Source: Candidatus Thiodiazotropha sp. (ex Epidulcina cf. delphinae) (GTDB lineage Bacteria; Pseudomonadota; Gammaproteobacteria; Chromatiales; Chromatiaceae). Taken from it: DNA of 64,000 bases. Numbering within the stretch: the first letter of the stretch is position 1; each line of letters starts with the position of its first letter. The position numbers were made by a program, and so were the translations under genes. The notes below the pieces were generated by a model. The model saw only the letters and a list, made by a program, of their open reading frames with translations. It was not told where the DNA came from and ran no database searches. Positions 1-64,000 of the stretch are shown here, in pieces. The DNA is taken from assembly GCA_025656455.1 (NCBI GenBank), contig JAHXHS010000004.1, positions 14,377-78,376 of the forward strand. Direction: 5' to 3'.

Positions 1-149
1 AGCGACTGATAGATTTCGGCGGCTGTCTCAAAGTCTCTGAGGCGTATCGCCGCTTGCGCATCGTCATGGGGGGTTGCCGTTGCCTGAAGCGGTATGGTCA
101 GGCAGATGGCGAGTAATAGAAATAGGATCGGGCAACGGTGTGGGTCCAT
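1..149 (-). CDS. partial CDS (5' end only, continues past window start): hypothetical secreted protein
   Basis: Not in the ORF track. The minus-strand ATG at 149-147 reads MDPHRCPILFLLLAICLTIPLQATATPHDDAQAAIRLRDFETAAEIYQS... and stays open to position 1. The N-terminus is hydrophobic and signal-peptide-like. It lies 13 nt downstream of the stop of the 163-1482 gene. Confidence 0.35.
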   Translation of the reverse strand, partial: MDPHRCPILFLLLAICLTIPLQATATPHDDAQAAIRLRDFETAAEIYQS

Positions 150-162
150 GTTTTGATGTGTT

Positions 163-1482
163 TTAGGCCGAGCCATGTTTTGTTTCCACGCTAATCCCGG
201 TCTCTTTGAGAAAGCCCGTGGGGAGTATGCCGCCGGCACAGATGATTGCTGCATCATTAGGAATTTCAATCTGTTTTCCCTTATTGTCTATGGTGACGGT
301 CTCTTTGGTGAACCCGAGGACATTACTACTGAGAAGCAGGTTGATTTCTCCCGTCTTGGCGGCATTGTCGACCTTTTCCCTGTTTTTCTTCTTGGCCCGG
401 CTGAAGGCGCCGCTTCGGTAGGAGAGGGTAACCGTAGTGCCGGGTTCTGCGGCGATACTGGTGGCGGCCTCCAAGGCGCTGTCGCCACCTCCGACGACCA
501 GGACATGCTGGTTCCGATACTGTTCCGGATCGATCAGACGGTAGGTGATCTTACTTAAATCCTCTCCCGGCACCCCGAGCTTTCGCGGTGTGCCCCGGCG
601 ACCGATGGTGAGCAGCACAGTGCGGGTATGGTAGCGGTCTTTGCTGGTTTTGACCTCATAGCCCCCCTTATCGCTCGGTGTTATCTTCTCCACCCGTTCG
701 TGATAATTAATCTGGACGCCGGTTTTCTTTTCTATCTGCTGCCAGAATTGCAGCAGCTTCTCCTTGGTAGTTTCGGTGAACTTCATCTCTCCCGCAAGGG
801 GCAGTTTGACCGGGGCCGTCATCACCAGTTTGCCCCTGGGAAACTGGAACACGGTGCCGCCCAGGGACTCCTGCTCAATGGTCTTGTAGCGGATTTTCTT
901 TTCCAAGGCCCGCAGTGAGGCGCAGAAGCCGGCTGGGCCGGCGCCGACGATCAGCACATCCAGGGGGGCGGCTTGCTTGTCTTTGACCACTTCGCTGATA
1001 TAGTCCAATGCCTTATAGCCTTGCTCGATGGCATTCCTGATCAGCCCCATGCCGCCAAGCTCGCCGGCGATGAAGATCCCCGGCATGGTGGTTTCGAAAT
1101 TGGGTTCCAGCAGCGGAATGTCCACGCCCCGCTTCTCCGTGCCGAAGACCAGGGTGATGGCATCGAACGGGCAGGCGGTTTTACAGGCCCCGTGGCCGAT
1201 ACAGTTGGTGGGCGCGATCAGTTCCGCCTTGTTGTCGATCAGCCCGAGAACAGGGTGATTCAGCTGCTCGGGACAGGCCCTGACGCAGGTCCCACACCCC
1301 ATGCATTTTGCCGGATCGATAATGGGATGCAGGGATGCCGGTTCGGTCAGGCCGGCTTCGAACTCTTCCGTCTTGAGGGCGAGATTCCGCCTGCTTTTCC
1401 GTTTTCTATGCAGGAGATATATTATCCACACTAATGCGATGGGTATTAGGTAGATGAGATAGAGGTCTAAGGTGTACTGCAT
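163..1482 (-). CDS. membrane-anchored 2x[4Fe-4S] ferredoxin-domain / FAD- and NAD(P)-binding (thioredoxin-reductase-like) oxidoreductase
   Basis: N-terminal TM helix (LYLIYLIPIALVWIIYLL). Two Cys clusters, CMGCGTCVRACP and CIGHGACKTACP. Dinucleotide motifs VLIVGAGPAG and VLVVGGGDSALEAA. Confidence 0.8.
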   Translation of the reverse strand: MQYTLDLYLIYLIPIALVWIIYLLHRKRKSRRNLALKTEEFEAGLTEPASLHPIIDPAKCMGCGTCVRACPEQLNHPVLGLIDNKAELIAPTNCIGHGACKTACPFDAITLVFGTEKRGVDIPLLEPNFETTMPGIFIAGELGGMGLIRNAIEQGYKALDYISEVVKDKQAAPLDVLIVGAGPAGFCASLRALEKKIRYKTIEQESLGGTVFQFPRGKLVMTAPVKLPLAGEMKFTETTKEKLLQFWQQIEKKTGVQINYHERVEKITPSDKGGYEVKTSKDRYHTRTVLLTIGRRGTPRKLGVPGEDLSKITYRLIDPEQYRNQHVLVVGGGDSALEAATSIAAEPGTTVTLSYRSGAFSRAKKKNREKVDNAAKTGEINLLLSSNVLGFTKETVTIDNKGKQIEIPNDAAIICAGGILPTGFLKETGISVETKHGSA

Positions 1483-1742
1483 TTCCTGATCTATGTTTAG
1501 ATAGTGCCGCGCGCATTCTGTGGGATATTCAGCCTAAATTCTACACAGGCATTAAAAACCTGACCCCCACGCCGATAACTTAATCATCCTAGAGTGTGAT
1601 AATTTGTGAAGCCCTTCAAAGATGGGAAAATTATCCCAACATAATCTATAAATACAAGTAGAATAGAACCTGGTTGCAATGCTCGGTCGCAACGGAAAAA
1701 GACTTAAAGTAATTGATTTTATAGCAGATTATAGGTGAGTAG

Positions 1743-2663
1743 ATGGAAACAGCCGCACTATCGCCCAATGTAGATCGTGTCGACAGTACATTATTGGAGA
1801 GCCTCCTCTCCATTTGGAGACGCTGGGCGGGTGTTTTGGCCACGACCGGGTTCACCCTGTTTTCGCTGCTGTTGCTCTATATGGGCTGGCTCAACCGCAG
1901 CGAGGCGGTTTGGACGGCTGAAGCTGGCTGGGGATACTGGCTCGGGTTCGTCGGCGGCAGCCTGATGCTGCTGCTGCTGCTCTATCCCATGCGCAAACGC
2001 ATCCGTGGCATGTCAAACTGGTTGACCGTCAAATTCTGGTTTCGACTGCATATGGTCTTCGGGGTGCTCGGGCCGGCGCTGATCATGATGCACTCAAGCT
2101 ACCATCTTGGTTCACTGAACGGCCGTGTCGCCCTGTTCAGTATGTTGATCGTAGCCATCAGCGGTTTGATCGGACGCTACTTCTACACCCGCATCCACTA
2201 TGGTCTGTATGGCAGAAAGGCCACCTTCGCTTCCCTGCATGCCGACTCGGAGGCGCTGAAGAAGCGGCTCAGTCGCCTGTTCGAACTGCAGCCCAAGTCC
2301 AAGGAGATGCTCAAGCAGTATGAACAGCGGATTATGCAGACGCCGAAAGGCATGGTCGCCAGCGCCAGGCATTGGTTCACCATGCGTCTCTTATCCGCCA
2401 AGCTCTATCCTACGGTCATGCGTTCCCTGAATACGAAACTCTTGGCCGTGGGTTACACCAAGGGCTGGGACAGGGCAAAAGTGCGCCGCAACCAGCTGCG
2501 CATCCGACAAATGTTATTGACTCACCGGAGTACGGTTCGGCAGATTCTCGAACTCCATTTTTACGAGAGACTCTTCGCAATTTGGCATGTGCTGCATATG
2601 CCGCTGTTCATCATGATGGTGATCACCGGTTTTGTGCATGTCTATGCCGTGCATGCCTACTGA
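1743..2663 (+). CDS. polytopic inner-membrane protein with His-rich TM helices (candidate haem-b/quinone-linked subunit); hypothetical
   Basis: ATG is preceded by AGGTGAG. There are about 5 predicted TM helices. Histidines cluster inside two of them (FRLHMVFGVLGPALIMMHSSYH; FAIWHVLHMPLFIMMVITGFVHVYAVHAY). It sits directly upstream of the cytochrome genes on the same strand. Confidence 0.6.
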   Translation: METAALSPNVDRVDSTLLESLLSIWRRWAGVLATTGFTLFSLLLLYMGWLNRSEAVWTAEAGWGYWLGFVGGSLMLLLLLYPMRKRIRGMSNWLTVKFWFRLHMVFGVLGPALIMMHSSYHLGSLNGRVALFSMLIVAISGLIGRYFYTRIHYGLYGRKATFASLHADSEALKKRLSRLFELQPKSKEMLKQYEQRIMQTPKGMVASARHWFTMRLLSAKLYPTVMRSLNTKLLAVGYTKGWDRAKVRRNQLRIRQMLLTHRSTVRQILELHFYERLFAIWHVLHMPLFIMMVITGFVHVYAVHAY

Positions 2664-2691
2664 TTTCCTAGCAAGCGTTTCTTTGTTTGCG

Positions 2692-4266
2692 ATGATTCGA
2701 AATGGCTGCCTTGTCTTCTATCTGTTCCTGCTGATGTTTTGTGCGACTTCTCCTGTATTCGCGGGCAAGCTCGATCTGCTGCTGATGCCCGGGCCGGTGA
2801 TCGCCGGTCATGCCGAGTTCGAGGAGAAATGCGAAAGCTGTCATGAGACCTTGAAGAAGGCCGATCAGGTGCGGCGATGCCTCTCCTGTCACGATCACAG
2901 CGATGTGGCTGAGGATGTTGAAAAGGGTAAGGGTTTTCACGGCAGGCTGGACAAGGACCAGGTGGCAGAATGCAAGCGTTGTCACACCGAGCACAAGGGG
3001 CGGGATAAGGATATCGTGAATTTCGATACGGAGTCTTTCGATCACAGCCTGACGGATTTCGAATTAAAGGGTGCGCATCGGCCTGCTGCCTGCCGACTCT
3101 GCCACACTCAGGAACTGAAGAAATACAGTCAAGCCCCCTCTGTATGCTTCGATTGTCACGAGGCCGACGACTCTCACCAGGGAAAACTCGGTGAGGAGTG
3201 CGATAAGTGCCACAGTGAAAAGAGCTGGCAGGAGCAGAAATTCGATCACGATGTCGATACGGAATACAAGCTGATCGGCAAGCACAAGGAACTGGACTGT
3301 AAGCTGTGTCACGCTGGCGAGCACTATAAAAACACCCCGAAAGAGTGTATCGGCTGCCATCTGATCAACGATGCCCACAATGGCCGGTACGGTAAGGAGT
3401 GCGAGAAATGCCATGCCAGCGAGGAGTGGAAGGAGCTGGTCTTCGATCATGACAAGGATACTGAATTCACCTTGAAGGGCAGGCACAAGGATGTTCCGTG
3501 CGATACCTGTCATAGCAAGGGTCCGTATGAGGAAAAGCCCTCTAAGATCTGTTTCTCATGCCACGAGAAGGACGATGAACACAAAGGCAGAAACGGTGAG
3601 AAATGCGAGGAGTGTCACCGTGCCGAGGATTGGAAAAAGGTGAAATTCGATCATGAGAAGGACGCCAAGTTTGCACTGAAGGGCAAGCACAGGGATCTGG
3701 TATGCCATGCCTGCCATCGCACTGTGGCAATGGATGACCTCAAGGACGCCGAGTGCTTTACCTGTCATCGCGCGATCGATGTCCATAAAGGCGAGCAAGG
3801 CGAGAACTGCAGCTATTGCCATAACGAAAACAGCTGGAACGAGAAGGTCTTTTTCGAACACGATATCACCCGTTTTCCCCTGATCGGCATTCATAGCGTC
3901 ACATCCTGTGAATCCTGTCATCTGAACGCGGAGTATCAACAAACCGATATCGCCTGTCTCTCCTGCCACGGTTCTGAAGATATCCACGAAGGCCGGATGG
4001 GTGAAAACTGCGGCAATTGCCACAATCCGAATGCCTGGTTGCTGTGGACCTTCGATCACGATACCCAGACCGATTTCGCCCTGGAAGGCAGACACAATGA
4101 AATCTTCTGCCACGCCTGCCACCGGGCTGATTTGACTGAGCACAAACAATCGCCGAATCACTGCTACGGCTGCCATCGAGGGGATGATATTCACCGCGGG
4201 GGCTTCGGGCGCCATTGCGATCGCTGCCACAGCAGCGAAACGTTCGAAGAACCGGAGATTCGCTAG
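2692..4266 (+). CDS. periplasmic multihaem cytochrome c, 21 CXXCH motifs (7 trihaem c7/c3-like modules)
   Basis: My manual count gives 21 CXXCH motifs. A module of about 66 aa recurs: FDH..D..F.L.G.H...C..CH ... C..CH..D.H.G..G..C..CH....W....FDH. The start was chosen at M21 of the ORF because MIRNGCLVFYLFLLMFCATSPVFA|GK is a clean signal peptide. The ORF opens at 2632. Confidence 0.9.
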   Translation: MIRNGCLVFYLFLLMFCATSPVFAGKLDLLLMPGPVIAGHAEFEEKCESCHETLKKADQVRRCLSCHDHSDVAEDVEKGKGFHGRLDKDQVAECKRCHTEHKGRDKDIVNFDTESFDHSLTDFELKGAHRPAACRLCHTQELKKYSQAPSVCFDCHEADDSHQGKLGEECDKCHSEKSWQEQKFDHDVDTEYKLIGKHKELDCKLCHAGEHYKNTPKECIGCHLINDAHNGRYGKECEKCHASEEWKELVFDHDKDTEFTLKGRHKDVPCDTCHSKGPYEEKPSKICFSCHEKDDEHKGRNGEKCEECHRAEDWKKVKFDHEKDAKFALKGKHRDLVCHACHRTVAMDDLKDAECFTCHRAIDVHKGEQGENCSYCHNENSWNEKVFFEHDITRFPLIGIHSVTSCESCHLNAEYQQTDIACLSCHGSEDIHEGRMGENCGNCHNPNAWLLWTFDHDTQTDFALEGRHNEIFCHACHRADLTEHKQSPNHCYGCHRGDDIHRGGFGRHCDRCHSSETFEEPEIR

Positions 4267-4291
4267 TGTGTCCTCTAACTACCGATTCAAC

Positions 4292-7200
4292 ATGGATAGC
4301 CATATCATGAATACCATTCAAACCAACACCATACGACTCAGCCAGGCCGCAAGGTATTATCCCTGGCTGGTGCTGTTGTTCGGATTATTCATTGGTGGTG
4401 TATCGAGTAATCCTTTGCTGGCGGCCAGCGGCAAATTCGACCATTTTTCCACCGGTTTTCCCTTGACCGGCGAGCATCGTATTGTCGAGTGCGACAGATG
4501 TCATGACAAAGGCCAGTTCGTCGGGACTCCCGTGTTGTGCGATGGCTGTCATAACGATACCGATGCGGGCGGTAAATCGATGGGCCATATCCGCAGTGAC
4601 GATCAGTGCGACGATTGTCATACCACGGTGGGCTGGCATGTGGCTCGCTTCGACCATGGGACAATCTCGGGTGACTGTTTTGCATGCCATAACGGCAGCG
4701 CCGCGCAGGGCAAGAACAGCGAGCACATTCACTCGTCGAACACTTGTGAGTTCTGCCACTCCACATTCAGTTGGGGACGGGTCAGCCATGTGGATCATGC
4801 GGAGGTTACGGGGACTTGCGAGAGTTGTCACAACGGAGGCATTGCAGCGGGCAAACATCCCAGCCATATTCTCACAAACGCCCCATGCGAAACCTGCCAT
4901 ATCACCAACAGTTGGCTGTTGGTCTATTTCGATCATGGCGACGTCGCCGCCGGCACCTGCGAGACCTGCCATAACGGGGTTAGCGCAACCGGCAAATCGG
5001 CTACCCATATCCAGACCGCGGAACCCTGCGACCTCTGTCATACCACCAATGGCTGGAGGGTGGATAATTTCTCCCATGCCGGCGTGCGGGATGATTGTGA
5101 AAGCTGTCATGACGGGATCAGTGCAGCCGGTAAAAATGTCGGTCATCTCGCTACTAATGAGCCCTGCGAACTCTGCCATACCTCGACCAACTCCTGGTTG
5201 GTCGTCACATTCGTGCACGGCGAGGAGGTCTTCGGTCAATGCTCCACTTGCCATAATGGTGTGATCCAGCCAGGCAAACACGACGCCCATGTCGCCACCA
5301 CCGCTGAGTGCGATTCCTGCCATATCTCCACCGAGTCATGGGAATCGGTCGGTTTCGATCACAGTGAGGTCGTAGCGGGCACCTGTGCGACCTGCCATGA
5401 CGGGGTTCAGGCGCCGGGTAAACATGACACCCATATCACTACCAACGAATCCTGCGATGTCTGTCATGCCACAACGGCCAACTGGCATGTGATCAGTTTC
5501 GACCACCAAAACATTCAGACAACGGGTGTCTGCTCATCCTGCCATGACGGCGTGCAGGCAACCGGCAAGCATGGGCAGCATATACAGACGGATGCCCAGT
5601 GCGATACCTGCCACGACTCCACCAACAATTGGAGCAGCACCAGCTTCGATCACAGCGGCGTGGAGACGGTCGGCGTCTGCTCCAGCTGCCACAACGGCAC
5701 GGCTGCGACCGGTATGCATGCCACCCATATCGAGACCAACGTCCAGTGCGATACCTGCCATAACTCCACCAACTCCTGGTCCAATATCAGCTTCGACCAT
5801 GGTTTGATCCAAAGCGCCGGCGTCTGCGCAACCTGCCATAACGGCATCAGGGCCACGGGTAAGCATGCCACCCATCTCCAGACCAATAGCGAGTGCGATA
5901 CCTGCCATACGGTTACGGCCTGGAACATATCGGACTTCTCGCACGAAGGCGTTTCCGGCAGTTGCGAGTCCTGCCACGACGGCATCGTGGCGACCGGTAA
6001 GCATGGGGATCATATTGCAACCACCGCTTCCTGTGACGCCTGTCATTCGACAACGGACTGGTCGCTTACCGGGTTTACCCATGAGGGCGTTTCAGGCGCC
6101 TGCGAGTCCTGCCATAACGGCAGCATTGCCACCGGCAAGCACGGGGACCACATCCCGACAAACGCCAGCTGCGATAATTGTCACAATACCGGCGGCTGGG
6201 CCATCGGCACCTTCAATCATGAGGGGGTGACGAACAGTTGCCAGTCATGCCACGATGGGGTCCGGGCAACCGGGATGCATGACGCCCATGTGGCGACTTC
6301 CGCCGCTTGTGAAGCCTGTCATACCTCCACCAGCAACTGGTTGGAACTGACTTTTGATCACTCGGTCGTGACCGGCACCTGTGAAAGCTGTCATGACGGC
6401 GTCACCGCCACGGGAAAATCGGCTGACCATGTTCAGACCAGCGCACCCTGCGATAACTGCCATATTTCGAATGTCACTTGGACAAGTGTCAGATTCGATC
6501 ATAGCGATATCACGACTGGCTGCGAATCCTGCCACAACAATGTGGATGCGATCGGCAAGTCGGATAATCACATTGTGACCAGCGAACCCTGTGAAGCCTG
6601 CCACACTACGGTTACCTGGAGCACCGGCACCTTCGATCACGCGGGCGTGTCCGGCGCCTGTTCGAGCTGCCACGACGGCGTCATAGCCACGGGTAAAACG
6701 ATAACCCATATTCCCACTAATGCGCAGTGTGACGCCTGCCATACATCGACGATCAGCTGGACGGATATCAATTTCAACCATGACAATATAGCGGTAGCGG
6801 GTGTTTGCTCAAGCTGTCACGATGGAACCGGGGCTACGGGTAAACACCCACAGCATATTCAGACGACGGCTGAATGCGACACCTGCCATCTCTCCACGCT
6901 GAATTGGACCGACACCAGCTTTGACCACAGCGGCGTCACCACGGCAGGGGTATGCGATTCATGTCATGACGGCGCGACCGCCACCGGTAAACATGCCGAA
7001 CATATCACCACCACCGAACAGTGTGATATCTGTCATACCTCCCTGACATCCTGGCTCAGAGTCAATTTCGACCATGGCTCTGTGCAGACTGCCGGTATCT
7101 GTTCCAGCTGCCATAACGGCATCAGGGCCACGGGCAAACATGCCGATCATCTCCAGACCCATGCGGAATGCGATGCCTGTCATACTGTCAACGGGTGGAA

Positions 7201-9274
7201 TATCTCGAACTTCTCCCATGAAGGCGTGACCGGCGCTTGCGAATCCTGCCACAATGGCGTGATCGCAACCGGTAAGGACGCAACCCACATCCAGACCACC
7301 TCATCCTGTGATGTTTGTCATACCACCGCGGATTGGTCGCTGGCGCAATTTGATCATCAGGGGGTCGTATCCGGCAGTTGCGAGTCCTGCCACAATGGCG
7401 ACATCGCCACCGGTAAACTTCCGTCGCATGTTCTGACTAATGCCTCCTGCGATACTTGCCACGATACCAACAGTTGGAGCGTAACCAACTTCAACCACGA
7501 GGGTGTGACCGCAAACTGTCACGCCTGCCACGACGGGGTTCGGGCCACTGGCAAGCACTCCACCCATGTGGCCACCACGGCATCCTGTGAGGTGTGTCAT
7601 ACCTCTACCAGCAACTGGCAGCAGATCAGATTCGATCACTCAGTGGTGAGCGGCGCCTGTGAGAGCTGTCATGATGGCGTAACCGCCACGGGTAAATCGG
7701 CTGATCATGTGCAGACCAATGCGCCTTGCGATAACTGCCATATCTCCAATACCACCTGGACGAATATCAGATTCGATCACGCCGACATTACGACGGGCTG
7801 TGAATCCTGCCATAACAATGTGGATGCGATCGGTAAACCGGCAAATCATATTCCGACCAGCGAACCCTGCGAAAATTGCCATACCACGGTGACCTGGAGC
7901 ACCGGCAGGTTTGACCATATCGGTGTGACCGGCACCTGCTCGAGTTGTCACAACGGCACGATAGCCACGGGTAAACACACAGGCCATATCGCTACCAACG
8001 GACAATGCGACAGTTGCCATACGTCGACCGTCAACTGGACATCGATCCGCTTTGACCACAGCACCGTAACCGGCACTTGCCAGAGTTGCCATAACGGCAC
8101 CACGGCGACGGGTAAATCCGCCAGTCATGTGGCGACCAACGCGGCCTGTGATATCTGCCATACGTCCCAGACCACCTGGACGGCGGTCAACTTCGATCAC
8201 TCGGTTGCGATAGGCGTCTGCTCAAGCTGTCACAACGGCGCCACGGCGACCGGCAAGCCGGGTAATCATGTCCAGACCAATTCCGAGTGTGATGTATGCC
8301 ATACCTCGCAAACCACCTGGACGGCGGTGCAGTTCGATCACAGCAACGCGGCAGGCAACTGTTCCTCCTGTCACGATGGGATCACCGCGACGGGCAAGGA
8401 CCCCGGCCATATCCCAACCACCGCCCAGTGCGATGACTGCCATCTCTCCACTTCGAACTGGAGCAATGTCCGATTCAGCCATGTCAATGTGGCCGGCACC
8501 TGCTCCAGTTGCCATAACGGCGTGACGGCGGAGGGCAAGCATGCCAACCACATCCTGACATTGGCTCAGTGCGATACCTGCCATGTCTCCACGAGCGACT
8601 GGGGAAACGTTCAGTTCAACCATCAAGGCATCACCACCGGCTGTTCGAGTTGCCACAACGGCTCACTGGCGACGGGTAAGCCGGGCAGCCACATACCGAC
8701 CACCGGGGAGTGCAATACCTGCCACACCTCGACGAGCAATTGGTTAAGCGTGAACTTTACCCATACCAATGTGGCCGGCACCTGCTCCAGTTGCCATAAC
8801 GGCACTTTTGCAGAGGGTATGCCGGGCGGGCATGTGCAGACCTCAGCCCAATGCGATACTTGCCATACCTCCACCTCCAACTGGTCCAGTGTCACGTTTG
8901 ATCATTCCGGTGCGACGGGCAACTGCAATTCCTGTCATAACGGCACCACGGCGACCGGCATGCCGCAGGGGCATTTCGTCACCACCGAACAGTGCGATAG
9001 CTGCCATACCACCAGCGGCTGGTTGCCGGTGACCAACTATCGGCACGTTTCCGGCGACTATCCGGGTGATCACCGGGTTAGTCTGAGATGCAACGACTGT
9101 CATACCAGTAACAGTGAGTCGGTGCCATGGCCTTTCGCGGCGTACGCCAGGACTTGCGCGGGTTGTCATGCCAATGACTACGATTCGGGAGAGAGTGATC
9201 ACAACGGCCTGAGTAATGACCGGAATTGCGGAGCCAGTGGATGCCACAGGGTTAGCGACCGTAATTGGGATTGA
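4292..9274 (+). CDS. giant repeat-built multihaem cytochrome c (about 67 CXXCH; doubled-CXXCH modules)
   Basis: My manual count gives 67 canonical CXXCH motifs plus one C-terminal CX4CH (CGASGCH). About 33 modules of roughly 47 aa follow the pattern C.SCH[DN]G..A.GK...H..T...C..CH.....W....F[DN]H. The N-terminus (YYPWLVLLFGLFIGGVSSNPLLA|AS) looks like a signal peptide. The start is uncertain: GTG 4268 (GGAG 10 nt upstream), ATG 4292 or ATG 4307. Confidence 0.9.
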   Translation: MDSHIMNTIQTNTIRLSQAARYYPWLVLLFGLFIGGVSSNPLLAASGKFDHFSTGFPLTGEHRIVECDRCHDKGQFVGTPVLCDGCHNDTDAGGKSMGHIRSDDQCDDCHTTVGWHVARFDHGTISGDCFACHNGSAAQGKNSEHIHSSNTCEFCHSTFSWGRVSHVDHAEVTGTCESCHNGGIAAGKHPSHILTNAPCETCHITNSWLLVYFDHGDVAAGTCETCHNGVSATGKSATHIQTAEPCDLCHTTNGWRVDNFSHAGVRDDCESCHDGISAAGKNVGHLATNEPCELCHTSTNSWLVVTFVHGEEVFGQCSTCHNGVIQPGKHDAHVATTAECDSCHISTESWESVGFDHSEVVAGTCATCHDGVQAPGKHDTHITTNESCDVCHATTANWHVISFDHQNIQTTGVCSSCHDGVQATGKHGQHIQTDAQCDTCHDSTNNWSSTSFDHSGVETVGVCSSCHNGTAATGMHATHIETNVQCDTCHNSTNSWSNISFDHGLIQSAGVCATCHNGIRATGKHATHLQTNSECDTCHTVTAWNISDFSHEGVSGSCESCHDGIVATGKHGDHIATTASCDACHSTTDWSLTGFTHEGVSGACESCHNGSIATGKHGDHIPTNASCDNCHNTGGWAIGTFNHEGVTNSCQSCHDGVRATGMHDAHVATSAACEACHTSTSNWLELTFDHSVVTGTCESCHDGVTATGKSADHVQTSAPCDNCHISNVTWTSVRFDHSDITTGCESCHNNVDAIGKSDNHIVTSEPCEACHTTVTWSTGTFDHAGVSGACSSCHDGVIATGKTITHIPTNAQCDACHTSTISWTDINFNHDNIAVAGVCSSCHDGTGATGKHPQHIQTTAECDTCHLSTLNWTDTSFDHSGVTTAGVCDSCHDGATATGKHAEHITTTEQCDICHTSLTSWLRVNFDHGSVQTAGICSSCHNGIRATGKHADHLQTHAECDACHTVNGWNISNFSHEGVTGACESCHNGVIATGKDATHIQTTSSCDVCHTTADWSLAQFDHQGVVSGSCESCHNGDIATGKLPSHVLTNASCDTCHDTNSWSVTNFNHEGVTANCHACHDGVRATGKHSTHVATTASCEVCHTSTSNWQQIRFDHSVVSGACESCHDGVTATGKSADHVQTNAPCDNCHISNTTWTNIRFDHADITTGCESCHNNVDAIGKPANHIPTSEPCENCHTTVTWSTGRFDHIGVTGTCSSCHNGTIATGKHTGHIATNGQCDSCHTSTVNWTSIRFDHSTVTGTCQSCHNGTTATGKSASHVATNAACDICHTSQTTWTAVNFDHSVAIGVCSSCHNGATATGKPGNHVQTNSECDVCHTSQTTWTAVQFDHSNAAGNCSSCHDGITATGKDPGHIPTTAQCDDCHLSTSNWSNVRFSHVNVAGTCSSCHNGVTAEGKHANHILTLAQCDTCHVSTSDWGNVQFNHQGITTGCSSCHNGSLATGKPGSHIPTTGECNTCHTSTSNWLSVNFTHTNVAGTCSSCHNGTFAEGMPGGHVQTSAQCDTCHTSTSNWSSVTFDHSGATGNCNSCHNGTTATGMPQGHFVTTEQCDSCHTTSGWLPVTNYRHVSGDYPGDHRVSLRCNDCHTSNSESVPWPFAAYARTCAGCHANDYDSGESDHNGLSNDRNCGASGCHRVSDRNWD
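5504..8053 (+). repeat. intragenic tandem super-repeat, 2 x 1275 bp (2 x 425 aa = 2 x 9 dihaem modules)
   Basis: HQNIQTTGVCSSCHDGVQATGK... starts at 5504 and HDNIAVAGVCSSCHDGTGATGK... starts at 6779. The two blocks stay colinear module by module over 18 haem sites each. Cognate modules are much more alike than neighbouring modules. Confidence 0.8.
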
Positions 9275-9385
9275 TCGCGGCAGGGGTGGCATGGTCTGGC
9301 CGGCGCCCTTTGCCGGGCAGTGAACGGCGACAAAGAACCTGGCGGAATCCTGGGTCTGAATCATTGATTTCCACGACCCTTGTTG

Positions 9386-9656
9386 TTAGGGCCTGTTAAC
9401 ACTAATTTGATAGCCACTGTTGTGCCTGAAAAAGCGCCAATCAAGGCACGAGGAGCGTAGTTTGGTTGTTCCAAATAAGCGACGAGTAACGCCGAGTGGC
9501 GCTTTTTCAGGCGCAACCCGAAGGGCCAAGGCCCTGTTTTCGCCCAGCGGCGTTATCAGTCGCTTATGTAGACCCGGCTACACGGCGCTCCTTCTGCCTT
9601 GCTGGACAAAAACAGGGTCTTGGCAGTGGCTATCAAATTAGTGTTAACAGGCCCTA
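9386..9656 (+). mobile_element. MITE-like structured repeat, family A, copy 1 (271 bp)
   Basis: 33-bp terminal inverted repeats TAGGGCCTGTTAACACTAATTTGATAGCCACTG at 9386-9418 and 9624-9656. Two long internal hairpins are joined by the hinge CGCAACCCGAAGGGCC. A homologous copy lies in the opposite orientation at 55518-55786. Confidence 0.75.
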
Positions 9657-9809
9657 GGTGGTTTTTCATAAACATTTTCGATTGACTTGTTCATGGACAG
9701 CGGGTGCCGGCGCCCACGGAGGGGTTGGCGCTATGCTTTCTCGGGTTGCATGCAACAGAATCAGGAAATGACATAAGCTAAATAAACAATACTGATCAGG
9801 TAATACAGA

Positions 9810-12347
9810 GTGCAGGTCAATATTCAATCTAGGATCCACCCTCGGCTGCTGATGCTGATGCTGATGCTGGTTTCATGGCAGGCGAGTGCGGCGACGGCGA
9901 CCCGGGTGCTTGATCGCATCGAAATAGAGACCCAGGGCGATGCCAATGTCATCTCCGTCTATTTCAACGTGCCAGTGCGCTATGTCTCCCACCTGATAAA
10001 TGAAGCCAACAGTGAAGTCGGCGTGCAACTGAAAATCGGTCAGACCACTGAGGAGGCGATCGGCAAGACCGGCGATGAGGAGCTCGGCGACCTGGTGGAA
10101 AGCGATCAACTGACCTGGAACCCGACAGCCGCCGTGCCGCTGGATAAAGTGGCGTTTCAGGGGAACAATATCGGCACATCCACCTTATTGGTCTCTTTCG
10201 CAACACCGGTTAAGGATTTCACGATTCGCCAGGGACGTGATTTTTATGTCATGGAGTTCATCCTGCCGCAGGCGCCGTTAGGGGGGGATCAAGCAGACTC
10301 GATAGGGCGAGCCATGGATATCGCTGTCCCGGAGGCTCGTGCGCCCCTCAGTTTCAAGTCGCTGCCGCTGGTGATTTATGTCATCAACCTCAGCGCGGAT
10401 TCCCAACCCATCGATTTCTCACAGATTGCCCCGGTGCCGGTGGGCGACAATCAATTGCTCTACACAACCAAGTCGACGGTGGACGATCATACTTGGCACC
10501 GTCTGCGTTTGGGGTTCTTTCGAACCAAGGAGGAGGCCAGGCAGCAGTTGAAGGCGGTGAAAAACTTCTATCCGGATGCCTGGGTCGATACAGCGGATAT
10601 CGCTGAGCGTCGCCAGGCCTTTTTCGACCGGGGCATAGAACAGGAGTTTGACGTTCAACCCCTGCATGAGCCTGAAATATTGGATGTGGATCCCCGTTTG
10701 ACCGACATGATGGAGATGATCCGGCGCACGATCACGGCAGGCGACTACGCCAAGGCGGTCCGGCTCCTCGAAGCCCTGCTGGAAGAGCCGGATAATATCT
10801 ACTCCCAGGAGGCCTTGGAGCTGCTTGGGTTGTCCCGTGAAAGAAATGGCCAGATCGCCCACGCCAAGGGAGAGTACCGCCTCTATCTGGAGAAGTATCC
10901 CGAGGGAGAGGATGCTGATCGTGTCTGGCAACGCCTGCTCGGACTGGAGACCGCGCCGCAGCGGCCCCGGGAACCCCTACGCAAGAAGCAGGAGGGTGAA
11001 GCGGGAGAGGAGGGTCCCGCGGCGGTGTGGGAGACCTATGGCAGCTTTTCCCAGAACTACCGCAGGGATACCATCGACAGTCCCTTTGTGGAGGATGAAG
11101 ACAGTGTCTCCCGTTCCGAGATAGAGAGCTTCATCGACCTGAATACCCGGCGCAAGAGTGAGGATTTCGACATGCGCCTGAAACTTACCGGCAGTTATGT
11201 CTACGACTTGCTGGATGATGGCGATGGCAACGATTCGACGCTCAGCGACGCCTATCTGGACGTGGAGCATCTGCAGACCCGCGCCAGCGCCCGTTTTGGG
11301 CGTCAGCGGTTACGCTCCAGCGGTATCCTGAATCGTTTCGACGGTCTTGTGCTGGGCTATGAAGTAACCCCGGATATCGATATCAGGGTCAGCGCTGGCC
11401 TGCCAGTGGAGCGCTCCCGTGACACCTTCCTGCACAAACATAAGCAATTTGCCGGTATTAGCGGCGATATAGCGAGTATTTTCGAGAACTGGGATCTCAG
11501 CCTGTTTCTGGTTGAGCAGCGGGTCGACGATCTGGTCGACAGGCGGGCGTTGGGTGGTGAGGTCCGCTACTTCGATCCTGAGAAATCCCTGTTCGGTTTG
11601 CTCGACTACGACATCTTTCACCAGCAGCTCGGCATTTTTATGGTGCAGGGAAACTGGCGGTTACAGGACGAAACCCGTCTGTATATGAATTTCGATTATC
11701 GGAACAGCCCGATTTTGAGCACTTCCAATGCGCTGAGCGGACAGCTTGACCCGGTCACCCAGTTGTCGATCGAGTCGATCGAGGAGCTGCAGCGTTTCTA
11801 CACTGATGAGGAGATCTACGATCTGGCGCTGGATCGTACGGCAGAGACCACCACCCTGTCGTTCGGCGCAACGCGGCCGTTTTCGGAGACGCTGCAGTTG
11901 AGCGGCGACATTACCGTGAGTAAAACAGGTGAAACACCAGCCTCGGGTGGCGTGCTGGCCACGGAAGCGACCGACAACGAGTTCTTCTACACCTTCCAGG
12001 TCATTAAGAACGATCTGTTGAAGCAGGGTGATATCGGCATCTTTAGTCTGCGCTACTCCGATTCCAATACCTCGGATACCTTCAGAATCGGGATCAGCAG
12101 TCGCTATCCCATCACCAATGTCTGGCGAATCAATCCCCGACTGGATCTCTCCTACCGTCAAAACGACGACAATGACGGGACCCGTTTGACCGTCAGTCCG
12201 TTTATTCGGATGGATTACCGGTTCCGCAAGAACTTTACCTTTGAATTGGAGGGGGGATTGAACTGGTTCGAGGAAGATGACGGTATGGATGAAGTGACCA
12301 ACTTTACCGACTATTTCATCTTTGCCGGCTATCGCTGGGATTTCTGA
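9810..12347 (+). CDS. secreted TPR-containing protein with C-terminal outer-membrane beta-barrel-like domain
   Basis: GTG start with a signal peptide (RLLMLMLMLVSWQASA|AT). A SPOR-like segment (WHRLRLGFFRTKEEARQQLKAVKNFYPDAWV) and a TPR-like segment (GDYAKAVRLLEALL...GEYRLYLEKYPEGEDA) follow. The C-terminal ~430 aa show alternating beta-strand patterns and end in ...FIFAGYRWDF, the terminal aromatic residue typical of OMPs. Confidence 0.7.
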   Translation: MQVNIQSRIHPRLLMLMLMLVSWQASAATATRVLDRIEIETQGDANVISVYFNVPVRYVSHLINEANSEVGVQLKIGQTTEEAIGKTGDEELGDLVESDQLTWNPTAAVPLDKVAFQGNNIGTSTLLVSFATPVKDFTIRQGRDFYVMEFILPQAPLGGDQADSIGRAMDIAVPEARAPLSFKSLPLVIYVINLSADSQPIDFSQIAPVPVGDNQLLYTTKSTVDDHTWHRLRLGFFRTKEEARQQLKAVKNFYPDAWVDTADIAERRQAFFDRGIEQEFDVQPLHEPEILDVDPRLTDMMEMIRRTITAGDYAKAVRLLEALLEEPDNIYSQEALELLGLSRERNGQIAHAKGEYRLYLEKYPEGEDADRVWQRLLGLETAPQRPREPLRKKQEGEAGEEGPAAVWETYGSFSQNYRRDTIDSPFVEDEDSVSRSEIESFIDLNTRRKSEDFDMRLKLTGSYVYDLLDDGDGNDSTLSDAYLDVEHLQTRASARFGRQRLRSSGILNRFDGLVLGYEVTPDIDIRVSAGLPVERSRDTFLHKHKQFAGISGDIASIFENWDLSLFLVEQRVDDLVDRRALGGEVRYFDPEKSLFGLLDYDIFHQQLGIFMVQGNWRLQDETRLYMNFDYRNSPILSTSNALSGQLDPVTQLSIESIEELQRFYTDEEIYDLALDRTAETTTLSFGATRPFSETLQLSGDITVSKTGETPASGGVLATEATDNEFFYTFQVIKNDLLKQGDIGIFSLRYSDSNTSDTFRIGISSRYPITNVWRINPRLDLSYRQNDDNDGTRLTVSPFIRMDYRFRKNFTFELEGGLNWFEEDDGMDEVTNFTDYFIFAGYRWDF

Positions 12348-12511
12348 ATACCGGTTGATTGTCCGCGACCGCCACCACTGCTATAACCTCGTCATTCCGG
12401 CGGATGCCGGAGGAGTGGTGCATGGACGCACCGTTTACGGACCAAAGGATGGAATCCAGAACCCCCCTATTCAAACACGTACCGGGTTAATATTTATCTC
12501 GACTCCTCAGT

Positions 12512-12582
12512 CGTAGGTCAGGTTGACGCGGAGTGGCTACCTGACTCAATGGGGGTGTCACGTAGCTGCGCAGCGTGCCTAC
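12512..12582 (+). repeat. REP-like palindromic element, family C, copy 1
   Basis: CGTAGGTCAGGTTGACGCGGAGTGGCTACCTGACTCAATGGGGGTGTCACGTAGCTGCGCAGCGTGCCTAC. Near-identical copies lie at 12726-12797 (direct) and 36846-36918 (inverted). Confidence 0.75.
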
Positions 12583-12725
12583 TTGGCAACTAAAACCGCT
12601 ATTCCGACCTGCTGCCTGGAGAATCCTGTTTTCTTCGCAAGAGCTCATAGATTTCTAACCAAAAATTCTGTAACAGTGGTTATAATCTCACCTTTGTGCA
12701 GGTAAAACCTGAATCCATAGGTTTA

Positions 12726-12797
12726 GTAGGTCAGGTTGACGCGGAGCGGCTACCTGACTCAATGGGGGCGTCACGTAGCTGCGCAACGTGACCTACG
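12726..12797 (+). repeat. REP-like palindromic element, family C, copy 2
   Basis: It has the same ~72-nt sequence as 12512-12582, with a few substitutions. It is followed by GGGTTTCTAAAC, which also flanks the inverted copy at 36846. Confidence 0.75.
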
Positions 12798-12822
12798 GGT
12801 TTCTAAACAGTAGGAATCGAGA

Positions 12823-13197
12823 TTGAACCAGCTAATAGCCATTGCGTCGGGTGGCGCTGCCGGAGCACTGTTCCGTTTTTGGGTAGCCAATGGTGTGTAT
12901 GGTCTGTTGGGTCGTGGATTCCCCTATGGCACCCTGGCCGTCAATGTCCTGGGGTCGCTGGCGATGGGGTTCCTGTATGTGCTGTTATTGGAGCGCACCA
13001 CGGTTTCACCGGAGCTGCGCGGCGCCTTGCTGATCGGGTTTCTCGGCGCCTTTACCACCTTTTCCACCTTCTCGATAGAGACACTCAATTTGATCGAACA
13101 GGCAGAGTTGCTCAAGGCCGGATTGAATATCCTGCTCAGCGTGAGCGCTTGTGTATTGGCCTGCTGGTTCGGTCTGGTGCTTGGGAGGCAGTTATGA
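12823..13197 (+). CDS. crcB: fluoride ion channel CrcB/FluC
   Basis: 124 aa with 4 TM helices. Family-typical motifs are GGAAGALFRF, FPYGTLAVNVLGS and GFLGAFTTFSTFS. TTG start. Confidence 0.9.
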   Translation: MNQLIAIASGGAAGALFRFWVANGVYGLLGRGFPYGTLAVNVLGSLAMGFLYVLLLERTTVSPELRGALLIGFLGAFTTFSTFSIETLNLIEQAELLKAGLNILLSVSACVLACWFGLVLGRQL

Positions 13198-13505
13198 GAC
13201 AGACGGAAGTGACCCTGGTGCGGATCTACTTGACCGAAGGCGATCATCAACTGCGCAAGCTGCTCGATTTTTTGCACCGTGACGAGCAGGTCAGAGGCGT
13301 GACGGCATTCCGCGGTATCGCCGGTTTCGGTCGTTCCGGCAAGGCCCATGAGGCGTCGTTGCTGGATATCTCCATGGATCTTCCCCTGGTGATCGAGTTC
13401 TTCGATCAGCCCGAACGGGTGGAGAAGGTGTTGCACGATTTGAATCAATGGGTAGAACCGGGCCATGTGGTGAGCTGGTCCGCACACGTCAATATGGGTG
13501 AATGA
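13194..13505 (+). CDS. DUF190 domain protein (crcB-associated)
   Basis: MRQTEVTLVRIYLTEGDH...GVTAFRGIAGFGRSGK. The ATG at 13194 overlaps the crcB stop (ATGA). The longer ORF from 12879 was rejected as out-of-frame overlap with crcB. Confidence 0.8.
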   Translation: MRQTEVTLVRIYLTEGDHQLRKLLDFLHRDEQVRGVTAFRGIAGFGRSGKAHEASLLDISMDLPLVIEFFDQPERVEKVLHDLNQWVEPGHVVSWSAHVNMGE

Positions 13506-14780
<1,275 letters not shown>

Positions 14781-15125
14781 AGAGCATACTTGAGAGACGA
14801 TGGAAAAATATCACAGGGATTCACCATGGCATGAGGAAATGCGCAGTGAATTCGCGTTCATTTGCGGACTCATTACGCCTGAAAGTGTGCGAGAGATCGC
14901 TGTTCTTTATTTTGAGTCCTCAGGGAAATCTGTGGGCAGGGCTCGACGCAGATAAGTGATCAAGTGTATGATCTGAAGTGAGTTTTGTGGCCAGGAAGGT
15001 AACAAAACAACCGTGAATTTCTGAGTGTCAGTTTTGCTTGGACATAACCTGACACAAGCGCGATCTGGATTCGCCGGATTGATACTCTCGCAAAGCCGCG
15101 AAGCACGCAAAGGGAAAGGCGGCTA

Positions 15126-15395
15126 ATGGTAGAAAATGAAATTGGAAAGTAGATTGTCGATGGCGCGGTTCAGATTCACCGTGAGGCGGGAGCGGGATTG
15201 CTGGAAACAGTCTATGAGGCCATCCTTGCGCATCCGTTACGGCAACGAGGCTTTACAGGTTGAACGGCAGGTTGCCATCCCCATTGAATACCTTGGGCTC
15301 AGGTTTGATGAAGGCTTCCGGGCCGACCTTGTCGTTGAGAAAAGAGCTGTTATTGAGTTCAAGTGTGTTGAAAAACTCAACAATGCACATAATGA
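15126..15395 (+). pseudogene. GxxExxY (PD-(D/E)XK-like) family pseudogene
   Basis: It reads MVENEIGK*IVDGAVQIHREAGAGLLETVYEAILAHPLRQRGFT and contains the GLLETVY signature. There is an in-frame TAG at codon 9. A frameshift then leads into ERQVAIPIEYLGLRFDEGFRADLVVEKRAVIEFKCVEKL. The C-terminus runs into an intergenic repeat. Confidence 0.7.
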
Positions 15396-15592
15396 TTCTT
15401 TGCGTGCTTGGCGGCTTTGCGAGAGTCAATTGTCGTCTTGAAATACCCACAAATTTTGCTGAAGAGCCTTTGTTTTCTTCACTTATCAGACAAGTTAAAT
15501 AACTTTAAATATTAATTAATTATATATCTATTCTCAAGTTATAGCTTAAGTAAAGAAACTAAACAGGCATGGTGTGAAATAGGAGTAAGGGG

Positions 15593-15772
15593 TCATACCA
15601 TCATGATCAGAAGGATGACAAATCCCACCACGAGTGCGATCGGCACGATAGCGGCCTGCCAGTCGCCTTGTTGCGCCTTGGGACTGTTCTTCAGCCAATA
15701 TTTGGCGCGAGGCCAGATAAAGATGATCCATCCCACGATGAGAATGGCGGAGAAGACCTTCAGCCAGTCCAT
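15593..15772 (-). CDS. small two-TM membrane protein (59 aa), hypothetical
   Basis: It is below the ORF-track cutoff. Translation: MDWLKVFSAILIVGWIIFIWPRAKYWLKNSPKAQQGDWQAAIVPIALVVGFVILLIMMV*. It has two clean hydrophobic helices with a basic loop. The two listed 60-61-aa ORFs over the same DNA look non-protein-like. The SD is weak and the ORF lies after a terminator. Confidence 0.45.
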   Translation of the reverse strand: MDWLKVFSAILIVGWIIFIWPRAKYWLKNSPKAQQGDWQAAIVPIALVVGFVILLIMMV

Positions 15773-15788
15773 GTCATATTCCAGGTAA

Positions 15789-15813
15789 GAAAAACCCCGG
15801 CAAGGCCGGGGTT
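15789..15813 (-). terminator. intrinsic terminator of the BI-1 family gene
   Basis: The minus strand reads AACCCCGGCCTTGCCGGGGTTTTTCTT, a GC stem plus T tract, 28 nt after the stop at 15841. Confidence 0.7.
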
Positions 15814-15840
15814 ACAAAGTTCTAGTGACAAAATGTCTGA

Positions 15841-16512
15841 TTAGTCATCACCACCCAGGGCGCCCAGCAGGTGCAGCAGGCTGGTGAAGATGTTCAGAAT
15901 GGCCAGATAGAGACTCACGGTGGCCATGATGTAATTGGTCTGGCCTCCGTTGACCATTTGGCTGGTCTCGAACAGGATATAGCCGGACATCAGTAGAATC
16001 ACTACTGCTGAGATTGCCAGGTGGAGTCCCGGTATATTCAGGAACAGCCCGGCCAGGGAGGCGACCAACACCACCAGCATGCCGGCGAAGATGAATCCGC
16101 CCATGAAGCTGAAATCACGCTTCGTAGAGAGGGCGTAGCCGGAGAGGCCGAGGAATATGATGCCGGTGCCGCCGAACGCGGTAGCGACGATCTGCGAGCC
16201 GTTGGAGAGGGCGATGTAGTAGTTCAGAGTTGGGCCGAGACCGAACCCCAGCATCCCGGTAACGGCAAACACGACCCAGAGTCCGTTTGCCGAATTAGCT
16301 GCGCGGGGCAGCACAAACCAGAGCAGCGCCAGCGCCCCCAGGGATGTGCCCAGGGAGATCATGGGTGATGGTGCAATAGCCATCGAAACGATTGCCATCA
16401 ACGCACTCCAGACGAGGGTGCCGGACAGCAGCATATAGGTGTTCTTGATCAGTTTGTTGGTGGTTAAAGCGGATTCAACTGATCGGGTTGCAGTAAAATC
16501 TAGACGATTCAT
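15841..16512 (-). CDS. BAX inhibitor-1/YccA family membrane protein
   Basis: 223 aa, about 7 TM helices. The N-terminus ...NKLIKNTYMLLSGTLVWSAL and the overall pattern match the YccA/YbhL family. Confidence 0.85.
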   Translation of the reverse strand: MNRLDFTATRSVESALTTNKLIKNTYMLLSGTLVWSALMAIVSMAIAPSPMISLGTSLGALALLWFVLPRAANSANGLWVVFAVTGMLGFGLGPTLNYYIALSNGSQIVATAFGGTGIIFLGLSGYALSTKRDFSFMGGFIFAGMLVVLVASLAGLFLNIPGLHLAISAVVILLMSGYILFETSQMVNGGQTNYIMATVSLYLAILNIFTSLLHLLGALGGDD

Positions 16513-16682
16513 ATTGGCTTAATCTCCTGATTTGTTCCCTATAATCAATCTGATTGGTGAGACAGTCATTGTCCCAAAACGTTCAGCACAGGATACCGTG
16601 CCGGCTAAAAAGGTCAACTTACTATTAATTGGTGATTGTACTGGAATTTTCAAGGCCGGTTAGTGTATTCTAGCGCCCCTTC

Positions 16683-16773
16683 GGAGAGGTGGCAGAGCGG
16701 TTGAATGCGACGGTCTTGAAAACCGTTGAGGGTTAGTAGCCCTCCCAGGGTTCGAATCCCTGCCTCTCCGCCA
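16683..16773 (+). tRNA. tRNA-Ser (anticodon UGA)
   Basis: GGAGAGGTGGCAGAGCGGTTGAATGC...CTTGAAA...long variable arm...GGGTTCGAATCCCTGCCTCTCCGCCA. The acceptor stem is GGAGAGG/CCTCTCC, the anticodon loop is C-T-TGA-A-A, and CCA is encoded. Confidence 0.95.
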
Positions 16774-16822
16774 AATAAAAAGGGGGCCGGCTGGCCCCCT
16801 TTTTATTTGGCGGAGAGGCAGG
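16759..16822. terminator. 30-bp perfect inverted repeat (4-nt loop) combining the tRNA-Ser 3' end with an intrinsic terminator
   Basis: The left arm 16759-16788 (CCTGCCTCTCCGCCAAATAAAAAGGGGGCC) is the exact reverse complement of the right arm 16793-16822. The core GGGGGCC-GGCT-GGCCCCC plus TTTTTATTT is a canonical terminator. Confidence 0.75.
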
Positions 16823-17173
16823 ATTTGGTTCGAGCCCTTCGTTCGACAAGGAGCGAAGCGACGCAGGACGCCGCAGCGCAGCGGAGGCGCCCCGTAGGGG
16901 TGAGCCGAAGGCGAATCAATCCCTGCCCCGCAGTTGGCTTCCAAGCTGGGAGTCCCGCATGCCTCCTTATTTATCCGGCGGAGAGGCAGGATTTGGTTCG
17001 AGCCCTTCGTTCGACAAGGAGCGAAGCGACGCAGGACGCCGCAGCGCAGCGGAGGCGCCCCGTAGGGGTGAGCCGAAGGCGAATCAATCCCTGCCCCGCA
17101 GTTGGCTTCCAAGCTGGGAGTCCCGCATGCCTCCTTATTTATCCGGCGGAGAGGCAGGATTTGGTTCGAACCC
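16809..17173 (+). repeat. tandem repeat, period 168 bp, about 2.2 copies
   Basis: Units start at 16809, 16977 and 17145 (the last is partial). The two full units look virtually identical by eye. Each begins GGCGGAGAGGCAGGATTTGGTTCGA, the inverse complement of the tRNA-Ser 3' end. Confidence 0.9.
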
Positions 17174-17185
17174 TTTTTATTGGCT

Positions 17186-26148: not shown

Positions 26149-27621
26149 ATGCAGGCTAACGCTTCGATTCGCAGACGGCTTCTGATCAGTTTGATTTCGA
26201 CCATTGTCATACTGTGGCTGATAGCCGTGTTCTTTGTCTATCGCGCCGCCTATCACGAGGTCGAGGAGATATACGACGCTACCCTGGCGCAACAATCCCG
26301 TATCCTCGCCACCCTGATGTCTCACGAAATCGATGAGGACAGGGAGGTGAAAGAAAACCTGCAGCAACTCATCGCTGAATTAGGCGGGGATGTGGCAGGA
26401 AAGTCCCCATTGCTGAGGCATTTGCTTGATGAGTATATGGCCGACGAGAGTGAAAAGGACTATCTGACGCTGGTTCCCCGGGATCGTATCACCGGCCATC
26501 GCTATGAGGCGAAGATCGCCTTTCTGATCAAGGGAATCAGCGGCAAGACCTATCTGCGATCCAATCTTCCGACCTCATTCAATGAATTTACCGCGGGATA
26601 CCACAACATCGTGGTGGATGGCAGGGAGTGGCGTATGTTCGGCCTTACGGAGCCTGGGGAAAGGTTCTTCGTCCTGGTCGGTGAACTGATGTCGGTGCGT
26701 CAGGAGACGGTCACCGAGATTGTGTTCAGCAGCTTGTGGCCGATTCTCGTCCTATTGCCGATGATGGGATTGATCATCTGGGTCATGGTGGGAGGCGGTC
26801 TCAAGCCGCTCAAGCAGATTGCCAGCAATGTCGAAGGCAGGGATCCCAACTCATTGGTGCCTATCTCATCGCAAGGCGTGCCTCTCGAAGTGGTGCCGAT
26901 GGTGGAGTCCCTGAATCGTCTGTTCGGCCGGGTGCAGAGCGCCTTGGAAAATGAACGGCGCTTTACCGCCGATGCCGCCCATGAATTGAGAACTCCGCTG
27001 GCTGCGCTCAAGACATTGGCCCAGGCAAAATTGCTGGTCGATGAGAGCAACGGGCATCGCAGTTTCCTGGATCAGATCATTCATGGCGTTGATCGCACCA
27101 CCCATTTGCTGGAGCAGTTATTGACGCTGGCGCGCATGGACAGCCATTCGATCGACAGATCCCAGTCACAAAAAGTCGATCTCCACGCTGAGACCATCAA
27201 TATCCTCTCATCCATCGGGGCAATGGCGCTTGAAAAGGATATCGACCTTTCCTATGAAGGTGCGGCGCAATCCGTTGTGGTGTCGGGCTATGCCCCAGGT
27301 GTGCAGATACTGCTGAGAAATCTCATCGACAATGCGATTCGCTATACGCCTGCCAAAGGGCAGGTCAGCGTGAGTCTGGAAGAGATCGCGGGTGGCGTGC
27401 GATTTGAGGTGGTGGATTCTGGCCCGGGTATTCCCGAGCAGCAGCAGCAGGGCTTTTATCAGCGTTTTCGACGTGGCGAGGGCACTAATACCGAAGGGAG
27501 CGGCCTGGGCTTGTCCATCGTTAAACGCATCGTGGACCTGCATCACGCCTCCATCGAAATGCGCAACCGCACGGATCAGAGTGGATTGCTGGTGTCGGTA
27601 GCCTTCCCAGACGCGGGATAG
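26149..27621 (+). CDS. sensor histidine kinase (QseC/PmrB-like)
   Basis: Two TM helices flank a periplasmic domain. H-box FTADAAHELRTPL. N/G boxes NLIDNAIRYT, DSGPGIP, GSGLGLSIV. Confidence 0.9.
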   Translation: MQANASIRRRLLISLISTIVILWLIAVFFVYRAAYHEVEEIYDATLAQQSRILATLMSHEIDEDREVKENLQQLIAELGGDVAGKSPLLRHLLDEYMADESEKDYLTLVPRDRITGHRYEAKIAFLIKGISGKTYLRSNLPTSFNEFTAGYHNIVVDGREWRMFGLTEPGERFFVLVGELMSVRQETVTEIVFSSLWPILVLLPMMGLIIWVMVGGGLKPLKQIASNVEGRDPNSLVPISSQGVPLEVVPMVESLNRLFGRVQSALENERRFTADAAHELRTPLAALKTLAQAKLLVDESNGHRSFLDQIIHGVDRTTHLLEQLLTLARMDSHSIDRSQSQKVDLHAETINILSSIGAMALEKDIDLSYEGAAQSVVVSGYAPGVQILLRNLIDNAIRYTPAKGQVSVSLEEIAGGVRFEVVDSGPGIPEQQQQGFYQRFRRGEGTNTEGSGLGLSIVKRIVDLHHASIEMRNRTDQSGLLVSVAFPDAG

Positions 27622-27651
27622 GTGATATAGAGCCTTTTCCCTTCGCCGGTG

Positions 27652-28350
27652 TTATTTACAGTGCTTTTTCACCGCTGCAAGCAGCCGTTCCAGGTAACTC
27701 ATGCGCTTGAGGGATAGGTTGACCTTTTCCTTCAGTTCCAGATCCTCATCACACCCATCGAGAAGATGGAAGATGTCTTCAAAAAAGAATACAAAGAAAC
27801 TGTCGAGGAAATAGATCTCCCGGTTGGTATCCATGATCAGATTGTCGATGCCGAACAGATCGATCACTTTCGGATTGTCTGAATTTCGCCAGGCGTGAGC
27901 GGCGCCGACGAACCGGGCCAACTGTATACGCGCCTTGGGATAGGCGCATAACAACTTCATGGCCTCTTCTTCGTTCTGCTGATTGGCGATGTTGAACCAG
28001 ATATTCACCGCCTGGGCCAACACGATGACATTCGGTTTGTCGTTGATCTTGGTTACCACGAACAGCGCATCGGGTATGATTTCGTCGAGGGTTTCCTTGA
28101 GTTGGCGGTAGTGGCGGGCCAACAGTCTGGCCTCGGTCTGGGAATAGTCGGCGAAAGGCCATTTGATGACGAATTCCGTATAGATTCCTTCTCGTTTGTC
28201 GTTCGCCGTGACCTCGTGACGTTTACTGCTTCGCCACACTTCACAGTGGCTGCCGATGGTGGAGACGAGGGTCGCCCTCAGCCGTTTCCGGTCGAGACAG
28301 GCGATGTCTACGAATAGCTGATCGGTTTCGTTCCCGCTTTCACTCTGCAT
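27652..28350 (-). CDS. hypothetical protein with protein-kinase-like motif pattern
   Basis: 232 aa with no recognisable family. The ordered motifs FVIKWPF, IDLFGIDNLIMD and IYFLDSF resemble the Lys / catalytic-loop D..N / DFG-like layout. Confidence 0.55.
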   Translation of the reverse strand: MQSESGNETDQLFVDIACLDRKRLRATLVSTIGSHCEVWRSSKRHEVTANDKREGIYTEFVIKWPFADYSQTEARLLARHYRQLKETLDEIIPDALFVVTKINDKPNVIVLAQAVNIWFNIANQQNEEEAMKLLCAYPKARIQLARFVGAAHAWRNSDNPKVIDLFGIDNLIMDTNREIYFLDSFFVFFFEDIFHLLDGCDEDLELKEKVNLSLKRMSYLERLLAAVKKHCK

Positions 28351-28600
28351 CTCCGGAACACCATCTAAACTGGGGTTGATACTAGCTTGTGTGAGTGCCG
28401 GGATAAATGCAACCTGAATCCGCGTTTGTCAGGGTAGGGCTCCTTAACCGACAAATCGGCATTACACCTCTTACATAAAGTCGTTACGAAACTATACTTC
28501 AAGATGGCGTTTTATCCTGGTTTTCGCTGCTCGTCATACCTTGCGACTTTTTCGGGTCCGGACGATGAGATGGCGGATGGGGTTTTTAAGGAGACTCGGT

Positions 28601-29653
28601 ATGACCAATATTGTATCCCTGCTTGGTGAGGAGGCGGAGGGCCTGCTTACCCATACTTGCAAGACGATAGACAAAGGGATGATTCATCTCCCAGGGCGCG
28701 ATTATGTCGATAGGGTTTTAGCCCACAAAGACCTTAAGCCCGGCGTGCTGCGAGCGATGCAGACACTCTTCGATACAGGACGCCTTGGCGGTAGCGGTTA
28801 TCTCTCGATTCTGCCGGTCGATCAAGGGGTGGAACATTCGGGTGGTGCATCCTTCGCCCCGAACCCAATCTATTTCGATCCGGCCATGATCGTCGAACTG
28901 GCAATCGAAGGGGGATGTAACGCTGTTGCCTCCACACTGGGTGCGCTGGGCTCGGTCTCCCGCCGGTATGCCCATAAGATCCCTTTCCTGGTCAAGATCA
29001 ACCACAACGAAATACTCAGCTATCCCAACTTTTACGACCAGACCCTGTTTGCCTCGGTAGACCAGGCGTTCGACATGGGGGCGGTCGCGGTGGGCGCTAC
29101 CATCTATTTCGGGTCCGCGGAGTCCAGGCGCCAGATCCAGGAGATATCAGAGGCCTTCATGCATGCCCACGAGCTGGGCATGGTCACGGTGCTGTGGGCC
29201 TACTTACGCAATGCCTCTTTCAAGGTCGATGGTGTCGACTATCACGCGGCGGCGGACTTGACCGGCCAGGCCAACCATCTGGCGGCAACCATCGAAGCCG
29301 ATATCGTCAAGCAGAAGCAGGCCGTGGGCAACGGCGGCTACATGGCAATCAAGTTCGGCAAGACGGATCAAAAGGTCTATACGGATCTCACAACCGACCA
29401 CCCGATCGATCTGGTGCGATATCAGGTGGCCAACTGTTTCATGGGGCGCGCGGGCCTGATCAACTCGGGGGGCGCTTCATCGGGTGAGGGTGACCTGGAG
29501 CAAGCGGTGCGTACCGCTGTCATCAACAAACGGGCCGGCGGCATGGGGATGATATCCGGTCGCAAGGCATTCCAGCGGCCGATGGCGGAGGGCGTCGAAT
29601 TGTTGCACGCCATCCAAGAGGTCTATCTGAGCGACCAAGTCACTATCGCCTGA
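28601..29653 (+). CDS. fbaB: class I fructose-bisphosphate aldolase (FbaB/DhnA family)
   Basis: [18 protein letters not shown]...[11 protein letters not shown]...[24 protein letters not shown]...[17 protein letters not shown] is colinear with E. coli FbaB. SD AAGGAG lies before ATG 28601. Confidence 0.9.
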
Positions 29654-29770
29654 TCCGCAGTAAACAGTAGGTAAACCAACCCTAAATGATCCGAGTTATT
29701 TTCGGAGGCGTCCGGTATTGCTGGTTTTGCTATAGTTGAGCTATATGAGAACCGAGCATCGGGGCGAAAT

Positions 29771-30175
29771 ATGTGGGTGTTTATCAAGGGGATTCCCAGC
29801 GAATACAAGGCTAGAGATCTACTTAAGCTGGTCAACCGACATTTCAGGCCGGCCTGGTTTGTATTGCCTGTCAATGGCGTCCGGATAGCACACAGTAAGA
29901 TTCTCGAGATCCTGCAGACCGGATCCGAATCGCGGGAGTACCATGGTTTGGTCTATATCAAACCCCCGAATATGCTCCATTCCGTGATCGGCTGGTTGAA
30001 TGCAACCAGCGTCAAGGGGAGACGTCTGCGCGTGCATCCCTATGTCCAGCGCTATACGGGACGGGATCGTCGTCGGCAACAGTTGGATAAGACGATCGTT
30101 TTTCCCGGAGAGCGTCGCAGAAGGGACCGTCGGCGGAAGAATTTGGTGAGTCAGATCGTCGATAGCAGCAGTTGA
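29771..30175 (+). CDS. hypothetical RRM-like protein with arginine-rich tail
   Basis: VFIKGIP (RNP2-like), YHGLVYI (RNP1-like) and VKGRRLRV. The C-terminus is RDRRRQQ...ERRRRDRRRKN. Confidence 0.55.
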   Translation: MWVFIKGIPSEYKARDLLKLVNRHFRPAWFVLPVNGVRIAHSKILEILQTGSESREYHGLVYIKPPNMLHSVIGWLNATSVKGRRLRVHPYVQRYTGRDRRRQQLDKTIVFPGERRRRDRRRKNLVSQIVDSSS

Positions 30176-30426
30176 CCGGTGACGGCTGTCTCATGGGCCC
30201 TGGATGGGATAAAGAGTTTACAATTTTTTTAAAATCATGGCTTTTGGCCAGTTCCAGTGTAGTGTTTCATAACTAACTCGGTGATATCAGAAGCACGCCA
30301 GAGCCTCAAGTCGCGCTCTTGGGAAGCAACGCGAGTCGTTACTGGCAATGGCAAGTCCTTGTCGCGCGTACAACAGACTCGAAAAGAGAATTCAATCCTG
30401 CAACCTGCCTAAAGGGGGGGAAATCC

Positions 30427-30831
30427 ATGACCAAGCTTGTTGAGATCGAAGGTATCGGCCAAACTTATGCAACGAAATTGCAGTCGGCAGACATCGCCAC
30501 CCTGGAAAAATTGTTGGATAGAGGGAGTACGAAAAAGGGTCGTAAAGAGATTGAGGAGACCACAGGCATCAGCAGTAAATTGGTCCTCAGGTGGATCAAC
30601 ATGGCGGATCTGTTTCGCATCAAGGGTATCGGCGAGCAATACTCGGACCTTCTGGAGGCCGCAGGCGTCGATACCGTGCCTGAGTTGGCGCAGAGGAAGG
30701 CGGAAAATCTGCATAAGAAAATGGCTGAGGTCAATGAGGCGAAAAAATTGGTGCGTGCGGCTCCCAGCCTTTCCGCTGTCGTGAAATGGGTGGATGAAGC
30801 CAAACAGCTGCCCCGGATTGTCACATATTAG
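30427..30831 (+). CDS. DUF4332 (helix-hairpin-helix) domain protein
   Basis: MTKLVEIEGIGQTYATKLQSADI... and IKGIGEQYSDLLEAAGVDTVPELA form two HhH-like units. ATG 30427 follows GGGGGGAAATCC. Confidence 0.7.
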   Translation: MTKLVEIEGIGQTYATKLQSADIATLEKLLDRGSTKKGRKEIEETTGISSKLVLRWINMADLFRIKGIGEQYSDLLEAAGVDTVPELAQRKAENLHKKMAEVNEAKKLVRAAPSLSAVVKWVDEAKQLPRIVTY

Positions 30832-30839
30832 TGTTAGTA

Positions 30840-30872
30840 TTAACCCGGCACCCTAATAGGGTGCCGGGTTAA
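30840..30872 (+). repeat. conserved hairpin element, family E, copy 3
   Basis: TTAACCCGGCACCC-TAATA-GGGTGCCGGGTTAA, 9 nt after the stop of the DUF4332 gene. Confidence 0.75.
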
Positions 30873-30958
30873 TAATAGGTGCTGCGCCGCTCGTGTGGAG
30901 TTGGGTCGACACAATCCGTTAAAATGGTCATAGCACAATCATGATTCAGGAGTTTGAC

Positions 30959-31216
30959 ATGCCGACCTATGACTATTTCTGTGATGCCAACGGCGAGAAG
31001 ATTGAAGTCTTCCATCCCATGAGCGAGACGGTTCGCAACTGGGGCGAGTTGTGTGAGCGGGTAAACAGACCGCTTGGCGATACGGCTGGGGATGAGCCGG
31101 TGCGGAAACTGATTTCCGCCACGGCGGTCATTGGCAGTGGGACGCTCTCAGACCCCGAGCCCGCCTGTCCCGCCGGTGGCTGTTGCCAGGGAGGTGGTTG
31201 CGGCCTTTACGACTAG
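30959..31216 (+). CDS. FmdB-family zinc-ribbon protein
   Basis: MPTYDYFCDANGE...VFHPMSE is the typical N-terminus of the CxxC_CxxC_SSSS family. The C-terminus is Cys/Gly-rich. SD CAGGAG is present. Confidence 0.75.
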   Translation: MPTYDYFCDANGEKIEVFHPMSETVRNWGELCERVNRPLGDTAGDEPVRKLISATAVIGSGTLSDPEPACPAGGCCQGGGCGLYD

Positions 31217-31222
31217 TCGGCG

Positions 31223-31906
31223 ATGGTCTATCTGTCGTTACTGGCATTGCTGCTGTTGCTCATACTGGGCCCGCAACTCTGGGTCCAGCGGGTGATGGCC
31301 CGATACAATCGATACCCGGAAGAGAATTTCCCCGGTAATGGCGGTGAGCTGGCAAGGCATCTCCTCGATCACTTCACGCTGCATCAGGTGGTGGTTGAGG
31401 CAACAGAGACCGGCGATCACTACGACTCGGTGGCTAAAACCGTCAGGCTATCTAAGGACAAGCTGGAGGGTAGAACGCTGACAGCCATTACGTTGGCCGC
31501 CCATGAAGTGGGGCACGCCTTGCAGGATGCCGGTGATGAACCGCTGTTTCGCTGGCGCACCCGGTTTGGAACGTTTGCCATGGGCGCCCAGCGGCTCGGC
31601 TCTTTTCTGCTGTTTGCGGCACCGATACTCTCCATCGCCTCGCGGGCGCCGTCTGTCGGCATGATAAGTCTATTGGCCGGGTTTCTGGTGATAGGCAGCA
31701 ATGTACTCTTGCAACTGGCCACCCTACCGGTGGAGTTGGACGCCAGTTTCAAAAAGGCCCTGCCCATTCTCCAAACCGGCTATCTGACACCGGAGCAGCA
31801 TACCGGGGCAAAAAGGATTTTGTGGGCGGCCGCATTGACCTACCTGTCCGCCTCGTTGGCGGGGCTGCTCAATTTCTGGCAGTGGATGCGTGTACTGAAA
31901 CGATAA
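31223..31906 (+). CDS. membrane zinc metallopeptidase (Zn_peptidase_2 family)
   Basis: 227 aa. It has HEVGHALQD (HExxH), an N-terminal TM helix and C-terminal TM helices. Confidence 0.8.
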   Translation: MVYLSLLALLLLLILGPQLWVQRVMARYNRYPEENFPGNGGELARHLLDHFTLHQVVVEATETGDHYDSVAKTVRLSKDKLEGRTLTAITLAAHEVGHALQDAGDEPLFRWRTRFGTFAMGAQRLGSFLLFAAPILSIASRAPSVGMISLLAGFLVIGSNVLLQLATLPVELDASFKKALPILQTGYLTPEQHTGAKRILWAAALTYLSASLAGLLNFWQWMRVLKR

Positions 31907-31911
31907 CAACG

Positions 31912-32067
31912 CTAGCCCGGATGTTTCACCCGGGAACGTGATGATCGTGCCGAGCTCGTTCAGCGTTGCCGGGTAACACTTTGTAGTTTGCTAATATTCT
32001 AGACATTACATGTTAAATCAATAAGTTAATTCACAATATCAGCGGCCGGGTGAAATATTCGGGCTAG
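31912..32067. mobile_element. possible small MITE-like element (family F, 156 bp)
   Basis: Imperfect ~22-bp terminal inverted repeats: CTAGCCCGGATGTTTCACCCGG at 31912 and CCGGGTGAAATATTCGGGCTAG ending at 32067. The core is AT-rich. This is the only copy in the window. Confidence 0.4.
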
Positions 32068-32086
32068 ATGGTTTTGGGGAGAGGAA

Positions 32087-32530
32087 ATGACCTGTCATTA
32101 CAAAGGATTTGGCTTATATCTTAAGATTTTTTCCATACTCGCGGCCCTGTTCTGTTCATTGGGTCTCAGGGCGGAAGAGATGGAGGAATCCCCTGTGCCG
32201 GACGCCTACGTGGCCCGGGCGATCTTCACCACCGACATCGTCGATAGAGAGCCTGTCGATCAGGTCGTCAGCCTTGACGAGCAGGCGACAAAGGTCATCT
32301 TCTTCACCGATCTGAGAAATCTCCAGGGTCGCACGGTCATTCACCGTTGGGAGTTTGAGGGCAAAGTCGTCAGCGAAGTTGAAATCGATGTGAAAGGGCC
32401 GCGTTGGCGGGCCTATTCCGTAAAAAGCCTGCATCCGGACAGGGTAGGGAAGTGGACGGTATTCGTGATCGATGAGTCCGGGTGGCCGCTGCATGCGAGC
32501 ATTTTTCAGCAGGGAGCGCCAGTGGAGTGA
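32087..32530 (+). CDS. DUF2914 domain protein (secreted/lipoprotein-like)
   Basis: Hydrophobic N-terminus. ...ARAIFTTDIVDREPVDQV...VIFFTDLRNLQGRTVIHRWEFEGKVV...GKWTVFVIDESGWPL is the typical DUF2914 pattern. Confidence 0.75.
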   Translation: MTCHYKGFGLYLKIFSILAALFCSLGLRAEEMEESPVPDAYVARAIFTTDIVDREPVDQVVSLDEQATKVIFFTDLRNLQGRTVIHRWEFEGKVVSEVEIDVKGPRWRAYSVKSLHPDRVGKWTVFVIDESGWPLHASIFQQGAPVE

Positions 32531-35005
32531 TCAGGGGGTTCCCTGTTGGTCGGCGGGAAATTCGAGAGGTGGGGATGTGTTGTCGCTCTGAGGTTCCGGA
32601 TTGTCTGCTGGCATTGTCACGGTGGGCAGGGTGGGTGTGAAGGCGCTACGCCTGTCTGCCTGAGACGGCATGCCATCGATCGTTATCGGGTTCGGCCTAG
32701 GGTCGATTGCCTGGGTGGCGACGGGTGACTGTTGCGCTTTGCGATTGAACTCTTCCTCGGCGATTTGGCGCAACAGCAGCTCCTTTGTCAGCCTGGTTTC
32801 GTCTGAGACGGGCAGATCCCTGGTCCTTGAGTTATGGTCTTGATTGACCGTTTTTGCGGGAGGCGCCGGCATGGCTGCGATCCCGTTCGTCGTTTGATTC
32901 ACAGGGGGAGGTCCGGCATGAGGCTTATCCGGTGACCTGCTTGGCATCGCTGGCTTGCTATCGGCCGGGAGCTGTTGGCTCGATGCTGTCATCTCAGGGT
33001 TGGGATCTACGCCGATCACCAGATAGAGATAGAGACCGCCAGCGAAGAGTATGACACAGAGGATGATGCTGGCGATGGTGAATGAGGAGAGATTGAAGCC
33101 GTTTTTGAACAGTAAAGGCTCAGGTTCAACGCGAAAAGGGGGAATCGAGCGACTCTCTGAAACCTGCTTTTTCGACTCGATCTGGTCCTTTTCAGGAAAC
33201 AGATGGACGCTTGGGGGGGTGCTCTGATCGGATCGGGCGGCACTGGGCATGGCGCTGAGGGAAAGATCGCTGTCCTGGGGATCGCCGACGATCTCCGGTT
33301 CAACCAGCGGTTGGGAAACGGCTTCCTGCCGATTGGCGGAGTCACTGTTTTCTTTCCTGTCTGGAATTTGTTGCGCCTGGGTATTTTGTGTTTCGGCCAG
33401 TTGTTGTTGCATTTGATCGAGCTGCATGCGAAGTAGCTTGATGTTGTCCCGCAGACTACCCACCAGTTGATCGGACTTACGGCTTGCCAGTTCTGCCTTT
33501 TCGGCGCGGTTGACGAGTTCGCTGATCTGGCTCTCCTGGCGCCGGTTCTCCTCCTCGACAAACTGCTGCGCCTGTCTCAGCGCCGCTGTACGCTCCTCCT
33601 CTTCGTTGATCAGGCGATGGTTCTCGTACTCAGCCGCTTCCGCTCGCTGCTGGAGGGTATCGTTTGCGGCCTGCAGCTCATTGAGTTTGAGCTGTAGATG
33701 TTGTTGCTGGCTCTCGACTTCGAAAAGCTGCCTTCTCAGATGCTCGGATTCAGCGGACTGTTTTCGCCAGCGCTCCACCTCTTCAATCAGTTGCTGGTTC
33801 TCGGAGGTCAGACGCTCGATCGCCTGCCTCTGCAACCCAAGGTCGTTCTGCTGTTCGTTATGATTTTCCAGGTCATTGCCATATCTGGCCTTGATTTGGG
33901 CCACATGCTCGGCGGCCAAGCGATGGATTTCGGTCGGACTGCGGCTGAGGGAGAGGCTGCTGTCCGAGGTAGGGCTGACGCTGAAATTGGTCGGGTTGCT
34001 CAACGCCGACATGTCCGATGAAGTCGTCACAGGGGTAAGATTTTCATTGCCCTTGTCGACAACCTTGTTGCCGCCGCTGTCCATTGCTGCCTTCAATCGT
34101 CCTTCAGCCAGGGAGAGCACATCACTCAGACGGATGCCGGGTTTGATGTCAGGTGCGGAGATGCCGATGCTGGCGCTGACAATCCGATTCGATTCACCCA
34201 GATAAAACTGTTTGGAGCTCAGATCCTCGAGGACTCTTCGACCGATATAGCGGGTGCCGATGGCATTGGAGGCTGGGCGTAACGCGGCATAAAGACCCGC
34301 GCCGAAATAGGCGAGGGTGTCGTCGGGATGGATGTGTTGCCGAATGATCTCTGTCAGGGTGAGCAGTATGTGCTCGATGGCCGGGTCGCTGTAATGGTTG
34401 GCTATTTCGGCGAACTGGTCGATCTTGATCAGTGTGATAGCGAGCTCATTCTTATTGCGGATGGCAAATGAGAGCTCCCGGCTGGCGCACTCCATGAAGT
34501 GGGCCTTATCGGCCACGTCGGTCAGGAATTCAGATTGACTTTCGATGACATGGGATGAGAGGGACGCTTCTTCCTGTCCTTCCGCTTGCTCTTGCGTTAG
34601 TGTGGCGATGAAGCCGGTGATCTTCGACGCATCAAAGGGTTTGTTGATAACGCCGGTCGCGCCAAGCTGTTGCAGCTCTTGAACGATGTCGAGGCTCTCT
34701 TCGTTCCCGGTTACGACAATAAATGGGAGATTGGCGAGATGCTCGCTCTCTGAGCCCCTGAGTTTGGCCAATAATCCCCTGCCATCCAGTCTGGGCATGG
34801 AAAGATCACTGAAAATCAGTGCGATAGCCGGATGTTCGCAGAGCAGTTCCCAGGCCTGTTGGCCATCCTCCGCCTCGATCAGCTGACAGCTATCGGCCAG
34901 GATGTTCTTCAGGGAAACCCGCACCACGTGAGAATCGTCCGCGATAAGCACGACTGGCTTTTCGCCGGTATGATGAGCAAAGCTGTTAAATGCTTGTTCC
35001 GCCAT
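32531..35005 (-). CDS. response-regulator receiver / degenerate GGDEF / long coiled-coil / TM / Pro-rich tail protein
   Basis: REC domain (VVLIADDSHVVR...FSDLSMPRLDG). The GGDEF-like fold has GAGLY at the signature position. About 230 aa are heptad-rich and Q/E/L-rich. One TM helix is present (FTIASIILCVILFAGGLYLYLVIGV). The C-terminus is P/T/S-rich. Confidence 0.85.
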   Translation of the reverse strand: MAEQAFNSFAHHTGEKPVVLIADDSHVVRVSLKNILADSCQLIEAEDGQQAWELLCEHPAIALIFSDLSMPRLDGRGLLAKLRGSESEHLANLPFIVVTGNEESLDIVQELQQLGATGVINKPFDASKITGFIATLTQEQAEGQEEASLSSHVIESQSEFLTDVADKAHFMECASRELSFAIRNKNELAITLIKIDQFAEIANHYSDPAIEHILLTLTEIIRQHIHPDDTLAYFGAGLYAALRPASNAIGTRYIGRRVLEDLSSKQFYLGESNRIVSASIGISAPDIKPGIRLSDVLSLAEGRLKAAMDSGGNKVVDKGNENLTPVTTSSDMSALSNPTNFSVSPTSDSSLSLSRSPTEIHRLAAEHVAQIKARYGNDLENHNEQQNDLGLQRQAIERLTSENQQLIEEVERWRKQSAESEHLRRQLFEVESQQQHLQLKLNELQAANDTLQQRAEAAEYENHRLINEEEERTAALRQAQQFVEEENRRQESQISELVNRAEKAELASRKSDQLVGSLRDNIKLLRMQLDQMQQQLAETQNTQAQQIPDRKENSDSANRQEAVSQPLVEPEIVGDPQDSDLSLSAMPSAARSDQSTPPSVHLFPEKDQIESKKQVSESRSIPPFRVEPEPLLFKNGFNLSSFTIASIILCVILFAGGLYLYLVIGVDPNPEMTASSQQLPADSKPAMPSRSPDKPHAGPPPVNQTTNGIAAMPAPPAKTVNQDHNSRTRDLPVSDETRLTKELLLRQIAEEEFNRKAQQSPVATQAIDPRPNPITIDGMPSQADRRSAFTPTLPTVTMPADNPEPQSDNTSPPLEFPADQQGTP

Positions 35006-35512
35006 TCCGTCTGATTCTTGATTGCTTGAGCATGGGTAAATCGGGTCTACCTTTAGCTTCGACTGATTAGAGGAAATCTTGAGCCGGTATTTATTAATGC
35101 AGTTTACTAAAAATAATAGGTAACATGCTGTTTATAAAGATTAATATTCTTTATCCTAAGAAGATATGGAATGGAAATTGTGAGAGATGCATCACTAATC
35201 ATTCGCTGCTCGGCCGATTTCCGCAGAGTTAGGAAAAGTTTCGCTCATCAGCTGCATTTCGATATGGGGCGTCCACTACGGACGCAGAGCGGTAATAGGA
35301 CACTACACTTAGGTATTAAGATTGCACCTTTGAGTCTCGGTTTGCATCATGAAACGTCGATTCATCGGAGGATTCTGCAACGGAATCGACAAATGTGATC
35401 CTTGACGCAAACTTTTCACTCAATTAGCTTGGGCGGAAAATTTGTACTGGAGTTTTTGTGACAACCTGCCGCTAAAGCGATGTAGAGCACTTCAGAGTAG
35501 TCAAAGGGATAA

Positions 35513-36421
35513 ATGACCAAATCAGTCTTTTTTCTTTCAGATGGCGCTCCGGTCGATCCTGAAACCGAACGCGAGCGCGAGCGATCAGAGCTTGAGGCCT
35601 CGACGACCAAGGCGTTCGTGGATGCCGTTCGAGAGGATCTCCGGGCGAATAAGATCTATCTTCCAACCCTGCCGGCGCTGGCGTTGGAGGCGTTGGTGGT
35701 GATCAACGACGTGGATAGCTCCGCTGCCGATCTCGAGAAGGTCATTTCCAGGGACGCCGCCCTTACGGCAAGACTCATTCGATACGCCAATAGTCCGCTC
35801 TACCGGGGACTCAACACGATTGCCTCGATCCGGCCGGCGATCACCAGAATCGGCTTTCAGCGGGTAAAAAACGCCGTCTATGCGGTGTCGATGAAAGAGG
35901 TTTTTCGCACCTCGGTCAAGGAGATCGAAAGACGTATGGACCGATTATGGACCCACTCCGTGAAAGTCGGCGCGCAGGCGGCGATGCTTGCCAAGGGGCA
36001 ACCGGGACTCGATCCGGATGTGGCGCTGGTGGCAGGCCTGGTGCATGACATCGGGCACATCCCCTTGCTGATCAAGGCGTGCAGCTACCAGGAACTGATT
36101 GACAATCCTGACTATCTGGACAAGGTTTTGCAAAAATTACACCCCCAGCTAGGGGGCAGCATTCTCAAACTGTGGAAATTCGATCAGCATGTCATCGACG
36201 TGGCGGCCGAACATGAAGATCTGAAGCGCGATCCGGGTGACGAACCAGTGAACTATGTCGATGTCGTCCAGGCGGCGAATATCATCGCCCATGAGGATTC
36301 CGATCATCCCCTGGCCAGCGTCGATCGCTCCACTATCAAGGCGTTCTCCAGGCTCAAGCGGGATGAGGGAGAGACCGGCTTGGATGAGGAGACGAAGAAG
36401 GTCGAGGATGCGCTCTTTTAA
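35513..36421 (+). CDS. HDOD domain protein
   Basis: LPTLPALALEALVVINDVDSSAADLEKVISRDAALTARLIRYANSPLYRG..., followed by the HD-like motif GLVHDIGHIPL. Confidence 0.88.
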   Translation: MTKSVFFLSDGAPVDPETERERERSELEASTTKAFVDAVREDLRANKIYLPTLPALALEALVVINDVDSSAADLEKVISRDAALTARLIRYANSPLYRGLNTIASIRPAITRIGFQRVKNAVYAVSMKEVFRTSVKEIERRMDRLWTHSVKVGAQAAMLAKGQPGLDPDVALVAGLVHDIGHIPLLIKACSYQELIDNPDYLDKVLQKLHPQLGGSILKLWKFDQHVIDVAAEHEDLKRDPGDEPVNYVDVVQAANIIAHEDSDHPLASVDRSTIKAFSRLKRDEGETGLDEETKKVEDALF

Positions 36422-36845
36422 GCGCTTCTAACCAGCATTGGCTATTCCCTTGATCAGGTAGGCAGGTCATATAAAACAGGGCTCTTCCCCTGATCGGGTG
36501 GGTAGATCATACAAATCACAACAATTCTCAGGGTTGATTATCCGCGAATAAACGCAAATGCGAATTTCCCATCCTGCACAACGCCTTGATGGTTTTCAAT
36601 CACTGGCTAGGCATGCACTATTTCTCTCGCCAAGCTCGCTAAGTACGCCAAGAAGGCATTGCCTGGGAATCCTTTGCGATCTTTGCGAGAGTCTCTTTTC
36701 GTCGTAGGGTCTCAGCGAGGTATCAGTATCGAACTCCTCGCCCGCTACGCGCCTTCGCTTCGCTCTCCATGGCGCGTAGCGCCGGAGGTCAGTTAACTTT
36801 GAGTGGATGTCTGTTTAGAGTTTGTCTGTTTAGAGTTTAGAAACC

Positions 36846-36918
36846 CGTAGGTCACGTTGCGCAGCTACGTGACACCCCCCTTGAGTCAGGTAGCCGCTCC
36901 GCGTCAACCTGACCTACG
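36846..36918 (-). repeat. REP-like palindromic element, family C, copy 3 (inverted)
   Basis: It is the reverse complement of the 12726-12797 element, including the flanking GTTTAGAAACCC. A 2 x 15-bp tandem GTCTGTTTAGAGTTT lies just upstream at 36809-36838. Confidence 0.75.
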
Positions 36919-36987
36919 ACTTTTTTCACCCACTCGAATTGGGGAAGAGCCTAACAGAATGGCAAAGTGCAGACGCAGAAATCCGGG

Positions 36988-37596
36988 CTAGCCCGCCAAC
37001 ACATCAACCCCTTCATTACGCAGCATGCCGATCAGGCGAATCAGCGGCAGGCCGATCAGTGCATTCGGGTCCTCGCCTTCCAGTTTTTCGAAGAGACAGA
37101 TGCCCAACCCCTCGGACTTGAATGATCCAGCGCAGTTGTACGGCTTTTCCTTGTTCAGATAGTTCTCAATCTCCTGGCGATCGAGTTGACGGAATACCAC
37201 GTGAAAAAGCTCGCAGCACGACTGAAGTCGACCGGTTTTGCTGTTGTAGAGGCAGAGACCGGTCGAAAAAGTGACGCGTTTGCCGGCGGTCTGCAGTAAC
37301 TGCTCTACCGCCCGTTGATGAGTTCCCGGCTTACCCAGGATGCAGCCATCCACCGTCGCGACCTGGTCAGAGCCGATGATGAGTGCATCGGGATGAGATT
37401 CCGCAACAGCCCGCGCCTTGCTTTCAGCGAGGCGCAACACAAGCTGCTCGGGCGACTCCGCCTGGAGAGGGCTTTCATCCACAGCGGGGGAGACACTGCC
37501 GAACTCCATCCCCAGTCGACTCAATAATTCCCGCCTGAAGGGCGAACTGGATGCCAGGATCAGCGGTGGGTGTTGTGAAGAGGTGGGGAACGGCAT
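36988..37596 (-). CDS. yceF: Maf-like nucleoside triphosphate pyrophosphatase (YceF type)
   Basis: [29 protein letters not shown]...IIGSDQV...[32 protein letters not shown] is colinear with E. coli YceF. The start was chosen at 37596. The ORF opens at 37704, inside repeat DNA. Confidence 0.88.
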
Positions 37597-37886
37597 GATA
37601 AACGGAGTCCGGTAACAGGGAACAGGTATGTTGCTCAGATGGAATGCGCTTAGTGTCCGTCCAGCAGCAAGATAATTTTTCTCGCAAAGACGCCAAGATC
37701 GCAAAGTTATAACTTATTGTTTTGTTGTGCCTTATTTGATTTTCCTTGGCGATCTTGGCGTCTTTGCGAGAGTTTTTCTTACCGGACGGGCACTAGACGT
37801 TAGTTCCATCCATAGACAGCCCATTATAATGCAAGGCGCGCAGAGAATCGCAATGGACGCAAAGCCAATAGTTTGAACTATCGACA

Positions 37887-37935
37887 GGCTTAGCGTCTCG
37901 CTGATTGGTACAGTTTATACGTTACACCACACTAG
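37887..37935. mobile_element. truncated family-B MITE end
   Basis: GGCTTAGCGTCTCGCTGATTGGTACAGTTTATACGTTACACCACACTAG equals one terminus plus stem arm of the 55784-56053 element. No matching second end is nearby. Confidence 0.6.
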
Positions 37936-38125
37936 AGTATCTAAATGGGGAAAAATGGAATAATCATTGATATACTCAATACAAACTATATATATTCTCA
38001 ATGCAGGCTGCTTTTCTCCGCTAGAAACAGGATGATAGTAAGGATCCGTAATAGACTCTTAGCTTGACAAGAGGCGCTGACCCAACGTAGAAAGGCGAAA
38101 ATAACTACTAAGAGTACAATAAAAC

Positions 38126-38386
38126 ATGCCAATCACAGACTTGCTACTGTCGGGTGTCAATCTCATGGCCATCGGAATGGGAATCGTTTTCACCTTTCTG
38201 CTGGTCCTGGTCTTTACCATGAAGGGCATGTCTAAACTGGCGCTGCTGGTTACGCAGCGACAGGGGGGCGTTGAGGCGTTATCATCACAACCCTCGGTCG
38301 GGGGGCGGGAGCAGGTCGGCATCAGGGGCGATCTGATTGCAGTCATTACGGCCGCGATTAACCGGTACCGCATGACCCATAGTTAA
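38126..38386 (+). CDS. oadG: oxaloacetate decarboxylase gamma subunit
   Basis: 86 aa. N-terminal TM helix LLLSGVNLMAIGMGIVFTFLLVLVF. It sits directly upstream of oadA and oadB. Confidence 0.8.
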   Translation: MPITDLLLSGVNLMAIGMGIVFTFLLVLVFTMKGMSKLALLVTQRQGGVEALSSQPSVGGREQVGIRGDLIAVITAAINRYRMTHS

Positions 38387-38459
38387 ATTTCAGTACAAGT
38401 TCCCCTTAAATTTTTAACAACCGAAACCAGGCTGTTTACATGACAACGGCGGCTAGTTT

Positions 38460-40253
38460 ATGAGCGAAAAGAAACCACTTGGAATCACTGATGTCGTGCT
38501 GCGCGATGCCCATCAGTCCCTATTTGCCACCAGAATGCGCATCGAGGATATGCTGCCGATCGCGGAGAAACTGGATAAGGTCGGCTTTTGGTCGCTAGAG
38601 ACATGGGGCGGCGCCACCTTCGACGCCTGTATCCGGTTTCTCGGCGAAGATCCCTGGGAGCGTATTCGCACGCTCAAGGCAGCGATGCCGAAGACGCCGA
38701 TGCAGATGCTGTTTCGCGGCCAGAATATCCTCGGCTACCGGCACTACGCCGATGACGTAGTGGAGAGGTTCGTCGAGCGGGCGGCGGTCAATGGCGTGGA
38801 TGTGTTCCGCATTTTCGACGCCATGAATGACCTGCGCAATCTCGAGACGGCCGTCAAGGCCACCCTGAAGGTCGACAAACATGCCCAGGGCACCATGTCG
38901 TATACCGTCAGCCCTGTCCACAACATGGACTATTGGCTCGATATGGGCAAGCGTCTGGAAGCGATGGGCTGCCACTCAATCTGCATCAAAGACATGGCGG
39001 GACTGCTCAATCCCTATGTGGGGTATGAGCTGGTGACACGTCTGAAGCAGACCGTCTCGATACCGATTGCCATGCAGAGCCATGCCACCACCGGCATGAG
39101 CACGGCCACCAACATCAAGGTGGCTGAAGCGGGTATAGACATGCTGGATACCTCCATCTCTTCGATGAGTATGACCTACGGTCATTCAGCAACCGAATCG
39201 GTGGTCGCCATTCTGCGGGAAACCGACCGGGATACCGGACTCGACCTCATTCTGCTGGAAGAGATTGCTGCCTATTTTCGGGAAGTTCGTAAGAAATATG
39301 CGAAATTCGAAGGCTCGATGAAGGGCGTGGATTCACGCATTCTGGTGGCTCAGGTGCCTGGCGGCATGTTGACCAATATGGAGAATCAACTGAGGGAGCA
39401 GGGCGCTAGCGACAGACTGGACGAGGTTCTCGAGGAGATTCCCAGGGTGCGCAAGGACCTAGGCTATATACCCCTGGTGACGCCGACTTCGCAGATTGTG
39501 GGCACTCAGGCGGTTATCAATGTGCTGATGGGCGAACGCTACAAGAGTATCGCCAAGGAGACCGAAGGTGTCCTCAAAGGTGAATATGGCGCCACGCCGG
39601 CCCCGGTGAACAGCGAACTCCAGGCAAAGGTTCTCGATCCGGGAGAGGAGCCGATCACCTGCCGCCCCGCCGATCTGCTCGATGACGAAATGGACAGGCT
39701 CACCGCTGAGTTCAACGGGCTTGTCGATGAGCAGGGCATCAAGGTGGCTGATAACGAGGTCGACGATGTTCTCATCTATGCGCTCTTTCCCCAGGTCGGG
39801 CTGAAATTTCTCAACAACCGGGACAATCCCGATGCCTTTGAGCCGGCGCCGGGCATTGCACAGCCGGCCCCTGCAACCGCACCGGCCGTGCCACCCAGTG
39901 GTGGGCCGGAGTCATACCAGGTCGAGGTCAACGGCGTTACCTACAACGTCAAGGTATCTCCGGCAGGGACTGTCTCATCGGTTGCTCAGGCGTCCGAACC
40001 TATCGCCGTGCCTCCGGCCGCCGCCCCCTCCGCCGAGGGAGGCTCTACGGTTTCCGCACCCTTGTCCGGGAGTATCCATGCCATCAAGGTCAGTGTGGGA
40101 GCGCAGGTCGCCGCGGGGGATGTGCTGATGGTGCTCGAGGCGATGAAGATGGAGACCGAAGTGCGCGCAAACGTCGCGGGCACGGTAGCCCAGGTAATGG
40201 TCAAAGAGGGTGAAGCCGTCCAGGTCGGAACCCCCCTGCTGAGTCTGTCTTGA
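38460..40253 (+). CDS. oadA: oxaloacetate decarboxylase alpha subunit (carboxyltransferase + biotinyl domain)
   Basis: [13 protein letters not shown]...WGGATFD TIM-barrel carboxyltransferase domain. A Pro/Ala linker follows. The C-terminal biotin site is EAMKME. Confidence 0.93.
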
Positions 40254-40254
40254 T

Positions 40255-41394
40255 ATGGTTGAACTAGGTTTGGAGCCACTCTGGCAGTCCACCGGGCTGG
40301 CCAATCTGGAATGGGGGCAGGCGCTGATGATGGGCGTCGGTTGCCTGCTGATCTATCTGGCGGTGGTGAAAAAATTCGAACCGCTGCTACTGGTGCCGAT
40401 CGGCTTCGGCGCAATCCTGACCAACATACCGCTGGCCGGTATCGGCGGGAGCGAGGGCATATTAGGCTATATCTACACGATCGGCATAGAGACCGGGGTA
40501 TTTCCCTTGCTGATCTTCATGGGCGTGGGAGCACTGACCGATTTCGGTGCGCTCATCGCCATGCCCTGGACCCTGTTGCTGGGCGCGGCTGCCCAATTCG
40601 GCATTTTCGTCACCCTGTTGGGCGCATTGGCGCTGAACTACATTCCCGGGTTTGATTTTACCCTGGCGGATGCCTCCGCCATTGCCATCATCGGTGGCGC
40701 GGACGGGCCGACGGCGATCTTCCTCGCCTCGAGACTCTCTCCCGATCTGCTGGGCGCGATTGCCGTTGCGGCATACTCGTACATGGCATTGGTGCCGATC
40801 ATTCAACCACCTATCATGCGTCTGTTGACAACTGAAACCGAGCGCAATGTGGTGATGCAGCAGTTGCGGCATGTGACAAAGCTGGAAAAGATCCTGTTTC
40901 CCTTTGCCGTGCTGTTGCTCTGTATCGTCTTCCTGCCGTCGGCGGCCCCGCTGATCGGCATGCTTACCTTCGGCAATCTGTTGAGAGAGTGCGGTGTGGT
41001 AGAACGGCTGAGCCATGCGTCGCAAAACGAGATAATCAATATCGTCACGATCTTCTTGGGATTAGCGGTGGGCTCCAAGCTCTCCGCGGATAAATTCCTG
41101 ACCATCGAAACCTTGGGCATTCTGGCCCTAGGCGCCTTTGCATTCTGTATCGGCACCGCTACCGGGCTCATCATGGGTAAGATCATGTATCGGGTCACGG
41201 GGGGGAAGATCAACCCGCTGATCGGAGCCGCCGGGGTCTCCGCTGTGCCTATGGCCGCCCGTGTGGTGAATAAGGTCGGATTGGAAACCAATCATCACAA
41301 CTTCCTGTTGATGCATGCCATGGGGCCGAATGTAGCGGGCGTTATCGGGTCCGCGGTTGCCGCCGGGATCCTGTTGGCCTTGGTTGGCGGTTGA
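40255..41394 (+). CDS. oadB: oxaloacetate decarboxylase beta subunit (Na+ pump)
   Basis: 379 aa, polytopic. OadB/GcdB-like motifs are present (...[11 protein letters not shown]...[13 protein letters not shown]...). It starts 2 nt after the oadA stop. Confidence 0.9.
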
Positions 41395-41452
41395 TTGGAT
41401 CGCCAATGTCATTTTGACATCACCGCCACACTCATAATATTATTGCCCGCTT

Positions 41453-41992
41453 ATGTCGAAGCGCTTTCCCGATCGGTTGGATCCGTGGCGTTTCGCTGAT
41501 CTCGGTAAGGAGTTCGGCGGAGAGTTGTCGCTGGACGTCTTTCCAAGATTGAGCGCATGTTTGCTGCGGCCTGCTGGCAGGGTCAGCTTCGAACTGATCT
41601 TTGGTCATGACAGGGATCGTGACGGTCAACGGCGGGCTGTTCTCAACGGCTGGATCAGGGCGGATCTGCCGTTGCAGTGTCAACGCTGCCTTGAAGAGGT
41701 CGTTTATCCGGTCGATGCCCGCTTGTCAGTGGCGTTTGTCCGCGGGCCGGAGGAAGCTGAACAGCTGGAGGAATCGCTGGATCCTTGTCTGGTGGATGGG
41801 GATCAGGTGGTCTTCAGGGATTTGATTGAAGATGAGCTTCTTCTGGCGCTGCCCCAAGTGGCCATGCATGATTCAGGGGTATGTTCCGCATCCTTTGAGT
41901 CGGCAGCGGATGAGGCGACGATAGAGGACAGCGAGCAACGACGAGACAACCCGTTTGCAGTTCTAACGGAACTCAAGCGCGGTAAGCATTAA
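41453..41992 (+). CDS. yceD: YceD (DUF177) 23S rRNA accumulation protein
   Basis: The position upstream of rpmF-plsX supports the call. It has a CQRCL...zinc-ribbon-like motif and an acidic C-terminus ending ...[10 protein letters not shown]. Confidence 0.88.
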
Positions 41993-42026
41993 TTGGTTAA
42001 TTCGAAGAATATTCAGGAGATCAGCG

Positions 42027-42206
42027 ATGGCTGTTCAACAAAACAGAAAGACTCCCTCCAAGCGTGGCATGCGCCGCGCCCACGATGCCCTGTCAAATGA
42101 AACCCTCTCCATCGATTCCACCTCGGGTGAGACTCATCTGCGCCACCATGTAACCGCGGATGGTTTCTACAAAGGCCGCAAGGTCATCAATACCAAGAGC
42201 GAGTGA
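42027..42206 (+). CDS. rpmF: 50S ribosomal protein L32
   Basis: It is below the ORF-track cutoff. Translation: [67 protein letters not shown] lies upstream. Confidence 0.95.
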
Positions 42207-42299
42207 TCGCTCGATTCTCCGGTTTTTTTACTGTTTGAAAACCCGCGCAGGGCGACGTCCTTTGCCGGGTTCTTTCGTATATGGGCGATTTACTAACGC

Positions 42300-43322
42300 A
42301 TGAGCAAGCCAGTCACAATCTCTTTGGATGCGATGGGAGGGGATATCGGCGCGGAGGTGGTTGTGCCTGCCGCCCTGGACTATCTCGAGCAAGACAAGGA
42401 GACCGCGCTGATCCTGGTTGGCGATGAGAAAATCCTCCGGGAAACAGTGGGCCAACACCCATTCGGCGACCGATTGCGCATCAAGCATGCCTCGCAAGCG
42501 GTGGGTATGGACGAATTACCCTCCAAGGCCCTGCGCAACAAGAAGGGCTCTTCCATGCGCGTGGCCATCGACCTGGTCAAGTCCGGGGAGGCAAACGCCT
42601 GTGTCAGCGCGGGCAATAGCGGCGCCCTGATGGCGATATCCCGGTTCGTATTGAAGATGTTGCCGAATATCGACCGGCCCGCGATGATCACCGCCTTACC
42701 CTCTATCGAGGGGCAGACCTTCATGTTGGACCTGGGAGCGAACGTGGATTGCAGTGCCGAACATCTGTTCCAGTTTGCGGTGATGGGTAGCGAGACGGTA
42801 GCGGCGGTGACGGACACGGACAAGCCGAGAATCGCTCTGTTGAATATCGGTCAGGAGGAGATCAAGGGCAACGAGCAGGTCAAAGAGGCCCATGAACTGC
42901 TGCTGCAGAGTTCCCTGAATTATGTCGGCTATATGGAAGGGGACGATATCTATCGGGGGGGGACGGACGTGGTGGTTGCCGATGGTTTTGTCGGGAATAT
43001 CGCCCTCAAGAGCAGCGAAGGCGTGGCGAAGATGATCCTCCACTTCATGAAGCTGGAGCTTGGCAAGAACCTGCTGACCCGCCTGGTGGGATTGATTGCC
43101 CTGCCGGTGCTGCGTAGATTGCACAAGCGCATCGATCACCGGCGTTATAACGGCGCCAGCCTGTTGGGGCTGCGCGGGATCGTGATAAAGAGTCACGGCG
43201 GTGCGGATAAGCTGGCCTTCATGAATGCCATCAGCATCGCCCGTAAAGAGGTTTCGAGCGATGTGCCGGGGCGTATCGCCGAGCAGGTCAAAGCCCACCT
43301 GGACAAAAGGGAAATCGCGTGA
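42300..43322 (+). CDS. plsX: phosphate acyltransferase PlsX
   Basis: 340 aa. ISLDAMGGD...VSAGNSGA...[11 protein letters not shown] motifs and conserved synteny support the call. Confidence 0.95.
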
Positions 43323-44287
43323 TCTATTCGCGTATCACGGGTACAGGCGGGTATCTGCCGGAGAAGATTGTCACCAATCACGATTTGGAACAGATCGTCG
43401 ATACCACCGATCAGTGGATCGTAGAGCGTACCGGTATCCGCAAGCGGCATATTGCGGAAGAGGGCGAATACACCTGCGACCTGGCTGAGCAGGCTGCCCT
43501 GCAGGCCTTGGAGATGGCCGGACTGAAGGCCAGTGACATCGATCTCATTGTGGTAGCCACCACCACCGCTGACCAGATCTTTCCCAGCACCGCCTGCCTG
43601 CTACAGTCGCGTCTCGGCATTCGCGGCCCGGCCGCGTTCGATGTCCAGGCGGTCTGCACGGGGTTCATCTATGCCCTAGGGGTGGCGGATAATTTTATTC
43701 GCACAGGGTCGGCGACCAAGGCCTTGGTGGTGGGTGCGGAAACCATTTCCCGCATCCTCGATTGGAGCGACAGAAACACCTGTGTGCTGTTTGGCGACGG
43801 GGCTGGCGCGGTGGTCATCGAGGCCAGTGACGTGCCGGGTATCATCTCCACCCATCTGCATGCGGATGGCGCCTATGAAAGCCTGCTGCGGGTGCCGACT
43901 GGCATTTCGCGGGGTTACGATGAGTTGCGGGAGGGGTCGGCCTTCATGGAGATGCGCGGCAATGAGGTATTCAAGGTCGCCGTGACCACTTTGGGGCGGA
44001 TCGTGGATGAAACCCTGGCCGCAAACGGTATGAAAAAATCCGATATCGATTGGCTGATCCCTCATCAGGCCAATATCCGCATCATTAACGCAACCGCGAG
44101 AAAACTCCAGACGCCCATGGAACGGGTAGTGGTGACTGTCGATGAGCATGGTAATACCTCAGCGGCATCTGTTCCGCTGGCGCTGGATGTGGCTGTCAGG
44201 GACGGTCGCATCAAACGGGGCGAGACCATTCTCATGGAGGCCTTCGGCGGTGGATTTACCTGGGGCTCTGTGTTGGCGAAATTTTGA
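43319..44287 (+). CDS. fabH: 3-oxoacyl-ACP synthase III
   Basis: [11 protein letters not shown]..., active-site context [15 protein letters not shown], and HQANIRI...GNTSAASVP. Confidence 0.95.
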
Positions 44288-44304
44288 TCCTGTGATGGCG
44301 GCTT

Positions 44305-45246
44305 ATGAGTGATTCATCTTTCAGTATGGTATTTCCCGGCCAGGGCTCTCAAGCCATCGGTATGTCGAGTGCGCTCGGTGAAGCCTATCCTGTGGTTGCG
44401 CAAACCTATGCCGAGGCAACGGATGTGCTGGGTTACGACCTCTGGGAACTGGTGCAAAACGGACCGTTGGAGGCGTTGAATCAGACCGCAAGGACTCAAC
44501 CCGCGATGCTTGCCGCTGGGGTTTCCGTATGGCGTGTCTGGCTGGAACAGGAAGGCGCCATGCCAAAGTTGATGGCCGGCCACAGCCTGGGTGAATACTC
44601 GGCGCTGGTATGCGCCGGGTCGATTGAATTTTCCGATGCCGTAAGGTTGGTGTCTGAACGAGGGCGTTTCATGCAGGAAGCGGTGCCGGAGGGAACCGGC
44701 GGCATGGCCGCCATACTGGGGCTCGATGACGAGCGGGTGCGCGAGGTCTGTGTTTCGGCTGAATCGGGTGAGGTGGTCGAAGCGGTCAATCTCAACGCGC
44801 CGGGTCAGGTTGTCATTGCTGGCGCCAAGGGTGCTGTGGACAGGGCCTGCGATCTGGCCAAGGCCGCGGGCGCCAAGCGGGTTTTGTCGCTCCCTGTGAG
44901 TGTCCCCTCCCACTGTAGCCTGATGGAGCCGGCCGCGGAACGCTTACGCGAGCAACTCTCGGCGATTCCCATCGCGTCACCCTCGATTCCCGTGCTGCAC
45001 AATGTCAATGTGGAACTCGCGGGGGATGCGGATTCCATCCGTGATCTTCTCGCCGCCCAGTTGCACCATCCGGTGCGTTGGGTGGAGACGGTGCGGAGGA
45101 TCGCCGCATCGGGCTGCTCTGATTTGCTGGAGGCGGGTCCGGGTAAAGTGCTCGCCGGTTTGACCAAGAGAATCGACCGCGGCCTTACCGGCTCAGCGGT
45201 GTTCGACCCGATAAGTTTACATCAGGCCTTGGAGAGATTGAAATGA
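44305..45246 (+). CDS. fabD: malonyl-CoA:ACP transacylase
   Basis: FPGQGSQ...GHSLGEYSALV... motifs and conserved synteny. Confidence 0.95.
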   Translation: MSDSSFSMVFPGQGSQAIGMSSALGEAYPVVAQTYAEATDVLGYDLWELVQNGPLEALNQTARTQPAMLAAGVSVWRVWLEQEGAMPKLMAGHSLGEYSALVCAGSIEFSDAVRLVSERGRFMQEAVPEGTGGMAAILGLDDERVREVCVSAESGEVVEAVNLNAPGQVVIAGAKGAVDRACDLAKAAGAKRVLSLPVSVPSHCSLMEPAAERLREQLSAIPIASPSIPVLHNVNVELAGDADSIRDLLAAQLHHPVRWVETVRRIAASGCSDLLEAGPGKVLAGLTKRIDRGLTGSAVFDPISLHQALERLK

Positions 45247-45986
45247 GTCTGGAGAATGAAATTGCCCTGGTGACAGGCGCCAGTCGAGGAATAGGGGCCG
45301 CTATTGCCGACGGCTTGGCCGAGGCGGGGGCGAAGGTTATCGGCACAGCGACCTCTGAAGCGGGTGCCCAGGCGATCAAGGCACGTATACAGGGGGCAGG
45401 GCGAGAAGGCAGTGGCATGGTGCTGAATGTGGCCGACCAAGCCTCGATCGATAACCTGATCCAGACCCTCTCCGAGGCGTTCGGCAATCCGACCATCCTG
45501 GTGAACAATGCGGGGATCACCCGCGATAATCTGCTGATGCGGATGAAGGACGATGAGTGGGAGAGTATTATCAATACCAACCTGTCATCGGTCTATCGAC
45601 TCAGTAAGGCAGTGCTGCGCGGTATGATGAAGGCGCGCAAGGGCCGCATCATCAATATCTCTTCAGTGGTCGGCGTAATGGGGAATGCCGGGCAGACCAA
45701 CTACGCAGCCGCCAAGGCTGGAATTCATGGCTTTACCCGTTCCCTGGCCAGGGAGGTGGGGTCGAGGGGGATTACGGTGAATTCGGTCGCTCCCGGGTTC
45801 ATCGAGACCGACATGACAAAGGAACTTCCCGAGGCGCAACGCAAGAGTCTCGAGGCGGCGATTCCTTTGCAAAAAATGGGGCAGCCGGAAGATATTGCCA
45901 GCGCGGTACTGTTTCTCGCCGGTGAATCGGGGCGGTACATTACCGGCGAGACACTCCATGTTAATGGTGGAATGTACATGTGTTGA
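45243..45986 (+). CDS. fabG: 3-oxoacyl-ACP reductase
   Basis: VTGASRGIG, NNAGIT, YAAAKAG and conserved synteny. Confidence 0.95.
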   Translation: MSLENEIALVTGASRGIGAAIADGLAEAGAKVIGTATSEAGAQAIKARIQGAGREGSGMVLNVADQASIDNLIQTLSEAFGNPTILVNNAGITRDNLLMRMKDDEWESIINTNLSSVYRLSKAVLRGMMKARKGRIINISSVVGVMGNAGQTNYAAAKAGIHGFTRSLAREVGSRGITVNSVAPGFIETDMTKELPEAQRKSLEAAIPLQKMGQPEDIASAVLFLAGESGRYITGETLHVNGGMYMC

Positions 45987-46182
45987 TGGGTTCCGAGAGG
46001 TGTCTTAACCTACCAAGTAACTTTAAAATTAATTCTTAACTTGTTATTATCAAGCATATAAATGATTGATTTGCAGTGTGGGGCTCATCTGAGGATTACG
46101 CTTTTCTCAAGTGTTTTTTGTTACTACAATACCGCATCGGTCCTATTCGAGGCCGTCGGATAATCCAGAGGAAATTAATAAC

Positions 46183-46416
46183 ATGAGCGATGTCGTAGAA
46201 CGAGTTCGTAAAATTGTCGTAGAACAACTGGGCGTTAAAGAAGAGGAAGTCACTCTCGAAGCCTCCTTCGTTGATGATCTTGGCGCAGACTCTCTCGACA
46301 CAGTGGAGCTGGTAATGGCCCTCGAGGAGGAATTCGAAACCGAGATTCCCGATGAAGAGGCTGAAAAGATTACGACTGTGCAATTGGCTGTCGATTACAT
46401 CAACGCACACAGTTGA
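46183..46416 (+). CDS. acpP: acyl carrier protein
   Basis: [18 protein letters not shown]...[19 protein letters not shown] (phosphopantetheine Ser in DSLD). The start was chosen at 46183. The ORF opens at 46111. Confidence 0.97.
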
Positions 46417-46522
46417 TCTATACGCCAAGTTTCGTTTTTTTGATTCAGGCCGTAAAGCTCCGTAGTAGAGGGCGCGGCCTTTTGCTTTTCAGCAACACCA
46501 CTGAAATCGGGGGTAGTCGTAC

Positions 46523-47764
46523 ATGACTGCAAGAAGGGTTGTCGTTACTGGGTTAGGCATGGTAGCGCCTGTCGGTCTGGATATTCCTACTGCATGGGAT
46601 AATATTCTCGCCGGAAAAAGCGGAATCCAACCCATCACCCATTTCGATGTCGAATCATTCTCTACCCAGTTCGGTGGTCCGATCTATGGCTTTGAAGTTA
46701 CCGACTACATCCCGAAGAAAGAAGCCAAGAAGATGGATAAGTTCATCCATTACGGCGTGGCGGCGGGAATTCAGGCGATCAGGGACGCAGCACTGGAGGT
46801 TACCGAAGAGAATGCCGAACGCATCGGCGTCCTGATCGGCTCGGGCATCGGCGGCATCACAGGCATCGAAAACAGCTATCAGTCCTACCTGGATGGCGGT
46901 CCGCGTAAGATCTCGCCCTTTTTCGTACCCTCCAGCATTATCAACATGGTGTCTGGCAATCTCTCCATCATGTATGGCTTGAAGGGGCCCAACTACTCCA
47001 TTGTTTCAGCCTGTAGCAGCGGCGCTCACAGTATTGCCGAAGCGGCGATGATGATACGTCACGGCCGTACTGACGTGATGATTGCCGGTGGCGCGGAGAT
47101 GGCGACATCGCCGGTCGGTCTGGGCGGTTTCGCCGCTGCCCGGGCGCTTTCCCGGCGCAATGATGACCCACAAGCGGCCAGCCGCCCCTGGGACAGGGAT
47201 CGAGACGGTTTCGTCCTCAGCGACGGCGCCGGTGTGGTGGTGCTGGAAGCGTATGAACAGGCCAAGGCGCGTGGCGCTAAGATCTATGCCGAGTTGATCG
47301 GCATGGGCATGAATTCCGATGCCTATCATATGACGGCGCCGTCCGTTGACGGATCCGGCGCCGCGAAGTGCATGGAACTGGCCCTCGAGGATGCCGGCAT
47401 CAATCTGCACGAGGTCGACTACATCAATGCCCACGGCACCTCCACGCCAGCGGGTGATGTGGCGGAGACCATGGCGGTGAAGCGGGCCTTTGGCGATCAC
47501 GCCCATAAACTCTGCGTCAGTTCCACCAAGTCGATGACCGGACATATGCTGGGCGCCGCCGGTGGCGCTGAAGCGGTTTTCACCATCCTGGCGCTGCACA
47601 ATCAGGTGGTTCCGCCGACCATCAATCTGGAAAATCAGGATCCGCAATGCGATCTGGACTATGTGCCCAATACGGCGCGGGAGATGAAGCTGGATGTGGC
47701 GATCTCCAACTCGTTCGGATTCGGCGGCACCAACGGCACCCTGGCGTTTCGCCGGTTCACCTGA
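46523..47764 (+). CDS. fabF: 3-oxoacyl-ACP synthase II
   Basis: [10 protein letters not shown]...SACSSG...INAHGTSTP...SFGFGGTNG. Confidence 0.95.
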
Positions 47765-47871
47765 GACGGGTATCCGGCCGTCACGGATGCCGGTTTGCTC
47801 GTTCAAGGTTTGATCCATTCAGACAGCCGTTCAATCACCAACCGGGAAAAAACTGAAAGGGTGGATTCACG

Positions 47872-48693
47872 TTGCTGATAGACGGCATACCCGGCGATCA
47901 GGTTCCGCTCTCGGACCGTGGCTTGCAGTATGGGGACGGACTCTTCGAAACCCTTGCCGTGACGGATGGGCGACCCGGCCTTTGGCAACGTCACATGGCG
48001 CGTCTGCAAGCCGGGGAGCAGGTGCTGGGTTTTCCCGTCTCGGATAAGCAACGCCTCTGGGAAGAGGCGCGCGCACTCTGCGCGGCATGCGAACGTGGTG
48101 TGCTGAAGATTATACTTACCCGAGGCAGCGGTGGCCGGGGTTATCAACCGCCGGCGGTAGCCAGCCCGCGGCGTATCCTCAGTCTCCATCCCTGGCCCGA
48201 TTATCCTGGGATGTGGTACAAACAGGGTATCCGGTTGCGTATCTGCGAGACTCGGGTCAGTGACAATAGACGGTTGGCCGGGCTGAAACATCTCAATCGA
48301 CTGGAACAGGTTCTGGCGCGCAATGAGTGGCGGGATCAATCGATTGCCGAAGGCCTGATGCTGGACGAGCGTGGCAAGGTCATCTCCGGCACGCAATCGA
48401 ATCTGTTCATCGTTCAGGGTGATGTCTTGTTGACCCCGGATCTGAGTCGGGCGGGTGTTGCCGGTGTGGTGCGTGAGCTGGTTCTGGAGCGAGCCCGACA
48501 GCTCGGTATAGTCACCCAAATAACGGAACTGGCCCCGGCTGATTTGAAGCTCGCCGATGCGCTGTTTATAACCAACTCAGTCATGGGACTCTGCCCGGTG
48601 GCCGAATTGGACGACCGGCACTATGCCGTTGAGGGGATTCCCGCGGTACTGCGACAGTCGGTTCAGGACGCCCTAGTGTGGTGTAACGTATAA
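47872..48693 (+). CDS. pabC: aminodeoxychorismate lyase (class IV aminotransferase fold)
   Basis: DRGLQYGDGLFET...LKIILTRG...EGLMLDERGKVISGTQSNLF..., plus synteny fabF-pabC-mltG. The last 7 codons and the stop lie inside a family-B MITE. Confidence 0.85.
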   Translation: MLIDGIPGDQVPLSDRGLQYGDGLFETLAVTDGRPGLWQRHMARLQAGEQVLGFPVSDKQRLWEEARALCAACERGVLKIILTRGSGGRGYQPPAVASPRRILSLHPWPDYPGMWYKQGIRLRICETRVSDNRRLAGLKHLNRLEQVLARNEWRDQSIAEGLMLDERGKVISGTQSNLFIVQGDVLLTPDLSRAGVAGVVRELVLERARQLGIVTQITELAPADLKLADALFITNSVMGLCPVAELDDRHYAVEGIPAVLRQSVQDALVWCNV

Positions 48694-48942
48694 ACTGCAC
48701 CAATCAGAGGCCCGTCAATGCCCCAATCCTGCGTTGCAGCGCTTGACAAGGGCGCTGCCATTGCCTGCGCGCTACGCCTGGTCTTGAGGCATTGACGGGC
48801 CTCCCTTCGGGCGAGATGCTAAGCCGTCATCTGCGTTGTTGCGTTGCTTGGAAAGGGCGCGCCATTCCCGGCGCAACGCGCCTAGCAGCTAACGGCTTAG
48901 CGTCTCGCTGATGGGTACAGTTTATACGTTACACCACACTAG
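48673..48942 (-). mobile_element. MITE-like structured repeat, family B, copy 1 (270 bp)
   Basis: Termini are CTAGTGTGGTGTAACGTATAAACTG...CAGTTTATACGTTACACCACACTAG. Two internal long hairpins are joined by CCCTTCGGGCG, the reverse complement of the hinge in copies 2 and 3. Confidence 0.8.
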
Positions 48943-48995
48943 CCATTGCGGGCTAACCCGCATCCAATGGCGTTGTTTTTCGCTAGAATGGAACC

Positions 48996-49994
48996 ATGTT
49001 GAATAGACTGCTCGGAATCCTGATCTTTGTCCTGAGCATCCTCCTGGCCTGGGGGTGGATGGAGTATGAGGGTTTCATCACCAGACCTATGACCTTGCCG
49101 CAAGGGGGGATCAATTATGTCCTCGAGCCAGGCGCCACCATCAGGGGACTGGCGGACGATCTGCGGCAACGGGAGATCCTCGACAAGCCGCTGTTACTGA
49201 GATTCATCGCACGCTGGAGCGGGCAGGCCGGTGAACTGAAAGCCGGCGAGTACCATCTTCCTCAGGGCACCACACCACGGGTATTGCTGGATATCCTGAC
49301 CTCATCCCGGGTAGTGCAGCACGTCTTGACCATTATCGAAGGCTGGACGTTCAAACAGATGATGGCTGCCGTGCGGCGCCATCCCGCATTGCAGCAGACG
49401 CTGCAGGAGATGAGGGATGAGCAGATCATGCAACGCCTGGCGCTGGACGATCTGCACCCAGAGGGCCGTTTCTATCCCGATACCTACCATTTTCCCCTGG
49501 GCACCACCGATGCCGAGTTTCTCAAGCGCGCCTATCAACGCATGGAAAAGACCCTGGAGCAGGCCTGGCGGGGCCGGGATAAGGGATTACCCTTGAAGAC
49601 ACCCTATGAGGCGCTTATTTTGGCCTCCATCATCGAGCGCGAGACAGGCCTGCCCGAGGAGAGGGGGAAGATTGCCGGGGTGTTTGTCCGGCGGCTCAGG
49701 CGCGGCATGCGCCTGCAGACCGATCCCAGCGTCATTTACGGCATGGGGGAGGCATACGACGGCAATATCCGCAAGCGCGATCTGTTGCGGGACACCCCTT
49801 ACAACACCTATATCCATAAAGGACTGACTCCGACCCCCATTGCCTTGCCGAGTGGGGCGGCGATCCATGCCGCCCTCCATCCCGAGGATGGCAATCAGCT
49901 CTATTTCGTCGCCACCGGCGATGGTGGCCACCACTTCTCCACTACCTTGGAAGAGCACAATAAGGCGGTACGCAAGTATCAGTTGAAGCGATGA
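48996..49994 (+). CDS. mltG: endolytic murein transglycosylase MltG (YceG)
   Basis: N-terminal TM helix and the YceG-like core (...LASIIERETG...DPSVIYG...YNTY...GLTPTPIALPS). Confidence 0.92.
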   Translation: MLNRLLGILIFVLSILLAWGWMEYEGFITRPMTLPQGGINYVLEPGATIRGLADDLRQREILDKPLLLRFIARWSGQAGELKAGEYHLPQGTTPRVLLDILTSSRVVQHVLTIIEGWTFKQMMAAVRRHPALQQTLQEMRDEQIMQRLALDDLHPEGRFYPDTYHFPLGTTDAEFLKRAYQRMEKTLEQAWRGRDKGLPLKTPYEALILASIIERETGLPEERGKIAGVFVRRLRRGMRLQTDPSVIYGMGEAYDGNIRKRDLLRDTPYNTYIHKGLTPTPIALPSGAAIHAALHPEDGNQLYFVATGDGGHHFSTTLEEHNKAVRKYQLKR

Positions 49995-50644
49995 TGAACA
50001 GCAAAACCACCGAACAAGGCCATTTCATCACCGTCGAAGGGGGTGAGGGTGCTGGAAAGAGCTGTAACCTGGCATTTATTCAGACCCTCCTGGAGGCGGC
50101 GGGTAAGCGCGTGCTGTTCACCCGTGAACCCGGTGGCACGCCGCTCGGCGAGGCGATCCGTGAACTCCTGTTGGGCCACAAGCACACCGGCATGGCGGAT
50201 GATACGGAACTGCTGTTGATGTTTGCCGCCCGTGCCGAACATCTGCAGCGCAAGATCCTGCCTGCCCTGGAGCAGGGCGCCTGGGTTCTTTGCGACCGAT
50301 TTACCGATGCCAGCTTTGCCTACCAGGGGGCTGGGCGGGGAATAGCCGATGATCGTATTGCCCTCCTGGAACGGTTTGTACAGGGTGAACTGCGACCTGA
50401 CCTGACCCTGCTGCTTGATCTGCCGGTGGAGATCGGCATGGAGCGTGCCGGGAATCGCTCACAGCCCGACCGCTTCGAGCGTGAGGAGGTGAGCTTCTTC
50501 GAGAAGGTGAGAGAGGGGTATCTGCGGATAGCCGCTAGGGAACCGGAGAGAGTCAGGGTAATCGATGCCTCTCCCGCCCTGGAGGTTGTGCAGCAACAGA
50601 TCGCAGATGTCATACAGGCTTATCTGGAGAGCCACGATGGATGA
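49991..50644 (+). CDS. tmk: thymidylate kinase
   Basis: FITVEGGEGAGKS P-loop, ...TREPGGTPLGE...DRF... Confidence 0.95.
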   Translation: MMNSKTTEQGHFITVEGGEGAGKSCNLAFIQTLLEAAGKRVLFTREPGGTPLGEAIRELLLGHKHTGMADDTELLLMFAARAEHLQRKILPALEQGAWVLCDRFTDASFAYQGAGRGIADDRIALLERFVQGELRPDLTLLLDLPVEIGMERAGNRSQPDRFEREEVSFFEKVREGYLRIAAREPERVRVIDASPALEVVQQQIADVIQAYLESHDG

Positions 50645-51641
50645 ACAGCGCTATCAACATTTTCCTTGGCAGAATGAACAGTGGCGCTATTTGCAGCAGG
50701 CCATGGCGCAAGGGCGACTGCCCCACGCCTTGCTCCTCACCGGTCCCCTGGGCCTGGGAAAGGAGCGCTTCGCCCTCAGCCTGGCCCAATCCTGCCTGTG
50801 CCAGAATCGGGACGTATCGGGTCGTCCTTGCGGTGTCTGCCGTCATTGTCAGCTGATGTACAGCGGCAATCATCCCGATCTGCAATGGGTGAGGCCGGAA
50901 GAAGGGAGCAAGAGCGGGGAGATCAAGATCGAGGCCATCCGCGCGCTGACCGCCGGGGCCTCCCTGACCTCCCATACTGGCGGCCACAAGGTGATCGCCA
51001 TCCAGCCCGCGCACCGTATGAATCATGCGGCGGCCAATAGCCTGCTCAAGACCCTGGAGGAGCCGACCCCAGGGACAGTGATGCTGCTGCTGACCGATCA
51101 ACCCGCCAGGTTGCTCCCCACCATCAGGAGTCGCTGTCAGCAAGTGTTGTTCCAGCCTCCCGACAAACAGCAGGCCCTGGCCTGGCTGAGTGACAGGGTC
51201 ACTCATGCCGACCCGGGGGCGCTGCTTGCGCTCGCCAATGGCGCCCCGCTGAAGGCCGTTACCCTGGATGATGCGGCGTTGCTGGCATCCCGTGGCGAGA
51301 TGCTGAGCGATTTTCTGGCCCTTGGAGAGGATCGCCGGGATCCGGTGAGACTGGCCGGGCAATGGACCCCGTTCGACAGATCCCTGCTGCTGGAGTGGCT
51401 GGCGGGTTGGGTGATCGACCTGCTGCGCCTGAAATCCGGCGCCCCTTCCCCGCAACTCTTCAATCGGGATCATGTTCAAGCTTTGCAGATGATGGCCGAC
51501 AAGTTAAACTCAAGGGCGTTGCAACGGTATCTAACCCGCATCTATCAAGCGAGGCGTTTGGTGGACAGCAATCTGAACCCGCAACTGACCCTTGAAAAAC
51601 TACTCATTGAATGGCGCGCCTGCTCCCGGCAGGCGGCATAG
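50637..51641 (+). CDS. holB: DNA polymerase III delta' subunit
   Basis: LPHALLLTGPLGLGK, zinc module CGVCRHC, NSLLKTLEEP and SRCQ. ATG 50637 overlaps the end of tmk. The ORF opens at 50565. Confidence 0.92.
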   Translation: MDEQRYQHFPWQNEQWRYLQQAMAQGRLPHALLLTGPLGLGKERFALSLAQSCLCQNRDVSGRPCGVCRHCQLMYSGNHPDLQWVRPEEGSKSGEIKIEAIRALTAGASLTSHTGGHKVIAIQPAHRMNHAAANSLLKTLEEPTPGTVMLLLTDQPARLLPTIRSRCQQVLFQPPDKQQALAWLSDRVTHADPGALLALANGAPLKAVTLDDAALLASRGEMLSDFLALGEDRRDPVRLAGQWTPFDRSLLLEWLAGWVIDLLRLKSGAPSPQLFNRDHVQALQMMADKLNSRALQRYLTRIYQARRLVDSNLNPQLTLEKLLIEWRACSRQAA

Positions 51642-51662
51642 CAGGGAATCTATAGGTACTCT

Positions 51663-52010
51663 ATGGCTGGTGGACCCAAACAAGGCATTCTTTCTCTTAC
51701 CATCAAGGACAAAAACGCCTTGTACGCGGCCTACATGCAGTTTGTTCAGTTCGGCGGACTCTTCATACCCACCACTAAACAGTATCGTCTTGGAGACGAA
51801 GTCTTCATGCTGTTGACGCTGATGGACGAAGCCGAACGCCTGCCCGTGGCCGGCAAGATCATCTGGATCACCCCAGTGGGAGCAGAGGGCAACAGGGCCG
51901 CGGGGATAGGCGTTCAGTTCAGCGATCAGGACGGCGGCGCAGCGCGCAATAAGATCGAGACCTATCTCGCTGGCGCATTGAAATCCGATCGCCCGACCCA
52001 TACCCTCTAA
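51663..52010 (+). CDS. pilZ: PilZ domain protein (type IV pilus PilZ-like)
   Basis: 115 aa. ILSLTIKDKNALYAAYMQFVQFGGLFIPT...VAGKIIWITP...AGIGVQF. The holB-pilZ-tatD order matches Pseudomonas. Confidence 0.85.
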   Translation: MAGGPKQGILSLTIKDKNALYAAYMQFVQFGGLFIPTTKQYRLGDEVFMLLTLMDEAERLPVAGKIIWITPVGAEGNRAAGIGVQFSDQDGGAARNKIETYLAGALKSDRPTHTL

Positions 52011-52033
52011 CACTATCCAGTTCCTTAATTCGG

Positions 52034-52132
52034 TTCTTCCCCTGATCAAGTGGGCAATAGAAAGCGCATGAATAGGCCGCCAATGGACGCCAATCACCGC
52101 AAAGAATCGCAAATTTCTCCACGCTTCGGATG
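52034..52132 (+). repeat. intergenic repeat, family D, copy 2
   Basis: Closely similar to 17186-17282. Confidence 0.7.
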
Positions 52133-52227
52133 GATAGCAAAATGCGACTCTTCAGCAAAACTTGTGGGTATTTCAAGACTATAATTGACTCTCACAAAGC
52201 CGCCAAGCCTGCAAAGGATCCTAAGAC

Positions 52228-52438
52228 AATGTCTTCTTGACGTACTTAGCGAGTTCGGCGAGAGACATTTTGCATCCCAGGCCGGTTGCGGAAAACAAGG
52301 ATTCAAGGCGTAGGGTGCGGCCCTGCCGCACCGTGTCAAAACAGGATGGTAGAGTGCAGGCGCGGAAAAGTGAGATGTGGCCCTAACAAAGCCCCCTTTG
52401 GGCTTTCATCATACTATCCGCTCCGCGGGTAGTATCTG
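52228..52438 (-). repeat. composite intergenic repeat, inverted partner of 55354-55518
   Basis: The reverse complement of 52228-52438 aligns with 55354-55518 (ACTACCCGC.GAGCGG.TAGTATGATGAAAGCC...CAAGAAGACATT). This copy carries about 45 extra bp. Confidence 0.65.
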
Positions 52439-52472
52439 ATTCCGATGTAGCGGAAAACGACAGGTTATTACC

Positions 52473-53261
52473 ATGCTAGTGGATTCCCATTGCCATCTCG
52501 ATCGCGTCGGCCTGGAACCCTATGAAGATGACTTCGGATGCTTCATCGCCGCCACCCTGGATAGCGGAGTCGGCCACATGCTGTGCGTTTCCATCGATCT
52601 GGAATCCTGGCCGGTGATGGCTGCCCTGGTGGCGGACTATCCTCAGATCTCGGTATCGGTCGGCGTACACCCCAACGACAAACAACGGCGTGAACCGACG
52701 CCTGAAGAGCTGGTAGCGCTATCACAGACACCCAAGGTGGTGGCGATCGGCGAAACCGGTTTGGACTATTTCCACGGCAAGGGCGATCTGGATTGGCAAC
52801 GTGACCGTTTTCGCCGTCATATCCGTGCGGCCAAGGCCGCCGAAAAACCACTGATCATCCATAGCAGGGACGCAAAATCGGATACCTTGCGTATCATGCG
52901 GGAAGAGGGGGCTGGTGCGGTAGGCGGTGTGATGCACTGCTTCACCGAGGATTGGCCGATGGCGCAACAGGCCCTGGCGATGGGTTTTTATGTTTCGTTC
53001 TCCGGCATCATCACCTTCAACAGTGCAGCACAACTGAGGGAGGTGGTGAAACAGGTGCCGATGCAACGCTTGTTGATCGAAACCGATTCACCCTACCTGG
53101 CCCCTATGCCCTATCGGGGTAAACCCAACCAGCCCCTGTATGTACGCCAAGTGGCGGAGTGCGTGGCGGCGTTGAAGGGGCTTACCCCTGAAGCGGTCGC
53201 CGAGCAGACGACCGCGAATTTTTATCGCTGTTTTGCCGATGCCGGCACGCCGATCCAATGA
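52473..53261 (+). CDS. TatD-family metal-dependent hydrolase/DNase (YcfH)
   Basis: MLVDSHCHLD...GETGLDY...IHSRDA...MHCF...ETDSPYLAP. Confidence 0.92.
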   Translation: MLVDSHCHLDRVGLEPYEDDFGCFIAATLDSGVGHMLCVSIDLESWPVMAALVADYPQISVSVGVHPNDKQRREPTPEELVALSQTPKVVAIGETGLDYFHGKGDLDWQRDRFRRHIRAAKAAEKPLIIHSRDAKSDTLRIMREEGAGAVGGVMHCFTEDWPMAQQALAMGFYVSFSGIITFNSAAQLREVVKQVPMQRLLIETDSPYLAPMPYRGKPNQPLYVRQVAECVAALKGLTPEAVAEQTTANFYRCFADAGTPIQ

Positions 53262-53507
53262 GTCTGTGCTATAGCTATAGATAGCGTAGGAATTAATCTC
53301 TTTGTTCGGGGCTTTCCGCACCTGACGCGCATCTGAAAGACCTTCATTTCCTTGGTCGATTTCGAGTGCGTGGAGGCAATTCCAGGGATGGCGGTGCTTC
53401 ACTTATTCATCCCAATCAAAGCGGCAATGGCCCATCGCGGCCACAGGCCCGACTTGCCTGAGCAGAGGAGAGCTACCGTTCATGGGTAGTCAATCGACAA
53501 TAGGAGT

Positions 53508-55289
53508 GTGGCGATGAATGAAAGGTATCAATACAGTGCGCAGTTGGCCGGACGTGTTTGTGAAGATTGTCTCGTCCATTTTACGAATACCAAGGTGGCC
53601 TTGTACAAGGCACCCGATAAGGATTGCCCGGAACAACCGCAACTAAAGGGGGCCTTCGCTCAACTCAGCGACGAAACGTTGCAGAAAATGGAGCAACAGT
53701 TGTTGGTCAGTGGTTCAACTGATGGCGATGGTTCCGTTGAATTGTCGTTTGATGGCGAAAAGACAGGCTATGACGGTGGTTGTATCGAGGTGGTGGTCAG
53801 CTTCGTTCAAATACCCGGAGACGAACGAAAACTGGAGCAGCCCGAACATTTTCGTGTCGCTCTCTATCGCCCCCAGTGGGATGAAACAGACAAGGGCCTG
53901 GTGCATGCCGCGGAACTTGCGGTCTCAGCCAGCCGTTGGTGCGCCTACCTGAGAGAGAAAGACATCTGGGTTATCTGCGGCCGAGTCACTACCTGCGCCA
54001 AACCCGCGCAACCGATCGGTAACGTTACCGTGAGGGGCTTTGATGTCGACTGGGTCCAGGACGATCCCCTGGGCGATGCGGTTACCGATAATACCGGGTG
54101 GTTTATCTTCTTCTACGACCGCGCACGTTTCACCCGCACCCCTTTCTCCCCATTTCTGAATTTCGAATGGATCGGTGGTCCGGATGTCTACTTCCAGATC
54201 GAGGGAAAGGATGCCATCGGCAACCCTATCACGTTACTGGACGAGCCCCGTTCCCGTGGTCGCCAGCCGGACCGGGAGGATATCTCTAACTGCTTCTGCG
54301 TTCATCTCTGCGTCGAACTGCCGGTGCAGGATCCGGACGAGGTCCCTGTATGGACCCACATCGGCCAATATCAGATTCCCGATGGGTCGAGTCTGCATGA
54401 CTTCAGGAGTGAGGGCTACACCAACCACAGTCGTGGTGACCTTGCCTTCTACTCGACCATGACGATGCGGGGCCAGACCGGGAAGGCCGATGCCGCGAGA
54501 CACCTGCGCTATCGGTTTCTGTATGCCGAGTGGACCGGCATCACCCCACCCACCCCGACCAATCCGCTCACCGCGGACATGATCGCCAAGACTCAGGTGG
54601 GCAATATCATTGCCGCCCTGTCGCCATTGACCCTGGAGCCCGTGTGGGTGAACAACGCCGGCGCCATCCATAACCATGATCCTGATACGAGCGGCTGGAT
54701 CGATGTGGAAGAGCATGCCATGTTCACCCCGAGCAAGCATTTGCTGAAGTTGATCTCTACCAAGCTGACTCCCTACGAGAGCTATGGAAATCCAGCCCCG
54801 AATCCAAACGCCGGCAATGCGCCGCCAGCCTCGCCTGCGCGCCAGGAGCGCAAGTTCGCGCTGCGGTTCCAGCTCCAGGAGGACACCGGTACGGGATGGG
54901 GCACGGTACATGACCAGACCATGGAGGCGTTGGTGATCAACAATGCCAGAACCCTGTTGTGGCTGGAACTCAATGAGTTCGTATCGCCCTCCACCAACCT
55001 GTGCCGGCCCATTACCCATACGGTGACCGCAAACTACACCGCCGATCACCCTCATCTCAGTTGGTTCAAGATCGAGATCGAGAAGCAGGGTGTCGACATG
55101 GCCATCCCGCTTAACCAGGACTACGGCGGAAGCCTCAGTTTCCATGGCGGCAACGGCTCCATCGCCACTACGGTGAGTAGTTGGGATCCCTGCTCATACC
55201 TGGTCAAACTCTCCGCCGACAGGCGTCTGACCAACGGCTGGGGCGGACCGGGTGTTGAATGGGTCTACCGGACTTTCTGCAAGAGTTAA
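53508..55289 (+). CDS. hypothetical protein (593 aa), orphan
   Basis: A long ORF with normal composition and no signal peptide. The N-terminal part has beta-sandwich-like segments (VSGSTDGDGSVELSF; GNVTVRGFDVDWVQDDPLGDAVTDNTGWFIFFYD). I recognise no family. The start is GTG 53508 or ATG 53514. Confidence 0.7.
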   Translation: MAMNERYQYSAQLAGRVCEDCLVHFTNTKVALYKAPDKDCPEQPQLKGAFAQLSDETLQKMEQQLLVSGSTDGDGSVELSFDGEKTGYDGGCIEVVVSFVQIPGDERKLEQPEHFRVALYRPQWDETDKGLVHAAELAVSASRWCAYLREKDIWVICGRVTTCAKPAQPIGNVTVRGFDVDWVQDDPLGDAVTDNTGWFIFFYDRARFTRTPFSPFLNFEWIGGPDVYFQIEGKDAIGNPITLLDEPRSRGRQPDREDISNCFCVHLCVELPVQDPDEVPVWTHIGQYQIPDGSSLHDFRSEGYTNHSRGDLAFYSTMTMRGQTGKADAARHLRYRFLYAEWTGITPPTPTNPLTADMIAKTQVGNIIAALSPLTLEPVWVNNAGAIHNHDPDTSGWIDVEEHAMFTPSKHLLKLISTKLTPYESYGNPAPNPNAGNAPPASPARQERKFALRFQLQEDTGTGWGTVHDQTMEALVINNARTLLWLELNEFVSPSTNLCRPITHTVTANYTADHPHLSWFKIEIEKQGVDMAIPLNQDYGGSLSFHGGNGSIATTVSSWDPCSYLVKLSADRRLTNGWGGPGVEWVYRTFCKS

Positions 55290-55353
55290 ATCCCATCACA
55301 GCGATTCAGTTTGCTAACTCAGGTGTCATTGTCCGCGAATAAACGCAAATCAC

Positions 55354-55518
55354 ATACTACCCGCAGAGCGGGTAGTATGATGAAAGCCCCGAAAGGGGCT
55401 ATGTCAGGGCTACCTCTCACTTTATCTACGCCTGCACTCTGTCATCCTGGTTTTCCACAACCGGCCAGGTATGCAATATTTCTCTCGCAAAGACCGCAAA
55501 GCATGCCAAGAAGACATT
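55354..55518 (+). repeat. composite intergenic repeat, inverted partner of 52228-52438
   Basis: See 52228-52438. It contains the hairpin ACTACCCGCAGAGCGGGTAGT. Confidence 0.65.
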
Positions 55519-55786
55519 AGGGCCTGTTAACACTAATCGGATTGTCACTGCCAGGTGCCATTTTTTACCCAGCAAGGCAGAACGAGCGTGGTGTAGCCCG
55601 GCTACATGAGCGAGTGATAACGCCGCTGGGTGAAAAATGGCACCTGGCCCTTCGGGTTGCGCCTGAAAAAGCCCCACTCGGCGTTGCTCGTCGCTTATTT
55701 GGAGCGACCAAACCGCGCTCCTCGCGCCTTGATTGGGGCTTTTTCAGGCGCAACAGTGACAATCCGATTAGTGTTAACAGGCCCTA
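55518..55786 (-). mobile_element. MITE-like structured repeat, family A, copy 2 (269 bp)
   Basis: TIRs are TAGGGCCTGTTAACACTAATCGGATTGTCACTG and its complement. The interior is homologous to the reverse complement of 9386-9656. Confidence 0.75.

Positions 55787-64000: not shown

Follow-up and report, generated by a model that had tools for sequence, protein, structure and literature searches.

A PCC3-type porin-cytochrome cluster of a lucinid symbiont, with a conserved FeS-flavoprotein and ankyrin-repeat protein, as a predicted trans-envelope electron carrier

Do two neighboring cytochromes of extreme haem content, found in a Candidatus Thiodiazotropha MAG (a sulfur-oxidising symbiont of lucinid clams), form with the surrounding genes a route for electrons across the cell envelope, and is that route new? 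The window, i.e., the whole 64,000-nt stretch of DNA analyzed, contains the following features:

1..176 (-): 5' end (~58 codons) of a gene for a secreted Sel1 and ankyrin-repeat protein, from contig L001 of the same MAG, translation and Pfam
163..1482 (-): FeS flavoprotein anchored in the membrane by an N-terminal TM helix; a 2x[4Fe-4S]-type domain precedes a FAD/NAD(P)H domain of YpdA/TrxR type
1483..1742 (260 bp, no strand): divergent intergenic region, by position a presumed bidirectional promoter region
1743..2663 (+): PCC3 inner-membrane protein (IMP), 5 TM, N-in/C-out, predicted di-haem b, from the motifs of PMC5566968 and topology
2692..4266 (+): secreted 21-haem cytochrome c, PCC3 'periplasmic MHC', from CXXCH count, repeats and Cytochrome_C7
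4292..9274 (+): secreted 67-haem cytochrome c, PCC3 'extracellular MHC', from CXXCH count and dihaem repeats
9387..9656 (270 bp, no strand): MITE-like insertion in the cytochrome-barrel spacer, bounded by perfect terminal inverted repeats of 33 nt (9387-9419 and 9624-9656)
9810..12347 (+): secreted outer-membrane SPOR/TPR/barrel protein, PCC3 'porin', from domains, AF2 model, Foldseek and synteny

All five open reading frames of a preliminary description of this DNA were recovered, at 163-1482 (-), 1743-2663 (+), 2632/2692-4266 (+), 4184/4292-9274 (+) and 9810-12347 (+), the start codons of both cytochrome genes being uncertain by a few codons. The order of predicted locations read from them, from the cytoplasmic face through the inner membrane and periplasm to the outer membrane, holds as well. 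The divergent intergenic region scored at chance level in a promoter consensus scan. The gene encoding the Sel1/ankyrin protein (684 aa; Pfam Ank_2 2e-84, Sel1 1e-18) starts at 176 (-), where its first 14 nt overlap the end of the oxidoreductase gene, and continues beyond the window; it adds a sixth conserved gene to the five described before.

Judged by its sequence features, the cluster is a member of the PCC3 porin-cytochrome family, in agreement with every sequence-level criterion of He, Barco, Emerson and Roden (2017, Front Microbiol 8:1584; PMC5566968); the family is also treated in a Gallionellaceae pangenome study (PMC9900912). Since it matches published PCC3 feature by feature, the earlier proposal of a distinct, unrecognized module does not stand. 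Nor are ~88 haem sites in two proteins unprecedented, since members with 63 and 85 haems have been recorded before. The family was known from symbionts of tubeworms, with as many as 85 haems in a single protein (PMC5566968). The published description comprises four genes and a quinone-linked model, and PCC3 is termed 'functionally unverified' in the literature.

The first cytochrome (524 aa) carries 21 CXXCH motifs and the second (1660 aa) 67 together with one CX4CH, in line with the earlier counts of 21 and about 67; spacing is strictly periodic in both and therefore not due to chance. The 21-haem protein consists of seven c7-type trihaem units of ~67 aa (CXXCH spacing 16-18/18/33 aa), a layout likewise reported for the Riftia symbiont, and matches Cytochrome_C7 (3e-22). 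The large cytochrome is T/S/G/A-rich, with CXXCH spacing of 23-26 aa (24.8 aa per haem), and is built of ~32 tandem dihaem units of 46-49 aa, each with two further conserved His, enough for all-bis-His ligation. It matches TIGR04257 'nanowire_3heme' (6e-22) and, through summed repeat matches, passes the NCBIfam cut-off of the DmsE/MtrA family; the statement that no part resembles known conduits was thus too strong, its remark on the missing decahaem unit being correct. We compared the best 80 of at least 548 loci, those nearest to the query and mostly from MAGs, a set that leaves out the type Betaproteobacteria PCC3 clusters. The haem number of the first cytochrome is 21 in 69/80 loci. The large one has 65-68 in the 19 Thiodiazotropha loci nearest the window, 41-61 in three more distant Thiodiazotropha loci and 9-57 in other taxa.

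As for the IMP, its five hydrophobic segments and 12 His bear out the reading of a polytopic membrane protein with His in TM helices. The motif WX3HX13H is located on TM3 (W99, H103, H117) and again on TM5 (W281, H285, H299), SGXXG on TM4 (S140-G-x-x-G144), and H103, H117, H152, H282, H285, H299 and H304 are invariant among 30 homologues. In the topology prediction each HX13H pair spans the membrane, and a basic, helical insert of 136 aa is placed in the cytoplasm by basic loops. From these motifs, taken by themselves, haem b binding is predicted. Searches retrieved no Pfam or NCBIfam match (PF01794 included) and no fold or sequence match in the PDB, including NOX, STEAP, MsrQ and cytochrome b561.

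In profile searches the divergently encoded oxidoreductase combines one N-terminal TM helix and a 2x[4Fe-4S]-type ferredoxin domain with Pyr_redox_3/Pyr_redox_2. In the ferredoxin domain one Cys is replaced by His, a conserved change (C94-x2-H97-x2-C100-x3-C104), and the topology prediction assigns the FeS/FAD catalytic part to the cytoplasm on account of basic loops. Among solved structures, the protein is closest to YpdA/Bdr and to ferredoxin-NADP reductases of TrxR type; as CxxC is missing, the protein is no disulfide reductase. Among the 80 nearest loci, 65 were informative (at least 4 kb of upstream sequence); the flavoprotein is present in 65/65 of these and the secreted Sel1/ankyrin protein in 62/65. 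No IMP-oxidoreductase fusion was detected among 150 family representatives. The Endoriftia locus is orthologous (IMP 52% identical, cytochrome adjoining), and three further, more distant loci carry the same gene set. On an Emticicia (Bacteroidota) plasmid, an IMP homologue (25% identical) lies 4 nt from an oxidoreductase homologue (46% identical) with the same CxxHxxC motif; next come cytochromes with 23 and 40 haems and a possible barrel protein with no detectable similarity to the outer-membrane protein of the window. The IMP-flavoprotein pairing thus persists on a Bacteroidota plasmid. This, together with the constancy of the flavoprotein, points to a connection of the conduit with NAD(P)H that does not depend on quinones, as in a split NOX/FRE system.

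The same observations speak against the published PCC3 model, which we consider unlikely here. It has electrons flowing inward from an extracellular donor (Fe(II), Mn(II)) over the two cytochromes to the IMP acting as quinone reductase, the flavoprotein and ankyrin protein being accessory or unrelated. PCC3 does occur in Fe(II)- and Mn(II)-oxidisers, the IMP motifs resemble those of quinone-active cytochromes b, and iron-oxidising cells of Sideroxydans CL21 show raised expression of the inner-membrane gene of PCC3 copy 2. However, most PCC3 hosts have no known metal oxidation, the flavoprotein stands beside the IMP even in Bacteroidota, and in S. lithotrophicus ES-1 the expression of both PCC3 clusters falls on Fe(II), which counts against an Fe(II)-oxidase role.

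The 845-aa product of the last gene is, as described earlier, a secreted protein with a signal peptide, a weak TPR match and a C-terminal barrel; the SPOR domain that it also carries had been missed. A beta-sandwich (aa 34-153) is followed by SPOR (190-273), TPR (295-381) and the barrel (407-844), which has ~22 strands in the AF2 model (pLDDT mostly >90) with a helical insert at 638-675, and the C-terminal end is YRWDF. The MtrB barrel has 26 strands, so that the one found here is narrower, a point against the conduit reading. The link of this gene to the cytochromes had been qualified as one of proximity and co-orientation only, across a 535-bp spacer in which the MITE-like element was indeed found. 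The corresponding spacer of relatives measures 150-190 bp and is free of this element. In a check of co-occurrence in related genomes, which covered the flavoprotein as well, the barrel gene follows the cytochromes in 54/55 informative loci of the 80 nearest, spanning Gamma- and Alphaproteobacteria, Deltaproteobacteria, Nitrospirales and Nitrospinaceae; the exception, L075, has an overlapping homologous ORF excluded by our filter. Because synteny is this strongly conserved across phyla, the link goes beyond proximity and the caveat can be lifted. That the protein is part of some polysaccharide-export or Tol-Pal-like system with no relation to the cytochromes, which it would adjoin by chance, is accordingly hardly credible. 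TPR and weak YbgF/BamD-like profile matches, AlgE and PelBC among the Foldseek matches and the MITE in the spacer would fit such a system, but Foldseek returned outer-membrane barrels only, with TM-scores <=0.51, a likeness generic to barrels, and the downstream genes in the window are DUF190 and serS. The polysaccharide-export scaffold that had been named as a refuting scenario is effectively refuted by this synteny.

It is improbable, too, that the cytochromes serve as a periplasmic electron capacitor or redox buffer, with the SPOR/TPR barrel protein as mere anchor or assembly factor and no conduction over the outer membrane. Such a capacitor role has been proposed in the literature, neither cytochrome sequence shows a lipobox or a recognized outer-membrane export or secretion signal, and the helical insert inside the barrel could be a plug. 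Yet a linear 67-haem chain, estimated from the known spacing of ~0.8-1 nm per haem, far exceeds the width of the periplasm, and the barrel gene is strictly conserved directly behind a cytochrome that varies.

We therefore regard the locus as a real gene cluster encoding a predicted trans-envelope electron carrier, for which the conduit reading is plausible. What our analysis shows is which genes are present, their motifs, the topology and folds predicted for their products, and the deep conservation of the gene set; cofactor loading, protein-protein contacts, surface exposure of the large cytochrome, flow direction and physiological role are inferred. In the path that we favor, the membrane-tethered cytoplasmic flavoprotein would trade electrons with NAD(P)H via FAD and two FeS clusters, and the 5-TM IMP would pass them across the inner membrane by way of two bis-His b-haems, with H103/H285 as ligands toward the cytoplasm and H117/H299 toward the periplasm. 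The 21-haem chain of seven c7-like units would bridge the periplasm, and the 67-haem chain (~32 dihaem units) would thread or anchor at the peptidoglycan-tethered ~22-strand barrel and extend outward. The secreted Sel1/ankyrin protein may be a periplasmic assembly or scaffold factor. Flow would preferably be outward, with NAD(P)H as the donor and the acceptor outside the cell, making the module a bacterial counterpart of the NOX/FRE ferric reductases, split into separate proteins and extended by a haem wire. We assign a probability of roughly 0.6 to this explanation as a whole, that is, a six-gene module of the PCC3 type including the flavoprotein and Sel1/ankyrin gene, and the path above. Against the outward direction, a sulfur-oxidising autotroph would gain nothing obvious by exporting electrons from NAD(P)H.

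A further reading is the reverse wiring, to which we give slightly less credit than to the inward quinone model. Here the haem wire would draw its electrons from low-potential donors in the periplasm or outside the cell, such as sulfide minerals, H2-reduced cytochromes, a cathode or a partner cell, and IMP and flavoprotein would reduce NAD(P)+ directly for CO2 fixation. The host taxa observed are mostly autotrophic sulfur oxidisers, which in general would otherwise need reverse electron transport, all-bis-His haems, as the His counts allow, are usually of low potential, and the Hmc/Tmc complexes of sulfate reducers offer a precedent for periplasmic electrons moving inward. The 21-haem protein does match HmcA, but weakly (30 bits vs a 400-bit cut-off), and inward electrons would oppose the membrane potential in a module that has no energy-coupling subunit.

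What looks unreported is the constant company of PCC3 with an NAD(P)H-type FeS-flavoprotein and a secreted ankyrin protein. Neither 'FAD' nor 'pyridine nucleotide' occurs in the main text of He et al. (2017), nor does 'oxidoreductase' in its supplements, and no indexed paper combines 'PCC3' with 'ankyrin' in this sense. In the literature searched, no paper links Thiodiazotropha with multihaem cytochromes or PCC3; lucinid symbionts are a new host clade for PCC3.

Compared with known systems, the 21-haem protein resembles the c7-polymer cytochromes of Geobacter (GSU1996 family) in being a chain of c7-type trihaem units, but has seven units instead of four, belongs to a module with IMP and barrel and, having few Met residues, is probably all bis-His, unlike that family. 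In Desulfovibrio Hmc/Tmc, a cytochrome b in the membrane connects a high-molecular-weight periplasmic multihaem cytochrome with an FeS protein in the cytoplasm. That arrangement is common to both, although the window module has no HdrD-like CCG protein and Hmc no outer-membrane component. With MtrCAB/MtoAB/PioAB the cluster shares the logic of periplasmic multihaem cytochrome, outer-membrane barrel and outward-facing cytochrome, as well as the DmsE-family score that the large cytochrome reaches by summed repeats. In contrast to these, it has no decahaem unit, its OmcA/MtrC match reaches 31 bits vs a 209-bit cut-off, PDB sequence searches gave no MtrA or MtrC match, and its ~22-strand barrel comes with SPOR/TPR domains. 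The inner-membrane partner is a predicted b-type 5-TM protein, whereas CymA, that of MtrCAB, is tetrahaem. NOX/FRE/STEAP proteins likewise carry, on two TM helices, two pairs of His with a distance of 14 residues, and their FAD/NAD(P)H module is cytoplasmic, too; also common to both is a path, predicted here, that starts at NAD(P)H in the cytoplasm and ends at an acceptor on the outside. However, the IMP has no PF01794 or fold match and five TM helices vs six, and the place of the fused FNR-type domain is taken by a flavoprotein of TrxR/YpdA type that is a protein of its own and has two FeS clusters. The likeness to PCC3 extends to the same set and order of IMP, 21-haem cytochrome, giant repetitive cytochrome and barrel, to a ~300-aa 5-TM IMP with WX3HX13H twice and SGXXG, to the seven-repeat 21-haem protein, to ~25 aa per haem and T/S/A/G-rich composition, and to hosts that are chemosynthetic animal symbionts. 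The cluster differs in its 67-68 haems, near the top of the reported 10-85, and in setting conserved FeS-flavoprotein and Sel1/ankyrin partners beside the four genes of the published accounts.

The genes of the module and the element lying among them are arranged as follows:

1–176, minus strand: ankyrin protein gene, first ~58 codons
163–1482, minus strand: FeS/flavin oxidoreductase gene
1743–2663, plus strand: gene of the inner-membrane protein (IMP)
2692–4266, plus strand: 21-haem cytochrome gene
4292–9274, plus strand: 67-haem cytochrome gene
9387–9656: MITE-like element, 270 bp, with perfect 33-nt terminal inverted repeats and internal hairpins
9810–12347, plus strand: barrel protein gene

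The five ORFs named in the preliminary description were all recovered in the ORF list with unchanged coordinates. The ankyrin gene had been missed because just ~58 of its codons lie inside the window.

[quoted passage not shown] According to the same study, the extracellular MHC carries a median of 34 haems (63 in Amphritea atlantica and 85 in Agromonas oligotrophica) and the periplasmic one a median of 21; the cytochromes are repetitive, T/S/A/G-rich and have 22–39 aa per haem, while the IMP has five TM helices with WX3HX13H on TM3 and TM5 and SGXXG on TM4. We found a barrel, two very large MHCs and a ~300-aa IMP co-located in the window, and the same set in 80 related loci. The window IMP shows the five TM helices, both WX3HX13H motifs and SGXXG, and the large MHC, with 67 CXXCH in ~32 units, is T/S/G/A-rich. 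The smaller, 21-haem MHC comprises seven repeats of ~67 aa, and the periplasmic cytochrome of the Riftia symbiont consists of seven 66-aa repeats (He et al., 2017 supplement, PMC5566968). Tubeworm endosymbionts are listed as PCC3 carriers (He et al., 2017, PMC5566968), and the window locus is orthologous to their clusters: the Lamellibrachia and Escarpia symbionts hold the full module set, and on a short contig of Endoriftia persephone (L030) the IMP is 52% and the neighbouring cytochrome 57% identical. The preliminary description had proposed a distinct, new kind of trans-envelope electron conduit. The novelty was not borne out, as the cluster matches PCC3 and its haem counts fall within the known range; the conduit logic, as a prediction, is plausible and consistent with published hypotheses. 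What is new here is the host clade (lucinid symbionts), the six-gene definition and the tie to an NAD(P)H-type flavoprotein.

The 21 and ~67 CXXCH motifs claimed for the two cytochromes were confirmed by translation, which gives 21 in a 524-aa protein and 67 plus one CX4CH in a 1660-aa protein. In the former, the motifs are spaced by 16–18/18/33 residues, forming seven trihaem units of ~67 aa each; in the latter, a spacing of 23–26 residues yields ~32 dihaem units of 46–49 aa. Such strict periodicity excludes a chance origin. Each dihaem unit contains two additional conserved His, sufficient for bis-His ligation of all haems, and the long protein has 24.8 aa per haem, with T at 13.1%, S 10.4%, G 9.2% and A 7.7%. 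Its gene retains an old higher-order duplication of 1278 nt. The possibility that the gene is an assembly artefact was ruled out, since its repeats are only 60–75% identical at the DNA level and counts of 65–68 motifs recur in relatives. Pfam places Cytochrome_C7, Cytochrom_c3_2 and Paired_CXXCH_1 on the cytochromes, and a PDB sequence search returned no significant relative of either among solved structures.

Scanning one genome per species revealed at least 548 loci that encode IMP relatives, of which the closest 80 were analysed; this survey does not include the type PCC3 clusters of Betaproteobacteria (Sideroxydans, Leptothrix). Among these closest 80 of at least 548 loci, the oxidoreductase was found in all 65 with at least 4 kb of upstream sequence and the ankyrin protein in 62 of the 65; the first cytochrome has exactly 21 CXXCH in 69/80, and the second varies from 9 to 68. 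In the 19 Thiodiazotropha loci nearest the window the second cytochrome has 65–68 motifs, and in three more distant ones 41–61. A SPOR/TPR/barrel gene directly follows the cytochromes in 54 of the 55 loci reaching past them, the exception having an overlapping ORF. The module genes thus co-occur in related genomes, and this synteny links the barrel gene to the cytochromes, lifting, as far as linkage is concerned, the initial caveat that the outer-membrane protein was tied to them by proximity alone. The suggestion that the gene encodes an unrelated export barrel is thereby effectively refuted. Foldseek matched the 845-aa protein to outer-membrane barrels only (FimD and PapC ushers, AlgE, Occ porins, PelBC). 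Module hosts include Thiodiazotropha, the tubeworm symbionts Endoriftia, Lamellibrachia and Escarpia, as well as Thiohalomonadaceae, Methylococcaceae, Acidiferrobacterales, Sphingomonadales, Emcibacter, Rhodospirillales, Nitrospirales, Nitrospinaceae, one deltaproteobacterium and one Opitutaceae MAG.

A homology search seeded with a divergent representative detected the six-gene set in three more divergent metagenome loci. In one of these, a marine-sediment contig (L085), ccmABCDEF (16060–20775) lies immediately downstream of the module, which fits a very high demand for haem attachment. The sole match of a plasmid search was pEMTOL02 of Emticicia oligotrophica (Bacteroidota; L084, NC_018749, 8683–21267). 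Here, the IMP homologue is 25% identical and is followed after 4 nt by the oxidoreductase gene (46% identity of the product), then by genes for 23-haem and 40-haem cytochromes, a 538-aa barrel-like protein and a GW-domain protein, with ccsA upstream; pEMTOL02 has no ankyrin gene, and its barrel-like protein shows no detectable similarity to the window barrel protein. This plasmid-borne, divergent module points to horizontal mobility. A decayed module was also observed (L086, 5162–14664), in which a DDE_3 transposase gene sits between those for the oxidoreductase and the ankyrin protein, only fragments with 3–6 haems are left of the cytochrome genes, and the barrel gene is split.

The source organism is a symbiont of the lucinid-clam sulfur-oxidiser type, and its IMP is identical to a protein on a longer Thiodiazotropha contig (L001, JAHXHP010000048), from a Candidatus Thiodiazotropha sp. 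(ex Dulcina madagascariensis) MAG. The module has rarA as its neighbour at one end and DUF190/serS at the other; a 128-aa lipoprotein-like ORF accompanies it in the interval from ftsK-lolA-rarA to DUF190/serS (L001 1244–5533; window 12879–14780). As ftsK-lolA-rarA-serS is contiguous in E. coli, the module may be an insertion into this conserved block. The remainder of the window carries housekeeping genes; it encodes neither another cytochrome nor cytochrome-maturation proteins. A second, paralogous module at 58–62 kb was ruled out, the 433-aa and 675-aa ORFs there being FadA- and FadB-like. Co-directional genes at 20713–24646 for a thermostable-haemolysin-like protein, an AMP-binding enzyme, a Haem_oxygenas_2-type iron enzyme and a short-chain dehydrogenase look like a small biosynthetic cluster unrelated to the module.

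The oxidoreductase combines Fer4 with Pyr_redox_3/Pyr_redox_2 domains (Pfam). Its single TM helix (residues 7–25) is followed by HRKRKSRR, which predicts a cytoplasmic location for the catalytic part. CxxCxxCxxxCP forms the first FeS motif, whereas the second departs from this usual form as C94-x2-H97-x2-C100-x3-C104-P (residues 94–104, window 1171–1203, minus strand). His97 is conserved in 67/67 homologues, also in Emticicia (CVGHGAC), which points to either a [4Fe-4S] cluster with a His ligand or a [3Fe-4S] cluster, comparable with the electron exit sites of hydrogenases. The flavin domain is nearest to YpdA/Bdr and TrxR-type ferredoxin-NADP reductases, yet scores far below the family cut-offs (TIGR04018, 156 bits vs 339.9; TIGR01292, 70 vs 343). 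Since the protein lacks a CxxC (C187 is the sole Cys beyond the FeS motifs), it is, as predicted from these motifs, an NAD(P)H-FAD-FeS electron-transfer protein and no disulfide reductase. Residues 127–144 (window 1051–1104, minus strand), PNFETTMPGIFIAGELGG, align with the C-terminal FAD motif of YpdA (7a76 residues 281–298). As PNFETTMPGIFIAGELGG sits N-terminal to the GxGxxG Rossmann start, the flavin domain looks circularly permuted.

The ankyrin gene overlaps the oxidoreductase gene by 14 nt and is translationally coupled to it. Its full product (L001 6380–8434) is a secreted 684-aa protein that carries Sel1 repeats alongside numerous ankyrin repeats and probably acts in the periplasm as a scaffold or chaperone. 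The PCC3-linked Sel1/ankyrin protein is conserved in free-living bacteria too. The metaproteome of the Riftia symbiont contains two secreted ankyrin proteins, which were taken to be effectors of host interaction (PMC6918071); one of these may be an accessory of the PCC3 redox module.

Published accounts of PCC3 describe four genes and propose that the IMP contacts the quinone pool. A subsequent study detected PCC3 in 26 Gallionellaceae genomes, with a model in which it forms a long, linear conduit (PMC9900912). Zhou et al. (2022) do not use the word "ankyrin" in their main text, and their supplements do not list the genes neighbouring PCC3 clusters. In the indexed literature we found no paper joining "PCC3" and "ankyrin" in this sense, nor one tying Thiodiazotropha to multihaem cytochromes or PCC3. 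Given the four-gene descriptions and the lack of such an indexed paper, the tight conservation of the flavoprotein, reaching Bacteroidota, appears to be an unreported feature of PCC3.

The IMP (306 aa) has five hydrophobic segments, and assigning its basic loops 81–97 and 141–276 to the cytoplasm predicts an N-in, C-out topology. Its motif residues, W99/H103/H117 on TM3, S140-G141-x-x-G144 on TM4 and W281/H285/H299 on TM5, are invariant in 30 sequences, except W99, which falls outside the ≥90%-conserved columns. H103 (TM3) and H285 (TM5) are situated close to the cytoplasmic end of their helix, H117 and H299 close to its periplasmic end. In the AF2 model (pLDDT 83), the cytoplasmic insert is long and helical. 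No Pfam hit at E ≤ 0.01 was obtained and no NCBIfam family assigned; a lenient Pfam scan gave only faint matches to DUF4405 (12/30, best E 0.073) and PepSY_TM. Against the PDB, profile searches gave no meaningful match and Foldseek none with E < 0.2. The family comprises 2004 clusters at 50% identity with E ≤ 1e-10. No Rosetta-stone fusion with the oxidoreductase occurs among its long representatives (449–687 aa), whose N-terminal extensions are low-complexity, TPR or SPOR-like; one sub-family (P0250–P0303) has N-terminal extensions of these kinds, 150–400 aa long, and ends in AVHMY.

In the barrel protein (845 aa), Pfam recognizes SPOR and a weak TPR match. The AF2 model (pLDDT 79; >90 across most of the barrel) divides it as follows:

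34–153: beta-sandwich
190–273: SPOR domain
295–381: TPR
407–844: barrel of ~22 strands
638–675: helical insert

As for the MITE reported in the spacer before this gene, a MITE-like element is indeed present there, as a single copy in the window. In four other Thiodiazotropha genomes the same spacer lacks it, and the spacer measures 150–190 bp in relatives, so its length here is due to the 270-bp insertion. A promoter/terminator scan gave counts at chance level and was uninformative on co-transcription across the spacer.

In the mechanism that we propose, electrons would pass at the cytoplasmic face from NAD(P)H to FAD and two FeS clusters, and then across the membrane from one haem b (H103/H285) to another (H117/H299). 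The 21-haem chain would carry them ~17–21 nm across the periplasm to the 67-haem chain, which in linear form would measure ~50–65 nm and would either be lodged in the peptidoglycan-tethered barrel or pass through it; these lengths follow from the 0.8–1 nm per haem of solved multihaem wires. The gene set, motifs, conservation and predicted topology and folds are what we observe, and from them we infer the path. We favour outward flow from a cytoplasmic donor, because such export runs with the membrane potential, because the arrangement parallels NOX/FRE and because PCC3 is not induced by Fe(II). Both PCC3 clusters of S. lithotrophicus ES-1 (Slit_0867–0870 and Slit_1446–1449) show down-regulation on Fe(II), and their detection in proteomes is weak. 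The published model, an inward, quinone-linked metal oxidase, seems rather doubtful to us. The cytoplasmic NAD(P)H-type FeS-flavoprotein, which equals the cytochromes in conservation, points away from a quinone-linked iron oxidase and suggests instead a reductase or redox valve linked to NAD(P)H, which would agree with the down-regulation in the one organism examined. Inward flow from low-potential donors to NAD(P)+, as in Hmc/Tmc complexes, would use the same chain in reverse; we consider it unlikely. A purely periplasmic capacitor, with the barrel serving just as an anchor, strikes us as improbable.

In the most far-reaching interpretation, to which we give a probability of roughly 30%, PCC3 would be an NAD(P)H-driven, quinone-independent trans-envelope reductase and no iron oxidase: a split bacterial counterpart of eukaryotic NOX/FRE, whose FeS-flavoprotein and di-haem b protein would supply a haem wire ~70–90 nm in length. 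In intracellular symbionts (Thiodiazotropha, Endoriftia), it would deliver electrons to outside acceptors, Fe(III)/Mn(IV) in the free-living state and oxygen or host-side acceptors in the bacteriocyte, with the "eukaryote-like" secreted ankyrin protein as a periplasmic assembly factor and not a host effector. The module might serve as an electron sink or redox valve when acceptors are limiting, mobilise Fe(III)/Mn(IV) by reduction, or produce superoxide outside the cell. PCC3 is widespread and includes some of the most haem-rich proteins known, and lucinid symbionts possibly gain extracellular electron transfer as a trait. For the secreted ankyrin proteins of chemosynthetic symbionts, the findings suggest that at least one may be an accessory to a redox module and not an effector of host manipulation. 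The flavoprotein link and the six-gene definition alter which experiment comes first, and the Emticicia plasmid version offers a culturable host for genetics.

As for other known systems, the 67-haem cytochrome exceeds the TIGR03508 (MtrA/DmsE) cut-off of MtrCAB/MtoAB (195.5 bits vs 192.2), but this score is summed over 13 repeat stretches; the PDB sequence search gave no MtrA match, and the 21-haem protein has no TIGR03508 match. The OmcA/MtrC type is not indicated (TIGR03507, 30.9 bits vs 209.3; PF22113, 66.5 bits with no stretch passing alone), nor is HmcA of the Hmc complex (NF045713, 30 bits vs a 400-bit cut-off). The two bis-His pairs of the ferric reductase domain (PF01794; NOX/FRE/STEAP/MsrQ), each with 13–14 residues' spacing and borne on two TM helices, have their match in the invariant H103/H117 and H285/H299 of the IMP. 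No sequence or fold homology to this domain was detected in the IMP, and as it has no match among solved structures, the analogy is one of motifs, a resemblance to NOX/FRE already remarked by He et al. (PMC5566968).
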